A stretch of DNA of 64,000 nucleotides from Desulfobacterales bacterium (GCA_050053515.1 JASFTQ010000001.1:4-64003), one strand, 5' to 3'; positions 1 to 64,000 are shown, numbered from the stretch's first letter. The notes: generated by a model not told the origin, from the letters alone. Made by a program: numbers and translations.

Positions 1-432
1 AAAGATATCAATGGTTTCCCCAAATGCGAACATTCCCAGCCCGAGCCCGACCACGAAAAAGAGCCCGTCCAGCTTTAGAGTCGACATTGACACCAGCGCC
101 GTACCGGGGCAATATCCGCCGACTACAAAACCAAAACCAAAAATAAATCCGCCGACAAGACCCGGCCACAAATAGGTAGTATTGATGTAAAGCCGGCTGT
201 AATTTAAAATGCCGAGGGCGTTGCACCAAAAAATGAGTAACATGGCGGTTACAATTGCAGTGAACATAACTTTTAGTACCCTCATATCCTTTAGGTAGAA
301 CTGGGCGGCCAGATTGCGGGAGTCACCGAAACCTGCGCGTTCCAGTGCAAACCCGAACCCGATACCGGTGATAAGGTAGAAAAAGTTCTGCCAAATGTGG
401 CCAAGGGATGCATTGATATCGAATGGCGCCAT
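1..432 (-). CDS. YeeE/YedE-family (DUF395, sulfur-compound transport) half-size membrane protein; the 3' end lies outside the window
   Basis: It is absent from the ORF track because it runs off the window edge. My translation of the minus strand from ATG 432-430 gives MAPFDINASLGHIWQNFFYLITGIGFGFALERAGFGDSRNLAAQFYLKDMRVLKVMFTAIVTAMLLIFWCNALGILNYSRLYINTTYLWPGLVGGFIFGFGFVVGGYCPGTALVSMSTLKLDGLFFVVGLGLGMFAFGETIDIF, and the frame stays open to position 1. The protein is hydrophobic and carries the GGYCPG cysteine motif typical of this family. It starts 11 nt downstream of the first YeeE/YedE gene. Confidence 0.7.
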   Translation of the reverse strand, partial: MAPFDINASLGHIWQNFFYLITGIGFGFALERAGFGDSRNLAAQFYLKDMRVLKVMFTAIVTAMLLIFWCNALGILNYSRLYINTTYLWPGLVGGFIFGFGFVVGGYCPGTALVSMSTLKLDGLFFVVGLGLGMFAFGETIDIF

Positions 433-443
433 GGTTTGTCACC

Positions 444-962
444 TCAATTCCATAGTTTTTTAACAAAATAAGCAAGCAAATATGCTCCGGCAAAAACTGA
501 AAACATGAAGGCCCAACTGCCTGCCGCTAGAACCGCTCCGCCAGATAATGCCTGACTGGACGTGCACCCGCGGGCGATCCGGACACCATACCCCGCAAGC
601 CCACCACCAATAATGGCAGCGACCCAACGGGAGCGGTCACTGATATGCGGTCCCTTGAGGGTTTCAACTCCGATCCGACCGGCGAGAAGGCCGGACAGGA
701 ATCCTCCCATCATGATTCCGACGATTTCATAAACCAACCAATCGTCCAGAGGATGATCGCTGTCGCGCAACAGGCCGACCAGGTAAGCATTTCGATCCGT
801 ATGACTTGGATAAAGGGTATCTGTTAAAGCGCCGGTAACCTTGGCGATGCCGCCGGACGCCCCCAAACCGTGTCCGAATAAAACATAGGATATAAAAAGG
901 ATCACACCGAGCAGTATGCCGGCAACATACGGGTTCAGGTAAGATATCCGTTTGTTATTCAT
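444..962 (-). CDS. YeeE/YedE-family (DUF395) half-size membrane protein
   Basis: 172 aa with multiple hydrophobic segments and the conserved cysteine motif RIARGCTSSQALSGG. Its start overlaps the stop of the upstream cytochrome b gene as ATGA (959-962). Confidence 0.75.
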   Translation of the reverse strand: MNNKRISYLNPYVAGILLGVILFISYVLFGHGLGASGGIAKVTGALTDTLYPSHTDRNAYLVGLLRDSDHPLDDWLVYEIVGIMMGGFLSGLLAGRIGVETLKGPHISDRSRWVAAIIGGGLAGYGVRIARGCTSSQALSGGAVLAAGSWAFMFSVFAGAYLLAYFVKKLWN

Positions 963-1600
963 CTGATTTGTTCCTTTTTGCTGTTTTCTTCTATGAATTC
1001 ATAACCAGTAATCATGGAGACGATGCTTGACAATGGTGCGTGCCCGGTTGTGGTCATGTAAACATGCCCGATGACAAACGCTAAAAACAGCCAGGCGCCA
1101 AAACGATGAATCGGTCCCAGTATGCTGAGGCCGCCGAACATTTCGGCGTAAACCGGCGTAAATTTCATGCTCCATTTAAGCAGGCCGGTTATAACCATAA
1201 GGGGTAACAATCCATTGAGGACCATAAAGTAGGCAATTTTTTGTAGAGGAAGCAAGCGCTTGGCCGGTGTCTTATCGAACGGATGGGGGTCTCCCTTGAA
1301 GATGCCGTATAAGTAATAGCTGACATGCGTGAATCCCAGTGTAAAAAAATCCTCAATCCCCGGAATATAGCGCTTCAACAGTCCGCCGGCCGCATTGTAA
1401 AATAGGGCAAGAAAGGCATTCAGCATCACAATGATACCAATGGTGTTGTGCAGGGACACGGCGGCTTTAAATTCAATAAATGCAAACGGGCCGGAAAAAC
1501 TAATCATAAACCCGGTAAGCAATAGCATCGCTACGCCGACTGCCTGAACCCAGTGCCAAATGCGTTCATAAACCGAGTAAAAATACACTTTTTTCTTCAT
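959..1600 (-). CDS. membrane cytochrome b (cytochrome b561 / Ni-Fe-hydrogenase b-subunit-like family)
   Basis: 213 aa. The N-terminal YERIWHWVQAVGVAMLLLTG block is typical of this family, and there are four hydrophobic helices carrying His residues. It begins 6 nt after the heptaheme gene. Confidence 0.7.
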   Translation of the reverse strand: MKKKVYFYSVYERIWHWVQAVGVAMLLLTGFMISFSGPFAFIEFKAAVSLHNTIGIIVMLNAFLALFYNAAGGLLKRYIPGIEDFFTLGFTHVSYYLYGIFKGDPHPFDKTPAKRLLPLQKIAYFMVLNGLLPLMVITGLLKWSMKFTPVYAEMFGGLSILGPIHRFGAWLFLAFVIGHVYMTTTGHAPLSSIVSMITGYEFIEENSKKEQIR

Positions 1601-1606
1601 TAGCGT

Positions 1607-3739
1607 TTACCCTTCGGTTCGTTTTCTCACGGCCAAGATCCTCAAAGCGCCGTGTGCAATCACACCCATAATGGCACCGATTACAATGGCGATTCCGATC
1701 ATGTCGATCCACAGAGGACGAAGAGTTCCGTGTATATAAACCTCACCGGGATCAATGGCGGGCTTGAAAACGAGACCGCCAACTTGTGTTATTTGAACTG
1801 TTCCCAGCATTTTGGTATGTGAGTCCTTTACCGGCTCGGGGATAATACCGCCGGGAACATACGCGGCCAACTCGACTTCTTGATTGATCCTAGAATTTTC
1901 ACTGTGACACACCTGGCAATCCCTTAAGGCAAAATTGCCTCCGACAACGCTATGGCTGTGGGTGTAAGGCTGTATTTCGCCTTTTATTTGTGGGTTGTCG
2001 AATCCCAACTTTTTTAGTTTGGCAACAATCAGCATTACTTTTTTTTCCGTATCCAGTCTTAGCTCGTGGGACGACAGATCGCCGCTACGATTCTCGTCCA
2101 GCGCAATAACAATTTCCGGGTGATACTCTCCTTTTTCTGTTAAGAATGCCATCTTTAAGTCCGCCAGTCGCAATGGACGTTCCGGGTTTCCTGCCACCCA
2201 GAACCACGAAGTGATGAAATTATTTGGACCCAATCGATATTTTCCATCCAATTCCTCATGAAGCAGCAATGTCGGATAATATCCGTCAATGATAGAGGTC
2301 GGATCATTAATTTTTCCCTGTACACCTCTATGATCTACTGCGGGGCTACCGTCCGGATAGATAACCGTCCAGTCGGTGATTTTGCGGGCCGGTGAATAAA
2401 TTTTGGGGATATGACAGGTCTGACAACTCAACTTTTCAAAATGCACTGATTTATAGGGTAAAAAAACATGGGTTGCCTCGGCATTGTGACAATCGCGGCA
2501 ATCTCTCATACTGCCATCCAGTCTTCGGGCCACCGTCCCTTGAGCAGTGTGGCCTTTGACCAAATTGTGGTCCGGTTTCTTAAGATAGTCGTTGTTACTG
2601 AGTCTGCGAGAGTCAAATCGTAAATGGCGCGGTTTTGATTCTGCCAGCTCCTTTTCATTGTATTGGGGATTGTTCATGGCATAATGGCAGTTGACACATC
2701 CAAGCAGCCGCTCCGCATGCACATCCCAGGGCCGCGACAGAGATGATTTATCCTTAAGATTCATTCCGGATGTGAAAATTTTTGCCGGTGAAAATATTTC
2801 TCCTGTGGTTTCAGCAGCCCAATTTTCAAGGGAATTTTCGAATATTACAGGATCTGGACAACGGCAGGTTTTTGCGTGACATAACCGGCAATTGGCGCTT
2901 TTTGGGTCAGATATCATTAACATTTCCGAAGGTATTGATCCGTCAGGTTGAAACTTTTTTTCCAACCATATATAGCCCGTTAAAGCCGGTTTGACGAGTC
3001 CGGTTCCCACCAATGTGGCTGTTGAGGCCCACCGGAATTGTCCCTTTTTTATCTCTTCAATTCGTGCAGCGTTATTCGGATTATTCATATGACATATCAA
3101 GCAGTTTAGCTCCAGGATGCCACTTGCTTTCCAATTCCACTTGCGGGGATTTCCGGAAACCGGATCAACAACATGCGTCTCAGGATCGACAGAGTCGGAG
3201 GCTACCAGATCGGTGAGGCGTTTTTCGGAATAACGGCTGAATTCAGCGGGTCCGCTACCGACGTGCCGAGGTCCCATGGTCATGATCCATTCGGCTGTGC
3301 CCATGTCCAGCTGATTATTCCCCCTGGATGACAAGACCCGATAGGTCAGCGAACTCCACCGACCAAACATTCCCGGGCCAGTGTCCCAAGCTCTTTGACT
3401 TGGTCCTTTACCGGGTTGGTGCATTTCGTCCAAACCGACCTGGGCATGGTAATTGTTTTGAGCGATATAAGTTGTATCATGACAACCGCCGCAAGTTCTC
3501 ATAAGAGACAGGGGAGCCCCGGATTTCAGGACGTTTTTACCGTCCTGGTCGAGCAAGCGGAGGGAGGGATGAATTCGTTTCGTTGCTGCTTCAGGGATGG
3601 GTTTTAGCTGTTTGAGGGTCAGCGGGGGAAATTCCGACTCAGCCGGGGATCTATCCGAAGCTGATGATGGAGATATGCTCAGGACTCCAAAAAACAGCAA
3701 CGTTGAAAAAACCCTCAGTGGTATTTTCGGAATATACAT
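1607..3739 (-). CDS. periplasmic heptaheme c-type cytochrome with a C-terminal membrane anchor
   Basis: 710 aa with a signal-like N-terminus. It has seven CXXCH motifs (CGGCH, CLICH, CRLCH, CVNCH, CRDCH, CQTCH, CQVCH) and a C-terminal hydrophobic helix IGIAIVIGAIMGVIAHGAL followed by a basic tail. Its ATG overlaps the otr stop as TAATG at 3737-3741. Confidence 0.8.
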   Translation of the reverse strand: MYIPKIPLRVFSTLLFFGVLSISPSSASDRSPAESEFPPLTLKQLKPIPEAATKRIHPSLRLLDQDGKNVLKSGAPLSLMRTCGGCHDTTYIAQNNYHAQVGLDEMHQPGKGPSQRAWDTGPGMFGRWSSLTYRVLSSRGNNQLDMGTAEWIMTMGPRHVGSGPAEFSRYSEKRLTDLVASDSVDPETHVVDPVSGNPRKWNWKASGILELNCLICHMNNPNNAARIEEIKKGQFRWASTATLVGTGLVKPALTGYIWLEKKFQPDGSIPSEMLMISDPKSANCRLCHAKTCRCPDPVIFENSLENWAAETTGEIFSPAKIFTSGMNLKDKSSLSRPWDVHAERLLGCVNCHYAMNNPQYNEKELAESKPRHLRFDSRRLSNNDYLKKPDHNLVKGHTAQGTVARRLDGSMRDCRDCHNAEATHVFLPYKSVHFEKLSCQTCHIPKIYSPARKITDWTVIYPDGSPAVDHRGVQGKINDPTSIIDGYYPTLLLHEELDGKYRLGPNNFITSWFWVAGNPERPLRLADLKMAFLTEKGEYHPEIVIALDENRSGDLSSHELRLDTEKKVMLIVAKLKKLGFDNPQIKGEIQPYTHSHSVVGGNFALRDCQVCHSENSRINQEVELAAYVPGGIIPEPVKDSHTKMLGTVQITQVGGLVFKPAIDPGEVYIHGTLRPLWIDMIGIAIVIGAIMGVIAHGALRILAVRKRTEG

Positions 3740-5220
3740 TAATCCCTCCAGGGGCCTGATGCGATCACCCTTTTGTAACTTCTACCACCGGCCAAGGCAG
3801 GATCAGCAGAATAGCCCAGTTTCCGCCAATTTAAACGGCCATTTTCACCGTGGCAGTCGGTACATTGCAGCGCATACTCCTTGGGTGTTACCATATGGCT
3901 TAGTACCCAGAACATGCGGGTTTCGGCAAATCCCAGTTTCCCGCTGAAAGCCAGTCCACTGTATTTGCTGCCCAGCTTTACGGCCTTTTGCCAATCAAAT
4001 TCAGTCCAATACCCCCCTTCTCCAACAGTTTTAGGAACCAGCAGGTATCGATGTTTGATATCATAGGGCTGCTTGGCGTGATGGATCTTAAACGGCCAGA
4101 TTAATGCGAGCGGGTCGTTAATACGGCCCATGGGAAAATTAATGTTCGTTACCTGTTGCGGATCAATCATATCACCCTTGATGTAGCGTGCGGAGTCACC
4201 ATTGAACCAATAATATTCAGGGATAAGCTCTCTGGCATATAAAAAGCTTCCCTTGATTTTAAGATATTTATGCGGATCGCTGGCTTTTATGTTCTTTCCC
4301 GCCGTCGACCAGTCCCATGCAATTTTAGTTGGTTCCTTGGTGGCAACTACAGGGATATGACATGTCTGGCAGGCCACAGAGGTTAAGTGTTGATTGAGGC
4401 GGTCCGATAGGTGGGGTGGAGTCGAGTGACAGTCAGTACACTTAACACCAATAGTATTCCTGGCGCTGACGGATATAATTCCTCCCGATATTTTATGATT
4501 GCGGGTGCGATGGCAGTCAATACACTGAAAATTGTGTTTTCCCATGTGGACATCGATCCGTTCCACCGGTTTGGCCAATGACCCGTCCAGATCTCCGTGT
4601 TTGACCGCATTGCCCCCGCCACCGTTAAAATGGCACCAGCCGCAGTTGTCACGTGTCGGTCTCCCCACACTTTTAGCTGCTGCCAGCAAATCGACACCGT
4701 CAGCGGGCAGGCCGTTAATGGTTTTGGAATACCCGCCTGAATGGTCGTGGCAGACTAGACAGTCGACATTTTTCTGATCTGTGAAATCAAAATTTTGGTC
4801 TTTCCAGCCGTACCCCGCATGACAGGTTGTGCATTTGGGCCAGTTACCTTCAATGCTGATGCAAAAATTGTTTATCAGGTTTCGTTTGCCGATTCGCAGA
4901 GGTTTTTTATGTCCAGAAACAACGACTTCCTCACCAAGCCAGGTCCAATGGGATGTTTGCATCACTTCTTTTGCGGCATTTGGATGGCAGTTTAAGCAAG
5001 CTTTCGTCACTGACGGACCATCCGAGAAGGACTGAGCTTTGAAAAGATAATCATGTGGTGTTGGGGCTGGTTTTTTTGCAACTTTGTGCCAGGGGTTGAA
5101 CGAGCGTGTATTTTTGCTTTTTTTTGTATCGAGGAGCAACAGGCTGGGTACGAACACAATGAGAATAGCAAAAATAAGAGAAAAAATTGTACGCAACCTT
5201 CCAACCATAATTTCACCCAT
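3739..5220 (-). CDS. otr: octaheme c-type cytochrome, tetrathionate reductase (Otr) family
   Basis: 493 aa with an N-terminal hydrophobic anchor or signal and eight CXXCH motifs. The blocks HWTW, INNFCI, CTTCHAGYGW, VDCLVCHD, CGWCHFNGGGG..VKHGDLD, VACQTCHIP, PEYYWFNG, IWPFK...QPYD and HMVTPKEYALQCTDCH match my recollection of Shewanella Otr-type octahemes. Confidence 0.8.
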   Translation of the reverse strand: MGEIMVGRLRTIFSLIFAILIVFVPSLLLLDTKKSKNTRSFNPWHKVAKKPAPTPHDYLFKAQSFSDGPSVTKACLNCHPNAAKEVMQTSHWTWLGEEVVVSGHKKPLRIGKRNLINNFCISIEGNWPKCTTCHAGYGWKDQNFDFTDQKNVDCLVCHDHSGGYSKTINGLPADGVDLLAAAKSVGRPTRDNCGWCHFNGGGGNAVKHGDLDGSLAKPVERIDVHMGKHNFQCIDCHRTRNHKISGGIISVSARNTIGVKCTDCHSTPPHLSDRLNQHLTSVACQTCHIPVVATKEPTKIAWDWSTAGKNIKASDPHKYLKIKGSFLYARELIPEYYWFNGDSARYIKGDMIDPQQVTNINFPMGRINDPLALIWPFKIHHAKQPYDIKHRYLLVPKTVGEGGYWTEFDWQKAVKLGSKYSGLAFSGKLGFAETRMFWVLSHMVTPKEYALQCTDCHGENGRLNWRKLGYSADPALAGGRSYKRVIASGPWRD

Positions 5221-5363
5221 TCAGTAGTTAGATTGCCCTGTCAACCTCCCATAGCTTTTGGTATATAAATCGCTTACACTCTGATTTTATGGGGAATGAG
5301 TTCAAAATTTGGTGGCAAAAATAGACCCCTGGACAATTGATAAAACTTTTAGCGCATATTTAT

Positions 5364-7823
5364 TTACTTGCCTTCTTTTTTCTTTTTTTCTTCTTCGGCT
5401 TCACCGCCGAATTTTTTGATTTTCTCGGCAAGATCTTTGAGTTTTTGATCGACGAGAAAATTGATGGTTCCTTCAGGATACGCAGCATTCGGTCCCTTTT
5501 CACCCGCTGGTTGGCCGGTTAAGATCTCAATGCCTTCATCGATGGTTCCGACGGAATGAATATGGAATTTGCCGTCTTGAACGGCTTTGACAACATCCTT
5601 GCGCAGCATCAGATCTTTGACATTGCTGGCCGGGATCATTACGCCCTGGTTCCCGGTCAGCTCCTTTTGCCGGCAGCAATCAAAAAAACCTTCGATTTTC
5701 TGGTTGACACCGCCGATGGCCTGAATCTCTCCTTTCTGATTGACCGAGCCGGTTACGGCAATGTTTTGTTTGATCGGAATTCCCGAAAGGCTGGACAGCA
5801 GGGCATAGATTTCGGTAGAAGAAGCGCTGTCGCCGTCAACCCCGCTGTAGGACTGTTCAAAAGCAATGCTGGCGCTCATGGTCAGCGGTTTTTCTTGTGC
5901 GTATTTGTGGCGCAGATACCCGCCCAGGATCAAAACACCTTTGTTGTGCGTGTTGCCGGACATGTCGGCTTCGCGTTCGATGTTGATCACCCCGGCCCGC
6001 CCCATGGACGTTGAAGCCGTGATGCGGGAGGGTTTGCCGAACATGTAATCCCCCAGTGAATAGACCGCCAATCCGTTGACCTGCCCGACGACCTCACCGT
6101 CCCTGTCGATCATCAGGGTGCCGCGATCGATCATTTCCTGAATATGCTGTTCGACTAAATTCGAGCGGTAAATTTTGGATTCGATGGCCTTGTCCACGTG
6201 TTTTTCCTGGACCACTGCTGCGTTTTCCTCACCCGCCCAGAAATCGGCCTCTCGAATAAAATCGGTGATGGTCGGAAAGCTGGTGGAGATTTTTTCCTGC
6301 CGGCCGGTCATGCGGACGGCCTGTTCCACCAGGGCAGCTAGTGCAGTTCGATCAAATGCTTTTAAGGTTTCCTCGTCGCAGACCATCTTGACGAATTCCG
6401 CGAATTGCATAATGCTTTGTTCGTTTTTATCCATGGCTGTATCAAAGTCCGCCCGGACTTTAAAAATTTTTTTGACGTCTTCATCGTAATACAGCAGCAG
6501 ATGATACAAGTAGGCATCGGCCACGACAACCACCTTGGTATCCAGTTCGATGGGCTCTGGTTTTAACCCCGTGGTGGTGAAAAAATAAAAGGGATCATAC
6601 GTTTGAATCTCCAGTTTTTTGCTCTTGAGCGCCCGCTTCAACGCCGACCACACGCCGGGCTCTATGATAGCGTCCCGTAGATTGAGCACCAGGAAACCAC
6701 CGTTGGCCTGGATGAGAGAACCGACCTTAATCTTGCTGAAGTCCGTACGCCATACACCTTTGCGATCGACAATCCGCTCAATGCTGCCGAATATGTTGCG
6801 ATACGTGGGATAATCTTCTACCATCACCGGCGGACTTTTGCGACCGCTGTTGTCCACTATAAGATTGACCTCATAAGGCTGGAAAGCATTGGTATCCGGC
6901 ATTAACTGGGGCAGCCCCGGGATCTGTGGTTCCCCTTGAGGGCTGAAAATACTGAGATTGTCGGCCATATCTTCGAGCATATTTTGCAGGTATCTTTTGA
7001 TGATATCGTATTTGTATTGTTCGATGATCGGGGTGGCCATTTCGAAGGCGGTTTTCAAAAAGGTGGCCCGATCCATTTTTTCCATTTTTTGCGTTACATC
7101 TTTCTGCAGATCCCTGAGTTCCAGAAAGATCTGATCGATCTGGGTTTTTAGCGTTGCGTGCTTTTGCTTTAGCTGTTCATATTCCTCCTTGGGAAACCGG
7201 CCTTTTTCCACCAGGGACTCAAGCTGCTCGATTGGAACCGGTTTGCCGTCCACCAGAGGCATAACCGCCGGTCGCTTGAATTGACCGATCTGTACATCCA
7301 CAATGGTAAATCCTTCCTCTTTGACTTTCTGATCCAGAGCTTTGAAAAAGCTGCTGGCCTTTTGCTCATAGGCCTCCGTGATCTCTTTTTTCATATTGAT
7401 GTATTCCTGGCTTTCAAAAAGCTGGGGTATCTCTTTTTTGAGGGTATCCACCAGGTTCTTGACATCTTTTTTAAACGCAGCGCCGCTGCCGCCGGAAAGC
7501 CGGATTAAAATAGGACTTTCCGGATCTTTGAAATTATTGACGTAGCAAAGGTCATCGGGCACCCTGTCTTTTTTCGACATTTCTTCGAGCAATTTTTTGA
7601 CGGTCGCCATTCTGCCCGAACCGGCCATTCCGGTCACAAATACGTTGTAACCCGGTTTATCGATATTGATACCAAAACGAAAAGCCGCCACGCCTCTTTC
7701 TTGTCCGATGATTTTTTTCAGCGGTTGGAGATCTTGGGTGCTTTCAAAAGGAAGAGAGGCGGAATCGAGTCGCCATCTTAGTTTTTCCACCGGCACCTGT
7801 GCGGATGAATTAACTTGGGGCAT
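5364..7823 (-). CDS. Lon-like protease: degenerate AAA (AAA_32-type) domain plus a Lon S16 C-terminal proteolytic domain
   Basis: 819 aa. The P-loop-like motif VTGMAGSGRMAT has Arg (AGA) where the Walker A Lys is expected. The C-terminal Lon-type catalytic region is GVDGDSASSTEIYALLSSL ... IGGVNQKIEGFF. The gene lies 32 nt downstream of hsp20. Confidence 0.8.
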   Translation of the reverse strand: MPQVNSSAQVPVEKLRWRLDSASLPFESTQDLQPLKKIIGQERGVAAFRFGINIDKPGYNVFVTGMAGSGRMATVKKLLEEMSKKDRVPDDLCYVNNFKDPESPILIRLSGGSGAAFKKDVKNLVDTLKKEIPQLFESQEYINMKKEITEAYEQKASSFFKALDQKVKEEGFTIVDVQIGQFKRPAVMPLVDGKPVPIEQLESLVEKGRFPKEEYEQLKQKHATLKTQIDQIFLELRDLQKDVTQKMEKMDRATFLKTAFEMATPIIEQYKYDIIKRYLQNMLEDMADNLSIFSPQGEPQIPGLPQLMPDTNAFQPYEVNLIVDNSGRKSPPVMVEDYPTYRNIFGSIERIVDRKGVWRTDFSKIKVGSLIQANGGFLVLNLRDAIIEPGVWSALKRALKSKKLEIQTYDPFYFFTTTGLKPEPIELDTKVVVVADAYLYHLLLYYDEDVKKIFKVRADFDTAMDKNEQSIMQFAEFVKMVCDEETLKAFDRTALAALVEQAVRMTGRQEKISTSFPTITDFIREADFWAGEENAAVVQEKHVDKAIESKIYRSNLVEQHIQEMIDRGTLMIDRDGEVVGQVNGLAVYSLGDYMFGKPSRITASTSMGRAGVINIEREADMSGNTHNKGVLILGGYLRHKYAQEKPLTMSASIAFEQSYSGVDGDSASSTEIYALLSSLSGIPIKQNIAVTGSVNQKGEIQAIGGVNQKIEGFFDCCRQKELTGNQGVMIPASNVKDLMLRKDVVKAVQDGKFHIHSVGTIDEGIEILTGQPAGEKGPNAAYPEGTINFLVDQKLKDLAEKIKKFGGEAEEEKKKKEGK

Positions 7824-7855
7824 ATTTACCTCCTTTTTGTGTCATTCCAAAGATA

Positions 7856-8302
7856 TCATTTGACTGTAATGGTAATTCCGCGTGCTTCCCTGGGCTTGCA
7901 CTTCGGCAACACAATTTTCAAGGTGTCTTCCTCGTAAGTGGCTGTAACCTCATCGGTCAGTACCCGGCAAGGAAGGGTTATGGATCTGGCAAAAGAGCGC
8001 GAACTCGTCTGGATCCGCTGGTAATCTTGCCCCTTCTCGGTGGTTTTTTCGCTGATTTCTCCTTTGAAGGTCAAGGTGTCTTCGGTGACTGAGATCTGAA
8101 TATCCTCCGGTTGTAACCCCGGAAGCTTTGCCCTGATGGTCAGGGTTTCCTCCGTTTCGGAAAGATCCATGGTGAAGAATTCCGCCGCTCCCACCAAGCT
8201 GCGGGGCAAGCCAAAATCCCTGCGAAATCTTCTGAAAAGCTGCTCCAGCTCTTCCCGCATTTTATCGATTTCTTGCTTTTTCCATAAGATTAACTCGGCC
8301 AT
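7856..8302 (-). CDS. Hsp20/alpha-crystallin family small heat-shock protein
   Basis: 148 aa. The alpha-crystallin domain pattern is present (LTIRAKLPGLQPEDIQISVTEDTLTFKGE ... RSITLP ... ATYEEDTLKIVLPK). Confidence 0.9.
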   Translation of the reverse strand: MAELILWKKQEIDKMREELEQLFRRFRRDFGLPRSLVGAAEFFTMDLSETEETLTIRAKLPGLQPEDIQISVTEDTLTFKGEISEKTTEKGQDYQRIQTSSRSFARSITLPCRVLTDEVTATYEEDTLKIVLPKCKPREARGITITVK

Positions 8303-8372
8303 GCTAAATCTCCTTATCCTTGTGCTGATAAAATCTGTAAATTAAGATTGTCATGTCATTCGCGTAGAAACA

Positions 8373-8401
8373 ATTATCTTCTATACACGGCGTCATGACA
8401 A
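8373..8401 (-). promoter_or_regulatory. candidate sigma-70-type promoter of hsp20, bracketed by inverted ATTGTCATG repeats
   Basis: On the minus strand, TTGTCA (8401-8396) is followed by 17 nt and then GATAAT (8378-8373). Inverted copies of ATTGTCATG sit at 8347-8355 and 8394-8402. This rests on sequence pattern only. Confidence 0.25.
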
Positions 8402-8663
8402 TTCAGGCATTCGCCTTTTCAATCGCTGATTTTAAAGATACCGCATAGAATCAAAATGCAGCACGCTGTGTGGGTATGCGCAATGATTTATGCCATTCTG
8501 TATAATTGGAGCTCACCGCATTGAAGGGCGAGGCCCGCCATGCAGGGCTGGTCAATTTGAGTTTTTAGCATAAATATTGTTTAATCGAGATGCAACCATT
8601 TTTTGAAATTATGCTTTAACTTTCCGGACTTATTTAGTAGAAACTTAGCATCATTTAATAGTT

Positions 8664-8877
8664 GAGGGGTCGGGGTGTTTTTTTCACGACAAGATGATCG
8701 CCCCGGTGCTTCTAATGGACAGAGGGCGATTGCCGCCGAGAAAGGCAAAACGCGGTGTCGGTTCTTGTTGGAGTGAACGTTTTAATAGCTGGCAGTAAAA
8801 TGCAAGGTAGTTGCCGCTGTCTGGCTTGGCAGGCAACAACCCGGCATCTTGCCGTGAAAAAAATACCCCGGCCCCTC
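8664..8877. mobile_element. MITE-like element, family A, copy 1 (reverse orientation relative to copy 2)
   Basis: About 214 bp. The terminal inverted repeats of about 33 bp are GAGGGGTCGGGGTGTTTTTTTCACGACAAGATG on the left and, as reverse complement of the right end, GAGGGGCCGGGGTATTTTTTTCACGGCAAGATG. An identical 11-bp direct repeat ATTTAATAGTT flanks it at 8653-8663 and 8878-8888. It is near-identical over its full length to 48218-48432. Confidence 0.75.
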
Positions 8878-8922
8878 ATTTAATAGTTAACAAACGGAAA
8901 ACGAAAAAAGGGGTGCCGCAAA

Positions 8923-10242
8923 ATGTCGGACTGGGTGTATGATATTACCAAAATTCTCATCGCTTTATTGCTCGTTTTTATCAACGGCTTTTTTGTTGCC
9001 TCCGAATTCGCACTGGTAAAGATCAGGCGGGGCAGGCTCGAAGATCTGGTGAAAAATAGACGACCCTTTGCCGTTACAGCCCGCTGGTTGTCCTATCGGC
9101 TGGACGCTTCGCTTTCGGCCTGCCAACTGGGTATCACCATGGCATCTTTGGGGCTGGGATGGATCGGAGAACCGGCGGTAGCCCACCTGCTCAGACCGTT
9201 GCTCTTCGCCGTCGGCGTGAATTCCGAGATCATACTGCATACGGCAGCATTCATAATCGCTTTCACCGCGATTACCGCCGCCCATTTGGTATTGGGTGAG
9301 CAGGCACCGAAGATCGCAGCAATCAGAAGTCCGGAAACCGCTGCCCTCTGGAGTGCCGTCCCCCTTAAATTGTTTTATTATTTATCATACCCGTTGCTGG
9401 CATCTCTCAATGCGGCGACCTCGTTTTTGTTGCGCACCGCAGGAATTGCGGAAACCTCGGAGCTTGAAATTCCACACAGCGAGGAGGAAATACGAACCCT
9501 CGTACGACAAGCCCACATTCATGGAGAATTAACCCGGTCGGAACATCGGTTGATCAGTGCGGTATTTGATTTTGACGAACTCATATGCCGGCGGGTGATG
9601 GTACCGAGGATTGATGTGATTTTTCTGGACGTCAACAGCTCTTTATCGGATATTATGGCGGTGGCCAAGAGCGCCAAACACTCCCGGTATCCGGTATGTG
9701 AAGGCTCGATGGATAATGTTGTCGGTGTTGTCCATATCAAAGACCTGGTGGTAATGCCGTCTGAGGAAGGGTTCGATCTGCGATCGATTATGCGGCCGCC
9801 GCAATTTGTGCCGGAGACGCTGCCGGTTCGGCGCCTGTTGCGACAATTTCAAGCCACCCGCCAGCATATGGCCTTTGTCGTCGATGAACATGGAACGGTG
9901 ATGGGGATCGTAACACTCGAGAATGTTTTGGAGCCGATTGTGGGATCGGTGGAAGATGAATTTGACAACGAACCGCCGGAAATTGTAAGGATTGGAGATT
10001 TGAAGTACGTGGTGGTCGGTAGCACGCCGATTGAATTAATCAACCGCCAATTGGGGCTTAGCCTCGTGGCCGAAAGCATCGACACAATTTCCGGGCTGCT
10101 GATGGAAAAAGCAGACAAGCTCTTAGCGGTTGGTGATCGTGTTAAATTACCGGGGGTGGAAGCCGAAGTTGTGGAAGTCAAAGGTCGGCGCACCACCAAA
10201 ATCCGTCTTATACTCTCAAAACCACCGCCTGAAGAATTATAA
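8923..10242 (+). CDS. HlyC/CorC-family transporter (CNNM/DUF21 membrane domain, CBS pair and CorC_HlyC domain; CorB-like)
   Basis: 439 aa. The N-terminal DUF21 pattern is present (FFVASEFALVKIRRGRLE ... QLGITMASLGLGW). CBS-like segments and a C-terminal transporter-associated domain follow. Confidence 0.85.
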   Translation: MSDWVYDITKILIALLLVFINGFFVASEFALVKIRRGRLEDLVKNRRPFAVTARWLSYRLDASLSACQLGITMASLGLGWIGEPAVAHLLRPLLFAVGVNSEIILHTAAFIIAFTAITAAHLVLGEQAPKIAAIRSPETAALWSAVPLKLFYYLSYPLLASLNAATSFLLRTAGIAETSELEIPHSEEEIRTLVRQAHIHGELTRSEHRLISAVFDFDELICRRVMVPRIDVIFLDVNSSLSDIMAVAKSAKHSRYPVCEGSMDNVVGVVHIKDLVVMPSEEGFDLRSIMRPPQFVPETLPVRRLLRQFQATRQHMAFVVDEHGTVMGIVTLENVLEPIVGSVEDEFDNEPPEIVRIGDLKYVVVGSTPIELINRQLGLSLVAESIDTISGLLMEKADKLLAVGDRVKLPGVEAEVVEVKGRRTTKIRLILSKPPPEEL

Positions 10243-10500
10243 CAAAAGATAACTATTGTCCAAAATAAATAACAAAGATGATCGAAACCCATTGAACATA
10301 TAATTCAAATTTAGAATCCATCAAGCTGCAGTAATGGAGTAGTGAATGAATGGGAAAAACATCCAACACTCCAGCACTCCAAATCTCCATTACTCCTACT
10401 TCTTATGGGACAAAAGCTATTTTTCAGTAGATTGCTGGTCATTTTATAAATCATTTTGGACACTGATAGCCAGAGATATTTTTCACACGGGAATTAAACC

Positions 10501-11886
10501 ATGGAACACTATGATTTCATTGTTATCGGAAGCGGCCCCGCCGGTCAGAAGGGGTCCATCCAGGCTGCCAAACTGGGGAAAAAGGTAGCCATTATCGAAC
10601 GCAGGGCTGTGGTGGGGGGGGTGTCGGTCCACACCGGAACAATTCCAAGCAAGACATTGCGTGAAGCCGTGCTATATTTAACCGGCTGGGATCAGCGCGG
10701 TCTCTATGGTTACGGCTATCGCCTGAAGCCCAGGGTTTCGATTGAGGACCTCATGCAGCGGATACAAATCACCCTGCAGCACGAAATTGAAGTCATCCAG
10801 AATCAGCTCATACGAAACGGAGTGACTGTAATCGAGGGCTTAGCGTCTTTTGAAGACCCGCATTGTATTCGGGTGACGCTACCCAATAAGAAACCGGCGG
10901 TGTTTGAAGCAGAAAAAATTTTAATCAGCACCGGCACCCAACCGATGCGGCTCAAAAGGATTCCCTATGATGATGAGCGCATTATTGACAGCGACGGCCT
11001 TTTACGGCTCGAAGAAATTCCCAACTCCATGATCGTTGTGGGCGGTGGGGTCATTGGTGTCGAATATGCCTCCATTTTCAGCGTTTTGGACATCGAGGTC
11101 ACCGTGGTGGATGGGCGCACAACATTGTTGGAATTTCTGGATCGTGAAATCGTGGATGAGTTTATACATGAAATGCGGAATCGGGGGATCATTCTCAGGC
11201 TGGGGGAACGATTGGACAGGGTTGAAAAAAACACCAAAGGGCAAGTCGTCGCCATACTGGAAAGCGGCAAGAGGCTGCGAGCAGACCTCGTGTTGATTGC
11301 AGCCGGTCGTGTCGGAAACACACGAAGTCTCAAACTTAAAAATTGCGGTCTAGCTGCCGATGAACGTCACCGTATTAAAGTCAATAAAAACTATCAGACC
11401 GAATTACCCCACATTTACGCGGCGGGGGATGTGATCGGCTTCCCGAGTCTGGCATCAACCGCCATGGAGCAGGGACGATTGGCTGCTTGCCACGCCTTCA
11501 ATATCCCGGCGACGAGCCGGTCCGCTAATTTTCCGTTTGGCATTTATGGGATACCGGAGATGAGCATGGTGGGGGCAACCGAACAAGATCTCACAGAGAA
11601 AAAAATACCTTACGAGGTTGGAGTTGCCCGCCTCAGGGAAACAGCCCGCGGCCAGATCATGGGTCTCGAGGGGGGGTTGCTCAAAATGCTGATCGGTTTG
11701 GAGGACAGAAAAATCTTGGGGGCCCATATTATTGGAGAAGGTGCCGCCGAACTGATTCACATCGGCCAGGCCTCATTGGTTCTCGGGGGAACTTTAGATT
11801 ACTACCTGGAAAACGTATTCAATTATCCGACTTTGGCCGAAGCATACAAGATCGCTGCTTTGGATGCATGGAATCGGCTTTCCTGA
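10501..11886 (+). CDS. sthA: soluble pyridine nucleotide transhydrogenase (Si-specific NAD(P)+ transhydrogenase)
   Basis: 461 aa and collinear with E. coli SthA as I recall it. Matching blocks are DFIVIGSGPAG, GGVSVHTGTIPSKTLREAV (no CxxxxC disulfide), GDVIGFPSLAS, GIYGIPEMSMVG, VPYEVG and FNYPTLAEAYKIAALD. Confidence 0.85.
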   Translation: MEHYDFIVIGSGPAGQKGSIQAAKLGKKVAIIERRAVVGGVSVHTGTIPSKTLREAVLYLTGWDQRGLYGYGYRLKPRVSIEDLMQRIQITLQHEIEVIQNQLIRNGVTVIEGLASFEDPHCIRVTLPNKKPAVFEAEKILISTGTQPMRLKRIPYDDERIIDSDGLLRLEEIPNSMIVVGGGVIGVEYASIFSVLDIEVTVVDGRTTLLEFLDREIVDEFIHEMRNRGIILRLGERLDRVEKNTKGQVVAILESGKRLRADLVLIAAGRVGNTRSLKLKNCGLAADERHRIKVNKNYQTELPHIYAAGDVIGFPSLASTAMEQGRLAACHAFNIPATSRSANFPFGIYGIPEMSMVGATEQDLTEKKIPYEVGVARLRETARGQIMGLEGGLLKMLIGLEDRKILGAHIIGEGAAELIHIGQASLVLGGTLDYYLENVFNYPTLAEAYKIAALDAWNRLS

Positions 11887-11887
11887 A

Positions 11888-12808
11888 ATGATTGACCGCC
11901 TTCAGAAAACACTGTTAAGCAATCTAAAACTACGTGCCCGAATCATTCAGGCCATGCGCAGATTTTTTATCGATAATGACTATCTGGAAGTCGAGACACC
12001 TTACCGCATACCGGCTCCGGCCCCGGAGGAAAACATCGATGCTCAACCTTCGGGCAATTGGTTTTTGCATACTTCTCCGGAACTATCCATGAAACGACTT
12101 TTAGCAAGCGGTTACCCCCGCATCTTCCAAATCTGCAAATGCTTTCGCAAAAATGAAAGGGGAAGCAGACATCTTCCCGAACTGACGATGCTCGAATGGT
12201 ATACTGCCGGAAGCTCTTATCTTGATGTGATGGATCAGTGTGAAGAACTGCTGCAGTTTGTTGCCCGAAATATTGGGCATGAAAGATATATCCGTTTTCA
12301 GGGCACCAGAATTTCGCTGACTTCACCGTGGCCTAGCATTTCCGTGGCGGAAACATTTAATCAATTTGCTTCCTTGCCCATGGAGGTCGCTCTGAGGGAA
12401 AACCGATTCGATGAATTAATGGCCTGTGAAATCGAGCCGCGACTGGGTATCGAAAAACCGGTATTCATCTATGATTATCCGGCCTCCCGTGCTGCTCTGG
12501 CGAGATTAAAACCGGGTGATCGCTCGGTGGCTGAAAGATTTGAGCTTTATATCGGCGGGTTGGAACTATGCAATGGCTTTTCCGAACTCACGGATCCGGT
12601 TGAACAAAAAATGCGCTTTGAATGGGAGCAGGAAAGGCGAAGGTTTTCCGGCAAACCGCTTTATCCCATGCCGAAAAAATTTCTAAACGCGCTTCATGAT
12701 ATGCCGGATGCCGGTGGTAATGCCTTCGGCATTGACCGGCTGGTGATGGTATTCGCAGATACGCTGAATATCGATGATGTAGTGGCCTTCACGCCGGAAG
12801 ACCTGTGA
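11888..12808 (+). CDS. epmA: EF-P lysine aminoacylase (GenX/PoxA, class II LysRS-like)
   Basis: Matching blocks are [78 protein letters not shown] and FGIDRLVM. The track start at 11864 overlaps sthA by 23 nt. I prefer the in-frame ATG at 11888, but the start is uncertain. Confidence 0.8.
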   Translation: [306 protein letters not shown]

Positions 12809-12814
12809 TTCTTT

Positions 12815-13029
12815 GTATGCATTCAGGGGGAGGCCTTTTTCTCAAAACGATATTGGCGGAGTCCCTTCGTGCTTTCCATGATTTGGCAATGGGAGAGACC
12901 GCAGCCACCGAAGCGCAGCGCAGGTGGAATGCGGAGGGGGCAGGAATACCCCCATTGCCAAATCATAGCAAAAACCAGGGACGCAGACATCCGAAGTGAA
13001 GAGAATGAGGTCTCCCCCTGAATGCATAC
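12815..13029. mobile_element. MITE-like palindromic element, family C
   Basis: 215 bp. The 21-bp terminal inverted repeats are GTATGCATTCAGGGGGAGGCC and (reverse complement) GTATGCATTCAGGGGGAGACC. An inner inverted repeat has the core ATGATTTGGCAATGGG. The 8-bp flanking direct repeats are GATTCTTT (12807-12814, overlapping the epmA stop codon) and GATTCCTT (13030-13037). Confidence 0.65.
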
Positions 13030-13072
13030 GATTCCTTCATATCTTATGTAATGGCAGCTCGTGTTCATATTA

Positions 13073-13906
13073 CTACCGCACGGGAAGAGACTTTTTTTCT
13101 ACTTCATAGTTGACGCTCACCATCCAATCCGCATAATTGGAATCCAATTCCTTGAGTGATTGCACGATTTCCTGTTTCACCGTTGTTTCAATAATGGTGC
13201 CTCTGCCGGGCCAAATTCTGAATTTTATTCGCCAAAATACTTTACCGCTGCTGGTTTTCATTTTTCCCTCCGAAGAGGGTCCTTTGATGAAAATCCCGGA
13301 AAATTGTTCAACGGTCGCAGAAATGATGTCTTTGGCCTTCTGTAACATTTGATTGGCGATTTCAGGGTTGTTGTGCAAGGTGATATCCACCAGGCAACGG
13401 ATATAGCCCTTGGGATAATTGATGACATTGGTAACTGTGCGGTTTGGAATGAAGATATTTGCGCCCAGATGACTCTCCAGGACGATATATCTCATTCCTA
13501 TTTTTTTTACGATACCTGACTGACCGCCTATTTCAACCATATCGCCCAGATCTATAAGATCCGAAAATATAAGCGTGAGCCCGGTGACAACATCCTGAAC
13601 CAAACCCTGGGAGCCAAACCCTATGGCAAGACCGACCACCGAAGCACTCGCAAGGTAGGCTGTCAGAGAAACACCAAATTCCTTTAAGATCAATCCAATG
13701 GCACCAAAATAAAGCAAAAATACCAGGATGCTGGTGAACAGGCTCGTGATGGATCTGGCCTTGGAAAAAGCGGCATCCGGCAAAGACCTCAATAACCTGT
13801 CGCTGAGACGTCGGATGTTGATGACGATCAGATGCACGGCCACGGCGATAACCACAATCAATAAAATTCGCATTGGATCACTGAGACCTCTGATAAATGC
13901 AAACAT
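13073..13906 (-). CDS. small-conductance mechanosensitive channel (MscS family)
   Basis: 277 aa with three N-terminal TM helices followed by the MscS core (GFGSQGLVQDVVTGLTLIFSDLIDLGDMVEIGGQSGIVKKIGMRYIVL). Confidence 0.85.
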   Translation of the reverse strand: MFAFIRGLSDPMRILLIVVIAVAVHLIVINIRRLSDRLLRSLPDAAFSKARSITSLFTSILVFLLYFGAIGLILKEFGVSLTAYLASASVVGLAIGFGSQGLVQDVVTGLTLIFSDLIDLGDMVEIGGQSGIVKKIGMRYIVLESHLGANIFIPNRTVTNVINYPKGYIRCLVDITLHNNPEIANQMLQKAKDIISATVEQFSGIFIKGPSSEGKMKTSSGKVFWRIKFRIWPGRGTIIETTVKQEIVQSLKELDSNYADWMVSVNYEVEKKSLPVR

Positions 13907-13939
13907 ATTTCCCCCATTGATCGCTTGCTGGTAAGTTCA

Positions 13940-14100
13940 TTTTCCTTTCAGGGAAGCCCCGCTTATTTGGACCATAGGCGCTAATTTAAGCTCAGGGTCA
14001 TTCCTGCGAAAGCCGGAATCCATTTGGCCAAGATTATGTTATCACACTGGATTCCGGGTCCGTCATCCCGGACGTGATCCGGGACCGGAATGACAAAAAC
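13940..14100. repeat. hairpin-rich intergenic repeat, family D, copy 1
   Basis: It contains TTTCCTTTCAGGGAAGCCCCG, which is also at about 44284. A block of about 100 bp (13985-14098) is the reverse complement of 20834-20940, with shared motifs TCATTCCGGTCCCGGA..CACG..ATGACGGA and GATTCCGG..CCGGAATGAC. Confidence 0.55.
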
Positions 14101-14387
14101 AGGTGTGGTTTTGCGAATTGTGTCACAATCTGTTTTACAGGAATGACAACTCCAAAACCCTTAAATCGACGCATTTGCACTTTAGGCAGGGGGCTTCATT
14201 AAAAACCTCAGGGTCCGATATAGATAATCCTGCCTTATTCCTAATTCGAATTTATCACTTAGGCAAGGTTTTTGTGATTACCTCTTCCGGAAAGCGGTGA
14301 TCATCCATTAACTTTTATTTCTCGATTGACTCGATTGCAAAGACTTGTTTAAAAGAGAAATAATTTCTCACATTTGATTGCTGAAAA

Positions 14388-16982
14388 ATGGATGCTAAAA
14401 CAAACAAAAAGGACAAAACGCCGCCAAAAAGTGGAACGCTGGGAACCTTTGCCGGTGTTTTCACCCCCAGTGTACTCACTATCCTCGGTATTATTCTATT
14501 TATGCGCCTGGGGTATGTGGTCGGCAATGCCGGTCTGGGGCGCACCTTAATTATTCTGTTGGTGGCCAATAGTATTTCCGTACTGACCAGCGTTTCTTTA
14601 TCAGCAATCGCCACGAATTTAAAGGTTAAAGGCGGCGGTGATTATTATCTTATTTCCCGCACCCTGGGATTGGAATTTGGCGGTGCCATCGGTATTGTTT
14701 TGTATCTGGCCCAATCGGTTTCCATTGCTTTTTACTGCATCGGCTTTGGTGAAGTGCTGGCAGGCATATTGGGGACCGGCAGCAAAATAATGCCTCAAAT
14801 CATCGCCGCCTCGGCAGTCTCTTTGTTATTTATTTTTGCCTGGTTTGGGGCAGACGTGGCCACAAGATTCCAATATGTCGTCATGACAATATTGGGGATA
14901 GCGCTGCTTTCATTTTTTTGGGGGGGATTCAGCCGCTGGGACCATACGCTTTTGACCCAAAACTGGGCATCGCCGTCTTCCGGCCTGGCGTTTTGGGTGA
15001 TATTTGCAATTTTTTTTCCGGCGGTAACCGGTTTTACCCAGGGTGTGAGTATGTCGGGTGATTTGAAAGATCCCGGAAAAAGCCTGCCACAGGGGACTTT
15101 TTTAGCTGTTGGCCTTTCTATCGGTGTTTATTTTCTGGCTGCCGTCGTTTTTGCTGCATCCACAACCGGTGAGGTCATGCGCAGTGACTATAGTGTCATG
15201 CGGCGCGTGGCCGCCGTTGATTTTCTCATCACCGCCGGCGTGATTGCCGCGACACTATCATCGGCCATGGCGTCGTATTTAGGGGCGCCCCGTATCCTCC
15301 AATCACTGGCAACTGATCGGATCTTTCCGTTTCTCTTACCTTTTGCCAAAGGTCATGGCCCCACCGGAAACCCGCGGCGCGGCGTTTTACTTTCAACCGC
15401 ATTTGCCTTTGCTACCATTGCCCTCGGCAATTTGAATGTGATCGCACCGGTGGTGTCCATGTTCTTTTTGATTTCTTACGGTCTTCTCAACTATGCCACT
15501 TATTACGAAGCCCGTGCCGCCAGTCCGTCCTTTCGCCCCCGCTTTCGGTGGTACGATCTGCGAGCCAGTCTTGTTGGAGCGGCGGCCTGTCTGGGCGTCA
15601 TGCTGGCTATTGACTTAACCGCCGGTGTGATTGCGGTTGCTATCTTATTTTCAATCTATCAATACCTCAAGCGAACAGCCAGCCCGGCCCGCTGGGCCGA
15701 TAGCCGCCGTTCCTATCATCTGCAGCGAATTCGTGAACATCTCCTGGCTGCATCGCGGGAACAGGAGCATCCCAGAAATTGGCGTCCGCAAATTCTTTTA
15801 TTTTCTGATGACCCTCATCGGCGCCAACAACTATTTCAATTTGCCGCCTGGTGCGAAGGCGATAGCGGTTTTACCACAGTGGTCCGCATTCTTGAAGGCG
15901 AAGGGCTGAAGATGCTCAAACTCAGAACCGAATCCGAAGATGAGCTGCGTAAAGATATTGCAGACCATGATCTGGAGGCGTTTCCTCTGGTAATTATTGC
16001 CCAAAACCTCACCCAAGGGATCCAGACTTTGGTACAAGCTTACGGAATTGGGCCACTGCATGCAAATACCATTTTGCTGAATTGGTTTGAAAAAGTTCCG
16101 GAAATTAGTTTGGGATTTCGAGAAATCCTCTATGGTCAGCGACTGAGAACCGCTTTTCGGTTGGGTTGTAATATTGTGGTCTTAGATGCGAAGCAAAACG
16201 AATGGGAACAGTTGGAACCGATACCGGCGGAGCAGAGACGCATCGACGTTTGGTGGTGGAATGATGACAGCAGCCGGCTGATGCTTCTGTTGGCATACTT
16301 GATAACCCGCCATGAAACCTGGGATGGTGCAAAAATCAGGGTTTTAGCAACCTCTGTTGACGGTACGACAGGTGATACAGATAAAGTCCTTGGCCAAATT
16401 CTGGATGATGTCCGCATCGATGCCGAGCCGGTGGTATTGGCGGAACTTAATACGGATTTGATTACAGGCTATTCTAAAGATGCCGCTTTGGTTTTTCTAC
16501 CTTTTCGTTTGAAGGGCAACCAGCCGGTGGATCTATTTGGTGAACCTCTAAATCAAATTATTTCTCGCTTGCCGATTACGGCCCTGGTGATGGCAGCCGA
16601 AGATATCGACCTGGATGCCGAACCCGAAGAAGGAAAGGCCGGGGAGACCGCAGAGGCTATTGATGCCCTGGCGGATGCAGAAAAACGGGCGCGTGAGGCG
16701 CAAAAAGATGCTGCTGATGCCTCTGAGGCGGCCATTGCAGCAAAGGATAAGTTACGGCAGGTGCAGGAGAAAGCGACCGATACGGATGTGGATGAATCTG
16801 AAATCGAAGCGTTAAAAGCTTCTTTGGAAAAAGCCGAAAAAAATTCTGAAAAAGCTGCGCGACGATCTGCCAAGGCCGCAGCTAAAGTTGAGGCTGCCGC
16901 CCGGGTTGTCGAAGAGCTTGGTTTAAAGACCGAAAAAGACGAAGCAGACCCCTCCGATTCCGCTGATGAGGCCAAAACTTAA
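14388..16982 (+). CDS. cation-chloride cotransporter-like APC-superfamily permease (SLC12 type) with a cytoplasmic C-terminal domain and a charged tail
   Basis: 864 aa. About 12 TM segments show amino-acid-permease motifs (GTLGTFAGVFTPSVLTILGIILFMRLGYVVG). A soluble domain of about 250 aa follows, and then an Ala/Glu/Lys/Asp-rich tail. Confidence 0.75.
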   Translation: MDAKTNKKDKTPPKSGTLGTFAGVFTPSVLTILGIILFMRLGYVVGNAGLGRTLIILLVANSISVLTSVSLSAIATNLKVKGGGDYYLISRTLGLEFGGAIGIVLYLAQSVSIAFYCIGFGEVLAGILGTGSKIMPQIIAASAVSLLFIFAWFGADVATRFQYVVMTILGIALLSFFWGGFSRWDHTLLTQNWASPSSGLAFWVIFAIFFPAVTGFTQGVSMSGDLKDPGKSLPQGTFLAVGLSIGVYFLAAVVFAASTTGEVMRSDYSVMRRVAAVDFLITAGVIAATLSSAMASYLGAPRILQSLATDRIFPFLLPFAKGHGPTGNPRRGVLLSTAFAFATIALGNLNVIAPVVSMFFLISYGLLNYATYYEARAASPSFRPRFRWYDLRASLVGAAACLGVMLAIDLTAGVIAVAILFSIYQYLKRTASPARWADSRRSYHLQRIREHLLAASREQEHPRNWRPQILLFSDDPHRRQQLFQFAAWCEGDSGFTTVVRILEGEGLKMLKLRTESEDELRKDIADHDLEAFPLVIIAQNLTQGIQTLVQAYGIGPLHANTILLNWFEKVPEISLGFREILYGQRLRTAFRLGCNIVVLDAKQNEWEQLEPIPAEQRRIDVWWWNDDSSRLMLLLAYLITRHETWDGAKIRVLATSVDGTTGDTDKVLGQILDDVRIDAEPVVLAELNTDLITGYSKDAALVFLPFRLKGNQPVDLFGEPLNQIISRLPITALVMAAEDIDLDAEPEEGKAGETAEAIDALADAEKRAREAQKDAADASEAAIAAKDKLRQVQEKATDTDVDESEIEALKASLEKAEKNSEKAARRSAKAAAKVEAAARVVEELGLKTEKDEADPSDSADEAKT

Positions 16983-18941
16983 TTATGACTCAGAAATATC
17001 CAGCCACACAGCGCGATGATCATCCAGGATCAAATCACTGTTATCTGGAAGGACTTCTCCGTTCAACAAATTGATAACATCTCCTTTGATTCCGCAGGCT
17101 TTTAGTTGAGCCGCGTCCATCTGCTGAGGTTCATCCGCAAAATTGTTTACGATCAGTATTTTCTGGTTATCAAAGGCCCGAATATACCCGAACAGGTGCG
17201 GGTTTCCAGTATGAATGATCTCCATCCCGCCGTTTTGAAAGGCCGGTAATTTTTTGCGCAAATTGAACAGCTTGACCATTTCGTGGAAAAAGCGCCACTC
17301 CAGTGTGTCCTGATCGTTTAGATCTTCACGGGCTTCCCAGCGTTTCCTGGAGCGATGAACCCATCGGCTGTCATCGACTTTCGCGGGGTCGGTGAGGTAG
17401 GTGTAATCATTCAGCATCCCCCATTCATCACCGATGTAAAGCAGTGGAATACCGCCGATACTGACCTGAATGCTCCTCAGCAGGTTGATGCGCCGGACCG
17501 CCCGCTCGATCAATTCGCTGTCTTTTTTCTCAACGGCATCCTCCAGTCCCGCCAGGGATGAAAATGTTCCGGAGATTCGAACATCGCCCGTATCCGCGTT
17601 GAATTGAAAGGGAACGCCTTTTGAAAAAGAACCGGGATAATCCCCGGTGTAGAACTTGTTCAAAAACCTGCGATGACCGTCCGGATCGATACCGATTTGT
17701 TGGGCATCCTGGTCGTCAAAGGTCCATCCGATGTCGTCATGACAGCGGACATAGTTTATCCATGTGCATCCGGCGGGCGTTCGATAGCGGTTTCTCATGG
17801 AATGTTCAAGCAGCTTTACTTCCCGGGTTGCCAGTGCCTCCCACAACAGCGCCATGAGCAGGGGGTTGTAGGACAACTGACATTCATCGGGATGAATGTA
17901 ACGAATCACTTCATCCGGATGGACGATGGCTTCCGATTTAAACAGCAAACAGGGCGCAGCGATTTTCACCATAGCGTTAAAGGCCCGGATGATCGTGTGG
18001 GCTTCCGGTTGATTTTCGCAATTTGTGCCCAGCCTTTTCCAGATAAAAGCCACGGCGTCCAAGCGCAGCACTTCAACACCTTGATTGGCCAGATAGAGCA
18101 TTTCCTCGGCCATGGCACGAAACACTTCCGGGTTTGAATAATTCAGATCCCATTGAAAGCTGTTAAACGTGGTCCAAACCCAGCGTTTCATCTCCTCGCA
18201 CCACGTGAAACTTCCCTTCCTTACCGTAGGGAATATGTCTCTAAGATACTTCTGGAACTGATCCGGCAGCTCGCGATCCGGAAAGGTATAGTAGTAGGCC
18301 ATGAAATCCGGATCGCCGGACTTGGCCTTTTGGGCCCAGATGTGTTCATCGGATGTATGGTTGAACACGAAATCCAACACCAGGCTGATCCCTTCCCCAC
18401 GAAGCGCGGCCGCCAATTTGGCAAGCTCCTCCATGGTGCCGATATCCGGATTGATGGCACGGTAGTCGCTGACGGCGTAGCCGCCGTCATTGTCCCCTTT
18501 GGGGACTTCAAACAATGGCATCAGATGCAGGTAGGTCAGACCGAGTTTCTTAAAATAGGAGGTGTGATCATCCAGTTTTGCCAGGTTGTCGCTGAAAAGA
18601 TCGACATACAATACCCCGCCCGCCATTTTTTCGGATAAAAACCAGGCAGGATCGGCTTCCCGTTGCTCATCCAGCAGTTTCAGTTCGGCGGGCCGCTCCA
18701 GCCAGTATTGCACCAGTGATGTTAAAACCCGTTGAAGGGTATAAAAAAAATCATATTGCCACCCGTATAACTGATGCAGATAGGAAAACAGGCGTTCCCA
18801 TTCCCTGTGAAGCCTGTTTTTAAATTTATGCCAATCATGCGGTGACTGCTTAAGCTCAGCTGAAACCGCCTTTTCCACTTCGGGAAGAATGCGATCCAGA
18901 GACCTCCTGGCCTGTTCCGGTCTCCAGTCATATTCTATCAT
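16983..18941 (-). CDS. ams: amylosucrase (GH13 sucrose glucosyltransferase)
   Basis: 652 aa and collinear with Neisseria polysaccharea amylosucrase as I recall it. Matching blocks are YVDLF, LGLTYLHLMPLF, DGGYAVSDYR, DFVFNHTS, RWVWTTFNSFQWDLNYSNP, LRLDAVAFIWK (nucleophile Asp), FKSEAIVHPD (acid/base Glu) and RCHDDIGW. Confidence 0.9.
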   Translation of the reverse strand: MIEYDWRPEQARRSLDRILPEVEKAVSAELKQSPHDWHKFKNRLHREWERLFSYLHQLYGWQYDFFYTLQRVLTSLVQYWLERPAELKLLDEQREADPAWFLSEKMAGGVLYVDLFSDNLAKLDDHTSYFKKLGLTYLHLMPLFEVPKGDNDGGYAVSDYRAINPDIGTMEELAKLAAALRGEGISLVLDFVFNHTSDEHIWAQKAKSGDPDFMAYYYTFPDRELPDQFQKYLRDIFPTVRKGSFTWCEEMKRWVWTTFNSFQWDLNYSNPEVFRAMAEEMLYLANQGVEVLRLDAVAFIWKRLGTNCENQPEAHTIIRAFNAMVKIAAPCLLFKSEAIVHPDEVIRYIHPDECQLSYNPLLMALLWEALATREVKLLEHSMRNRYRTPAGCTWINYVRCHDDIGWTFDDQDAQQIGIDPDGHRRFLNKFYTGDYPGSFSKGVPFQFNADTGDVRISGTFSSLAGLEDAVEKKDSELIERAVRRINLLRSIQVSIGGIPLLYIGDEWGMLNDYTYLTDPAKVDDSRWVHRSRKRWEAREDLNDQDTLEWRFFHEMVKLFNLRKKLPAFQNGGMEIIHTGNPHLFGYIRAFDNQKILIVNNFADEPQQMDAAQLKACGIKGDVINLLNGEVLPDNSDLILDDHRAVWLDISES

Positions 18942-19033
18942 CGTCGCTTCCTTTCTGTTTTTAGAAACCTATCAGCACATTTATAAGAAGCTTTCAAATA
19001 ATTCTATGATAATGTTTGATTATCGCTGTTGCT

Positions 19034-20680
19034 TCACCCTTTGGTTTTTTCAATCTGTTTATCGCTCTGCCCCGCCAATTGTACATCACTGGATAAGCTT
19101 ATATGCAATGGCCTGCGATCGTCGTGAGCCAGATAGGTGGTGGTTGTCGGAAAAGCGAATTCAATGCCTTCTTTTTCAAAGGCTTGCATTATTTTCAAAT
19201 TGACTTTTTCAGAAAATTCCACGTAAGCCCAGTAATCAGCCGGGTGATACCAGTAGATCATCATGATGTTTAAGGAAGTATCGTTGAATTCAGTAAAATA
19301 AGCCCGAGGTGGAAAATCCGGGTGCATCCCTTCATGGTTGCCGAGGATTTCCCGGATGATTTCAAGTGCCCGCTCCACCTTTTCCGGCGGTGTATCGTAG
19401 GTAATGGTGATGTTGGTCAGGCGACGAATGTGGGGCCGCCGGCCGACGTTTTCGATAGCATTGGTTGCCATTTTTTCATTGGGAACTGTTACTAAATGAC
19501 CCGTCAGGGTTCGAACCCTTGTCGAACGAAAACCAATATTTTCAACCACACCATCATAGCTTTCCACCAACACTCTCTGGCCGACGCTAAAGGGTTTGTC
19601 CAACATGATCATGATGCTGCCGAAAAAATTCTTCAAGGTGTCCTGGGCTGCCAGTGCTACAGCCAAGCCACCGATTCCCAATCCGGCCAGCAGGGCACTC
19701 AATGGTTGACCCGACAATGCTCTCAAAAGGTAAATCGCGCCGACCACAATCACCACCACACGGGCGATTAGCCGGATCATCTGCACAAAGGTGCTGTCCA
19801 GCATATTGTCTTCTCGTTGGGCGAAACGATTCAGCTCATAAACCAGGAGTTCAATCAGCCGGTAGAGGAACACAACGATGGCCAGAGTGCTCAGCACTCC
19901 GATGGTGATGTCTGATATCTGAGTTATCGTCTTTGACAAGTCGAGAATTTCTTTGACTGCATAGACAGCCACGGAGATTAAAAGGAGGGCGATCGGCCAC
20001 ATCGCAGCTTTCAAAACAAGGTTTAACCGAACATTTTCTTCCGAATCCTTGAGAACCGTCGTGATATCGGAGACAAATTTGCCGATCACCCGAATGGCCT
20101 GATAGATCAGTACAAATATAGCAACAAGCAGAAGGTAACGCCACATCGGAGATGTCATCAGCCACTCCGGAAAAACATTGCGTTGATTATAGATGAAAAC
20201 GGCTATGACACCGATGAGAATGAAGAGTCGCAGCGTTTTTTTCAGCTTTGACAATGTTTTCTGCGGAAATCTTTCCTGTAGCTCTGCAGGCATGGTGAGC
20301 CGGACATTATCCAGCAAGGCCACCAGCTGAAAAGCAAGCACAACAATTGCTAATGCCAACAAAAAAGCTTCCAGCCCGTGAAGAAGTTGCGCCAGCCGTT
20401 CAGGGACAACCAGCGGCTCTTCCGCTATGCGGAGTAAGACGGCGAATATCGCCAAACGCAGGGGTGGCAGAAATGCTTGCAACCGCCACAGTTTCGGAGA
20501 TCTACCCTTGTCTTCCAGGGATTTTTGAATCCGTTGTCGCGTCTTTCGGAAAAGAATCTCTAAAATTATGTATCCGATAACGATAATTGCCAGCGAAATT
20601 AACAGGCGCCCGGTGACATTCCCTGAAATGGTTTGCTCAACCAATTGATCAATTTGAATATTGGTTGTTAGTGGATTCAT
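19034..20680 (-). CDS. mechanosensitive ion channel family protein (MscS core with an extended multi-TM N-terminus)
   Basis: 548 aa. Several N-terminal TM helices are followed by AAQDTLKNFFGSIMIMLDKPFSVGQRVLVESYDGVVENIGFRSTRVRTLTGHLVTVPN. Confidence 0.85.
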   Translation of the reverse strand: MNPLTTNIQIDQLVEQTISGNVTGRLLISLAIIVIGYIILEILFRKTRQRIQKSLEDKGRSPKLWRLQAFLPPLRLAIFAVLLRIAEEPLVVPERLAQLLHGLEAFLLALAIVVLAFQLVALLDNVRLTMPAELQERFPQKTLSKLKKTLRLFILIGVIAVFIYNQRNVFPEWLMTSPMWRYLLLVAIFVLIYQAIRVIGKFVSDITTVLKDSEENVRLNLVLKAAMWPIALLLISVAVYAVKEILDLSKTITQISDITIGVLSTLAIVVFLYRLIELLVYELNRFAQREDNMLDSTFVQMIRLIARVVVIVVGAIYLLRALSGQPLSALLAGLGIGGLAVALAAQDTLKNFFGSIMIMLDKPFSVGQRVLVESYDGVVENIGFRSTRVRTLTGHLVTVPNEKMATNAIENVGRRPHIRRLTNITITYDTPPEKVERALEIIREILGNHEGMHPDFPPRAYFTEFNDTSLNIMMIYWYHPADYWAYVEFSEKVNLKIMQAFEKEGIEFAFPTTTTYLAHDDRRPLHISLSSDVQLAGQSDKQIEKTKG

Positions 20681-20833
20681 TGTGTTAACCTCCTTTAACT
20701 GTTGAAAATTGAGACTGTATGGGAATCTGTTGTTCTGGACGAGTTCACGATAGGTTAGCGAGATCTGCGATTCGACAGGCTCACCACCGACAGAGGGGCT
20801 TTGCCGCAGTAGAAAGAAAAGTGATTATTGCTT

Positions 20834-20995
20834 GATCATGCCGGTCCCGGAGCACGACCTGAATGACGGATACGGCATCCAGGTGGCTGAGCCCATGTAA
20901 TCAAGATAGATTCCGGGTCAAGCCCGGAATGACCGCTTCGCTTCCCTGTTCAAAGGGAAGCTGGCTGAATCAAATATTTTCCTTTCCGGGCTGAG
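20834..20995. repeat. hairpin-rich intergenic repeat, family D, copy 2
   Basis: It shares a block of about 100 bp with 13985-14098 in inverted orientation. It also shares the motif CCCTGTTCAAAGGGAAGCT with 44117-44135 and TTTTCCTTTCCGGG with 13940 and 44284. Confidence 0.55.
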
Positions 20996-21045
20996 AAGCA
21001 TTGCCGAACGGCAGAACCCCCGCTCTTTAGGGCGGGGAACTCCAT

Positions 21046-22110
21046 TTAAAGCCATTTTTTTCTTTTAAACCAGAATACCATCGCGACAAATATGGCAATT
21101 AAAATGACCCACAGGACTGGGTAAGACCAGTGCCATTTCAATTCCGGCATGAATTCGAAGTTCATGCCGTAAATACCGGCGATAAAGGTCAGGGGGATGA
21201 ATATGGTCGCCATGATTGTGAGCACCTTCATCACTTCGTTCATTTTGTTGCTGACACTGGATAGATAGATATCCAGCATCCCGGAGAGCATGTCCCTGAA
21301 AGTCTCGGCCGTGTCGATGACCTGGATGGTGTGGTCGTAGACGTCCCTGAGATAAGGCAATATATCTCCTTTTATCAGGTCAGACTCGAGTCTCAGCAAA
21401 CCGCTGACGATTTCCCGCAACGGCCAGATCGACTTGCGAATGAAAATCATTTCTCGCTTAAGGTTTTGGATAGCCTGAAGGATTTTCGGTGAAGGATGCT
21501 CCAGAACCTCTTCTTGCAGCTGCTCTATTTTTTCTCCGATTTCCTCAAAGATCTTAAAATAGTGGTCAACGACCGTGTCGATAAGGGCATAGGCCAGATA
21601 ATCCGTGCCGGATTTGCGGATACGCCCCTTGCCCTTTCGAATCCTTTGCCTGACGGGATCAAAAACGTCACCTTCTTTTTCCTGGAGCGAGATGACTACG
21701 CTGGGGGTAACGATTAAACTGATCTGTTCGTGTTGGATGACATGATTTTCGCCCTCGGAGTAAAGCATTTTCAATATGACAAACAGATAATCATCATAAT
21801 CTTCCAGTTTCGGGCGCTGCTCGGTGTTTACAATATCTTCCATCAGGAGGGGGTGCAGGTTGAATTTTTCACCCATTTTTTCGATGATCTCGACATCGTG
21901 GAGGCCTGAAACGTTAACCCAAGAAACGGATTTTTTGTCCCTGTAGGCCAGACAGTTATCGACGCTGGCGACTTCTGTTTCTTGCAGGTTATCGGCATCG
22001 TAGTCGATGATCGTAAATTTGACTTTTTCGACCTTCTTTTCACCCACAAACACAAGGGTCCCCGGCGCTGAGCCTGCCTTTTTGGATGATCTTCTGATAA
22101 ACTTTCGCAT
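21046..22110 (-). CDS. corA: magnesium/cobalt transporter CorA
   Basis: 354 aa with a cytoplasmic N-domain and two C-terminal TM helices carrying the YGMNFEFMPEL signature. Confidence 0.9.
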   Translation of the reverse strand: MRKFIRRSSKKAGSAPGTLVFVGEKKVEKVKFTIIDYDADNLQETEVASVDNCLAYRDKKSVSWVNVSGLHDVEIIEKMGEKFNLHPLLMEDIVNTEQRPKLEDYDDYLFVILKMLYSEGENHVIQHEQISLIVTPSVVISLQEKEGDVFDPVRQRIRKGKGRIRKSGTDYLAYALIDTVVDHYFKIFEEIGEKIEQLQEEVLEHPSPKILQAIQNLKREMIFIRKSIWPLREIVSGLLRLESDLIKGDILPYLRDVYDHTIQVIDTAETFRDMLSGMLDIYLSSVSNKMNEVMKVLTIMATIFIPLTFIAGIYGMNFEFMPELKWHWSYPVLWVILIAIFVAMVFWFKRKKWL

Positions 22111-22234
22111 GTGTTTAAACTCCCCTTGGCTAAATTGATAATGGTATTTGAGAATGTAGCAAAAAATTATAGGGGAATAATCAGATTCTTTTTGTCATTA
22201 TCCGATTAAAAGGTAGAAAATATTTCTGCCGGCT

Positions 22235-22771
22235 TTACATTCCGGATTGTTCTTTTAGAGCGCCGACGATGTCGATACTCTGCTTGAATAAATCAAGGGT
22301 TGTCTGAATCGTGTATTTTTCTTTTTCGATGATATATCCCTCCGACGGATCGTGGGAGATCAGGGCATGATTGATTTTGATCTGCTCGTACATAATGTTG
22401 ACCTGCTGAGCTGAGGTTGCCAAGCTGCGCTGTCTCACATTGTAAAAGCGGCGACGGTTTTTTTCTCTTAACTCAATGAATAGTGTCAACAAGGCGTGTT
22501 CATACTCACAGATTGACCTGATCGCGGAGATGGACAGTACAGAGGAAAGCCAGATATTCTTTTGTTCATTGTAGTTTTCATTGGCTATGCTCATCTTATC
22601 CAAATCGCTTTGAATATTTTCGAGCCGGTCGATGTTATCAGATAGAGCGGCTAAAATGGCGTCCGCTTTTTTGAGTATCGCCAGTGTTTCCGGGGGAATT
22701 TTTTGAGACAGCGACGTTTGCGGGACGAAAAATAGCAGTAAGAGTGCATATGCGGCGATAGCTTTATACAT
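22235..22771 (-). CDS. hypothetical secreted all-helical protein
   Basis: I prefer the internal ATG at 22771, which is preceded by AGAAAGGAA. It gives MYKAIAAYALLLLFFVPQTSLSQ, a signal-peptide-like start. I recognise no family. The gene is visibly AT-richer than its neighbours. Confidence 0.5.
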   Translation of the reverse strand: MYKAIAAYALLLLFFVPQTSLSQKIPPETLAILKKADAILAALSDNIDRLENIQSDLDKMSIANENYNEQKNIWLSSVLSISAIRSICEYEHALLTLFIELREKNRRRFYNVRQRSLATSAQQVNIMYEQIKINHALISHDPSEGYIIEKEKYTIQTTLDLFKQSIDIVGALKEQSGM

Positions 22772-23146
22772 GGAAGGGTTCCTTTCTCTGATAAAACTGT
22801 ATTGTTCAGTAATTTCACCTATCATCGCAGCTTTGTCAAGGGCAACAGAAATTGTATTGTAGGTTCCCCTGAAAGGCAAACTGCACTCCGACCATCAGAT
22901 TTAGCCGGCTGCGTCGAATCCATCGTTATTGCTGAATCTTAAAGGAATCGTGGTGTTCGCATTGAGTCTCACCGGGCCATATGTTATGCTGAATTACTTC
23001 AACGCATCTCGAGGCGAAGGCCCATCATACGGTGAGTTACCGAAACCGGCCGGCATTGTTTAAGTCTCGGTTTATAAATGTGAAGCCCCCCGGCCCAAAG
23101 GGCGGGGCTTGCTGGGAAACGAACCGGTCGAAAGGAGTAGCAGGTC

Positions 23147-25654
23147 ATGGACAAAAGCCAACCCCCCGTGGTTAAACAATCGCTTTTTTCGTGGGTATTT
23201 TCGGTAAAAACCAATCTCCAGGTGCTGTTGGTTGTTGTCATTTTAGCTGCTGTGTTTGCCCGGGTTTTGCCTCTCGAGATGCAAAAGCGAGTGGTAAATG
23301 AGGCTATTAAACTGAAGAAAATAGACCTGTTATTTTTTTACTGCGGTGTTTACCTGGCAGCGGTAGTCAGCGCCAACGGACTCAAATACCTCATTAATAT
23401 TCTCCAGACGGTGATCGGCCAGAGGGTTGGTGCCGATATGCGAAAAGGGTTGTATCATCATATTCTGACCCTTCCCCTGAGTTTTTTTAGAAGGACCCAA
23501 CCCGGTATGGTCGTTTCATCACTGGTCAACGAACTGGCCACCGCCGGAGATTTTGTGGGGCAGGCCGTAGCAGTTCCCTTGAGCAATACGCTGACGCTGC
23601 TGGCCGTCACAGGATACCTGCTCTGGCTAAACCCGCTGTTGGCCGCCGTATCTTTTTCCATTTACCCGCTTGGACTATTTCTGGTGACGCGGCTTCAGAA
23701 ACGCGCCAACCGTGCAAACAGCCAACGGGTGGATCAAGCACGTCAGGTCAGCAGCAAGATAGCAGAGTCCGTGACCGGCATTCAAGAGATCCAGGCCCAC
23801 GGGGCTTATCGAATCGAAAACCGCAAGTTCGACACGTTGGTGGATCAACTGATGAAAACCAGGGTCCTTTGGAATTTGTACCGATTTGGTATCAAAGTGA
23901 GCAACAATGTCTCCACCAGTATCAGCCAGTTTCTCATTTTCATCATCGGTGGTTATCTGGCCATTAACGGTCGGCTGGAACTGGGGGCTTTGGTAGCATT
24001 TTTATCCGCCCAGGAAAAACTCTACGACCCCTGGAGGGAACTGGTTGATTTTTACCAGGATTACCAGGACGCTTCTGTCAGTTACTATCGAACGATGGAT
24101 TATTTCAACGTTCAACCCGAACACAAACTCGAACCCGAAGACAGGAACCCTTATGCACTGGATGGCAGCATCGAGGTCAAAGATTTGTCATTTGCGACGG
24201 AAACCGGCGTTAGGCTATTGGATGATATCAAATTCTCACTGAAGCCCGGCCAGCAATTGGGTCTTGTCGGGTTTTCCGGCAGCGGCAAAAGCACTCTGGC
24301 CCAGTGTGTCGGGCAGCTTTATAAATATACAGGCGGACAGATCCGGATCGGCAACCAGGAGGTATCGGGTTTGACCAAAAAGGATATTGCTTACAACCTT
24401 GGCTTTGTATCGCAAACACCCTTTATTTTCGATGGAACCTTTCAGGAAAATTTGCTTTATTCTGTTGCGGCTAAACTCGACGGCAACGGCTCTGCTGAGA
24501 TGCCCAGTCTGGATGATATGATCAATGTAATACAGCAAACGGGTCTTTTTACCGATGTCCTGCGGTTTGGCCTCAATACGGTTTTAGATGTTGAAAGATA
24601 TAAAAATCTTATACCTCATCTGATTCGGGTTCGGACAAAATTGAGCCGCAGGCTGAAAGTATCACTGGCCGACTATGTTGAGTTTTTCGATAAAGGAACC
24701 TATCTTTATTATTCCAGTGTAGCAAAGAATCTGACATTCGGATTTGCCACCGATCCGGCATTCGTTAAAGAAAGATTACCTGAAAATAGATTTTTTCTAA
24801 GCTATCTGGCGGAAAATGATTTGATACAGCCACTTCTGTTTCTTGGTGCCGAGCTTTGTAAAATAACCGTCGATATATTAACCCCCCTGGCACCGGATGA
24901 ATCATTGTTCGAGCAAAGTCCCATAACGGTCGATGAGATGAATGATTATCTAGCGGTCGCCGGGCGGATTAGAGGTTCCGACTTGGATCGGCTTGCTGAC
25001 CGGGAGCGGCAAATGCTTTTGAAACTGGCTTTGCGTTTCACACCGGGGCGGCATAAAATGGTTGCACTGCCTAAAAAATTAGAACAGAAAATACTGGAGG
25101 CACGGACTCAATTCAGAAAGAAAATTTCCGGTGAATATCCGGACACCTTCTCGTTTTATCGCAAGAGGGAATACATTTATTCACACACCATCCTAAATAA
25201 TATTTTTTTTGGAAGATTAAAAACAGAAAATCCCTCCTTATTTGATAAAATCAATCAACACATTATTCAAATTCTGATAGAAGAGGGCGTGCTGGAAGCT
25301 ATCGTCGAAATCGGTATGCAGTTTCAGGTGGGTAGCAAAGGAGATCGACTCTCGGGAGGTCAGCGCCAGAAACTGGCTATTGCCAGGGCCTTTTTAAAAA
25401 ATCCGCGAATTTTGATAATGGATGAAGCCACCGCCGCACTGGACAATAAGTCACAATCGCGCATTCAAAATATTCTGGACACCCACTGGAGGAAAAAGAG
25501 CACCCTGATAGCTGTCGCCCACCGCCTGGACATAGTCAAAGGCTACGATAAAATTGCAGTTATGAAGGCAGGTAAAATAGGTGAAATAGGTGCCTATGAC
25601 GAACTGCTCGCCCAAAGAGGCTTGTTATATGAACTTATCACGGGCGGTCGGTAA
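23147..25654 (+). CDS. fused ABC exporter (6-TM permease plus ATPase) with a large insertion inside the ATPase domain
   Basis: 835 aa. Walker A GFSGSGKST is encoded near 24271-24297 and the Q-loop VSQTPFIF near 24410. The signature LSGGQRQKLAIARAF appears only near 25349-25390, followed by Walker B ILIMDEATAALD. Confidence 0.85.
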   Translation: MDKSQPPVVKQSLFSWVFSVKTNLQVLLVVVILAAVFARVLPLEMQKRVVNEAIKLKKIDLLFFYCGVYLAAVVSANGLKYLINILQTVIGQRVGADMRKGLYHHILTLPLSFFRRTQPGMVVSSLVNELATAGDFVGQAVAVPLSNTLTLLAVTGYLLWLNPLLAAVSFSIYPLGLFLVTRLQKRANRANSQRVDQARQVSSKIAESVTGIQEIQAHGAYRIENRKFDTLVDQLMKTRVLWNLYRFGIKVSNNVSTSISQFLIFIIGGYLAINGRLELGALVAFLSAQEKLYDPWRELVDFYQDYQDASVSYYRTMDYFNVQPEHKLEPEDRNPYALDGSIEVKDLSFATETGVRLLDDIKFSLKPGQQLGLVGFSGSGKSTLAQCVGQLYKYTGGQIRIGNQEVSGLTKKDIAYNLGFVSQTPFIFDGTFQENLLYSVAAKLDGNGSAEMPSLDDMINVIQQTGLFTDVLRFGLNTVLDVERYKNLIPHLIRVRTKLSRRLKVSLADYVEFFDKGTYLYYSSVAKNLTFGFATDPAFVKERLPENRFFLSYLAENDLIQPLLFLGAELCKITVDILTPLAPDESLFEQSPITVDEMNDYLAVAGRIRGSDLDRLADRERQMLLKLALRFTPGRHKMVALPKKLEQKILEARTQFRKKISGEYPDTFSFYRKREYIYSHTILNNIFFGRLKTENPSLFDKINQHIIQILIEEGVLEAIVEIGMQFQVGSKGDRLSGGQRQKLAIARAFLKNPRILIMDEATAALDNKSQSRIQNILDTHWRKKSTLIAVAHRLDIVKGYDKIAVMKAGKIGEIGAYDELLAQRGLLYELITGGR

Positions 25655-25709
25655 ATCTAATTCACAAATCAATTTATAGGTTTAATCAGATAAAGCCGGA
25701 AATGCCATA

Positions 25710-26249
25710 ATGGTTGAATACCCACTTAAATGGATTACAAAGGACTTGGCTGTCGGTTATGCTCCCCGGTCTTATGATGACTTACACAGCTTAAAACAAC
25801 AAGGGATAAACGCTGTCATCAATTTGTGTGCAGAGTGTTACGACTTGTATGAGATCGAGCAGTCGGCGGGAATTGACGTGTATTACCTCCCCATAGCGGA
25901 TGAGGATGCCCCCAATCTCGACGATATGGCTCAAGCCCTCGACTGGTTGGAGGCCCGTCTTGCCGAAGGTAAAAAGATACTGGTTCATTGTCGGTTTGGT
26001 ATCGGGCGCACCGGAACCTTGATGACTGCCTATCTATTGAAAAACGGATTCAGCCTGAGGGAAGCCCATGAGAAGATGCGCCACACACCAGCTGCTCCGG
26101 CATCGCGAATACAATGGGATTTTTTAGATGAATTCAGTAAAAAATTGGGATTGTCAAAAATAAAAAGATCCGTCGGCGAAGATAAAAAGTCATTTGACCT
26201 GGGGAAATTTTTTGAGAAATACAAGAAGATGAAAGAGTGGCTTGACTAA
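25710..26249 (+). CDS. dual-specificity (Cys-based) protein phosphatase
   Basis: 179 aa with the HCX5R active-site loop VHCRFGIGRTGT in a DSP-sized fold. Confidence 0.75.
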   Translation: MVEYPLKWITKDLAVGYAPRSYDDLHSLKQQGINAVINLCAECYDLYEIEQSAGIDVYYLPIADEDAPNLDDMAQALDWLEARLAEGKKILVHCRFGIGRTGTLMTAYLLKNGFSLREAHEKMRHTPAAPASRIQWDFLDEFSKKLGLSKIKRSVGEDKKSFDLGKFFEKYKKMKEWLD

Positions 26250-26290
26250 ATTTAAACAGTTCAGCGCTGAAGGCCAAAAGGAAAAAACGG

Positions 26291-26917
26291 ATGAACATAT
26301 CAAAACTGGCGGTATCAATTCTCATCTCTCCCTTGTTATCGGTATCTGTCGTTGAAGCCACACCGCCGCCGGATATGATCATGGTGCCCATCAAAAAGAC
26401 CATCGCTATTTTGAGAAATCCTGATTATCGGAAATCCGGCCATAAAGATTTACTGTGGCAGAAAATTCGAAACGTTATTCGCAACGATATTGATTTCACC
26501 CCATTTAGTAGGCAAACGCTGGGTAAGTACTGGAAAACCTTTACCACTCAACAAAAACGAGAATTTAAAGCTGCATTTTTCGAATTCCTTGCGTGCGTGT
26601 ACATACCAAAGTTAATAATAGGGTATAAAGGCCAGAAAGTTTATTATGACGATATGGAAGTAAAGTTAAATAAGGTGGCTTGGATAAGAATAAAATTTGA
26701 GGACTTACCGAATCCGATATTTCTGACGTTTAACATTGTTAATCATGATGGTTTCTGGAAGATATATGACGTGCGCATCGCTGGAGCGAGTCTGGCTGAA
26801 AAATATCGAAAACCTTTCGCAGCAGCGCTAACAAAAGAATCGCCGCAAAGACTCATCTGCTGGCTAAAAAAAAGAGTAAAAGAGCAACAGAGATCCGGCC
26901 GATGCCCTGTGCCATAA
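26291..26917 (+). CDS. MlaC/Ttg2D-like periplasmic lipid-binding protein
   Basis: 208 aa with a signal peptide. The block DFTPFSRQTLGKYWKTFTTQQKREFKAAFFEFLACVY resembles the MlaC family core. There are no adjacent mlaDEF genes. Confidence 0.6.
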   Translation: MNISKLAVSILISPLLSVSVVEATPPPDMIMVPIKKTIAILRNPDYRKSGHKDLLWQKIRNVIRNDIDFTPFSRQTLGKYWKTFTTQQKREFKAAFFEFLACVYIPKLIIGYKGQKVYYDDMEVKLNKVAWIRIKFEDLPNPIFLTFNIVNHDGFWKIYDVRIAGASLAEKYRKPFAAALTKESPQRLICWLKKRVKEQQRSGRCPVP

Positions 26918-26998
26918 ACCGCAGGCTTCGACAGGCTTAACACAATATCCGGTTTTCCCATAAGCATCAGGGGTGATGGTCTTTTGGAAAATGCAACC

Positions 26999-27029
26999 GT
27001 TGCGAGTTGCGTGTTACGGGTCGTGGGTT
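26999..27029. repeat. short tandem heptanucleotide repeat (GTTGCGA GTTGCGT GTTACGG GTCGTGG GTT)
   Basis: The 7-nt periodicity is read directly from the sequence, in the convergent intergenic region between the MlaC-like and CaCA genes. Confidence 0.6.
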
Positions 27030-27170
27030 AAAAAAACGCGCAACGCCTAACCTGCCACGATCGCTTTTGCCAATACCCTACCACTCAGAGGTTACCGTTT
27101 AAAGGATACTATACTTGTAAAATATTCAGCGGGATATGATCCTAGTTAGTGTTTATTTTTTAGCTAGCTT

Positions 27171-28130
27171 CTACTGTAATATAGCGATAACTGCGACATA
27201 TACGCCGTATAGAAAAACGAAAACGATGCCCTCCCGTCTGTCCAAAGACCGTTTTTTCCCCGTGAACATAAAACCGAACAAGAGCAGACTGGAGAGGACC
27301 ACGACCACAATATCAAGGTTGCGTGCCGGTTGAAAAGGTAGCGGTTTTATCAGGGCACTGATTCCCAGGATAAATAGAATATTGAAAATATTTGATCCCA
27401 CTACATTGCCCACGGCGATCTCAACGTTTCTCTTGTAAGCTGCCATTGCCGAAGTAGCCAGTTCCGGTAGCGAGGTGCCAACCGCAACAATGGTCAGCCC
27501 CACAAGCGATTGGCTTACCCCTAAATGGGTTGCAATGGTCAAGGCACCAGCCACAATCCATTTCCCGCCCAGGATCAAACCGAACAATCCCAGTATGATA
27601 AATACTAAGGATCTTAATAAACCATATTTTTTTGTTGGGATATGCTCCTGCACCCCTTGAATTTCTGTGGCAATGTTAACGGTGTAAAAAAGAAATATGA
27701 TGAAAAAGGAAAGAAATATCAGACCATCGGAATGCTTCAAAATGGCGGTTGGCGCCGCGTCTATTAAAATATCATTGGCCAGGATACCCATAACAACCGC
27801 TGCCAGCAGACTAAATGGAATTTCTTTCCATACGGTGCCTTTTGTCACAGATAATGGATAAATAATAGAGGATATGCCGAGGATCAGAAGTATATTGGCG
27901 ACATTGCTTCCCAATATATTTCCAATCGCAATCGCGGTATTCCCTTGAAAACTGGCAACAAGGTTGACAAAAAGTTCAGGCGTTGAGGTTCCAAAAGCGA
28001 CTACCGTCAAACCGATTGCCAGTTCAGAGACCTTTAGCCGTCGTGCTACGGAAGAGGCGCCCGTCACAAGTAAATCGGCACTCTTTATCAGAATTGTAAA
28101 GCCTACAAGTAGCAATACATATGGTATCAT
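27171..28130 (-). CDS. Ca2+/cation antiporter (CaCA / YrbG family)
   Basis: 319 aa with two internal alpha-repeats (GTSTPELFVNL ... GNILGSNVANILLILG and GTSLPELATS ... GNVVGSNIFNILFILG). Confidence 0.85.
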   Translation of the reverse strand: MIPYVLLLVGFTILIKSADLLVTGASSVARRLKVSELAIGLTVVAFGTSTPELFVNLVASFQGNTAIAIGNILGSNVANILLILGISSIIYPLSVTKGTVWKEIPFSLLAAVVMGILANDILIDAAPTAILKHSDGLIFLSFFIIFLFYTVNIATEIQGVQEHIPTKKYGLLRSLVFIILGLFGLILGGKWIVAGALTIATHLGVSQSLVGLTIVAVGTSLPELATSAMAAYKRNVEIAVGNVVGSNIFNILFILGISALIKPLPFQPARNLDIVVVVLSSLLLFGFMFTGKKRSLDRREGIVFVFLYGVYVAVIAILQ

Positions 28131-28199
28131 ATTAACGATAAAAATTTGTCCCCTGCCTGCACCTCAGGTAATCGGCATGCGGTTTTAACAATCACTCTG
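28131..28199. repeat. solo arm of MITE-like family B
   Basis: ATTAACGATAAAAATTTGTCCCCTGCCTGCACCTCAGG...TTTTAACAATCACTCTG aligns with the right arm of family B (CTTGACGACAAAAATTTACCCCCTGCCGACACCTCGGG...TTTTGACAAGCACTATA at 57115-57184). It directly abuts the CaCA start codon. Confidence 0.5.
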
Positions 28200-28323
28200 T
28201 GTGCAAAAAAAACCTGAAGGAGTATCGATCATGTGGAAAAATTTGCCGTTTAATATAATAATGTGTTAAAGCTGGTTTAAGGTTTCACATGTTAATCAAT
28301 ATTTAATTGAAAGGTAAAAAGAG

Positions 28324-28938
28324 ATGGACCGTTTAAAATCCTTTATTAAGACCTCAATTATAGGTGGTTTGGCGGTAATTCTGCCCACCGCCCTTTTGAT
28401 TATTATTTTCAAATGGCTATTTGTCAAAATAACCGACATAATTCAACCCCTGACAAATCTTTTTGTCACCAAAACAAAATTTCAGGAGGCTGCTGCCGAT
28501 GTGATCGTTATCGCCATAATGTTGGCTGTATTCTTTACTGTCGGTATATTTGTCAGAACCAAAATCGGCCAGCTGATACAGGAGTATTTTGAAGGCCACC
28601 TTTTAAAAATAGCTCCGGGCTATACGACGATTAAAGCCATTGTCACCCAATTTTTTAACCGCAAAAAATCGCCTTTTTCCACGGTTGCCCTGGTGCAGGC
28701 CTTTGAAAATGACACCTTAATGACGGCCTTCATCACCGATCAACACGACAGCGGCCTTTATACCGTATTTGTTCCTACAGGCCCCAACCCGACCACCGGC
28801 TTTGTGTTCCATCTTAAAGAACAATACGTCCATCCGATTGGTGTGTCGGTTCAGGAAGCCTTTCAGACCATCATTGGCTGCGGTGCGGGCTCCGATAACA
28901 TTATCAATTCTTACACACAACAAGTTTCGGATCTTTAG
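28324..28938 (+). CDS. DUF502-family membrane protein
   Basis: 204 aa with two N-terminal TM helices (IIGGLAVILPTALLIIIFKWLF) and a conserved C-terminal PNPTTGF-type block. Confidence 0.65.
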   Translation: MDRLKSFIKTSIIGGLAVILPTALLIIIFKWLFVKITDIIQPLTNLFVTKTKFQEAAADVIVIAIMLAVFFTVGIFVRTKIGQLIQEYFEGHLLKIAPGYTTIKAIVTQFFNRKKSPFSTVALVQAFENDTLMTAFITDQHDSGLYTVFVPTGPNPTTGFVFHLKEQYVHPIGVSVQEAFQTIIGCGAGSDNIINSYTQQVSDL

Positions 28939-29002
28939 GTTGTGATTCCCCTGCACCAAAATGCCCCGTTTATGGTTGCAAGGAGCTCCCCTGAATCAAG
29001 TT

Positions 29003-30022
29003 TTAAATACCTTGCAGCAGACGTCCTAAGATATCCGCGCCGGTTATCACCCGCCTTTCACCCTTTGCCCAGACTAAAATGATGTCGCGATCGATGACTA
29101 CCTTACCGGTGCGCTGAGAATGTGATTTTAAATGTAAAAGAACTTTTCCCAATGGAAGTTTTGTGTCTTTTACAATGACGGGTCGATGGCAGTAGCAGTG
29201 AGGATCAATTTCTCCTGATTCAAAAAGAACATCTCTCAAAAAGCCGTCAGAGTCCAGAACCAGGTAAGGTTCTTCTGTAGTATCCGTAATTAGCACCCAT
29301 TTTTTTCCTGAAACCTCGATTTTTTTTAAAAACGGATCGTCAGTTGTGCGTTCAAATTTCGGGAAAATAGGCAGACTATTTTCAACAGGAAGGGCAATTA
29401 TACTTTTAGGATCGATCTTTTCTCCCTCTTCAATTACCAACAGGTCATCTATGGCTAAGAAATTTAATGCACCTATTCCTTCCAAACGATCAATTTCAGA
29501 CCTATTTGTCTCAATATGTTTTTTTATCACTTCCCGCAAACCTCTTTCGCGGAAATATTGGATGCTTTCGGCACCGAGCCACATGTCCAGAACTTTTGCT
29601 GTAGACTTGGCCGCCGGATACAAAAGGATTTGATAGAGCCGCAACAGCGGTGCAAGCCTCGACGCCATGCGCATGGCATGGCGCGAAAAATAAGCCTGGG
29701 GCATTATCTCACCGACAAAGGTGATCACCACGGTTGAAAACAAAAATGCCCAAACTCCGGTCATTACTGAATTTGAAATCAATGTCAGCAAGACGTTGAT
29801 TCCGACATTTCCCCAAAGTATGGTTGTTAACAGAAAATTCGAGTCTTGTCTCATATGGAGGATTTTTATAGCATCGCGATTTCCAGTGGATGCTTCCACC
29901 TCCAGTCTGAGCCGGCTGATGCTAAACAGTGCTAAATTAAGGCCGGAGAACATAGCGGATTGGGTGATGCAAAAAAAAATGCCTGCCCAAGTGCCTGCTG
30001 AAGTGAAATACGGTTCATTCAT
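29003..30022 (-). CDS. CNNM/DUF21-domain membrane protein lacking the CorC_HlyC C-terminal domain
   Basis: 339 aa. The DUF21 pattern is present (MFSGLNLALFSISRLRLEVE ... LLTTILWGNVGINVLL), followed by a divergent soluble region. Confidence 0.7.
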   Translation of the reverse strand: MNEPYFTSAGTWAGIFFCITQSAMFSGLNLALFSISRLRLEVEASTGNRDAIKILHMRQDSNFLLTTILWGNVGINVLLTLISNSVMTGVWAFLFSTVVITFVGEIMPQAYFSRHAMRMASRLAPLLRLYQILLYPAAKSTAKVLDMWLGAESIQYFRERGLREVIKKHIETNRSEIDRLEGIGALNFLAIDDLLVIEEGEKIDPKSIIALPVENSLPIFPKFERTTDDPFLKKIEVSGKKWVLITDTTEEPYLVLDSDGFLRDVLFESGEIDPHCYCHRPVIVKDTKLPLGKVLLHLKSHSQRTGKVVIDRDIILVWAKGERRVITGADILGRLLQGI

Positions 30023-30229
30023 TTTGCCAAATCTCCCAAAGCTGGTTTCAAAATATTACTTTTTATCTGCCTGTGACGAGCTCAGTCAAGACATTTGCGA
30101 CTTTCGATGCCGCCATAGCTCTTTGGCGTCTGAAGCTTGTTCCACAAATTTGGGGAACTCGGGCTGACTTACTTAAAGAGTGTCAACCAGATGTAATCCA
30201 ATTATTAAATTACGACATTTTTGATTCGG

Positions 30230-31566
30230 CTACCCAGAGAGCTTTGGAAGTAAAAACGAAGCGAAGCTCAGAACGAAAAAAAACCGCACATATCGGTGAT
30301 TGTCGTCAGTAGGGGGCCGGATGCCAAAGCCGGGTCGGTTCTCATACCGCGTAAGATTAATGGAGCAAGTCCGCCAAAACTCACTGCAACCAGTGTATTG
30401 GCAGCCAGCGAGACGCTGACAACCAAACCCAGATAGGGATTACCTTTCCACAGCAATGCTGCCCCACCGAGTAGACATCCGAGCACAATGCCGTTTATGA
30501 TTCCAATTGAGGATTCTTTCGTTAAAACACGTATCAATTCGCGAGGCCGAACCAATCCCAGCGTCAACTCTCGAATGCTGACAGCCACCGCTTGATTGCC
30601 GGAACAGCCGCTCATATCCGATATGATGGGGAGAAAAACTGCAAGCACGATCGCCTTTTCCAGAGGGTCCTGATATAATGCGATTACACTGGCGGCAATG
30701 ATGTTGAGTACGATGTTGATGCTGAGCCATGAAAGCCGGCGTGAAGATCTTTTGAACAAAGGCATCGTTCTATGTTCTTCGCCACCCACGATACCGGCAA
30801 ATTTTAAAAACAACTGGTTGTTTTGCCGGTTGGCGGCCTCTCTGACCGAAACACTCCGAACGACACCCATAAGTACTCCGTCATCGCTGACAACTGGTAC
30901 CCCTAGAAAGGAATATTGTCGGAAAAAATCCTTTAAGTCGCTTAATGACGTTTTGACATTTACGTGGAGGGGTTTTTTGATCATAATCTCACTGATACTC
31001 TTGCTTCGGGGGGCCATCAGAAGATCCAGCAGCCGCAGGACTCCGATTAGCCGGGCTGAGCCGGAAACCACATATGCATACTGTGGATATCGTAATCCGA
31101 GTATGCCTCACCCTGGGCACGAAGATCATCCAACACATCTTTGACCAGCATATCCCCGCCGTAGGACAGATATTCGTTAATCATCAAAGCGCCGGCAGTG
31201 TTTTCAGGACAGCTCGTCAATTGCCGGATTTCTTTGGCCCTATTGGGTTTGATATCCTGCAATATCAACTCGGCATCGTCTTGCCTGAGTTTTCTGAGGA
31301 TACGGGCCTGCTGGCCGCTGCCCATTTCCCGAACAATCGGTACTGCATCTGAAGGGATTAAACGCTCGACGACGCCGGACGCGCCCAATCCTGATATTTT
31401 TGAAATGAGAGCAGCCGATCTTTCCGGTCCTATCAATTCAAGCCGGCGGGCTTGATCTTATTGATCTAGGCGGGTGATATAGGGCAATTTGTGCCGATGA
31501 TAATTTTTCGAGAAAGGCTATAATTTGCGGGCCGTTTCTCGTCTGAATCACATGATATAGGGTCAT
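30230..31566 (-). pseudogene. mgtE: magnesium transporter MgtE, disrupted by frameshifts and an in-frame stop
   Basis: MgtE homology is spread over at least three frames. The N-terminal piece from ATG 31566 ends at a TGA (31443-31441) and the homology continues in another frame, which contains an in-frame TAA near 31459-31461. The N-domain and first CBS part lie in ORF 31047-31436. The rest of the CBS pair plus the TM domain lie in ORF 30268-31071, with the frame change near 31075-31085 (..YSDYDIHS / YAYVVSGSARLIGVLRLLDLL). The C-terminus is cut at an A8 run (30276-30283). One extra base there would restore GFFFVLSFASFLLPKLSG*. Confidence 0.6.
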
Positions 31567-31687
31567 GCGGTTATCTTCCGTTTCTTTTTCAACCTCTACT
31601 GTCATATTATATCTCCCGCTCCATAATTGGCCTTATCTGATTATTCGTCTCGGTCATAACCCCCCGAATGGCATCAGCATGCTTTTC

Positions 31688-32629
31688 TTAACTCGGTACG
31701 TATCGCAGGTGGATGGTAAAAAAAAGAACCACCGCTATGAAACAAGCGATGGACGGTGTTAAAAACCAGCCGATCAGAATGCTGACCAGTTTACGCCGGT
31801 TGACGGTATTGATTCCCTTGACAAGACCCACCCCCAGAACCGCTCCTATTACCGCCTGGGATGTTGAAACCGGAACGCCTACAAAGGTGTAGAAATGCAC
31901 CGTAACGGCCTCGGCCAAAACGACGACCATCGCCGAAAAAGGATCTAAACGCACCAGCCCTCGGCCCACAGTTTCCATTACGGGCCGGCTGAATGTCAAA
32001 ATGCCCAGACCAATACTTAAACCACCAATCAGAGTGGCCGAAAATACATTCAACCGGCCGGCCCCGACAAAGACCGCAGTTACATTGGCAACATTGTTGG
32101 CACCCAGTGCATAAGCCGCATATGATCCGGCAACAATCAAAGCGATTCGGATACAGATATCGGACTTAAATAAGTCGATACGGAGTCTGCTATATGCAGC
32201 CGCCAATATCTTGTAGGCCATAATTGCCGTCAGCATGCCCCCGATAGGGGTGCCAAACCAGCAGGCAACCACTTTGCCCAATCCTGTAAAATCAACCAAA
32301 CGGTTGAGAAATCCAATGCCCAGGATCGCGCCTACGGTAGCTTGAGAAGTTGAAATCGGCAGCCCGATCAGCGTCATTAACGTCACTGTAAAGGCTGCAG
32401 CCACAGACGCGACAACCGCTGCTTTAAGGGTCAGCCGAGTGAGGCCCGTAAGGGTTTCAATACCCGCCCCACCCTCCAAGAGCGCTCCCATTAATACAAA
32501 AAAAGCCGCTAACAACGCTGCAGACCAGAACTTCAGCATCCTGGAAGATACGGCGGAACCGAATGCATTTGCAGCGTCATTGGCGCCCAGCGACCATCCC
32601 AGAAAAATCCCACCCAGAAGAGAAAGCAC
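31688..32629 (-). CDS. inorganic phosphate transporter, PiT family
   Basis: 313 aa. The duplicated GANDAAN/GANNVAN motifs are present (LGANDAANAFGSAVSSR and ALGANNVANVTAVF). Confidence 0.9.
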   Translation of the reverse strand: MLSLLGGIFLGWSLGANDAANAFGSAVSSRMLKFWSAALLAAFFVLMGALLEGGAGIETLTGLTRLTLKAAVVASVAAAFTVTLMTLIGLPISTSQATVGAILGIGFLNRLVDFTGLGKVVACWFGTPIGGMLTAIMAYKILAAAYSRLRIDLFKSDICIRIALIVAGSYAAYALGANNVANVTAVFVGAGRLNVFSATLIGGLSIGLGILTFSRPVMETVGRGLVRLDPFSAMVVVLAEAVTVHFYTFVGVPVSTSQAVIGAVLGVGLVKGINTVNRRKLVSILIGWFLTPSIACFIAVVLFFTIHLRYVPS

Positions 32630-33309
32630 TAGATTCGCCTTTTCAGGTTAATTATATTTACCCGTTTCGATACGCGGTCTGCCTGATCCGAAATTTCACC
32701 CATTACAATAACCATCTCTTTTAGCTGCAACTTGAGAAAGGGCTCGAGATCGGAGTCGAAAAGTTTGATGATGATTCGACGCTCAATATGGTCACAATGA
32801 CTCTCGTTTTGATCAATGGTCGAAAGCAATGTCTTGATCCCCTCCTTTTTCTTGAGCATCACATCAATTTGCTTGATCATCAGATCGCAACTTTCCAGCG
32901 AAACCCGGATAAGCTCCTGGATGTCCAGCTTGAGGAATTCCGGAAAAAAGAGCTTTTGGGTGCGGAGCATATTCAAAATTTGCTCAAAAGAGCGCGGGAT
33001 CTCATCAACTTTTTCCAGCAGGCCCATGATATCCTCGCGCGACTCGGGAATCAGTGCCCGGCTGTACATCAGTTGATTAATTTCTTCCCGAATTTCATCG
33101 GCTACGGATTCAAATTTGTGGGTCTGGTCCATCAGAAAACAAAAATCGTCACTGACGCCCTCCTTCAGGCAAAGATTCATGGCCTTGGCAAAATGGTCTT
33201 GAATCATACCAAGGTTTTCCAGGTAGTCGTAAATCAATTTTTCCAGTTGGTGCTCTTTTCGAAATAAAAAATTTAACATAATCGGCTCCAATTCAGGTCT
33301 GATTAACAA
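32629..33309 (-). CDS. DUF47 / TIGR00153-type PhoU-like protein, the usual partner of PiT transporters
   Basis: 226 aa and helical. It sits immediately upstream of PiT with a 1-nt overlap, which is the usual DUF47-PiT pairing. Confidence 0.75.
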   Translation of the reverse strand: MLIRPELEPIMLNFLFRKEHQLEKLIYDYLENLGMIQDHFAKAMNLCLKEGVSDDFCFLMDQTHKFESVADEIREEINQLMYSRALIPESREDIMGLLEKVDEIPRSFEQILNMLRTQKLFFPEFLKLDIQELIRVSLESCDLMIKQIDVMLKKKEGIKTLLSTIDQNESHCDHIERRIIIKLFDSDLEPFLKLQLKEMVIVMGEISDQADRVSKRVNIINLKRRI

Positions 33310-33923
33310 ACCGGATATTTTCCCTGCGCAAGCTCCAGGCAGAATCTGTTGATATCGCCAAACGCTTGATTAAAGATTTCTTTAACTTCCCTGGATACAC
33401 CCCGCAATGTCTGGCCCTTCTCCAGAAGAAGCCGAGCATTGGCCATTTTGGATTTGCCGATCTGGCTCAAAAGCAGGACATAAACTTCATTGACCCCTTC
33501 AACACTTTGACATATTTTTTTTGCAAGCTGATGGGCAAGCACATTGTATACCTTACCGACATGGCTGACGGGATTCTTGCCGGCGGCAGCTTCCGTTCCC
33601 ATGGGCCGGTTCATACTGATCAAACCGTTGACCCGGTTGTCCCGGCCGACCTGTCCCGAATCCGCATCTTCGGCTGAAGTGCCGGTCAGGCTCAGATAGA
33701 TTCCGCCGATTCCTCTGTCTTTGTGGTCGAGGGTGTTATGGTTCAAGGATATTTTACGAAACACGCCTTTAGAGAGGCTTGATAAGAAATCCGATATCGC
33801 CTCCATCACGGCATCGCAGATATAATCCGGATGCCCCCTACCTTTGCGCTCGACGATTTCGACGCTCTGCCGCGTGACGGTTTGCTGCCCTTTGAGTGTT
33901 TCTATAAGAATCATTGTGATCAC
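33303..33923 (-). CDS. archaeal-type S-adenosylmethionine synthetase homolog with a large internal deletion (mini-MAT)
   Basis: 206 aa. The N-terminal block is EIVERKGRGHPDYICDAVMEAIS. The C-terminal blocks are LSLTGTSAEDADSGQVGRDNRVNGLISMNRPMGTEAAAGKNPVSHVGKVYNVLA and VLLLSQIGK. Both match archaeal MAT (about 400 aa in Methanocaldococcus as I recall), but roughly 200 central residues are absent. Confidence 0.6.
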   Translation of the reverse strand: MITMILIETLKGQQTVTRQSVEIVERKGRGHPDYICDAVMEAISDFLSSLSKGVFRKISLNHNTLDHKDRGIGGIYLSLTGTSAEDADSGQVGRDNRVNGLISMNRPMGTEAAAGKNPVSHVGKVYNVLAHQLAKKICQSVEGVNEVYVLLLSQIGKSKMANARLLLEKGQTLRGVSREVKEIFNQAFGDINRFCLELAQGKYPVC

Positions 33924-34001
33924 CTGTTAGAGTTAGCCGTTAAAAAATTTTTACACCAGCGCCCCGGTTTGAAAAAAGACGCACACGATTTTACTTCTCA
34001 G

Positions 34002-34016
34002 GCAATTGGCATGCCA
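34002..34016 (-). promoter_or_regulatory. sigma-54 (-24/-12) promoter match upstream of the mini-MAT / DUF47 / PiT operon
   Basis: The minus strand reads TGGCAT-GCCAA-TTGC with canonical GG-N10-GC spacing. It lies about 80 nt upstream of ATG 33923. Confidence 0.6.
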
Positions 34017-34275
34017 GGTTGTCGTCCATAATCGCCATGCCGGGGTCAACCTATATGGCTCTCGTATGAATATATCAATTAGATTGGTAAAAATGATAAA
34101 TTTAAGGAAAATCGTATATAAAAAAACATCGAGATGAAGCTAAGAGATCCTGAGAATTTAAAAAAGCAGAACTTCGAGTTCTGATATTTATCAATAGCGG
34201 AATTCCTTTTTCCTCTTAAAGCGACGCAGGACCAAGAACAACTGACCCACTGAGCGCTTTCGCTCTCAATATATC

Positions 34276-34291
34276 TGGCACGGGTATTGCT
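34276..34291 (+). promoter_or_regulatory. sigma-54 (-24/-12) promoter match upstream of the clpP-like gene
   Basis: The plus strand reads TGGCAC-GGGTA-TTGCT. It lies about 100 nt upstream of the GTG 34393 start. Confidence 0.6.
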
Positions 34292-34392
34292 CTCCATATA
34301 ATATAAGAGGATTGCTGTCGAACGAAAACCGGTATTTGGCGTCGTCATTAAAATCCGCAGTGAAAAATTACACAGGGTTTAAGGGGGTTGCC

Positions 34393-35010
34393 GTGGCCAT
34401 TATCATACCCATGATCATCGAACGAGACAGTCGTGGCGAGCGCGCTTATGATATATACTCCCGACTGCTGAAAGATCGGATTATTATTTTAGGGGCCGCC
34501 TTGAATGATGAGGTGGCCAATTTGCTCATCGCCCAACTGCTTTTTCTGGAATCCGAAGACCCGGATAAAGACATTAATTTTTATATCAATTCACCGGGTG
34601 GGTTGGTCACTTCAGGCCTGGCCGTGTATGACACGATGCAGTACATCAATCCTGACATCACTACGGTTTGCCTGGGGCAAGCCACCAGCATGGCGGCTTT
34701 TTTGCTGGCTGCCGGCACCAAGGGCAAACGCTATTCACTGCCGAATTCCAGGATATTAATCCGCCAACCGATGGGTTCATTTCGAGGACAGGCATCTGAT
34801 ATCGAAATTCACGCCAAGGAAATTATTCGAATGAAAGAGACCTTAAACCGTATCCTAGCCAGACACACCGACAGATCATATGAGCAAATTCAGGCGGATA
34901 CGGATCGGGACTATTATATGAGCAGCGAGGAAGCCAAGGTCTATGGTCTAATTGATTTTGTCATCAGAAATCGGAACGATCTCTTTCAGTTGCAGCAGAA
35001 AGCAGCCTAA
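34393..35010 (+). CDS. clpP: ClpP-family protease subunit with catalytic His replaced by Arg (ClpR-like)
   Basis: ClpP blocks are [41 protein letters not shown] and [14 protein letters not shown] (Ser present). The MIHQP motif reads LIRQP, with codon CGC at 34762-34764. The Asp region DTDRDYYMS is present. I chose GTG 34393, which follows AAGGGGG, because the track ATG at 34312 lies too close to the sigma-54 promoter and lacks an RBS. Confidence 0.8.
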
Positions 35011-35095
35011 AGGCGAATTAGAATACCGCTACTCGGCAGAAAACGATTTATTTCAAGCAGAAACGAGTCCTAACACAAAAAGGAGTAGCCAATCG

Positions 35096-36967
35096 ATGAT
35101 ACCCAGGAATTTGAAAGCGTATCTAAAGGAGCATCTTCCGGAAACCGCCATTAAAAACCGCACCATACGTGAAAAAGGGAGGTGTTTCATGGAATTCGGT
35201 TATATGGACGAACACCTTCTCTATCGCATGGGTATCAACCGTGACAGACTCGGTCCCAGACTGGTTGTCTGCATGTGGGATGAAAGCTCCCCTTTGGAAG
35301 TCGGTGGCTATCTGGTGGTGGATAATCTGGCCATGGGAAGCCCTGCCATGGGAGGAATCCGGATGCTCCCCGATATAACACCGGTTGATATTCATAATTT
35401 GGCACGGGGGATGACACTAAAAAACGCGGCAGCCGATCTGCCCTATGGGGGAGGCAAAGCCGGTATTGTGGCCGAACCCGGCACGTCTGCGGAGGAGCAC
35501 ACCGCCATTGTAAGGGATTTTGCCCACCTGATCGGCCGCTACCGAGATATCTATGTACCCGGTCCGGACGTCGGGACCAATGATGCCGACATGATGACAA
35601 TTGCCATACAAAATGGCATCGACAGTGCTGTGTCCAAACCCGCCGCCATGGGTGGCAACCGCATTGATGAATTAGGGGCGGCAGCCGGCGGTTTAATTGT
35701 TGCGCTCGAGAGACTGTTGGAAATTATGCCGCGATTGACCGTATTGCCCCAGTTTGCCCAATTGAAGGTACCTTCCCCGGAAGAACTGACGGTCATCATA
35801 CAGGGGTTTGGGGCCGTTGGAGCGCATACGGCAAAGTATTTGACCGAAAGGTTCCCCCGGGCAAAAGTAACCGGTATCAGCGATCTTCAGGGTTATCTCT
35901 ATGACACTGCGGGCTTGCCGGTGGATAAACTCTTCAGTCTGGCAAAGCAGCGGGGTTTGGTCACGCGCCGCTACTATGAGGAAGAGATTGCGTCAAAAGA
36001 TTACCGCCATCCCACCAAATTTTCTACGGACACCAACAAACTACTCAGAGAATCGGCGTTTTGTTTCATACCGGCCTCACCTGTCTTTAATTACCTGGGC
36101 GTGCTTCCCACAGAGTCATGTTCAATGAGCATAGATCAAATGGGAAGATGGTCGGTAATTATTGAGGGTGCCAATACCTACTCACCGGATCCGAACCGTA
36201 AGGCCGCTCGCACCCGCATGGAGCAGGCCGTCTATCGTCGAAAAGGGGTGATGATTGCCAATGACTATTTGGTTAACTCGGGTGGTGTCATATTTGCCGC
36301 CCAGGAACACATTATCCCAACGCCCGTGCATCTTCAAATTCCCGATGAAATACGCGGCAACCCGACCGCTGTGGAGGCCTGGCTTTTCGGAAAGGAAACA
36401 GAGTTCGCTGAAATATCTGAAAAACGATTAAACGCCGGGATTGAATACAGGGAAAACTCGATTCGGCACAATATGACGGAGTTGGTCGACCTGCTGGCTT
36501 CCAACCCGGACTTGCTGCCCGGTCAGGCTGCAGAACGTATCGGCATTCAGCGGCTCACCGAAAAAGAAAGTGAACGCACCGCCAAAGGTATTATGGAACC
36601 GATACCCACCATCAGCATTAAAGCCAGTCTACAGGAAGCCGCGTCTCTGATCGTAGAATCCCAAAGCAACATCGTTGCCGTGCTTACGCAAGATGGCAAA
36701 CTTGCGGGAGTTCTGACTCCCTGGGATATCACCCGGGCCATTTCCGAAGGGGTTTGTGAAGAAAGTGTCGAAAAAATTATGACCGTTAAAGTGATTTCGG
36801 CAGATCCTTCCTGCAGTATCCTGGATGTCGTGACTGACCTGGAACAGAACAAAATTTCGGCGATGCCGGTGGTAGAAGACGGGATCGTTTTGGGAATGGT
36901 CAGCTCCGATTTGTTGGCTCAGCAGTATCTGTTGCGGCTGCTGCGGCCGCAGGCAAAGAGCTCATAA
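35096..36967 (+). CDS. Glu/Leu/Phe/Val dehydrogenase-family enzyme fused to a C-terminal CBS pair
   Basis: The GDH core is present (GGIRMLPDITPVDIHNLARGMTLKNAAADLPYGGGKAGI and the Rossmann segment IQGFGAVGAHTA). Two C-terminal CBS-like segments follow (IVAVLTQDGKLAGVLTPWDI and ISAMPVVEDGIVLGMVSSDLL). The chosen start is ATG 35096, preceded by AGGAG. Confidence 0.8.
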   Translation: MIPRNLKAYLKEHLPETAIKNRTIREKGRCFMEFGYMDEHLLYRMGINRDRLGPRLVVCMWDESSPLEVGGYLVVDNLAMGSPAMGGIRMLPDITPVDIHNLARGMTLKNAAADLPYGGGKAGIVAEPGTSAEEHTAIVRDFAHLIGRYRDIYVPGPDVGTNDADMMTIAIQNGIDSAVSKPAAMGGNRIDELGAAAGGLIVALERLLEIMPRLTVLPQFAQLKVPSPEELTVIIQGFGAVGAHTAKYLTERFPRAKVTGISDLQGYLYDTAGLPVDKLFSLAKQRGLVTRRYYEEEIASKDYRHPTKFSTDTNKLLRESAFCFIPASPVFNYLGVLPTESCSMSIDQMGRWSVIIEGANTYSPDPNRKAARTRMEQAVYRRKGVMIANDYLVNSGGVIFAAQEHIIPTPVHLQIPDEIRGNPTAVEAWLFGKETEFAEISEKRLNAGIEYRENSIRHNMTELVDLLASNPDLLPGQAAERIGIQRLTEKESERTAKGIMEPIPTISIKASLQEAASLIVESQSNIVAVLTQDGKLAGVLTPWDITRAISEGVCEESVEKIMTVKVISADPSCSILDVVTDLEQNKISAMPVVEDGIVLGMVSSDLLAQQYLLRLLRPQAKSS

Positions 36968-37014
36968 AGAAAACCCCTTAGGTCTTTGCTGATACATTTT
37001 TGGGGTTCTACGGA

Positions 37015-38412
37015 TTATTTCAGGTGAGAATTATTTTCCCCTTCTTTTTTATCCACTGCTATGAAAGGATGCAACAGTGGATTGAATCCATTCGATGTGT
37101 TTAGGCCACGGACATTTCTCAATATTCGGATGAGTTGACCGACAGTGACTTCTTCAGGTTCGCGCACCCTGCGCAGCAATTGCAGGCTGAAGAATCGAAA
37201 AACCGTTGAGATAGCAAAAATAAATTGCAAGGGAAGAATTTTTTCGGAAAGAAAAGTCATATCGGCTGAGCTGAACAGTTTAAGGATCAAACCTGCTATG
37301 ATAGGGCTTATGGCTGCCCCAACACCGGCGACAATATTATGGGTAGATATGAACAGGGCCCGCTGCTGTTTCGGAGAAATCCGCAGAATCAAATTATTGC
37401 TGCACAGTTGAATACCCGCCCAGAATCCGCCGCCCAGGATATGAAGAATTATTGGCATCAAGGTACTGCCGGGGCGAACGAATATCCACATGAAGGGCAG
37501 AAAAACCGCCACCCAACTCGAAATCTGTATGATGGCCTTGTTTTTGATCCGATCCGAAATTTTCCCCCACAGCTTCATGGCAATCAAGTCAGAGCCCGAC
37601 GAAATCATGGCCAGGGTCGATACAAAACCAAGACTGAAAGTTAAATCCCGCAGCATATAAAGGGAAAAGAAGGGGCCGGCAAAATTCACCGATAAATTCC
37701 AGCAAAGTGAAAAAAGCAATAGCTTACGAAAATTTGTTTCCTGCAGCGGCCCCAAAAGGTTTTCTTGTGGGGAGGGGTAGCTCGCAGACAAATCTTTTTG
37801 CGGTTCTGAAATACGAAGCAAAAAGACCAGGCTCACCAATCCAGCCAGAACCGCTGTGCCGATGATGAAGCCAAAGCCGATGGTTAATCCTCCGGGAATA
37901 TGCAGCTTGGCAAAATCAAGTAGATGTCCGAAAACAATTATAGCGAGCATTCCTGCAATACCGTTTAGCATATTACGGGTTCCAAAAAAGTTACCCAGGC
38001 TCCCTTCGGGTATCAGGTCCGATGTCCAAGACAGCCAAGATACGTAGCTGATGGCTATAAATGAATGGGACAGAAAAAATAACCCTAAGACTATAGAGGA
38101 CTTGGCAGGAAGCGATAGCACCGGCAAAAGGGCAACAATCAGAATTAACACCCACAGCAAGCGGGCAATGGCGGCATTTAGATAGGCTATCCTTTTCCTT
38201 CCCCCTTTTTTGGTGATGAAAACCGATGCCGGCAATTGTAAAAGAGTGGCAACATACGGGATTGAAGCCAGGAGTCCAATCAAAGACTCGTTCATTCCGA
38301 GGTACAGCGCAAAAGCAGTCAGAAACACGCCGCCGGTGAGGTTTGCGAATACGGATGCGAAAACACCGTCATAAAGAGAATATTTAAGATTTTTATTCCT
38401 CAATATTTCCAT
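37015..38412 (-). CDS. MFS transporter
   Basis: 465 aa with about 12 TM segments and a basic loop motif (TKKGGRKRIAY) after TM2. Confidence 0.8.
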   Translation of the reverse strand: MEILRNKNLKYSLYDGVFASVFANLTGGVFLTAFALYLGMNESLIGLLASIPYVATLLQLPASVFITKKGGRKRIAYLNAAIARLLWVLILIVALLPVLSLPAKSSIVLGLFFLSHSFIAISYVSWLSWTSDLIPEGSLGNFFGTRNMLNGIAGMLAIIVFGHLLDFAKLHIPGGLTIGFGFIIGTAVLAGLVSLVFLLRISEPQKDLSASYPSPQENLLGPLQETNFRKLLLFSLCWNLSVNFAGPFFSLYMLRDLTFSLGFVSTLAMISSGSDLIAMKLWGKISDRIKNKAIIQISSWVAVFLPFMWIFVRPGSTLMPIILHILGGGFWAGIQLCSNNLILRISPKQQRALFISTHNIVAGVGAAISPIIAGLILKLFSSADMTFLSEKILPLQFIFAISTVFRFFSLQLLRRVREPEEVTVGQLIRILRNVRGLNTSNGFNPLLHPFIAVDKKEGENNSHLK

Positions 38413-38593
38413 GAGACCACTTCAACAGCTAAAAATATTGGAACAATATCATCGCACCGTACTGTCTTCAAGATAGACTTAACCTAAAATACAGGCACAG
38501 GATAATCGCTTTTGTTCGATTTTGATCATATTGCACGATTTTTGCTTACTATTTTAACGTTAAGGTTAACTCGATGATAATTAAGCACCGAGA

Positions 38594-38899
38594 ATTATAG
38601 TGATTGGCAAAATAACGTTCAGATTGCCCGAGGGTCAGGCAGGGCGTAAATTTTTATCGACAAGCTGATTACCCCGGTGGTGCTAAGTGACAAAAGGGGA
38701 TTGCTGCCTGGATGAGCAACCGACGGTGAGTCTTTGTGCTAACCACCATGGGTTAACTGGCAGGGGGGCAGTTGATGGGAAGTGGCCAACTCCAAGCAAA
38801 GGTGGCGGTGATTGTGCATCTTGACGAAAAAATTTACCCCCTGCCTGCCCCTCTTCATTCTGCTCTATTTCGGAATATTATTTTGACATCCGCTATAGG
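38594..38899. mobile_element. MITE-like element, family B, copy 1
   Basis: About 306 bp with long imperfect inverted arms of about 75 bp (TTATAGTGATTGGCAAAATAACGTT...GGCAGGGCGTAAATTTTTATCGACAAGCTGAT and its inverted counterpart ending ...TTTTGACATCCGCTATAGG). It is collinear with 56886-57185 throughout. Confidence 0.65.
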
Positions 38900-38975
38900 T
38901 TTGGAAAAAGTAACTATCGACGGGATCGTTGGAAAAAATAAGAACGGCTATAAAAATATCGAACAGGAGTGAAAA

Positions 38976-41402
38976 ATGATTGGATTTATGCAACCAGAAT
39001 ATCTTAAAAAAAGCCTGGCAGAAATACCAAAAGACCTTTCTATCTTACCCCTGCGAAATATCGTTGCCTTTCCTTTCATGATGCTGCCTTTGTCGGTTGG
39101 AATTCCGCGGTCGGTTAGACTGATCGAAGATGCATTAAAAGGCGATCATTTGATCGGACTTCTGGCCAGCAAAGACGGATCGATTGACGAACCGGTGCCG
39201 GGCCAGATTTACGAAATCGGGACAGTGGCGAAATTGCACCATGCCGTACGAAGCCATGAAGAACATATGCACGTCGTGGTTGAAGGGCTAGAGCGCTTTC
39301 GGTTGAAGCACTGGCTGACCACCGAACCTTATCTCCAAGCCTCTATTGATCTTTCTCCAGATATCGTTGAGCCAGGGATTGAACTGGATGCCTTGATGCA
39401 CAGCTTGCGTGATTTAGCCAAGCAAATTATTACTCTCTTGCCGAATTTACCGGAAGATGTCGGCAATTTCCTTGATCAAGTAGAAGAACCACGATACCTT
39501 ATTTACATGGTTGCAGCCAATTCACGGCTCAATATGAAAACCAATCAGCGGCTATTAGAAATGGATCATCTCAAGGATAAATATCAAGCATTAATCTATC
39601 AACTAACGCGACAGAAAGAAGTATTAACTCTTGGCCGCAAGATTCAAACCGAAGTTCGAGAAAAAATGAGCAAGGCTCAACGGGAATACTACCTGCGCGA
39701 ACAACTCAAGGCCATTAAAAAAGAACTTGGCGAAACGGATGATATTGAATCTGAAGCCGTCGAATATGCCGTAAAAATTGAAAAAACGGATATGTCCGAA
39801 GAAGCCAGGAAAGAGGCGCAGCGAGAATTAAAACGGATGAAAGGGATGGCTCCGCAAGCAGCAGAATATGCGGTGATTAAAACCTATCTGGACTGGCTGC
39901 TGGAACTTCCTTGGAATGTGACCAGCCAGGATCAGTTGGATGTCAACGACGCCCGCAGTGTGCTGGATGAAGATCATTATGATTTGCAGGACGTCAAAAA
40001 TCGAATCATTGAATATCTTGCGGTACGCAAGCTGGTCTGCGAACGTGAGGAAGAATTTAAGCCTGAAACCTGTGTCTTCGACGACAAGGCCATGGGTGCT
40101 ATTCTCTGTTTCGTCGGACCCCCCGGTGTCGGCAAGACCAGCCTGGGGCAAAGTATTGCCAGAGCTCTGGGGCGAAAATTTACCCGCATGAGCCTGGGCG
40201 GCATGCGAGATGAAGCCGAAATTCGGGGACATCGCCGCACCTATATCGGGGCCATGCCGGGCCGTATCATCCAGGCGATCAAGCGAGCAGGCACCCGCAA
40301 TCCGGTCTTCATGCTGGATGAAGTGGACAAAATCGGAACAGATTGGCGTGGAGATCCTAGCAGCGCACTGCTGGAGGTCCTTGATCCCGCCCAAAACCAT
40401 GCTTTTCGCGATCACTACCTGGATGTAGACTTTGATCTGAGTGATGTGATGTTTATTACCACGGCCAACCAACTTGAGACCATTCCACCACCCTTGCGTG
40501 ACCGAATGGAAATTATTCATCTGGAAGGATATACAGAGTATGAGAAGATCCATATTGCCAAGAATTTTCTGGTGCCCCGGCAGCTTAAAGCAAATGGGCT
40601 GCGCAAAGAAGAAGCAATATTCACCACAGACGCTTTGCGAAAAATTATACAAAGTTACACCCGGGAGGCCGGGGTGCGAACCCTGGAGCGCCAGATTGGG
40701 ACAGTTTGTCGTAAAGTTGTTGTAAAAATTGCCGCCGGGGAATCAATTCATGAAGAAGTTACACCGACCGCCGTGCGAGGATATCTCAAAAAAGAAAAAT
40801 TCGAATCCGAAGCTTCCGAGATAATCGACACTCCGGGGATTGCCACTGGCCTAGCGGTAACGGCTACCGGTGGTGACATTTTATTTATCGAAGCCACCCG
40901 CATGCCGGGTAAAGGCAAGCTGACTTTAACCGGTCAACTGGGCGACGTCATGCGTGAAAGTGCTCAAATTGCCCACAGCTACGTGCGGTCAAAGACTGCT
41001 CAGTTGGAAATTAATTCAGAAGATTTCGAAAAAAATGATGTGCATTTGCATGTGCCGGCCGGCGCCATTCCTAAAGACGGCCCCTCGGCAGGCATTGCAA
41101 TGGTAACCGCCATCGCAAGCCTATTCAGTGGGAAACCCGTACATGGCGATGTCGGTATGACCGGCGAAGTAACATTACGGGGCCGAGTGCTGTCGGTCGG
41201 TGGTATTAAAATGAAGGTTCTGGCTGCCCATCGCGCCGGAATTACCACTGTGGTCCTGCCCAGAAAAAACGAACCTGATCTGGAGGAATTACCGGAAGAT
41301 GTGCGTAACGACATAAACTTTATTCCTATCGAGCAAATCGATGAAGCCCTGAAAGTGGCACTGGCCGCTGACAGGTTAAATGAAAAAAACAAGAAGAGTT
41401 AA
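38976..41402 (+). CDS. lon: ATP-dependent protease La (Lon)
   Basis: 808 aa. It has the LON N-domain, Walker A GPPGVGKTS, Walker B FMLDEVDK and the catalytic PKDGPSAGIAM ... GGIKMKVLAAHRAG region. Confidence 0.95.
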   Translation: MIGFMQPEYLKKSLAEIPKDLSILPLRNIVAFPFMMLPLSVGIPRSVRLIEDALKGDHLIGLLASKDGSIDEPVPGQIYEIGTVAKLHHAVRSHEEHMHVVVEGLERFRLKHWLTTEPYLQASIDLSPDIVEPGIELDALMHSLRDLAKQIITLLPNLPEDVGNFLDQVEEPRYLIYMVAANSRLNMKTNQRLLEMDHLKDKYQALIYQLTRQKEVLTLGRKIQTEVREKMSKAQREYYLREQLKAIKKELGETDDIESEAVEYAVKIEKTDMSEEARKEAQRELKRMKGMAPQAAEYAVIKTYLDWLLELPWNVTSQDQLDVNDARSVLDEDHYDLQDVKNRIIEYLAVRKLVCEREEEFKPETCVFDDKAMGAILCFVGPPGVGKTSLGQSIARALGRKFTRMSLGGMRDEAEIRGHRRTYIGAMPGRIIQAIKRAGTRNPVFMLDEVDKIGTDWRGDPSSALLEVLDPAQNHAFRDHYLDVDFDLSDVMFITTANQLETIPPPLRDRMEIIHLEGYTEYEKIHIAKNFLVPRQLKANGLRKEEAIFTTDALRKIIQSYTREAGVRTLERQIGTVCRKVVVKIAAGESIHEEVTPTAVRGYLKKEKFESEASEIIDTPGIATGLAVTATGGDILFIEATRMPGKGKLTLTGQLGDVMRESAQIAHSYVRSKTAQLEINSEDFEKNDVHLHVPAGAIPKDGPSAGIAMVTAIASLFSGKPVHGDVGMTGEVTLRGRVLSVGGIKMKVLAAHRAGITTVVLPRKNEPDLEELPEDVRNDINFIPIEQIDEALKVALAADRLNEKNKKS

Positions 41403-41409
41403 AAGTAAC

Positions 41410-41441
41410 GCCGGAACAGGAATTATCACACCTGTCCCGGC
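41410..41441. terminator. hairpin between the convergent lon and small secreted protein genes
   Basis: GCCGGAACAGG - 10 nt - CCTGTCCCGGC forms an 11-bp stem with one mismatch, 8 nt after the lon stop. Confidence 0.45.
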
Positions 41442-41499
41442 ATTGGTAACTCTTTGCTCAGGAATCCGACCGTAAACAAAGGCCGGACTTCAAAGAAAT

Positions 41500-41823
41500 T
41501 TATCCGGATAGTCCTTCGATGGTGTGCCCCGTTTCCGTAACCCGCCACCGCACGTTTACGGTTTCGCCCACTTTAAAATCGTCAAGCGTCGCGGGGCGAT
41601 TGCCCTTTGTCACTTTTGCGTTGGGGGCCAAGGCTCCGCCCACCGTCATCGAGTCATTTGGCACCGGGATTTCGATCACAACCACATTATCTAGTAGGTT
41701 AATAGCGGATATTTTACCACCCCGGCTATATACTCGGTCGCCTGCCAAAACTAGAGATGCGATTAAAAGTACTAGGACAAAGGTCCCTAAAAAAATCGCT
41801 GATTTCGTTTTAAATGTGTTCAT
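41500..41823 (-). CDS. small secreted or membrane-anchored protein of unknown function
   Basis: 107 aa. An N-terminal hydrophobic segment (AIFLGTFVLVLLIASLVLAG) is followed by a beta-rich region of about 75 aa. It has a strong RBS (AAAGGAGGA) and a sigma-54 promoter about 45 nt upstream. Confidence 0.6.
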   Translation of the reverse strand: MNTFKTKSAIFLGTFVLVLLIASLVLAGDRVYSRGGKISAINLLDNVVVIEIPVPNDSMTVGGALAPNAKVTKGNRPATLDDFKVGETVNVRWRVTETGHTIEGLSG

Positions 41824-41868
41824 AATATCCTCCTTTAGTTATTTTTTCATAATTTAATCAATAAGTGA

Positions 41869-41884
41869 TGCAATCGATATGCCA
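41869..41884 (-). promoter_or_regulatory. sigma-54 (-24/-12) promoter match for the small secreted protein gene
   Basis: The minus strand reads TGGCAT-ATCGA-TTGCA. It sits between the NtrC-type activator gene and ATG 41823. Confidence 0.65.
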
Positions 41885-42150
41885 CATTAAAACTAATTGA
41901 ATTTATTATAATTATTGACAGTCATCGATATTAGCAGAACTGCTTGTTCCTTTTTCGGATCGACTGCAGTTATACAATCACAATTGGGTTCGAATATATG
42001 AAGATAATATGCTGAATACAAACCGAATAACTAACAGGAACTCGCGGTTCTTTCAGTGAAATAATCGGAATAACGAATTCTTTAAAAAAATCTGTTGTTT
42101 GAGTCGGGGTCAGTGGAGGGTGAAAAAATAGAAGGGAGCAAAGATATACC

Positions 42151-43542
42151 TCAGGGTTTGAAGATCTCTTTGCGAATTGCGTATTTTAACATCAACTTAT
42201 TTAGTTGACGGGTCGTAATGCCGGCTTCATCAGCAGAGACTTTTACCTTTCCTCGGTTTCTCGAAAGAAGCTCCTTAAGATACTGTCTTTCAAATTCTTC
42301 GACCGCTTGTTTTCTGGCTTCAGCAAGTGTTGTATCCGGGTGAATCGGTAATATGGCGCTTTCGGGATCTTTTTTGAATAGCTCCTCGGGAAAGTTTTCA
42401 GGTGTTAATGCCGGTGTAGATTCAAGCAGGTAAGCTCTTTCCATAAGGTTTTCGAGCTCACGAATGTTACCGGGCCACATATATTTCTCAAGGGCTGCAG
42501 TAACGGTCGGATGTATTCGATTGATTTTTTTGCCGTACGTACCGTCAAGCCTTTTCAAAATCGTGTTCATCAGAAAGGGAATGTCATCCTTGCGCTCCCT
42601 TAATGAAGGTAGCTCGATGGGCAATACATTCAGCCGGTAATAAAGATCCTTTCTGAAGGTTCCGTCTTCCCTCTTCTGTTGGAGATCGGCGTTGGTGGCG
42701 GCAATAATCCTGGCATCGGTTTTAAAAGTTTCTTCACCGCCCACGGGGCTGAAAGTTCCATCCTGTAAAACCTGCAGCAGTTTTATTTGTGATCCCGGTG
42801 AAATGGTGCCGACTTCATCTAAAAAGATCGTTCCGCCTTTGGCGATTTCAAACTTTCCGAGTTTTTTGCGATGGGCACCGGTAAATGCTCCTTTTTCGTG
42901 GCCGAACAGTTCGCTCTCCAGGAGGGTATCTGGGATGGCGCCGCAATGGACACTTATAAAGGGGGCATCACGCCGGTGGCTGTGAATGTGGATTAATCGC
43001 GCCAAAACGCCCTTGCCGGTTCCTGTTTCACCACTGAGCAGGATAGTGGCTTTGGTTGCCGCCACTGCGCGGATTTTTTCATAAACCATCCGCATGGCAG
43101 CACTTTCGGTGTGAATCGTATCCAGTGCATCAGGTCGCCAGAACTTATCTCTTAAATAGTCGAGCTCCAGGTTTTTTATGACGGTTTTTTCGGCAGACGC
43201 TGCAACTAAACAGACTTCTTCAGCATTGAGGGGAAGGAGAACGTAATCGCTGGCGCCGGCTTTCAAAATCTTGACTGTTTTTCGTATCCACTTCGCCGGT
43301 GTCACCAGAATAAGTTCCACGCTGGGGTATAGATTGACGAAAGGCTCCAGAGCTTCCTGATAATCCTCGGATTCAGAAAAAAGATCGATGTCTATAAATG
43401 CTAGCGCGTGATCTCTGGCCCTAAGTATATTGACCGCCGCTTCCCGGTTATCGGCATTATCGACGGTGTATTCCGAGCCCAGTGCGGAAATGATTTGTTT
43501 GCTGTGTTCTTCAACAGAGGAGACGACTAGAACAGACCGCAT
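42151..43542 (-). CDS. sigma-54-dependent transcriptional activator (NtrC family) with an atypical receiver domain
   Basis: 463 aa. It has an N-terminal REC-like domain, an AAA+ domain with GETGTGKG, GAFTGA and Walker B TIFLDEVG, and a C-terminal Fis-type HTH (AGITTRQLNKLMLKY). Confidence 0.9.
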   Translation of the reverse strand: MRSVLVVSSVEEHSKQIISALGSEYTVDNADNREAAVNILRARDHALAFIDIDLFSESEDYQEALEPFVNLYPSVELILVTPAKWIRKTVKILKAGASDYVLLPLNAEEVCLVAASAEKTVIKNLELDYLRDKFWRPDALDTIHTESAAMRMVYEKIRAVAATKATILLSGETGTGKGVLARLIHIHSHRRDAPFISVHCGAIPDTLLESELFGHEKGAFTGAHRKKLGKFEIAKGGTIFLDEVGTISPGSQIKLLQVLQDGTFSPVGGEETFKTDARIIAATNADLQQKREDGTFRKDLYYRLNVLPIELPSLRERKDDIPFLMNTILKRLDGTYGKKINRIHPTVTAALEKYMWPGNIRELENLMERAYLLESTPALTPENFPEELFKKDPESAILPIHPDTTLAEARKQAVEEFERQYLKELLSRNRGKVKVSADEAGITTRQLNKLMLKYAIRKEIFKP

Positions 43543-43629
43543 TTTACATTTTGGAGGGTTAGTATTTTACATGAATTGATTCAACCAATGATCCGCTAAT
43601 CTATTTCATACTAGTCGTAAGTGTGAATG

Positions 43630-44070
43630 TCAATCCAATTCGAAAAAGGATCTTACCCTGGCGATCATTTGCCCTTCAGTCATTTTATCTTGCGTTTCCA
43701 CCTTTAGGATTTTTTGGGCCAATTCTTTCGATTTTTCGATTTCTTTTTTCAATTCCTTTTTGGCTTCCCCGGGCCCCATAATCACAACCCTATCAACTTG
43801 TTGTACTGTTTTAATCAGTTCACGGTAGTATTTTTTAAGCTGTTGCTTGCGGCGATCCTCCATTTTACCATCCACCGCAACCTCCTGTGGTCCCCATGGT
43901 GTCTTGCGTGTTCGGGATCCCCCGGACAGCCGAACGCGGCGCTCAACATCTGAGACTATTCTGGTGATCGTTTCCGCCTCCTGTTGTTTTTCATGTCTAT
44001 GTTCAGCCCTTGCGATAGTGACGATGTAGGCCTTTTTGTGGTCCACCCAGATTCCGACAAATTTTTTCAT
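43630..44070 (-). CDS. small cytoplasmic protein, possibly eRF1/Pelota-like (Host_attach / baeRF-type)
   Basis: 146 aa. The layout resembles host-attachment-protein / bacterial eRF1-like families as I recall them: N-terminal GIWVDHKKAYIV strand, central RVVIMGPGEAKKELKKEI and C-terminal DKMTEGQMIARVRSFF. The gene itself is credible (RBS, codon usage). The family call is tentative. Confidence 0.4.
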   Translation of the reverse strand: MKKFVGIWVDHKKAYIVTIARAEHRHEKQQEAETITRIVSDVERRVRLSGGSRTRKTPWGPQEVAVDGKMEDRRKQQLKKYYRELIKTVQQVDRVVIMGPGEAKKELKKEIEKSKELAQKILKVETQDKMTEGQMIARVRSFFELD

Positions 44071-44114
44071 TTTTTCTCACACCTTTTTTTTATATTTTAG
44101 TTTCAACGGTTCAC

Positions 44115-44305
44115 CTCCCTGTTCATAGGGAAGCTATCTGAAGCCAACGGCCATCCCGTGCCCAGCACGGGGTGGCTTGGATTTTTAGCCTTTGGCTGAA
44201 AAGGCAAAAGCACATCAGTGTTTTAAACGTTGCACTTGCAACCGGGTGTGAAGCACCCGGTATGTATGGCAAGAAACAGATAGTTTCCTTTCCGGGAAGC
44301 CCCGT
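44115..44305. repeat. hairpin-rich intergenic repeat, family D, copy 3
   Basis: It contains CCCTGTTCATAGGGAAGCT and TTTCCTTTCCGGGAAGCCCCG, both shared with 20944 and 13941. It also has strong local hairpins (CCCGTGC-CCA-GCACGGG and ACCGGGTG-TGAAG-CACCCGGT). Confidence 0.5.
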
Positions 44306-44360
44306 CCTAAAGTGCAGAGAGCCTCACTACACTCGCATCTGCTGTCTTGCAATCACCAAA

Positions 44361-44375
44361 GCAACCGTTATGCCA
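44361..44375 (-). promoter_or_regulatory. sigma-54 (-24/-12) promoter match far upstream of the eRF1-like / activator operon
   Basis: The minus strand reads TGGCAT-AACGG-TTGCT. It lies about 290 nt upstream of ATG 44070. Confidence 0.5.
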
Positions 44376-44801
44376 GATTTTTCCCTAATCATCGGATCTC
44401 GCTAGATATCAGTGTTATCGATATGGCAAGTCCCTGAAATCATACTAATAAATTCAGACACACAGTTGACTATTCGATATGAAAGAACTGAGTTGCCGCG
44501 GCCTTGTAAAACAGATAGCAGTCCAATGGAGAACTTCAGGTTCCGATTATTACGGTAAAAGAATTCTCAAATCCTTTTTTTGGGATTCATGCCCCGCCGT
44601 GGAGTAGCCGTCGACAAATAAAACATGTGATTTTAACAACTTAATCATTTTGGCTCACTAATTGCTTTATTTTGAGATGGGAGTCTCGCATTGATCATAA
44701 AAACAATGGGAGCGAATACCCATTTTATTTTGGGCGCAAAAATATTTCGGCGATATCCAGTAGCTTTTCTTAGTATTAGTAATCGGGACAACCAAAAGTG
44801 A

Positions 44802-44921
44802 GGTGATAATAGTGCAGCACCGGTGGACGGCTTGATGATCACCACCGAAGCCCTGGTTTCTGAAAAGCCGGAGAAGAAAAAGAAACCGGCAATGCCGGAG
44901 ATGGATGAAGAAAGATATTAA
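44802..44921 (+). pseudogene. groEL: relic of a groEL 3' end (C-terminal about 35 codons only)
   Basis: This 39-codon open frame has no usable start. It translates to GDNSAAPVDGLMITTEALVSEKPEKKKKPAMPEMDEERY*. The AA.V.GLMITTE..V...P core matches the conserved GroEL C-terminus (E. coli [20 protein letters not shown]) followed by a PAMP..M tail. I saw no GroEL homology upstream. Confidence 0.5.
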
Positions 44922-45078
44922 ACCAATTAATTTCAACAAACTTGTCACAAAATAGTAAATATACACGCTGCGCTAATGTTGGAAGTAGTGGATTAATTGA
45001 TAATTAAAACAACCCTATTACTCTAACTATTGGCGCAGCGAAATCTTATCTTAAGAATCTTATCTCAAGGAGAAGAAA

Positions 45079-45591
45079 TTGAATAGAATCCGCATTTATC
45101 TCCCGTGTATATTTTTAGCAATGATTTTCGGATCTGAAACTGTCGTAATTGGTCAAGGACCTGCTGAAAAAATGTGTATCCCGAAAATTATTATAATTCA
45201 GCCCCCTGAAACGGTAGAGGCCAAAAGAAATTCAGTTGAATTTCCACATACCAGTCACTTCAAATTCCCCTGCAGAAAGTGTCACCATACATGGAAAGGG
45301 GATGCTGCCATCGTTAATTGTACAACCTCCGGTTGTCATGATGTGACCGTTTCGCCCATTAAGTCTAAAAAGAAAGGCTCAAAGAAAGTAAAAGCGATGA
45401 GGTACTATAAGACAGCTTACCATACCCTGTGTATAGGATGCCATCGAGATATTAAACTTAAAAACAAAGCACTGGAGGAGTCAAATCGGAAACTAATTTA
45501 CAAACTGCGTTATCCCGGGCGGAAACCAACTTACAAACTGCAGTATCACGGCCCCACCAGCTGTAGTAGGTGTCATCCGAAGGAAAAATAA
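45079..45591 (+). CDS. tetraheme cytochrome c3 family protein
   Basis: 170 aa with a signal peptide. The heme sites are CRKCH, CTTSGCH (CX4CH), CIGCH and CSRCH. It has a TTG start preceded by AAGGAG. Confidence 0.8.
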   Translation: MNRIRIYLPCIFLAMIFGSETVVIGQGPAEKMCIPKIIIIQPPETVEAKRNSVEFPHTSHFKFPCRKCHHTWKGDAAIVNCTTSGCHDVTVSPIKSKKKGSKKVKAMRYYKTAYHTLCIGCHRDIKLKNKALEESNRKLIYKLRYPGRKPTYKLQYHGPTSCSRCHPKEK

Positions 45592-45627
45592 TTCGTGAAA
45601 GGGAGAAGCAAAAGTGAGGTGATAATA

Positions 45628-46566
45628 ATGCAGCCCCGAGATCAAAAGACGTTGCTGGTGGCAATGGACGTATCCGAGCGAAGTAAAAACACTGTTAAGC
45701 AGTTGGCTAGAATCGATCGCTTCCGAGAATACAAGATTGTTTTATTTCATGTTTTCAATCCAATACAGGAAATTTATTGGGATCTAGAAATAGATCCTAA
45801 GGCGATTGTGTCTGAGAAAGACATTTTTGCTTGGGAAGCTGAGAAGGAAAAGAAGACGACCGATTTCATGGAACAGGCACAAAACCTTCTTGTACGCAGC
45901 GGGTTTAATAAGGATTTCTTAGCGGTAAAAATTCAGCCACGTTTAAAAGGAGCCGCTAGAGATTTCATCGCTGAAGCTCGGCGAGGATACCATGTTTCGG
46001 CAATTCGACGACGCGGAATGTTACAAGACACATCCGGCATCGTGGGGAGTGTATTCAGCAAACTTGTTGAAGCGATCTCTTTTGTTCCTTTGCTAATTAT
46101 CGGCAAGCAACCTTTTTCCGGTAATATTATCATCGGGATTGATGGTTCTGAAAACGCTTTGCGAGCAGTTGATTTCGTAGGCGAGTTACTGGGGGGATCT
46201 GACTGCAGGGTGCATTTATTAAGTGTTGTGCGCAGGATTCAAGGTTTCGGACAGAAGCAACATCAGTGGCAGACGCTAAGTAAAATGATTGAGCCCTTTT
46301 TCAAAAGAAAACTGACGGCATCGCTTGAGGAATCCAAAAAACGGTTAATGGTAGCTGGATTTACCAGTGAACAGCTATCCGCCAAGGTCATCACAGGCGA
46401 GGACAGTCGTGCCGGCTGCCTTGTTCAGGAAGCCGAAAGGTTTGGCTGTGATACCATTGCGCTGGGAAGAAAAGGCTTATCGCAAGTAATGGATTTCTCC
46501 ATGGGAGGTGTGACGAGAAAGGTTATCCAACTGGCCCAAGATAAAAGCATCTGGGTGATAAATTAA
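45628..46566 (+). CDS. universal stress protein with tandem USP domains
   Basis: It has two USP domains, and the second carries the ATP motif LGRKGLSQVMDFSMGGVTRKV. I prefer ATG 45628, preceded by GAGGTG, over the track GTG at 45595. Confidence 0.85.
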   Translation: MQPRDQKTLLVAMDVSERSKNTVKQLARIDRFREYKIVLFHVFNPIQEIYWDLEIDPKAIVSEKDIFAWEAEKEKKTTDFMEQAQNLLVRSGFNKDFLAVKIQPRLKGAARDFIAEARRGYHVSAIRRRGMLQDTSGIVGSVFSKLVEAISFVPLLIIGKQPFSGNIIIGIDGSENALRAVDFVGELLGGSDCRVHLLSVVRRIQGFGQKQHQWQTLSKMIEPFFKRKLTASLEESKKRLMVAGFTSEQLSAKVITGEDSRAGCLVQEAERFGCDTIALGRKGLSQVMDFSMGGVTRKVIQLAQDKSIWVIN

Positions 46567-46705
46567 TGCCGCAAAAAAGCAAGCTTTGGAATGAATTCAA
46601 CAACGGCTTCAGGTTCTGTAAATCGGGATCGGATGTTCCGGCAGGGTGTCTTTGAATTCTATAAAAAACTAAATAACAAATATTTACAGTCCATTAATTA
46701 CAGTT

Positions 46706-46721
46706 TGGCACGCTAGTTGCT
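46706..46721 (+). promoter_or_regulatory. sigma-54 (-24/-12) promoter match upstream of the YeiH-family gene
   Basis: The plus strand reads TGGCAC-GCTAG-TTGCT, about 72 nt upstream of ATG 46792. Confidence 0.65.
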
Positions 46722-46791
46722 TTTAATTAATGGGGGCGTTTTTTAATTCTTAACCCTAAAAAATACTTTTAACATCACGGAGGGTGGACAT

Positions 46792-48147
46792 ATGAGTAAC
46801 GAAACCAAAACACGCCAAATAGTCTTTTGGAAAAGTGAGGATTGGTGGGCCTGTTATCTGGGGTGGTTTATTTTACTGCTGGCCATCATCGGGTTAAAAG
46901 AAATTGAAGCCGGCAAATGGGTGGTCCAATTGTTGCCCGAAGGTCCCAAAATCGGCAAGAATTGGACATCTCTGGCAGCCATATTCCCCAAAGGCTGGGC
47001 GACCGTCTGGGCGGCTGTCGGCATGTTCATATTTATGGCTGTCATTACATCCATCGGCGGTTTAGTTATGAAACTGGACCTGAAACGTTACCTGCCGGGC
47101 TTCCTCGTCATTTTCGCTCTGGCTTACGTGGCATTGATCCTATCGAATCAGAAATTCTTCAACAAATGGGGAATAGAATACGTGATTTTTGCACTGGCTT
47201 TCGGACTGCTTATTAGCAACCTTTTTAAAGTGCCGGAAATTCTGAAAGTCGGCGGACGCACCGAATATTTCATCAAAATTGGCCTGGTGTGTATGGGAGC
47301 GGATATCTTTTTTGGTGATATTATCCGGGGCGGTTTCATCGGCCTGGTCCAGGCGGTGCTCGTCGCTTCCAGCGTTTGGTTTATGACCTATTGGATTTGC
47401 CGCAAATTCATGGTTTCCGAGCGTTTCAGCGCCATTATTGCCTCGGCCAACGCAATTTGCGGAGTGTCCGCCACTATTGCCGCCGGCGGTGCGATCCAGG
47501 GCGACAAGAAGGAAATCAGCTATATGATTGCCTGGGTGCTGGTCTGTGCGGTGGTGCTGATTCTGATCATGCCGCCGATTGCCAAATGGATGAATCTGCC
47601 CAACAATTGGGCCGGTGCCTGGGTCGGCGGGGTGATCGACAATACCGGTGCGGTAGTGGCGGCCGGGGGAATTATCGGGGGTGATGCCGCCTACAAAACG
47701 GCTGCATTGGTTAAAATGTCCCAGAACGTGCTCATCGGTTTAGCGGCCTTTTTAATCGCCCTGTGGGCCACCATGAGCCTGGATCGCAAGGAGACCCCAA
47801 CAGCGGAAAGGCCTTCCTTTATGGAAATTTGGTACCGCTTCCCGAAATTCGTGCTGGGGTTTGTGGTAGCCTCCCTGATAGTCTCTTTTATCGCCGAACC
47901 GGTGTGGGGCGAGAAGGTGGCCAAGCTAGTTGGCAATGCCTGTAAGACTTACCGCAACTGGTTTTTTGCGCTTTGCTTTGTCTCCATCGGACTCGAGACC
48001 AACTTCAAGGAGCTGGTATCCGTCGGCGGGGGAAGACCGGCGATTGCTTACTGGATTTCCCAAACCGCCAATGCCGTCTGGACTCTGTTCATCACCTGGA
48101 TTCTGTGGTCCGGCACGTTCTTTACCCCAGCCATTCCTGCGGACTGA
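46792..48147 (+). CDS. YeiH/UPF0324-family membrane protein (putative sulfate-exporter family) with an N-terminal extension
   Basis: 451 aa and collinear with E. coli YeiH as I recall it. Corresponding blocks are FGLLISN, YFIKIGLVCMG, NAICGVSATIAAGGAI, GGVIDNTGAVVAAGG, FPKFVLGFVVASL and FALCFVSIGLETNFKEL. Confidence 0.7.
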   Translation: MSNETKTRQIVFWKSEDWWACYLGWFILLLAIIGLKEIEAGKWVVQLLPEGPKIGKNWTSLAAIFPKGWATVWAAVGMFIFMAVITSIGGLVMKLDLKRYLPGFLVIFALAYVALILSNQKFFNKWGIEYVIFALAFGLLISNLFKVPEILKVGGRTEYFIKIGLVCMGADIFFGDIIRGGFIGLVQAVLVASSVWFMTYWICRKFMVSERFSAIIASANAICGVSATIAAGGAIQGDKKEISYMIAWVLVCAVVLILIMPPIAKWMNLPNNWAGAWVGGVIDNTGAVVAAGGIIGGDAAYKTAALVKMSQNVLIGLAAFLIALWATMSLDRKETPTAERPSFMEIWYRFPKFVLGFVVASLIVSFIAEPVWGEKVAKLVGNACKTYRNWFFALCFVSIGLETNFKELVSVGGGRPAIAYWISQTANAVWTLFITWILWSGTFFTPAIPAD

Positions 48148-48217
48148 TAGCTGACCTACCACAGGGGAGACGTTCCATTGCGAACGTCTCCCCCAATTTT
48201 ATACGAAATAGATAATT

Positions 48218-48432
48218 CAGGGGCCGGGGTATTTTTTTCACGGCAAGATGCCGGGTTGTTGCCTGCCAAGCCTGACAGCGGCAACTGCCTTGCATTTTAC
48301 TGCTAACTATTTAAAACTTTCACACCAACAAGAACCGACACCGGGTTTTGCCTTTCTCGGCGGCAATAGCCCTCTGCCCCTTTGAAGCACAGGGGCGATC
48401 ATCTTGTCGTGAAAAAAACACCCCGACCCCTC
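48218..48432. mobile_element. MITE-like element, family A, copy 2
   Basis: It is a full-length counterpart of 8664-8877 in the opposite orientation and lies between convergent genes. The flanks (GATAATT / AAATATT) are AT-rich but not an exact duplication. Confidence 0.7.
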
Positions 48433-48442
48433 AAATATTCTG

Positions 48443-49390
48443 TTATGTTGTCGCGCTAAAATGCTTTTTCGAAAAGGCGACTCGCTCCTCAATCGCCGTC
48501 AGGTTATGGTGATGCTGTTCAACCAGCTTTAGACGCGGCAGCAATCCTGATCGGTTGGCGATTTGAATATTGAGACCCGGACGGGCGTTCAGCTCCAAAA
48601 TTAACGGCCCTTTATCTTTGTCCAGCACAAGATCAACACCGATGTATCCCAGACCAATCAGCTCATAACAACGGGATGCAATATGAAGCAGTGTATCCCA
48701 GCTCGCAATTTGAACACCGGTAACAGGGTTTCCGGTATCCGGGTGCTCGGTAACAATATTATCTCGCCACACCGCGGTTAGGGTTGTTCCGGTAGTGATA
48801 TCAATTCCGGCGCCAAGCGCCCCCTGGTGTAAGTTGGCTTTGCCGCCGGACATGCGGGTTGGCAGCCGTACCATGGACATCACCGGCACCCCCAGAAAAA
48901 CGATCACCCGAATATCCGGCACTCCCTGATAACTGATGGCTTCGAATACGGGATCAAATTGCACCCGATATTCGATCAAGACTTTATCCGGCTGCCCGCC
49001 TAAACTATAGATACCGCTGATGATATTAAACAGATGATAGGCGACTTCTTCAGGGTTCAACAGTGTACCGTCGACTTTGCGATACATATTCTTGGAGCAT
49101 CCGGAGATGACCAAAATGCCTTCCCCGCCTGAACCTCTGGATGGCTTTATGGCAAATTCCGAATAAGATTTCAGCAACGCCTCGATATGCCGAACCTGAT
49201 ATTCCGTCTCCACCACTTCATAAAGCTCCGGTACGGCAATACCGGCTTTCAAGGCAATTTTTTTGGTCTGCAGCTTGTCATCCACAAGCGGAAATAAGCG
49301 GCGCGGATTGTAGCGCAGGGTATATTCGGCGTTGCGGCGGTTGATGCCCAGCACACCCATTTCGGCGATGCGTTTCTTTATCCTAAACAT
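48443..49390 (-). CDS. alpha-L-glutamate ligase-related ATP-grasp protein (RimK-related)
   Basis: 315 aa with ATP-grasp blocks (FAIKPSRGSGGEGILV ... ILELNARPGLNIQIANR). It overlaps the upstream 7TM gene by 8 nt. Confidence 0.75.
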   Translation of the reverse strand: MFRIKKRIAEMGVLGINRRNAEYTLRYNPRRLFPLVDDKLQTKKIALKAGIAVPELYEVVETEYQVRHIEALLKSYSEFAIKPSRGSGGEGILVISGCSKNMYRKVDGTLLNPEEVAYHLFNIISGIYSLGGQPDKVLIEYRVQFDPVFEAISYQGVPDIRVIVFLGVPVMSMVRLPTRMSGGKANLHQGALGAGIDITTGTTLTAVWRDNIVTEHPDTGNPVTGVQIASWDTLLHIASRCYELIGLGYIGVDLVLDKDKGPLILELNARPGLNIQIANRSGLLPRLKLVEQHHHNLTAIEERVAFSKKHFSATT

Positions 49391-50918
49391 CGGATTTTAT
49401 CTCGGTTAAAGCCTTAAAACGGCGAAGTTCCATTAACCTGAAACCGGAATAGCGTCCCAGCAATATGGTTGCGGCAAGCAATATCAGAAGCAATTCGGGA
49501 AATACAAACACCAGATGTTCAACCAATTTAATGCTCATTATCAGATAGGCGATCACTGCTGCGACAATTGATCCGACCCCCTGTTTGATGGTTTCAAAAG
49601 CCCCCAGCTCATCCCATACGATGGACATCCGTTCGATGGTCATGGTTAAAATGACCATGGGAAACAGCGCCACGGAGAGCCCTCGCTCAAGCCCGAGTTT
49701 GTTTGTCAGCACACTGAGAAATGCCATCAAACCGATCACGACAATTAATATTGCCGCTAATCGCGGTACCACCAGTAATTTCAAATGGTCAAAGTATAAA
49801 CGAATCAGCAGCCCGATGCCGACCACCGTGGAAAATAAAAAAACACCCCACAGCAGCCGGGTCTCTCTAAATGAAAGGGCAATCAAAACCGGCATAAACG
49901 TGCCGAATGTCCGGATACCGATAACATTGCGAAGAATAACCAGAAACAAAACACCGACGGGAACCAGCAATGCCACTCGATATACGGCCTGGGTTTTGGC
50001 TGGCAGGCTGAACAGGGAGAAATCCAGCAAAAACGGCTTTTTGATGATGCCCTTTTCAACCGCCAGCTGCAGAGCGGCTTCCTCACCGCGCACAACCGAT
50101 AACGATACCCGCAGATTTTTTACTCCTAGGGCCTGCACCAGCGGTTCCACGCCTTTCCACCATGCCAGATAGTCTTCAGGCACGTCACGCTCTCCCGAAA
50201 GCGGTTCGTAGGAAATCCAGCGGTTCTTATCATAAACCTCCAGCCAGTGTATAATGGGAGCCTCTCTTCGTTGCGCTTCCAACCGCAGGCCGTGTACAGC
50301 ACGGGCGTGGATGCCGGCCAGGGCCAGCAATTGAACGGCAAGGTCGACCTTCTTTTGAACCGTCGCTTTTTTACCTAAAAACAAGGCGACATTATCCCCC
50401 GGTTGCGAAGCGTTCAGCTGTTTTAATAATGCTGCCACCAGACTGTCCGTATCTGCCGACTTTTCACGGACATCGAATAGGATCGCCCGGGATGCCTCGC
50501 GATAGGCACCGCTAAAATCAGGTTGGCTCGGTTCGGCTTTGACCGGCTGGGTTGATTTGATATCTCGATCTACCCGATATACCGATGCCTTATAAAACAG
50601 GGTTTGCGATCCTCGGGCCTTGCGAATCGACCAGATGACCTTGCGCTTTCCTTCCTCGGTGGAAACGTCAACCCCGTACCCGCGGGATATGAAATTTTCG
50701 TTCACGATAGTAAAACGCTTCGAAGTGCGCGGGATGCGCATGGCAACCTTTACAGGTGTGTCACCGGCCTCGAATGTGAGGTGAGCCTCGATGTCCCAAA
50801 CATAGGTCAGGGTCTCAGGGATCAGGGGGAAATCTAAGACCAGGATTTTATATAAAAAAAGCGCAAGGCCCACGGCAGTTAAAAATCCCGATAAAAAATA
50901 CAAGTGGCGCTTGTTCAT
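49383..50918 (-). CDS. inactive-transglutaminase-like periplasmic domain fused to a 7-TM module
   Basis: 511 aa. An N-terminal TM is followed by a soluble region of about 270 aa and then about seven closely packed TM helices. This architecture co-occurs with RimK-related ligases. Confidence 0.65.
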   Translation of the reverse strand: MNKRHLYFLSGFLTAVGLALFLYKILVLDFPLIPETLTYVWDIEAHLTFEAGDTPVKVAMRIPRTSKRFTIVNENFISRGYGVDVSTEEGKRKVIWSIRKARGSQTLFYKASVYRVDRDIKSTQPVKAEPSQPDFSGAYREASRAILFDVREKSADTDSLVAALLKQLNASQPGDNVALFLGKKATVQKKVDLAVQLLALAGIHARAVHGLRLEAQRREAPIIHWLEVYDKNRWISYEPLSGERDVPEDYLAWWKGVEPLVQALGVKNLRVSLSVVRGEEAALQLAVEKGIIKKPFLLDFSLFSLPAKTQAVYRVALLVPVGVLFLVILRNVIGIRTFGTFMPVLIALSFRETRLLWGVFLFSTVVGIGLLIRLYFDHLKLLVVPRLAAILIVVIGLMAFLSVLTNKLGLERGLSVALFPMVILTMTIERMSIVWDELGAFETIKQGVGSIVAAVIAYLIMSIKLVEHLVFVFPELLLILLAATILLGRYSGFRLMELRRFKALTEIKSDV

Positions 50919-51436
50919 TCATCCGATCCTTCCCGGCAGCTTGGTTTAATGGTGAAGGTAAGCCCCGGATCGACAATAAATGATCCTCTAAGAAAGCTCC
51001 GGCCGATCAGCATCTGGTAATTAAAGCCACTGCGGTCCTCCAGGTTGACTTCGACTTTTTTGTATGTGTTTCCAACACAGATTCCGAGTTTGATCACCGG
51101 GCGTATGTCGGCTTTTTGGCCAGTCTGTTTGATCTTGGCTGTCCGGATGACCTCCGCTTCAAGTGTCTCTATGCGATTTTTGTAATTGCGAAGATCAAAC
51201 CGTACCCAGGTTTCACCATCTCGTGTAAATCGTTCCAAATGCTTTGCATTCAGCGAAGAATTTCTGGCCCCGGTGTCCAGTTTGGCCTTGATTTTCATAT
51301 TTCCGGGATGAATGCTGACCGTTTCAATCCACCCGACGATGCGTTTTTCCGCAGCCACAGCAAAGATCGACAGGCCAACAGAGATGGATACGATCAGTAC
51401 CAGAATTTTTGATAATCTTGCCATCATTTTAATCAT
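50915..51436 (-). CDS. retropepsin-like aspartic protease (DUF785 / RimB-like) with an N-terminal signal or anchor
   Basis: 173 aa. The KLDTGARNSSL motif is a D-T-G aspartyl-protease signature. The start of the downstream 7TM gene overlaps this gene's stop as ATGA (50915-50918). Confidence 0.65.
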   Translation of the reverse strand: MIKMMARLSKILVLIVSISVGLSIFAVAAEKRIVGWIETVSIHPGNMKIKAKLDTGARNSSLNAKHLERFTRDGETWVRFDLRNYKNRIETLEAEVIRTAKIKQTGQKADIRPVIKLGICVGNTYKKVEVNLEDRSGFNYQMLIGRSFLRGSFIVDPGLTFTIKPSCREGSDE

Positions 51437-51538
51437 TTCCTCATGCCGTTTCCGGCTACCTGTGCGGCTGATTCCCGATGGGTTTCCCCCCTGACTTCAA
51501 TGGTTTCCGTGACCACCCCAAAGGCTTCGGGATCAATT

Positions 51539-53830
51539 TTAGGGGTGATCTTTTTTTTCATCAATAAGTCTCAGTTCCAGGGGTTTCTGCGTGTCCAGAT
51601 GAACATCACGTTGGGGAAACGCGATTACCAGGCCTGCCTCACGGAAAAGTGCATCGACACGAAAGCGAACACTGCTTTCGATCTTGCGGCGTTCGATGAT
51701 CTGGCGAATACTAATCCAGAAATAAACATCGAAAATCAGTGCGTTATCGCCAAAATCATTAAACAGCACGAAAGGCTCTGGCTCCGGAAGTAGATTTTCA
51801 ATTCCTTTGGTAGCTTCCAAGAGCAGCTTTTTAACACACTCAACCGGAGATCCATAGATGACACCTACGGTTACACGGGTTCGAATTTTTTTATCGGATA
51901 GGGTCCAGTTGGTAATGTTTTTTTCAAGGAAACTGCTGTTGGGTACCAAGATGTGAATATTTTCTCCCGTGCGAACCCTTGTGCTTCGTGCCCCAATATC
52001 TTCAACTTGTCCCAAAATGCCCTCGATCTCAATCAGATCCCCGATGCTGATAGGACGCTCGGCCATTATGATGAATCCGCTGATAAAATTGTTGATCAAA
52101 TTCTGGGCCCCGAAACCCACACCAATGGCGATGGCACCGCCTAAAAATGCAAATGCTGCCACAGGAATATTGACCATACGCAGGGCAAACAGAAAAACAA
52201 GCAGATAGGCTAGAAACAAAAGCATTTTTTGAAAGGCCGAGGCCGTGGTTTCTTTAAGCCGCGCAAAGGAAAGCAGTCGCCGGGTCAGGATGCGAACCAA
52301 ATACTTGGCGATCAGAATGCCGATAATCAGAATAAAAAAAGAAACAATCAGCTTTCTGACCGTTACCGGTCGATTATCGATGACCCAAATCTCAAAATTC
52401 CAAATACTTTGAATTTCATCCCAAATTCGAGAAGCCTTCCGTCCAATGGGAATTTTATCGAGCTTTAATGAAATCTCTTCTACAAGCCGGCTGTCCACCT
52501 GCTCGGTCAACAAAATTGTAGAAATATATTCGAAGCGATGATTTGCCAGTGTTTGCATGGCTCCCAGTTGATTTTCCAAATGGTTTTTAACTTCTGCACC
52601 AAACTCCCCTTCTGCAATTTCTTTTTCGAGGGTGGAAATTTGAGACTGCAAATTGGCCTGGTAATTCTGCTGCAGGGTGATGGCATTTTCGAGGTTTGCA
52701 AGGTAATCCTCGGCTTCCTCATTCCAGCCGGTAAGTTTTTGGGTATCGACTTCCCCCCTGATGAGAGTATGACGCTTTCGGACGGTATCCTCCTGATGCC
52801 CGAGAAGTCTTGATGTATCTTCCATTTGTTCGATGATATTTTGATAGGTTGTATGCCAGGCTTGGCGTGCTTTTAAGGCGGCTTCCGCGATGATTGACTC
52901 ATTTTGATTCCTGGCCATCTTTAATTTTTTTAATGCTTCGAGCCAGGCCTCTTCTGCCTTTTTTTGTTCACGAGTGAGTTTTTCTAAATTTTCGGCCAAC
53001 ACCTTTCTCTTATTGGTAAGTGAGTTGAGCTGCTTTTGCAGGTCGGCTTCGTTAAAGGTAAGGTGGTTACGGACCCAAACTACTTGTTGCAAATATAACT
53101 GTTCCCGAAGCTTTGCGATCTGCAATTCGATTTCTTGGTTTTCCTGAGTTGCCTTCTCCAGGTAAAAGAGGGCTTCAAGATAGTCCTTTTCCGCCTCTGC
53201 CTTTTCAAACCTCCATGCAAGACTCCGGGACACTGCCTCTGGCGGCTGGATCTCAATTTGTTCTTTTAACGTTCGCCACTGTCCCGCCGCTTTTTCAAAC
53301 CGCGAGGTTATATTTTCCGATGATTTTTTCGCAAACTTTACCGCAAAAGCCAAAGTTGATTTCTGCTGTTGGGCGGCCGACAGCTCCCCTAATAGGTTGT
53401 CGTAAAAGCTCAAAAAATAGGGGGGGTCTTGAGAAACGCCTTTCTTTTCTTGAGTAGAAAGTTTTTGCAGTAAAAAATTTTCTTCTTCTTTTAAAGCGAT
53501 TTTCTTTTTTACAGCCGTTAAAAGCTGCATATAGATCGATTGCGTAGCCTCTAATGTCGCAGTTTGTTCCCGAATCTCTTTTAATGAAACCCCCAGCTGA
53601 TTGGCGGATTTTTCGGTCTCCGTCTTTTGGGCTAATAGAATTTTTTCCTTTAACGCCTGTACCTTTTCTTGAATTTCATCTGGCATGGGGAGTTTAAAAT
53701 TTGCACGCTTAGCCGGGAGACCAACAGGTATTTCCTTGACCTGGGCACCAGTTGAATGTGACCAGTTGAAAATAGCGCATAAAAAAGCCAGCCCTATAGC
53801 CATTCGATTCGATAAATCTGAGCATCGCAT
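51539..53830 (-). CDS. MscK/KefA-like mechanosensitive channel with a long periplasmic coiled-coil N-domain
   Basis: 763 aa. A signal peptide is followed by a heptad-rich region of about 440 aa, TM helices and the MscS core (GAQNLINNFISGFIIMAERPISIGDLIEIEGILGQVEDIGARSTRVRT). Confidence 0.85.
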   Translation of the reverse strand: MRCSDLSNRMAIGLAFLCAIFNWSHSTGAQVKEIPVGLPAKRANFKLPMPDEIQEKVQALKEKILLAQKTETEKSANQLGVSLKEIREQTATLEATQSIYMQLLTAVKKKIALKEEENFLLQKLSTQEKKGVSQDPPYFLSFYDNLLGELSAAQQQKSTLAFAVKFAKKSSENITSRFEKAAGQWRTLKEQIEIQPPEAVSRSLAWRFEKAEAEKDYLEALFYLEKATQENQEIELQIAKLREQLYLQQVVWVRNHLTFNEADLQKQLNSLTNKRKVLAENLEKLTREQKKAEEAWLEALKKLKMARNQNESIIAEAALKARQAWHTTYQNIIEQMEDTSRLLGHQEDTVRKRHTLIRGEVDTQKLTGWNEEAEDYLANLENAITLQQNYQANLQSQISTLEKEIAEGEFGAEVKNHLENQLGAMQTLANHRFEYISTILLTEQVDSRLVEEISLKLDKIPIGRKASRIWDEIQSIWNFEIWVIDNRPVTVRKLIVSFFILIIGILIAKYLVRILTRRLLSFARLKETTASAFQKMLLFLAYLLVFLFALRMVNIPVAAFAFLGGAIAIGVGFGAQNLINNFISGFIIMAERPISIGDLIEIEGILGQVEDIGARSTRVRTGENIHILVPNSSFLEKNITNWTLSDKKIRTRVTVGVIYGSPVECVKKLLLEATKGIENLLPEPEPFVLFNDFGDNALIFDVYFWISIRQIIERRKIESSVRFRVDALFREAGLVIAFPQRDVHLDTQKPLELRLIDEKKDHP

Positions 53831-53957
53831 GAGATCAGACTCTTTTCTACGGGTTCTATAAGTTTTTTATCGTAGCCTACATTGAGCGTTTTTTTTCCGG
53901 CCATTGCGAGCAACCGATCCAGTCGGTGGCGAGGCAATCCCAAAAGCCGGGTCGAGT

Positions 53958-56573
53958 TTAGTTTGGACTGTAGTGGTCCACATCGATTTTATTGTCCTTG
54001 AGGTCAACCCGGATGACGTTCCCTTCAGGGATGTCGCCAGCGATCAAGGCCCGACCGATGCGGGTTTCCAGCTCCCTTTGAATATATCTGCGCAGCGGAC
54101 GCGCACCATATACCGGATCATACCCTGATTCAGCAATAAACCGGCGGGCAGCTTCGGTTATTTCCACCTTCACGTGCTGCTCCTCCAGACGTTTAGAGAG
54201 ATCTTGGGTCAACAATCCGACGATTTGTTCAACCTCATCTAGCGTCAAGGGTTTAAATAAAACGATATCATCGACGCGGTTGAGAAATTCCGGGCGAAAT
54301 TGCTGCCTGAGCTCACCCATGACCCTTTTTTTAGCGGATTCTTCGATTTCACCCCGATCCGTGACGCTTTCCAGCAGATAATGGGAGCCGATATTGCTGG
54401 TCATGATGATCACGGTGTTCTTGAAATCAACCGTGCGCCCCTGCCCGTCGGTGAGGCGGCCGTCATCGAAAATTTGCAGCAGCACACCAAACACATCGTG
54501 GTGGGCTTTTTCGATTTCGTCGAACAGAATCACGCAATACGGTTTACGGCGCACGGCTTCAGTCAGTTGCCCGCCTTCTTCATAACCCACATATCCGGGA
54601 GGTGCTCCGAGCAATCGCGATACCGTGTGTTTTTCCATATACTCGCTCATGTCGATGCGCACCATGCTTTCTTCGGAGTCAAACAGCGCTTGGGCCAGGG
54701 TTTTGGCAAGTTCCGTTTTACCCACGCCCGTTGGACCCAGAAAAATGAATGTCCCAATGGGCCGCCGGGGATCCTTAATGCCGGAGCGTGCCCGGATGAC
54801 GGCATCCGCTACCAGTTGGACGGCTTCGTTCTGTCCGATTACCCGTTCATGGAGCACTTCGTCCAGACGCAATATTTTTTCCCGCTCGCCTTCCATCAGC
54901 CGGGAGACCGGAATTCCCGTCCAGCGTGAGATGATTTCGGCGATTTCCTCTTCAGAGACTTCTTCACGAAGCAGGCGTTCGCCCGCATGCCTTTGAGAAA
55001 TCATTTCCTCCTCGGTTTTCATCTGGCGCTCCAGATCAGCCAGCCGTCCGTATTTTAATTCCGCAGCGCGATTGAGATCATACTTTCTTTCGGCCACTTC
55101 GATCTCATGACGAATTTTTTCAATCTCTTCGCGGATGGCCTGGACTTTTTTGATCGCCTCCTTCTCGGTTTCCCATTGAGCGCGCATGGCACTGTTCTTT
55201 TCCCTGAGATCAGCCAGCTCTTTTTGCAGCGTATTGAGCCGATCCTTACTGGAGCGGTCGCGCTCTTTTTTAAGAGCGGCTTCCTCGATTTCCAGCTGCA
55301 TTATCCTGCGGGAAACCTCGTCCAACTCGGTGGGCATGGAGTCGATTTCGGTACGGATCATGGCGCAAGCCTCGTCCACCAGATCAATGGCCTTGTCCGG
55401 TAGAAATCGGTCACTCACGTACCGGTTGGAAAGGGTGGCGGCGGCCACCAGCGCAGCATCCTGGATTTTAACACCGTGATGGACCTCATAGCGCTCCTTG
55501 ATGCCGCGCAGAATGGAAATGGTGTCTTCCACGGTGGGTTCGGACACCACAACGGGTTGAAAACGTCTTTCCAAGGCCTTGTCTTTTTCGATGTATTTGC
55601 GGTATTCATCCAAGGTGGTGGCCCCGATACAGTGCAACTCCCCCCGGGCCAGCATCGGTTTGAGCATGTTGCCGGCATCGATGGCTCCTTCAGCCTTACC
55701 GGCCCCCACGATGGTGTGGAGCTCATCGATAAACAGCAGGATACCGCCTTCAGATTCTTTGATCTCCTGCAACACCGCCTTGAGGCGTTCTTCGAATTCA
55801 CCGCGGTATTTGGCACCGGCTACCAGGGCACCCATATCCAGGGCGAAGATGGATTTATCTTTCAACCCTTCCGGTACGTCCTGGCGCACGATCCGGTGAG
55901 CCAGTCCCTCGGCAATCGCTGTTTTACCGACCCCGGGGTCGCCGATCAGCACCGGATTGTTCTTGGTTTTACGGCTGAGAATCCGGATGACCCTGCGAAT
56001 TTCGCCGTCGCGACCAACCACCGGATCGAGTTTGCCTTTGCGGGCTTCCTGGACCAGATCCCTACCGTATTTCTGTAATGCTTCGTAAGTACCCTCCGGA
56101 TCGGCGCTTGTCACCCGCTGGTGTCCGCGCACCGTGGACAGGGTTTTCAGGAGGGAATCGCGCGTGATGCCAAATTCCTCGAGCACTTTTCCGGACGGCG
56201 TAGTGCCGCCCTCATCAATAAAAGCCAGCAGGATATGCTCTACGGACACATATTCGTCTTTCAGCTTGCGAGCTTCATCCTGGGCTTTGACCAACAGCTT
56301 ATTTAGCCTCTGGGTGACATATACCTTGCCGGGCTCGATGCCGGGACCACTGACGCGCGGCTTTTTTTCAAGCTCCTGTTGCAGCCGACCCCGGAATGAA
56401 TCCACAGGGATTTCCAATCGCTGCAACAGTCGCAGAAAAAGCCCGTCGGACTGCTCTGTCAGAGCCAACAGAAGGTGCTCTCCATCAACCTCCTGGTGGC
56501 CGAAGTTTATGGCCTGGGTTTGAGCCTCCTGCAGAGCTTCTTGTGATTTGATGGTAAATTTGTTGAGATCCAT
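53958..56573 (-). CDS. clpB: ATP-dependent disaggregase ClpB
   Basis: 871 aa. It has the Clp N-domain, two AAA+ modules (GDPGVGKTA and GPTGVGKTE) and a long middle coiled coil. Confidence 0.95.
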
Positions 56574-56597
56574 TGTTGTAACCTCCTGAAAAGTAGC

Positions 56598-56731
56598 TAA
56601 ACCTGTTTTTCCAGTTCGCGAATGCTGGCTTCCAGCTCCTCGATGCGGTCCAACAGGTCCAGGACCTCACCGATGCCGGAATAATTGATGCCCAGGTCAT
56701 TTCGAAGTCTTAAAATTCTTTCACTATTTGA
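56598..56731 (-). pseudogene. relic of a MerR-type heat-shock regulator / chaperone modulator (HspR/CbpM/DafA-like), C-terminal part only
   Basis: This open frame has no start codon. It translates to [44 protein letters not shown] and ends 24 nt before the clpB ATG. The pattern RL..DLG.N..G......LLDR...L resembles C-termini of HspR/CbpM-type proteins, which in several bacteria sit directly upstream of clpB. I could find no HTH-encoding 5' part. Confidence 0.4.
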
Positions 56732-56885
56732 TCATATATCTTTACATGATTTATTGGTTTTTAACCCCGGCAGGCATATTTAGTCAAGATAGGTTTTACT
56801 CTCAATACACCATCTTATGTGATTAACATTCGTTATTTCATTATTCCACAATTACACCCTGCCAACATTTCCTCCAGGGCTGAGG

Positions 56886-57185
56886 TTATAGTGATTGTCA
56901 AAATGATGTTCCGATAGCCCGAGGTGCAGGCTGGGGGTAAATTTTTATCGACAAGCTGATTTCCCCGGTGATGCTAAGCGACAAAGGGTTGTTGCTGCCT
57001 GGTTGGGCAAACAGCGGTGAGTCTTTGTGTTAACCACAATACTCTGGTAACTGGCAGGGGGGGGCAATTGATAGGAAGTGGCCATTTCCAAGCCAATGGG
57101 GCAGTATTTGTGCATCTTGACGACAAAAATTTACCCCCTGCCGACACCTCGGGCAGTCATAATGTTATTTTGACAAGCACTATAA
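56886..57185. mobile_element. MITE-like element, family B, copy 2
   Basis: It is about 300 bp and collinear with 38594-38899 in the same orientation. The arms are TTATAGTGATTGTCAAAATGATGTT...GGGGGTAAATTTTTATCGACAAGCTGAT and ...CTTGACGACAAAAATTTACCCCC...TTTTGACAAGCACTATAA. Confidence 0.65.
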
Positions 57186-57259
57186 AAGCAGCCGGGTTTG
57201 ATAACGACGATGATGGATGAAAGTCACAAAAGGAGGGGGCTAAGGTTATGTTGGATTAT

Positions 57260-59545
57260 TTAGAATTCCATTTCATCCAATGCTTTGCGAACACCAGTGA
57301 CCGTGGTTTCAGACAGGAGCCGTTTTGCAAAAGTTTCAGCATCTGATAACCTGAGGCTCGCAATGAACTTCTGTATGCCCGGCAGAAACCCTGGATATAC
57401 GCTGAGACTGCGTATTCCAATACCAAGTAAAAATGGAATATAATCCGTTTCATGAGCCATCTCACCACACACCGAAAGCTCCTTTTTTTGCTTTTTTGCC
57501 GCCCGAGCTGTTTTTGCAAGCCCTCTTAGGACTGCCGGATGGTAGGGTCGGTAATAGTGGGCTACTTTTTCATTGCCCCGATCGACTGCCAGCATGTACT
57601 GAATAAAATCGTTTGTGCCGATCGATAGAAAATCGACCGCGTTTGCAAGTTCATCGATGATTTCCAGCACGCAGGGCAGCTCGATCATCGCTCCGATCCG
57701 GGGTTTGGGGTGATGGGCTAGATCTTCACGCTGCAAGGCGTCGATGCAATCATAAACCTCACGTTGTGCCTCCTGGTACTCATCCAACGAAGAAATCATG
57801 GGAAACATAATGCTCACTGTTTCCGTTTCTGAACCGGCCCTTAAGATTGCCCGCAGTTGTTGGCGGAACATCTCGCGGTGGTACAGGGTAAAACGTATGG
57901 CTCTGAGTCCGAGATCAGGATTGTCCTCTTGCGGGGTGGCTGCATATGCCGGCATTTTTTTGCCGCCGAGATCCAGGGTCCGAATCGTTACATTTTTTCC
58001 CCGCATACCATCAAACAGCTGTTTATAGACAATATATTGTTCTTCTTCAGAAGGAACGGATGATCGAATCAGAAACGGAAATTCGCTCCTGTACAACCCT
58101 ACTCCCTCGGCTTTCAATTCTCTGGCAAGCGAGAGGTCCCGCAGAATATTGACGTTTGCCAGAAGTTGAATGCGAACCCCGTCTTTTGTGTGGGTTTTGG
58201 AAGACATGGATTTGGCCGCGACCGTGGTATCCAAGGGTAATGGTTTTTGAGGCGCATACTCATGGATAATTGATTCAGAAGGATTGATGTATATTTCACC
58301 AACGCCGGCATCCATGATTAAATGCGTGTTGAAGGGCAAATCCAATAGCTCCTGCCGATCAGCAACAATCATTGGAATTTGTAAGGACTGGGCTAAAATT
58401 GAGACGTGTGATGTGATTCCGCCATGTAATAAAATAATTCCCTTAACTCCCTCGGATGCCAGTTTAAGAACATCGGAGGGATATAACTCCCGCGCAATAA
58501 CAATCCGATTTTCACCCCAAAGTGATATATCATGCTCACCCGGCTCGAAATTTTCCAGAATCCGTCCGGCAAGGTCCTTAACATCATTGGCTTTTTCCCT
58601 GATGTGGACGAAAGGACTTTCCGAGAATAATTTGACGTAGCGCTCGGCGACCAATTTGACAGCCGCCATTGGAGCCGTACCTTCCCGGATCAGATTTTCC
58701 ATCTGATTTACAAACCGAACATCTTTCAGAATCATTAAATGAGCCGTAAAAATAAGGGAGGCACTCTCCGGCATTTGATGGACGAATCGTGCCTGGAGTT
58801 CTGTGATTTGATCGACCGTGGCGCGAATTGCACGATGAAAGTCTTTAAGGGTATACTTGAAATCGTATTCAACGTTTGGGTCGAGCAACATGTCATAAAC
58901 TCTATCGATTACGATAACCGTTGCATGGGCATAACCCGGGGAAGCAACCTGACCTTTGATTATCTGGAGATCATCAGGAATTGGTTTTTTGATGTACTTA
59001 TCCTTTTTCCGGCCGAGGTCTTTTAAAAGTCGTGCATTACCGACCACGCCTGCCAGTTGTGAGGCAATGGCTCGCATGACGATAATATCAAGTTCATCAA
59101 AATGATCGCTCTTCTCATGCTGGACCACCAAAACGCCAATTTTCTCTAGACCCCTGAGAATCGGCACCGACAGAAAAGATTTGAATCGATCCTCATGGGC
59201 TTCCGTAAAATATTTGAATTTTGGATTGCGGTCCGCAAAGGCTTCTATTGTCGGCTCGAGTTTCTCCAAGGTAAGTCCCACCAAGCCTTCGCCAATTTTC
59301 ATTCGAATCTTGCCAATCGCTTCCGGGTTCAGCCCCCTGGTGGCAGTTAAAATCAGCTCACGGGATGGATCATCATAAAGATAGATAGAGCAGACATCGG
59401 CATCCATATGCCCGGCAACCATTTCTACGGTACGCTGCAGAAAGGTTTCAATGTTTTCGCTGCCTGTCAGCAATGCGGCAAGTTCCCCGATATCGCAAAC
59501 CAGGCTAAGGTGGGCATGATCCTTTTTTATTATGGTACGATCCAT
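57260..59545 (-). CDS. ptsP: GAF-domain phosphoenolpyruvate-protein phosphotransferase (EI-Ntr)
   Basis: 761 aa. It has an N-terminal GAF domain and the EI core with the phospho-His region LLHGGITSHVSILAQSL, GTNDFIQY and the active Cys in LSVCGEMA. Confidence 0.9.
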   Translation of the reverse strand: MDRTIIKKDHAHLSLVCDIGELAALLTGSENIETFLQRTVEMVAGHMDADVCSIYLYDDPSRELILTATRGLNPEAIGKIRMKIGEGLVGLTLEKLEPTIEAFADRNPKFKYFTEAHEDRFKSFLSVPILRGLEKIGVLVVQHEKSDHFDELDIIVMRAIASQLAGVVGNARLLKDLGRKKDKYIKKPIPDDLQIIKGQVASPGYAHATVIVIDRVYDMLLDPNVEYDFKYTLKDFHRAIRATVDQITELQARFVHQMPESASLIFTAHLMILKDVRFVNQMENLIREGTAPMAAVKLVAERYVKLFSESPFVHIREKANDVKDLAGRILENFEPGEHDISLWGENRIVIARELYPSDVLKLASEGVKGIILLHGGITSHVSILAQSLQIPMIVADRQELLDLPFNTHLIMDAGVGEIYINPSESIIHEYAPQKPLPLDTTVAAKSMSSKTHTKDGVRIQLLANVNILRDLSLARELKAEGVGLYRSEFPFLIRSSVPSEEEQYIVYKQLFDGMRGKNVTIRTLDLGGKKMPAYAATPQEDNPDLGLRAIRFTLYHREMFRQQLRAILRAGSETETVSIMFPMISSLDEYQEAQREVYDCIDALQREDLAHHPKPRIGAMIELPCVLEIIDELANAVDFLSIGTNDFIQYMLAVDRGNEKVAHYYRPYHPAVLRGLAKTARAAKKQKKELSVCGEMAHETDYIPFLLGIGIRSLSVYPGFLPGIQKFIASLRLSDAETFAKRLLSETTVTGVRKALDEMEF

Positions 59546-60474
59546 ACGGCCATGTCGGTGCAGTCTTCGATTACTTTGCGGGTAATGCTGCCCATGGTGA
59601 ATTCGGCCTCATTGGAAACGCCGCGTCTACCCATAACAATGGTGCCGCATTCGTGACGTTTCGCTTCGCGAAGGATGTCTTTTGCCGGTCTGCGGCTTCC
59701 ATCGGCAACCCTTGCCGAAATCAGAGCTGCATCGACGCCCGCATCTATCAGCGTCTGATGGGCTTTTTTCATATAGGGGGTGATCTCCTCTTCGGCGGTT
59801 TGCTGCCAGAGTTCTTCAAGCTCTGAAGCCCCTTCAAATATCTCTTTGGGGATAAACCGGTTGAGATTTCGTTTGCTGTGAAAAAAGTGAATTTTGCAAG
59901 TGGTTGCGGAAAGCATAAATCCGGCATGATCCACCGCCCGCAGGGTATTTTCTGAGCAATCCAGGGCAATAAGGATGTTTTTGGCTTTGACGGATCCTTT
60001 TATCATCCAGATCGGACACCCGCGACAGAGTTCCAGTACCTTGTTCGAGACCTCCCCCATAAATAAAGCCTCCAGGCGACTTTTTCCCCGGGTTGTCATT
60101 AGAACCGTATCCGCCTTTTTTTCATGCACCCAGGTGCAGATGTCCCGGGCAACCCCCACCTCTTTGTTACGGAAAGTGGTGTGAATGGATTTGTCACTAC
60201 AGCCTTTGGTTATCAGTCTTGTTTTGGCCTCATGAAGGATATGTTCGGCAAGTTCAATATTGTTCTTTTCAATTTTTTTCAGCTGCGCTGCCGTTTGCCG
60301 GTTTTTTTTGCTTTCCTCGACCAGAATAGGCGGCAATGCAGGCAATATGTAAAGTAAGGATAGATTTATCCTGTGACCCGATTCATACAAAAGTTTTATA
60401 TAGTCTACGGAATGCAGGGCGTTTTTAGAACCATCAACTGGTACTGCAATCATTTTACTTGTTTCCGTTTCCAT
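59530..60474 (-). CDS. universal stress protein with tandem USP domains
   Basis: 314 aa with two USP domains. The second has the ATP motif MGRRGVSNEAEFTMGSITRKV. It overlaps the ptsP start by 16 nt. Confidence 0.85.
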   Translation of the reverse strand: METETSKMIAVPVDGSKNALHSVDYIKLLYESGHRINLSLLYILPALPPILVEESKKNRQTAAQLKKIEKNNIELAEHILHEAKTRLITKGCSDKSIHTTFRNKEVGVARDICTWVHEKKADTVLMTTRGKSRLEALFMGEVSNKVLELCRGCPIWMIKGSVKAKNILIALDCSENTLRAVDHAGFMLSATTCKIHFFHSKRNLNRFIPKEIFEGASELEELWQQTAEEEITPYMKKAHQTLIDAGVDAALISARVADGSRRPAKDILREAKRHECGTIVMGRRGVSNEAEFTMGSITRKVIEDCTDMAVWIVP

Positions 60475-60507
60475 GCGGTTGACCCCCTCATTTTGCTTTT
60501 ATTAATT

Positions 60508-60633
60508 CAGGGGTCGGGGTATTTTTTTCACGGCAAGATGCCGGGTTGTTGCCTGCCAAGCCTGACAGCAGCAACTGCCTTACATTTTACGGTCGGTTGT
60601 TTAAAACTTTTACTCCAAAACACCCCGACCCCT
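60508..60633. mobile_element. MITE-like element, family A, copy 3 (internally deleted)
   Basis: 126 bp. The first ~80 bp match 48218-48300 and the last ~20 bp match the other terminus. The central part is missing. TTAATT is present on both flanks (60502-60507 and 60635-60640). Confidence 0.65.
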
Positions 60634-60718
60634 TTTAATTATCCTATGACGATCATATCCGTCTAAAAACCATTTTCCAGATGAGTATGAGCTATTACAG
60701 TTTATCCGATTCCAAATT

Positions 60719-62344
60719 TTAAAGAATGAAATCAGTTGATAAAAAGTTTGATTTATGTCCCCGCACGATATCCTTAATAATTCTTTTATTGGTTTCGACT
60801 CCCTTGGTTGCGACCAGGGTGCGAATTGAAAAAACCCGCAAAGCATCTGAAACCGAAAGAGTGCCTTCCGCTGAATCCTTCCGGCCGGTGAAGGGAAAAG
60901 TATCCGGCCCCCGCTGGCATTGGCTGTTGATATTTACCCGACAGACCTGGTTTACCAGAGGATCAATAAGGTCTGCGATCATATCGGGGTCATTCCCGAA
61001 AATACTGATTTGCTGTCCATAATCGGATGATACAACATATTGCACGGGGGTTTCGATATCATCAAAGGAAAGCACCGGAATTACCGGACCGAATTGTTCT
61101 TCGTTGTAGATCCGCATCTTTTCGTTGACGGGATATAAAAGTGCCGGGTAAAAAAATGAGTTGTTTACCGTTCCTCCCGCAGGGTTAATAACTTTAGCAC
61201 CCGTTTGGATCGCATCCTGAACCAAATCACTTAAATAAGCCGGTTTGTCCGGTTCCGGCAAAGGTGTGATAAAAACGTCGTCTTGCCATGGCATGCCAAA
61301 CCTTAAATTGTTAATTGTCCTTGAAAAACGATCCAGAAAGTCATCCGCAATTTTAGCATGTATGAATACTATTTTTATAGCGGTGCAGCGCTGGCCGTTG
61401 AAGGAGAGGCAACCCAGTATGCATTCGCGCACCGTAAAATCCAGGTCGGCATCCGGCAATATAATCGCGGCATTTTTAGCTTCCATCCCAAGGACGCACC
61501 TCAGTCGGTGTGGTTTCGGATGCTGCCTGCGAAGGATATTTGCAGCCTTGCTGGTGCCGATAAAGGCCAGGACATTGATAAGACCCGAGGACATCAGTGG
61601 CGGCAGAATCTCGCGACCCTCACCAAATACAATATTGGCCACCCCTTTTGGAAATGATTTTTGGAAAGCTTTCAAAAGCGGCTGATACAACAGGGCACCA
61701 TGTTTGGGTGGTTTGAATATAACAGTGTTACCCATGATCAATGCCGGAATGAGAGTGGCAAAAGTTTCATTCAGGGGATAATTATATGGACCCAAACAAA
61801 GGACGACACCGAGCGGAGCCCTACGAATTTGGCCGATAATTCCTTCTTCGATGACAAATCTGGATGAAATTCGATCGAGTTCTTTGAGGGCATCGATGGT
61901 GTCTTGGACATAAGTGACGGTGCGATCAAATTCTTTTTGCGAATCCGAGAAGGATTTTCCCACCTCCCACATTAAAAGATTAACAACTTCTTCTTTTCGC
62001 GAATTCATTTGGAAAATAAATTCCTGCAGATGGGAGATTCTCTCGGCGACGGTCATGGTCGGCCAAATCCCACGGCCGTTATCGTAGGCCTTCACCGCAG
62101 AATCCAGAATATCATTGGCTATGCGTTGCGACATTAGGGGGTAGCTGCCGATACGAATGGCTGAAGCACCCGAGCCGTGCTTCACACAGACGGGGGATAA
62201 AACCTCTTGAACAGGACCCTGCCAGATTTTCAGGTCATTGTCTTGAAGGTAATGGATATTTTCAACGGGTATGTTGAAAGTGAATTGAGATGGGATTTCT
62301 TCATCAGAGGGGAACACATTTTCAATATTTTCGATCAGGGACAT
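60719..62344 (-). CDS. aldehyde dehydrogenase family protein (GapN-like, non-phosphorylating)
   Basis: ALDH blocks are FKPPKHGAL, the catalytic Glu region LGMEAKNAAIILPDAD, the catalytic Cys in FNGQRCTAIK, and EEQFGPVIPV. I prefer ATG 62344, preceded by GGAGAGGAGAG, over the track start at 62383. Confidence 0.8.
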   Translation of the reverse strand: MSLIENIENVFPSDEEIPSQFTFNIPVENIHYLQDNDLKIWQGPVQEVLSPVCVKHGSGASAIRIGSYPLMSQRIANDILDSAVKAYDNGRGIWPTMTVAERISHLQEFIFQMNSRKEEVVNLLMWEVGKSFSDSQKEFDRTVTYVQDTIDALKELDRISSRFVIEEGIIGQIRRAPLGVVLCLGPYNYPLNETFATLIPALIMGNTVIFKPPKHGALLYQPLLKAFQKSFPKGVANIVFGEGREILPPLMSSGLINVLAFIGTSKAANILRRQHPKPHRLRCVLGMEAKNAAIILPDADLDFTVRECILGCLSFNGQRCTAIKIVFIHAKIADDFLDRFSRTINNLRFGMPWQDDVFITPLPEPDKPAYLSDLVQDAIQTGAKVINPAGGTVNNSFFYPALLYPVNEKMRIYNEEQFGPVIPVLSFDDIETPVQYVVSSDYGQQISIFGNDPDMIADLIDPLVNQVCRVNINSQCQRGPDTFPFTGRKDSAEGTLSVSDALRVFSIRTLVATKGVETNKRIIKDIVRGHKSNFLSTDFIL

Positions 62345-62407
62345 GCTATCTCTCCTCTCCCTCATAGCCTTTACATTCACCATGGCAGTGCGAGACTCAA
62401 GACGGCC

Positions 62408-64000
62408 TCAGGTTTGCGCGCCTTTGAGCGCTTCTTGATAAAATTTGCTGACATATTCTTTGACCATCCGGCGGGCGGAAAACTTCGCGGCATTGCTCTT
62501 TATGGATTCTTTCATGACCTTTACCCACCCAAACGGTATGCCCTCTTCAGACACATGGTAATATAACGGGATAATTTCTTCTTCAATGATACGATAAACT
62601 TCGTTGGCATCATGTTGATCTCGATTTCCTTGGACTTCTTCATGACCAAGGGCCCAACCGTTTTTTTGGTTGTATCCTTCCAGCCACCAGCCATCCAGAA
62701 TGCTCAGCTGAGGGACACCGTTGAGCGCGGCTTTCATACCACTGGTGCCGCTGGCTTCCATGGGCGGCAGCGGATTGTTCAGCCAGACATCCACCCCGTG
62801 AACAAGATACTGGGCCAGTTGTTCACCGTAGTCTTCGACAAATGCAATGCGCCCCCCCATATCCGGGTTGCGGCTGTCATTGAATATTCTTTGCAGGATC
62901 CGTTTGCCGGGATCATCTGCGGGGTGAGCCTTACCGGCGAATATGATCTGGATCGGACGCCAGCGGTCATTGAGGAGTCTTTTTAAACGCTCGATGTCAT
63001 AAAAAATGAGATCGGCCCGCTTGTAGGTTGCAAATCGGCGTGCAAAACCAAAAGTCAAAATTGACGGATCAAGCAGAGCCCCGCCGGCAAAAACGATTGA
63101 GGGATTGGCACGGTCCCTGGCCCAGCGCAGGCGGGATCGCTCCCGAATGGCATCGATCAGTTTGATTTTCAGCCAATAGTGGGTTTTCCATAAATCATCG
63201 TCCGGTATTTTTTCAATCAGCTCCCAAACAAAGGGATTATCGTGATCCTCCAGCCAGCCCGAAACAAAATATTTATTGAACAGCAACATCATTTTCGGTT
63301 CCAACCATGTCGGCACGTGCACACCGTTGGTTACATGATCAATCGGCACATTATCGACCGGTACATCCGGCCAGAGACTTTGCCACATGTGTCGCGACAC
63401 CTCGGCGTGTTTTTTACTGACGGCATTATGATAGGCAGAGGCCTTAACGGCGAAGGCCGTCATATTGAAACCCGATTGGGAATCACCGGGATGAACGCCC
63501 ATTTGAAGGAACCTGTCGCGATCAATTCCCAGGGCCGGCCAGTAGGAATGAAAATATTTTTCCATCAAATAGAAGGGGAATACATCATGGCCGGCCGGTA
63601 CCGGAGTGTGGGTTGTAAAAACACTGGAATTGCGAACCTGATTAAAAGCCTCTTCAAATGTCATCCCGCCTTGAACGCGATCTCTAATCCGTTCTAAAAG
63701 GGCAAAAGCTGCATGCCCCTCATTGAGATGCAAAACGGAATATTTTATGCCCAGAACATCCAAAATTTCCGCCCCACCGATGCCCAGAACAATTTCCTGG
63801 CGCAAGCGCTGCTCGATATCTCCGATATATAAACGAGCCGATATTTCCCGGTTCCAGGGTTCATTTAGCTCGATATCCGTATCCATCAAATAAAGTGATA
63901 ACCGGCCGACGGCCACTTTCCAAACGGCAACCTGTATGGGGGGGTCGATAAATGGAACCTTTACCACCAGCTGGTTTCCATCTTCGGTCAAGACCCTGGA
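62408..64000 (-). CDS. glgP: alpha-glucan phosphorylase (GlgP family); the N-terminus lies outside the window
   Basis: The frame stays open to position 64000. The PLP-lysine region is EASGTSGMKAALNG, with surrounding blocks FARRFATYKR and IIFAGKAHPAD. It lies 24 nt upstream of the ALDH gene. Confidence 0.85.
   Translation of the reverse strand, partial: SRVLTEDGNQLVVKVPFIDPPIQVAVWKVAVGRLSLYLMDTDIELNEPWNREISARLYIGDIEQRLRQEIVLGIGGAEILDVLGIKYSVLHLNEGHAAFALLERIRDRVQGGMTFEEAFNQVRNSSVFTTHTPVPAGHDVFPFYLMEKYFHSYWPALGIDRDRFLQMGVHPGDSQSGFNMTAFAVKASAYHNAVSKKHAEVSRHMWQSLWPDVPVDNVPIDHVTNGVHVPTWLEPKMMLLFNKYFVSGWLEDHDNPFVWELIEKIPDDDLWKTHYWLKIKLIDAIRERSRLRWARDRANPSIVFAGGALLDPSILTFGFARRFATYKRADLIFYDIERLKRLLNDRWRPIQIIFAGKAHPADDPGKRILQRIFNDSRNPDMGGRIAFVEDYGEQLAQYLVHGVDVWLNNPLPPMEASGTSGMKAALNGVPQLSILDGWWLEGYNQKNGWALGHEEVQGNRDQHDANEVYRIIEEEIIPLYYHVSEEGIPFGWVKVMKESIKSNAAKFSARRMVKEYVSKFYQEALKGAQT

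Follow-up and report, generated by a model that had tools for sequence, protein, structure and literature searches.

A predicted ligase, membrane protein and secreted protease encoded by an rloABC orthologue in an uncultured Desulfobacterales bacterium

Why should a protease-like protein, a polytopic membrane protein and an ATP-grasp ligase be encoded by three overlapping genes, and which process would they serve in a lineage of sulfate reducers? The triad itself was reportedly predicted computationally by Iyer et al. in 2009. An earlier note on the present DNA had described three such genes, with overlaps of 4 and 8 nt and products of 173, 511 and 315 aa. In the window, that is, the whole 64-kb stretch of DNA that was analysed, the coordinates of the open reading frames (ORFs) were exactly as described:

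50915..51436, minus strand: rloA, 173 aa (PF05618, match to PDB 9G58, residue mapping)
49383..50918, minus strand: rloB, 511 aa (PF14400 and PF14402, NF052267)
48443..49390, minus strand: rloC, 315 aa (PF14397, TIGR02291)

The shorter overlap (ATGA) joins rloA to rloB and the longer one rloB to rloC. Profile searches with Pfam and NCBIfam HMMs against the ORFs of the window gave matches for all three proteins far above chance level, and the three domain assignments proposed earlier were all strongly supported. The order rloA-rloB-rloC on one strand is that of the rloABC operon, which was named in 2025 from work on Pseudomonas aeruginosa (Lormand et al., mBio 2025; PMC12239564). Judged by its genes, the locus is an orthologue of this operon in an uncultured Desulfobacterales bacterium (a MAG from a wetland sulfate-reducer lineage). 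It is an ordinary orthologue, a new member of a known and partly characterised system, for which we established which genes are present, that their motifs are conserved, how the proteins are arranged relative to the membrane, and that the unit recurs across phyla. The earlier note had held that neither the product nor the role of the triad had been demonstrated. For the role this no longer stands, given the genetics of rloABC and the structure and biochemistry of RloA in P. aeruginosa (PMC12239564); for the product of RloC it does. The 64-kb window contained no second rloA paralog, and neither the window nor the region downstream of rloC gave a significant hit to Rfam or in a tRNA scan.

RloA is predicted to be a secreted retropepsin-like aspartic endopeptidase. 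It matched PF05618 at 1.4e-39 and two P. aeruginosa RloA structures, PDB 9G58 (2.5e-27, 41% identity) and 9G59 (3.4e-24). The NCBIfam models RloA1/2/3 matched at about 1e-36, under their strain-level cutoffs (124.6 versus 280 for RloA1, 123.1 versus 210 for RloA3). With 76 bits against a cutoff of 200 for the RimB model NF052261, and with a signal peptide, the protein did not qualify as a RimB. The D-T-G motif and the N-terminal signal noticed earlier were both recovered. The catalytic D54-T55-G56-A57 aligns to D48-T49-G50 of P. aeruginosa RloA (PaRloA), and the Asp was found in 52 of 52 homologs. Basic residues K52, R98, K101, K103, R112 and R135 are all present, and four of them (K52, R98, R112 and R135) are the counterparts of the polyGlu-coordinating residues K46, R92, R114 and R137 of PaRloA. 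Altogether, equivalents of PaRloA K46, D48, T49, G50, R92, K95, K97, R114 and R137 are kept in the RloA of the window; most of these are near-invariant among the 52 homologs, the equivalents of K95 and R92 varying more. Two cysteines (Cys120 and Cys167) are conserved in 52 of 54 sequences, and 49 of 53 family members carry an N-terminal hydrophobic segment. By a heuristic check the signal peptide comprises approximately residues 1-28, with a hydrophobic stretch at 11-29 followed by AVA/AE, and in the alignment the mature protein would begin at the opening residues of the P. aeruginosa RloA constructs that were crystallised. Gene callers disagree on the start of rloA: translation may begin at ATG 51427, which gives 170 aa and a better spacing from the GAGGAAA Shine-Dalgarno sequence. 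The P. aeruginosa enzyme, which is retropepsin-like and secreted, cleaves stretches of 8 or more alpha-linked Glu inside polypeptides in vitro, and it needs its polyGlu-binding residues in vivo (PMC12239564).

RloB is predicted to be an inner-membrane protein. It matched PF14400 (2.6e-47), PF14402 (7.4e-99) and the NCBIfam RloB model NF052267 (1.5e-136), the last over positions 6-506 of 508 and thus in full length. Its 456.1 bits fall short of the NF052267 cutoff of 900. The RloA1 and RloB models are, however, of the 'exception' type and tuned to close Pseudomonas orthologs, and we read a full-length match below such a cutoff as a distant orthologue and not as non-membership. NCBIfam now includes models for both proteins, RloA and RloB. 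As proposed earlier, hydropathy and an AF2 model gave one transmembrane (TM) helix at the N-terminus, then some 275 aa of soluble sequence, and seven hydrophobic helices towards the C-terminus. The periplasmic part (about 27-300) combines a beta-sandwich with a transglutaminase-like domain and is followed by the 7TM part (about 305-490) and a basic cytoplasmic tail. In the AF2 model the periplasmic part shows a transglutaminase/cysteine-protease fold (3ISR match, E 3e-10). RloB has no cysteine at all, so that a Cys-His-Asp triad is impossible, and the triad-equivalent positions are variable over 75 homologs. It did not qualify as an active transglutaminase or papain-like peptidase, and its transglutaminase-like domain is predicted to be catalytically dead.

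Among the same 75 homologs it is the 7TM part that is most conserved, while the periplasmic part evolves faster. At least 95% of the homologs share the 7TM motifs RN..G..FGTFMP, FRET, VPRL, LFP..MTIER, FPE and GRY.G.RL, which contain charged residues, and eight residues within the membrane are invariant (R330, N331, R351, E352, R386, E429, R430 and E475). Purifying selection bears mainly on the 7TM half and not on the transglutaminase-like half, which could guide experiments. The AF2 model of the 7TM part (pLDDT 55-75) had no structural match in the PDB, and the RloB sequence gave chance-level matches only against that database. Since the 7TM model is of low confidence and lacks a structural relative, a transport role of RloB is purely conjectural. 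An apparent fusion of the RloB 7TM part with RloC (P0247), considered as a Rosetta-stone candidate, was rejected: the contig is error-rich, and the sequence is RloC with several frameshifts read through.

RloC is predicted to be a cytoplasmic ATP-grasp amidoligase of the alpha-L-glutamate ligase-like type. It matched PF14397 at 2.4e-92 and exceeded the cutoff of TIGR02291 (462.7 versus 314.2 bits). The protein has no TM segment, its basic N-terminal helix is conserved, and it keeps the ATP-grasp motifs, namely K82 with a Gly-rich loop, the Mg ligands D253, E266 and N268, and ANLHQGA. Its AF2 model (pLDDT 83, pTM 0.84) has the ATP-grasp fold. The nearest folds were those of ArgX/LysX, RimK, Ddl and cyanophycin synthetase, with modest TM-scores of 0.45-0.56; of these, ArgX/LysX and RimK lengthen peptides at their C-terminal carboxylates. 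The earlier note had called the enzyme RimK-like. Motifs and fold agree with this, but the relationship is only distant: RloC scored 48.8 against 143.4 bits with rimK_fam (TIGR00768), aligning over residues 236-274 only (about 40, C-terminal), and 18.2 against a cutoff of 331 with the E. coli RimK model, and RimK in the PDB was matched by sequence at E 1e-3. By these scores RloC falls into a family apart, TIGR02291/PF14397. Since the RimK likeness covers some 40 residues, and since Ddl and cyanophycin synthetase reach similar TM-scores, Glu specificity of RloC stays presumptive.

Is the triad a unit beyond this genome, as the earlier note had supposed? We kept 80 RloB loci from more than 592 stretches found, covering Desulfobacterota, Nitrospirota, Bdellovibrionota, Planctomycetota, Alpha- and Gammaproteobacteria. 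In this sample rloC follows rloB in 79 of 79 loci; rloA precedes rloB in 58 of 77 and is not adjacent in the other 19. Overlaps of 1, 4 or 8 nt predominate. Where rloA is not adjacent, inspection by eye found no replacement peptidase upstream but unrelated housekeeping-like genes (acyl-CoA dehydrogenase-like, flavin monooxygenase-like, Rho, citrate synthase-like), and no other gene family was common to the 80 loci. The triad is widespread, with thousands of RloB clusters in at least six phyla.

The Pfam name of PF14397 is 'sugar-transfer associated' ATP-grasp, and RloC might amidate or aminoacylate a non-protein envelope precursor (a sugar carboxylate, a peptidoglycan or exopolysaccharide intermediate, or a lipid-linked carrier), which RloB would flip or anchor and whose peptide moiety RloA would remove or edit. 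Ddl and cyanophycin synthetase are structurally as near to RloC as RimK is. Phenotypes elsewhere point to the envelope as well: P. aeruginosa rlo mutants are altered in cell shape, beta-lactam tolerance and biofilm formation (PMC12239564), in Shewanella, mutation of an rloB-like gene raises the output of membrane vesicles, and Tn insertions in PA1766-1768 suppress exopolysaccharide overproduction. However, no glycosyltransferase or cell-wall gene is conserved beside the triad in the 80 loci, and the in vitro specificity of RloA is for Glu runs within polypeptides. We consider a non-protein precursor quite improbable.

The reading that we prefer, at a probability of roughly 55%, is that rloABC forms one translationally coupled pathway across the inner membrane, in which a Glu-rich product is made, presented and trimmed. 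In the cytoplasm, RloC would use ATP to synthesise a Glu-rich peptide, which might be free poly-alpha-Glu or a tail of Glu attached to a carrier. RloC would probably dock at the basic cytoplasmic face of RloB, whose 7TM part would pass or present the product on the periplasmic side, and the dead transglutaminase-like domain would serve as a periplasmic binding module. RloA, as a disulfide-stabilised dimer with a basic substrate channel, would cut the Glu runs, and the polyanion would not accumulate. The balance between synthesis and trimming would then contribute to envelope and osmotic homeostasis. Both Glu as the substrate of RloC and export or presentation by RloB are points that we infer. 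A ligation and trimming system had already been suggested in the earlier note; that reading is partly supported, and its sequence of Glu-type ligation in the cytoplasm, a step at the membrane and trimming beyond it is also favoured in the P. aeruginosa study (PMC12239564). There, a strain without any of its three RloA paralogs dies in low-salt (hypo-osmotic) medium, and deletion of rloB or rloC rescues this triple mutant (PMC12239564).

This rescue also matters for another view of RloB, as a transmembrane sensor or regulator of RloC, with a periplasmic domain that senses a cue or is processed by RloA and with a product that remains cytoplasmic, perhaps an osmolyte store of Glu or polyGlu. Seven TM helices with an extracytoplasmic ligand-binding domain are a common receptor design, the fast-evolving periplasmic domain beside a constant 7TM part is sensor-like, and glutamate is an osmolyte. 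RimK itself is regulated by partner proteins (PMC12239564). Nevertheless, we regard a sensory RloB as unlikely. RloA acts outside the cytoplasm and depends there on its polyGlu-binding residues, and since deletion of either rloB or rloC suppresses the loss of RloA, the simplest explanation is that the RloBC product reaches the compartment of RloA. The invariant intramembrane charges, too, would suit a substrate path or an active site better than a relay.

Upstream of rloA, the earlier note had placed clpB and an MscK-like channel on the same strand. The following features lie on either side of the triad:

51462..51555, minus strand: remnant of a yitT/DUF2179-family gene, its last approximately 30 codons, frameshifted (tblastn and blastn to the 3' ends of relatives' yitT genes)
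51539..53830, minus strand: MscS-family channel gene, 763 aa (PF00924, PF21082, PF21088)
53958..56573, minus strand: clpB disaggregase gene (TIGR03346, 1376.8 bits, above the cutoff of 1232.1)
56886..57137, no strand assigned: divergent copy of the same repeat superfamily as the next element, between a GAF-PtsP gene and clpB
48212..48438, no strand assigned: dispersed element of 227 bp with 39-nt terminal inverted repeats, immediately 3' of the rloC stop

Positions and ClpB were as described, whereas the channel is not MscK. Against the MscK model NF008438 it scored 170.8 versus 991 bits, with the C-terminal 270 aa aligned, and it has three helices and not the 11 TMs of MscK. Hydropathy and sequence point to a signal peptide, a charged, coiled-coil-like helical periplasmic domain of about 440 aa, a 3-TM MscS core and a cytoplasmic vestibule. 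We therefore assign it, from its sequence, to the MscS family with a long periplasmic N-domain.

The clpB/channel context did not prove to be a conserved unit. In the nearest relatives (RloB 66-87% identical) the slot upstream of rloA holds yitT-like or hsp20 genes, without clpB or the channel, and one close relative has three hsp20 genes there. The yitT remnant fills the gap between the channel gene and rloA and includes the conserved Shine-Dalgarno and start region of rloA; its alignment contains a 1-nt insertion, and homology begins exactly at the stop codon of the channel gene. A dead yitT fragment at this junction indicates that the adjacency of clpB and the MscS-family gene is a recent local rearrangement. 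Both genes reached rloA by recent replacement of a variable interval and lie outside the ancestral unit. An assembly chimera was rejected as an explanation, as contigs from four independent DNA runs span the junction. Likewise rejected was a fourth coupled gene, a 42-aa ORF (51433-51561) with an ATGA overlap with rloA, which is the frameshifted 3' remnant of the yitT-like gene. The 227-bp element occurs with foreign flanks in high-depth metatranscriptome contigs, and the repeat copy at 56886..57137 bounds the variable interval on its other side.

Could clpB, the MscS-family channel gene and rloABC nevertheless form one co-transcribed and selected stress operon, serving against heat, aggregation and hypo-osmotic shock? 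The five genes lie on one strand with gaps of 127 nt and 102 nt, neither of which contains a terminator-like site on the minus strand. The ancestral spacing between yitT and rloA was about 27 nt, which leaves no room for a promoter, so that rloABC may depend on read-through. The three hsp20 genes in the close relative would fit such an operon, as would the 6 other loci, from about six other lineages, in which an MscS-family gene lies no more than 1.1 kb from the triad (binomial P 6e-5). Yet the closest relatives lack both genes at this position, the yitT remnant marks a young junction, of 80 other loci a single one encodes ClpB near RloB, on the opposite strand, and a promoter-like TTGATG-17-TAAAAT is found at the 3' end of the channel gene. 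Low-depth, unstranded contigs from three metatranscriptomes cover rloA, rloB and rloC, and one of them spans the rloB/rloC junction. None of these sparse contigs spans the channel/rloA junction, and no RNA run was listed for it. On balance a single stress operon seems doubtful.

The osmotic hint in the clpB/MscS context is not empty, as the flanking of rloABC by MscS-family genes in several unrelated lineages suggests. Their recurrence beside the operon is an independent tie to osmotic and mechanical stress, which like the conservation pattern of RloB could guide experiments. We tentatively consider, as a possibility well below even odds, that the RloB 7TM part is a hitherto unrecognised kind of polyGlu translocase or membrane-embedded enzyme, that Rlo sets the level of a periplasmic polyanion and through it turgor and envelope mechanics, and that the MscS-family genes, recruited repeatedly and independently beside rloABC, are a trace of this osmotic role. 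What speaks for a novel 7TM protein is its invariant charges, an architecture that stays the same in about 1,600 sequence clusters, and the lack of a PDB relative.

How does the locus compare with known systems? A functional analogy exists with the Gram-positive poly-gamma-glutamate systems, in which PgsBCA/CapBCA polymerise Glu at the membrane in an ATP-dependent manner and CapD/PgdS act as extracytoplasmic polyGlu hydrolases. These belong to unrelated families, PgsB being Mur-ligase-like and not ATP-grasp, and the linkage is gamma and not alpha. The best structural match of the RloC model was to the LysX/ArgX-LysW ligases (3VPB, E 3.8e-10, TM 0.50/0.56), ATP-grasp enzymes that add an amino acid onto the C-terminal Glu carboxylate of a small protein. 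In contrast to these, the locus has no LysW-like carrier gene, and TIGR02144 matched at 1.8e-5, far under its cutoff. RimB-RimK (rimABK, polyglutamylation of ribosomal protein S6) likewise combines an ATP-grasp ligase and a retropepsin-like endopeptidase that acts on Glu runs. Unlike rloABC, this pair has no membrane component, and RimB is cytoplasmic, without a signal peptide. RloA cleaves RimB substrates in vitro, and rimB and rloA show no genetic interaction (PMC12239564). Closest is P. aeruginosa rloABC itself (PA1768-PA1767-PA1766; rloB is PA14_41710 and rloC PA14_41730), with the same families, order and strand. The copy in the window differs in belonging to Desulfobacterota and not Gammaproteobacteria, in its other flanking genes, and in a flap of RloA that is 8-10 residues shorter. 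That the catalytic and substrate-binding features are all kept so far outside the Gammaproteobacteria speaks for a chemistry that is conserved and not peculiar to Pseudomonas.

The three genes predicted in the earlier note lie on the minus strand exactly at the coordinates it gave, and the ORFs are real genes:

50915-51436, minus strand: rloA, 173 aa; PF05618 at 1.4e-39 (Pfam)
49383-50918, minus strand: rloB, 511 aa; PF14400 at 2.6e-47 and PF14402 at 7.4e-99 (Pfam)
48443-49390, minus strand: rloC, 315 aa; PF14397 at 2.4e-92 (Pfam)

The claimed overlaps of 4 and 8 nt can be read from the sequence, an ATGA joining rloA to rloB and 8 nt being shared by rloB and rloC. Domain HMMs likewise upheld all three proposed assignments, with RloC reaching 462.7 bits against NCBIfam TIGR02291 (cutoff 314.2). 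In the NCBIfam search the triad matched models named RloA, RloA2, RloA3 and 'osmotic stress tolerance membrane protein RloB'. That it is an rloABC orthologue is near certain, and the locus adds a member to an already named, partly characterised system.

The rloABC system was described in P. aeruginosa (Lormand et al., mBio 2025, PMC12239564), where the operon order is rloA-rloB-rloC (PA1768-PA1767-PA1766). Its RloA proteins, dimers of retropepsin-like type, are secreted; their substrate channel is basic, and in vitro they cut runs of at least eight glutamates. Loss of all three RloA paralogs prevented growth in salt-free medium and impaired biofilm formation, beta-lactam tolerance and cell shape, and deletion of rloB or rloC suppressed these defects (PMC12239564). 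In a Shewanella transposon screen, disruption of an RloB-type gene led to more membrane vesicles (PMC12096838). The earlier view that neither role nor product had been shown experimentally is therefore outdated for the role, but it stands for the product: by the account of Lormand et al., what RloC makes and the physiological substrate have yet to be identified (PMC12239564). It is chiefly for this reason that the locus is of interest.

In a survey of one genome per species, at least 592 stretches encoded RloB. We took 80 loci, from Desulfobacterota, Nitrospirota, Bdellovibrionota, Dadabacteria, Planctomycetota (Kuenenia), Alpha- and Gammaproteobacteria. rloC lay immediately downstream of rloB in all 79 loci with enough sequence and rloA immediately upstream in 58 of 77, so the genes recur as a unit; the commonest junctions were overlaps of 1, 4 or 8 nt. 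Neither of the outcomes that the earlier note named as refuting it, unsupported domains or genes not kept together, was thus obtained. ORF clustering over the 80 loci yielded no fourth common family beyond lineage-level synteny. rloB-rloC pairs without adjoining rloA occurred in the Steroidobacter group (loci L053, L057, L061, L062, L068, L076, L080), in Woeseiaceae (L064, L065, L069, L072) and in Kuenenia (L032). By analogy with P. aeruginosa RloA2 and RloA3, rloA may be encoded elsewhere in such cases. In the Steroidobacter group its place is taken by a gene whose ~555-aa product resembles acyl-CoA dehydrogenases by eye and which shares 4 nt with the start of rloB.

Against the PDB, the window RloA matched the crystal structures of P. 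aeruginosa RloA (PaRloA), 9G58 (2.5e-27, 41% identity) and 9G59 (3.4e-24). An alignment that included 52 homologs of other genomes placed the published functional residues of PaRloA on the window protein as follows: K46 on K52, D48-T49-G50 on D54-T55-G56, R92 on R98, K95 on K101, K97 on K103, R114 on R112 and R137 on R135. Most of these positions were near-invariant among the 52 homologs, with greater variation at the K95 and R92 equivalents. C120 and C167 were kept in 52 of 54 sequences, a pair that would fit a periplasmic disulfide. In 49 of 53 sequences the mature domain is preceded by a hydrophobic stretch at the N-terminus; in the window it ends AVA|AE and lines up with where the crystallised constructs begin. 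Gene callers were divided between 170 and 173 aa, and on Shine-Dalgarno spacing the start codon may be at 51427 instead of 51436; mature RloA is identical under either.

RloB contains no cysteine at all, and a transglutaminase triad is therefore impossible. In its AlphaFold2 model (mean pLDDT 72.6), the confident periplasmic part (pLDDT 80–89) matches 3ISR, a transglutaminase-like putative cysteine protease (E 3e-10, ~276 columns). For the 7TM part, where the model is of low confidence, no PDB relative was found. Across 75 homologs (45–87% identity), residues kept in at least 95% of sequences were sparse in the periplasmic half and dense in the 7TM half (motifs RN..G..FGTFMP, FRET, VPRL, LFP..MTIER, FPE and GRY.G.RL), several of them charged residues within predicted helices. 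When the 7TM part by itself was searched exhaustively, 1,639 cluster representatives were found, 334 at E < 1e-30. Since almost all of the best 150 were ~505–535 aa long with the domain C-terminal, the architecture appears essentially fixed. Together with the residue conservation, this suggests that RloB works through its 7TM module, as a conduit or an enzyme, and that the module is more than a mere anchor. A less likely rival is that RloB acts as a sensor.

RloC, in which no TM segment was found, keeps the ATP-grasp motifs (K82 with the Gly-rich loop, ANLHQGA, D253/E266/N268). The nearest folds to its model (pLDDT 83, pTM 0.84) are ArgX/LysX, RimK, Ddl and cyanophycin synthetase (E ~1e-9 to 1e-10, TM 0.45–0.56), and it scores 48.8 bits against a RimK-family cutoff of 143.4. 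RloC is thus a peptide or amino-acid carboxylate ligase in a family of its own; we infer its Glu specificity from that of RloA only. In one metatranscriptome contig of low depth (run X17), 177 nt of rloC are missing (48735-48913; 59 codons, in frame), the joint showing 7 nt of microhomology; this could be a population deletion variant or an assembly artefact.

In the best-supported reading, RloC would build a Glu-rich peptide in the cytoplasm, RloB would carry or present it across the inner membrane, and periplasmic RloA would trim it, an imbalance between synthesis and trimming being harmful under hypo-osmotic conditions. Less probably, the acceptor might be a non-peptide envelope molecule; that cell shape is among the traits affected in P. 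aeruginosa speaks for this, and that RloA cuts glutamate runs in vitro speaks against it. We give orthology and the make-carry-trim pathway combined a probability of roughly 0.55, because we infer the chemical steps, though the identity is near certain.

As the earlier note stated, clpB and a channel gene lie upstream on the same strand, which coordinates and profile matches confirmed:

51539-53830, minus strand: MscS-family channel gene, upstream of rloA
53958-56573, minus strand: clpB; TIGR03346 1376.8 bits, above cutoff

The source organism is an uncultured member of the Desulfobacterales from wetland metagenomes. ClpB was encoded near RloB in only 1 of the 80 loci, on the opposite strand. 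In the closest relatives (RloB 66–87% identical) the next gene upstream of rloA encodes a membrane protein of the YitT/DUF2179 family; L083 has three hsp20 genes in its place. The 102-nt gap between channel gene and rloA has 76–86% DNA identity to the 3' end of the relatives' yitT; in translation it yields the last ~30 codons, apart from a 1-nt insertion, and the homology sets in at the TAA stop of the channel gene. Contigs of four independent DNA runs cover this junction, which rules out an assembly artefact. The order phosphorylase - Usp - GAF/PtsP ... rloABC is common to the window and two relatives, and the ptsP-rloA interval differs in each:

Window (51462-59545, GAF-PtsP gene to rloA): clpB, MscS-family gene, yitT remnant
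L083: three hsp20 genes
L082: PALP-DUF1611-creatininase-MR_MLE-yitT

From the remnant and the shared outer synteny around differing intervals, the window arrangement arose by replacement of the variable interval, truncating yitT, and the clpB/channel context is young. A less likely rival is a functional clpB-channel-rlo operon. rloABC may now be transcribed by read-through from the channel gene. The genes share a strand and no terminator-like site was found in the gap; a weak promoter-like match lies at the 3' end of the channel gene, and no RNA contig among the metatranscriptome contigs spans the junction.

Stress or chaperone genes fill the slot in two of the three loci (window, L083). Some 25 kb around the triad are rich in stress and proteostasis genes (38976-41402, 45595-46566, 53958-56573, 59530-60474), holding Lon protease, two tandem-Usp-type proteins, ClpB, a sigma-54 activator and GAF-PtsP. 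A 48-nt direct repeat (44775-44822 and 45591-45638; 83% identical) contains the SD-like GAGGTGA. Its second copy spans the start of a Usp-domain ORF (45595), right after a class III cytochrome c gene (45079-45591), and the repeat possibly reflects duplication of a translation-initiation or regulatory region. At either end, the clpB-channel-rloABC block is bordered by a copy of a ~230–250-bp intergenic element with terminal inverted repeats of ~39 nt (GGGGCCGGGGTATTTTTTTCACGGCAAGATG...), which is present as five copies or half-copies of two subfamilies in the 64 kb:

48212-48438: element copy, folding as a long hairpin (z = -7.5)
8650-8880, minus strand: element copy
60503-60640: element copy or half-copy
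38595-38841: element copy
56886-57137: element copy

In one metatranscriptome, positions 48219-48300 are covered by contigs of depth ~80 with foreign flanks, which marks the element as multi-copy and transcribed. No Rfam family matched, and the element is either of MITE- or REP-like type or a family of small RNAs.

MscS-core genes lay within 10 kb of the triad in 7 of the 80 other loci, six of them within 1.1 kb. In four loci the channel gene adjoins the triad on its strand: upstream in L060 and L022, downstream in L045 and L047. It is separated from the triad by one gene in L011 and oriented convergently in L063. If placement in the flanks were uniform, P would be ~6e-5, or 3.5e-4 with the two related alphaproteobacterial loci merged. 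The link is recurrent but confined to a minority, and lends modest independent support to an osmotic or mechanical role of rlo. P. aeruginosa cmpX (PA1775), an MscS homologue (PMC10965496), is seven locus tags from rloA; Lormand et al. make no mention of mechanosensitive channels (PMC12239564). The window channel had been called MscK-like, but its architecture and a score far below the MscK cutoff show that it is not MscK: a signal peptide and ~440 aa of charged helical, coiled-coil-like periplasmic sequence, in which no Pfam match was found, accompany only three core TM helices. This MscS architecture is unusual. In its C-terminal half the protein shares 70% identity with a plain 358-aa MscS of locus L006, which is encoded there in a string of same-strand genes that includes a yitT-like one.

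Compared with known systems, RloC is similar to RimK in modelled fold, whereas its score against the RimK-family model is below the cutoff. The window RloA is like that of P. aeruginosa, with counterparts of all mapped functional residues present.
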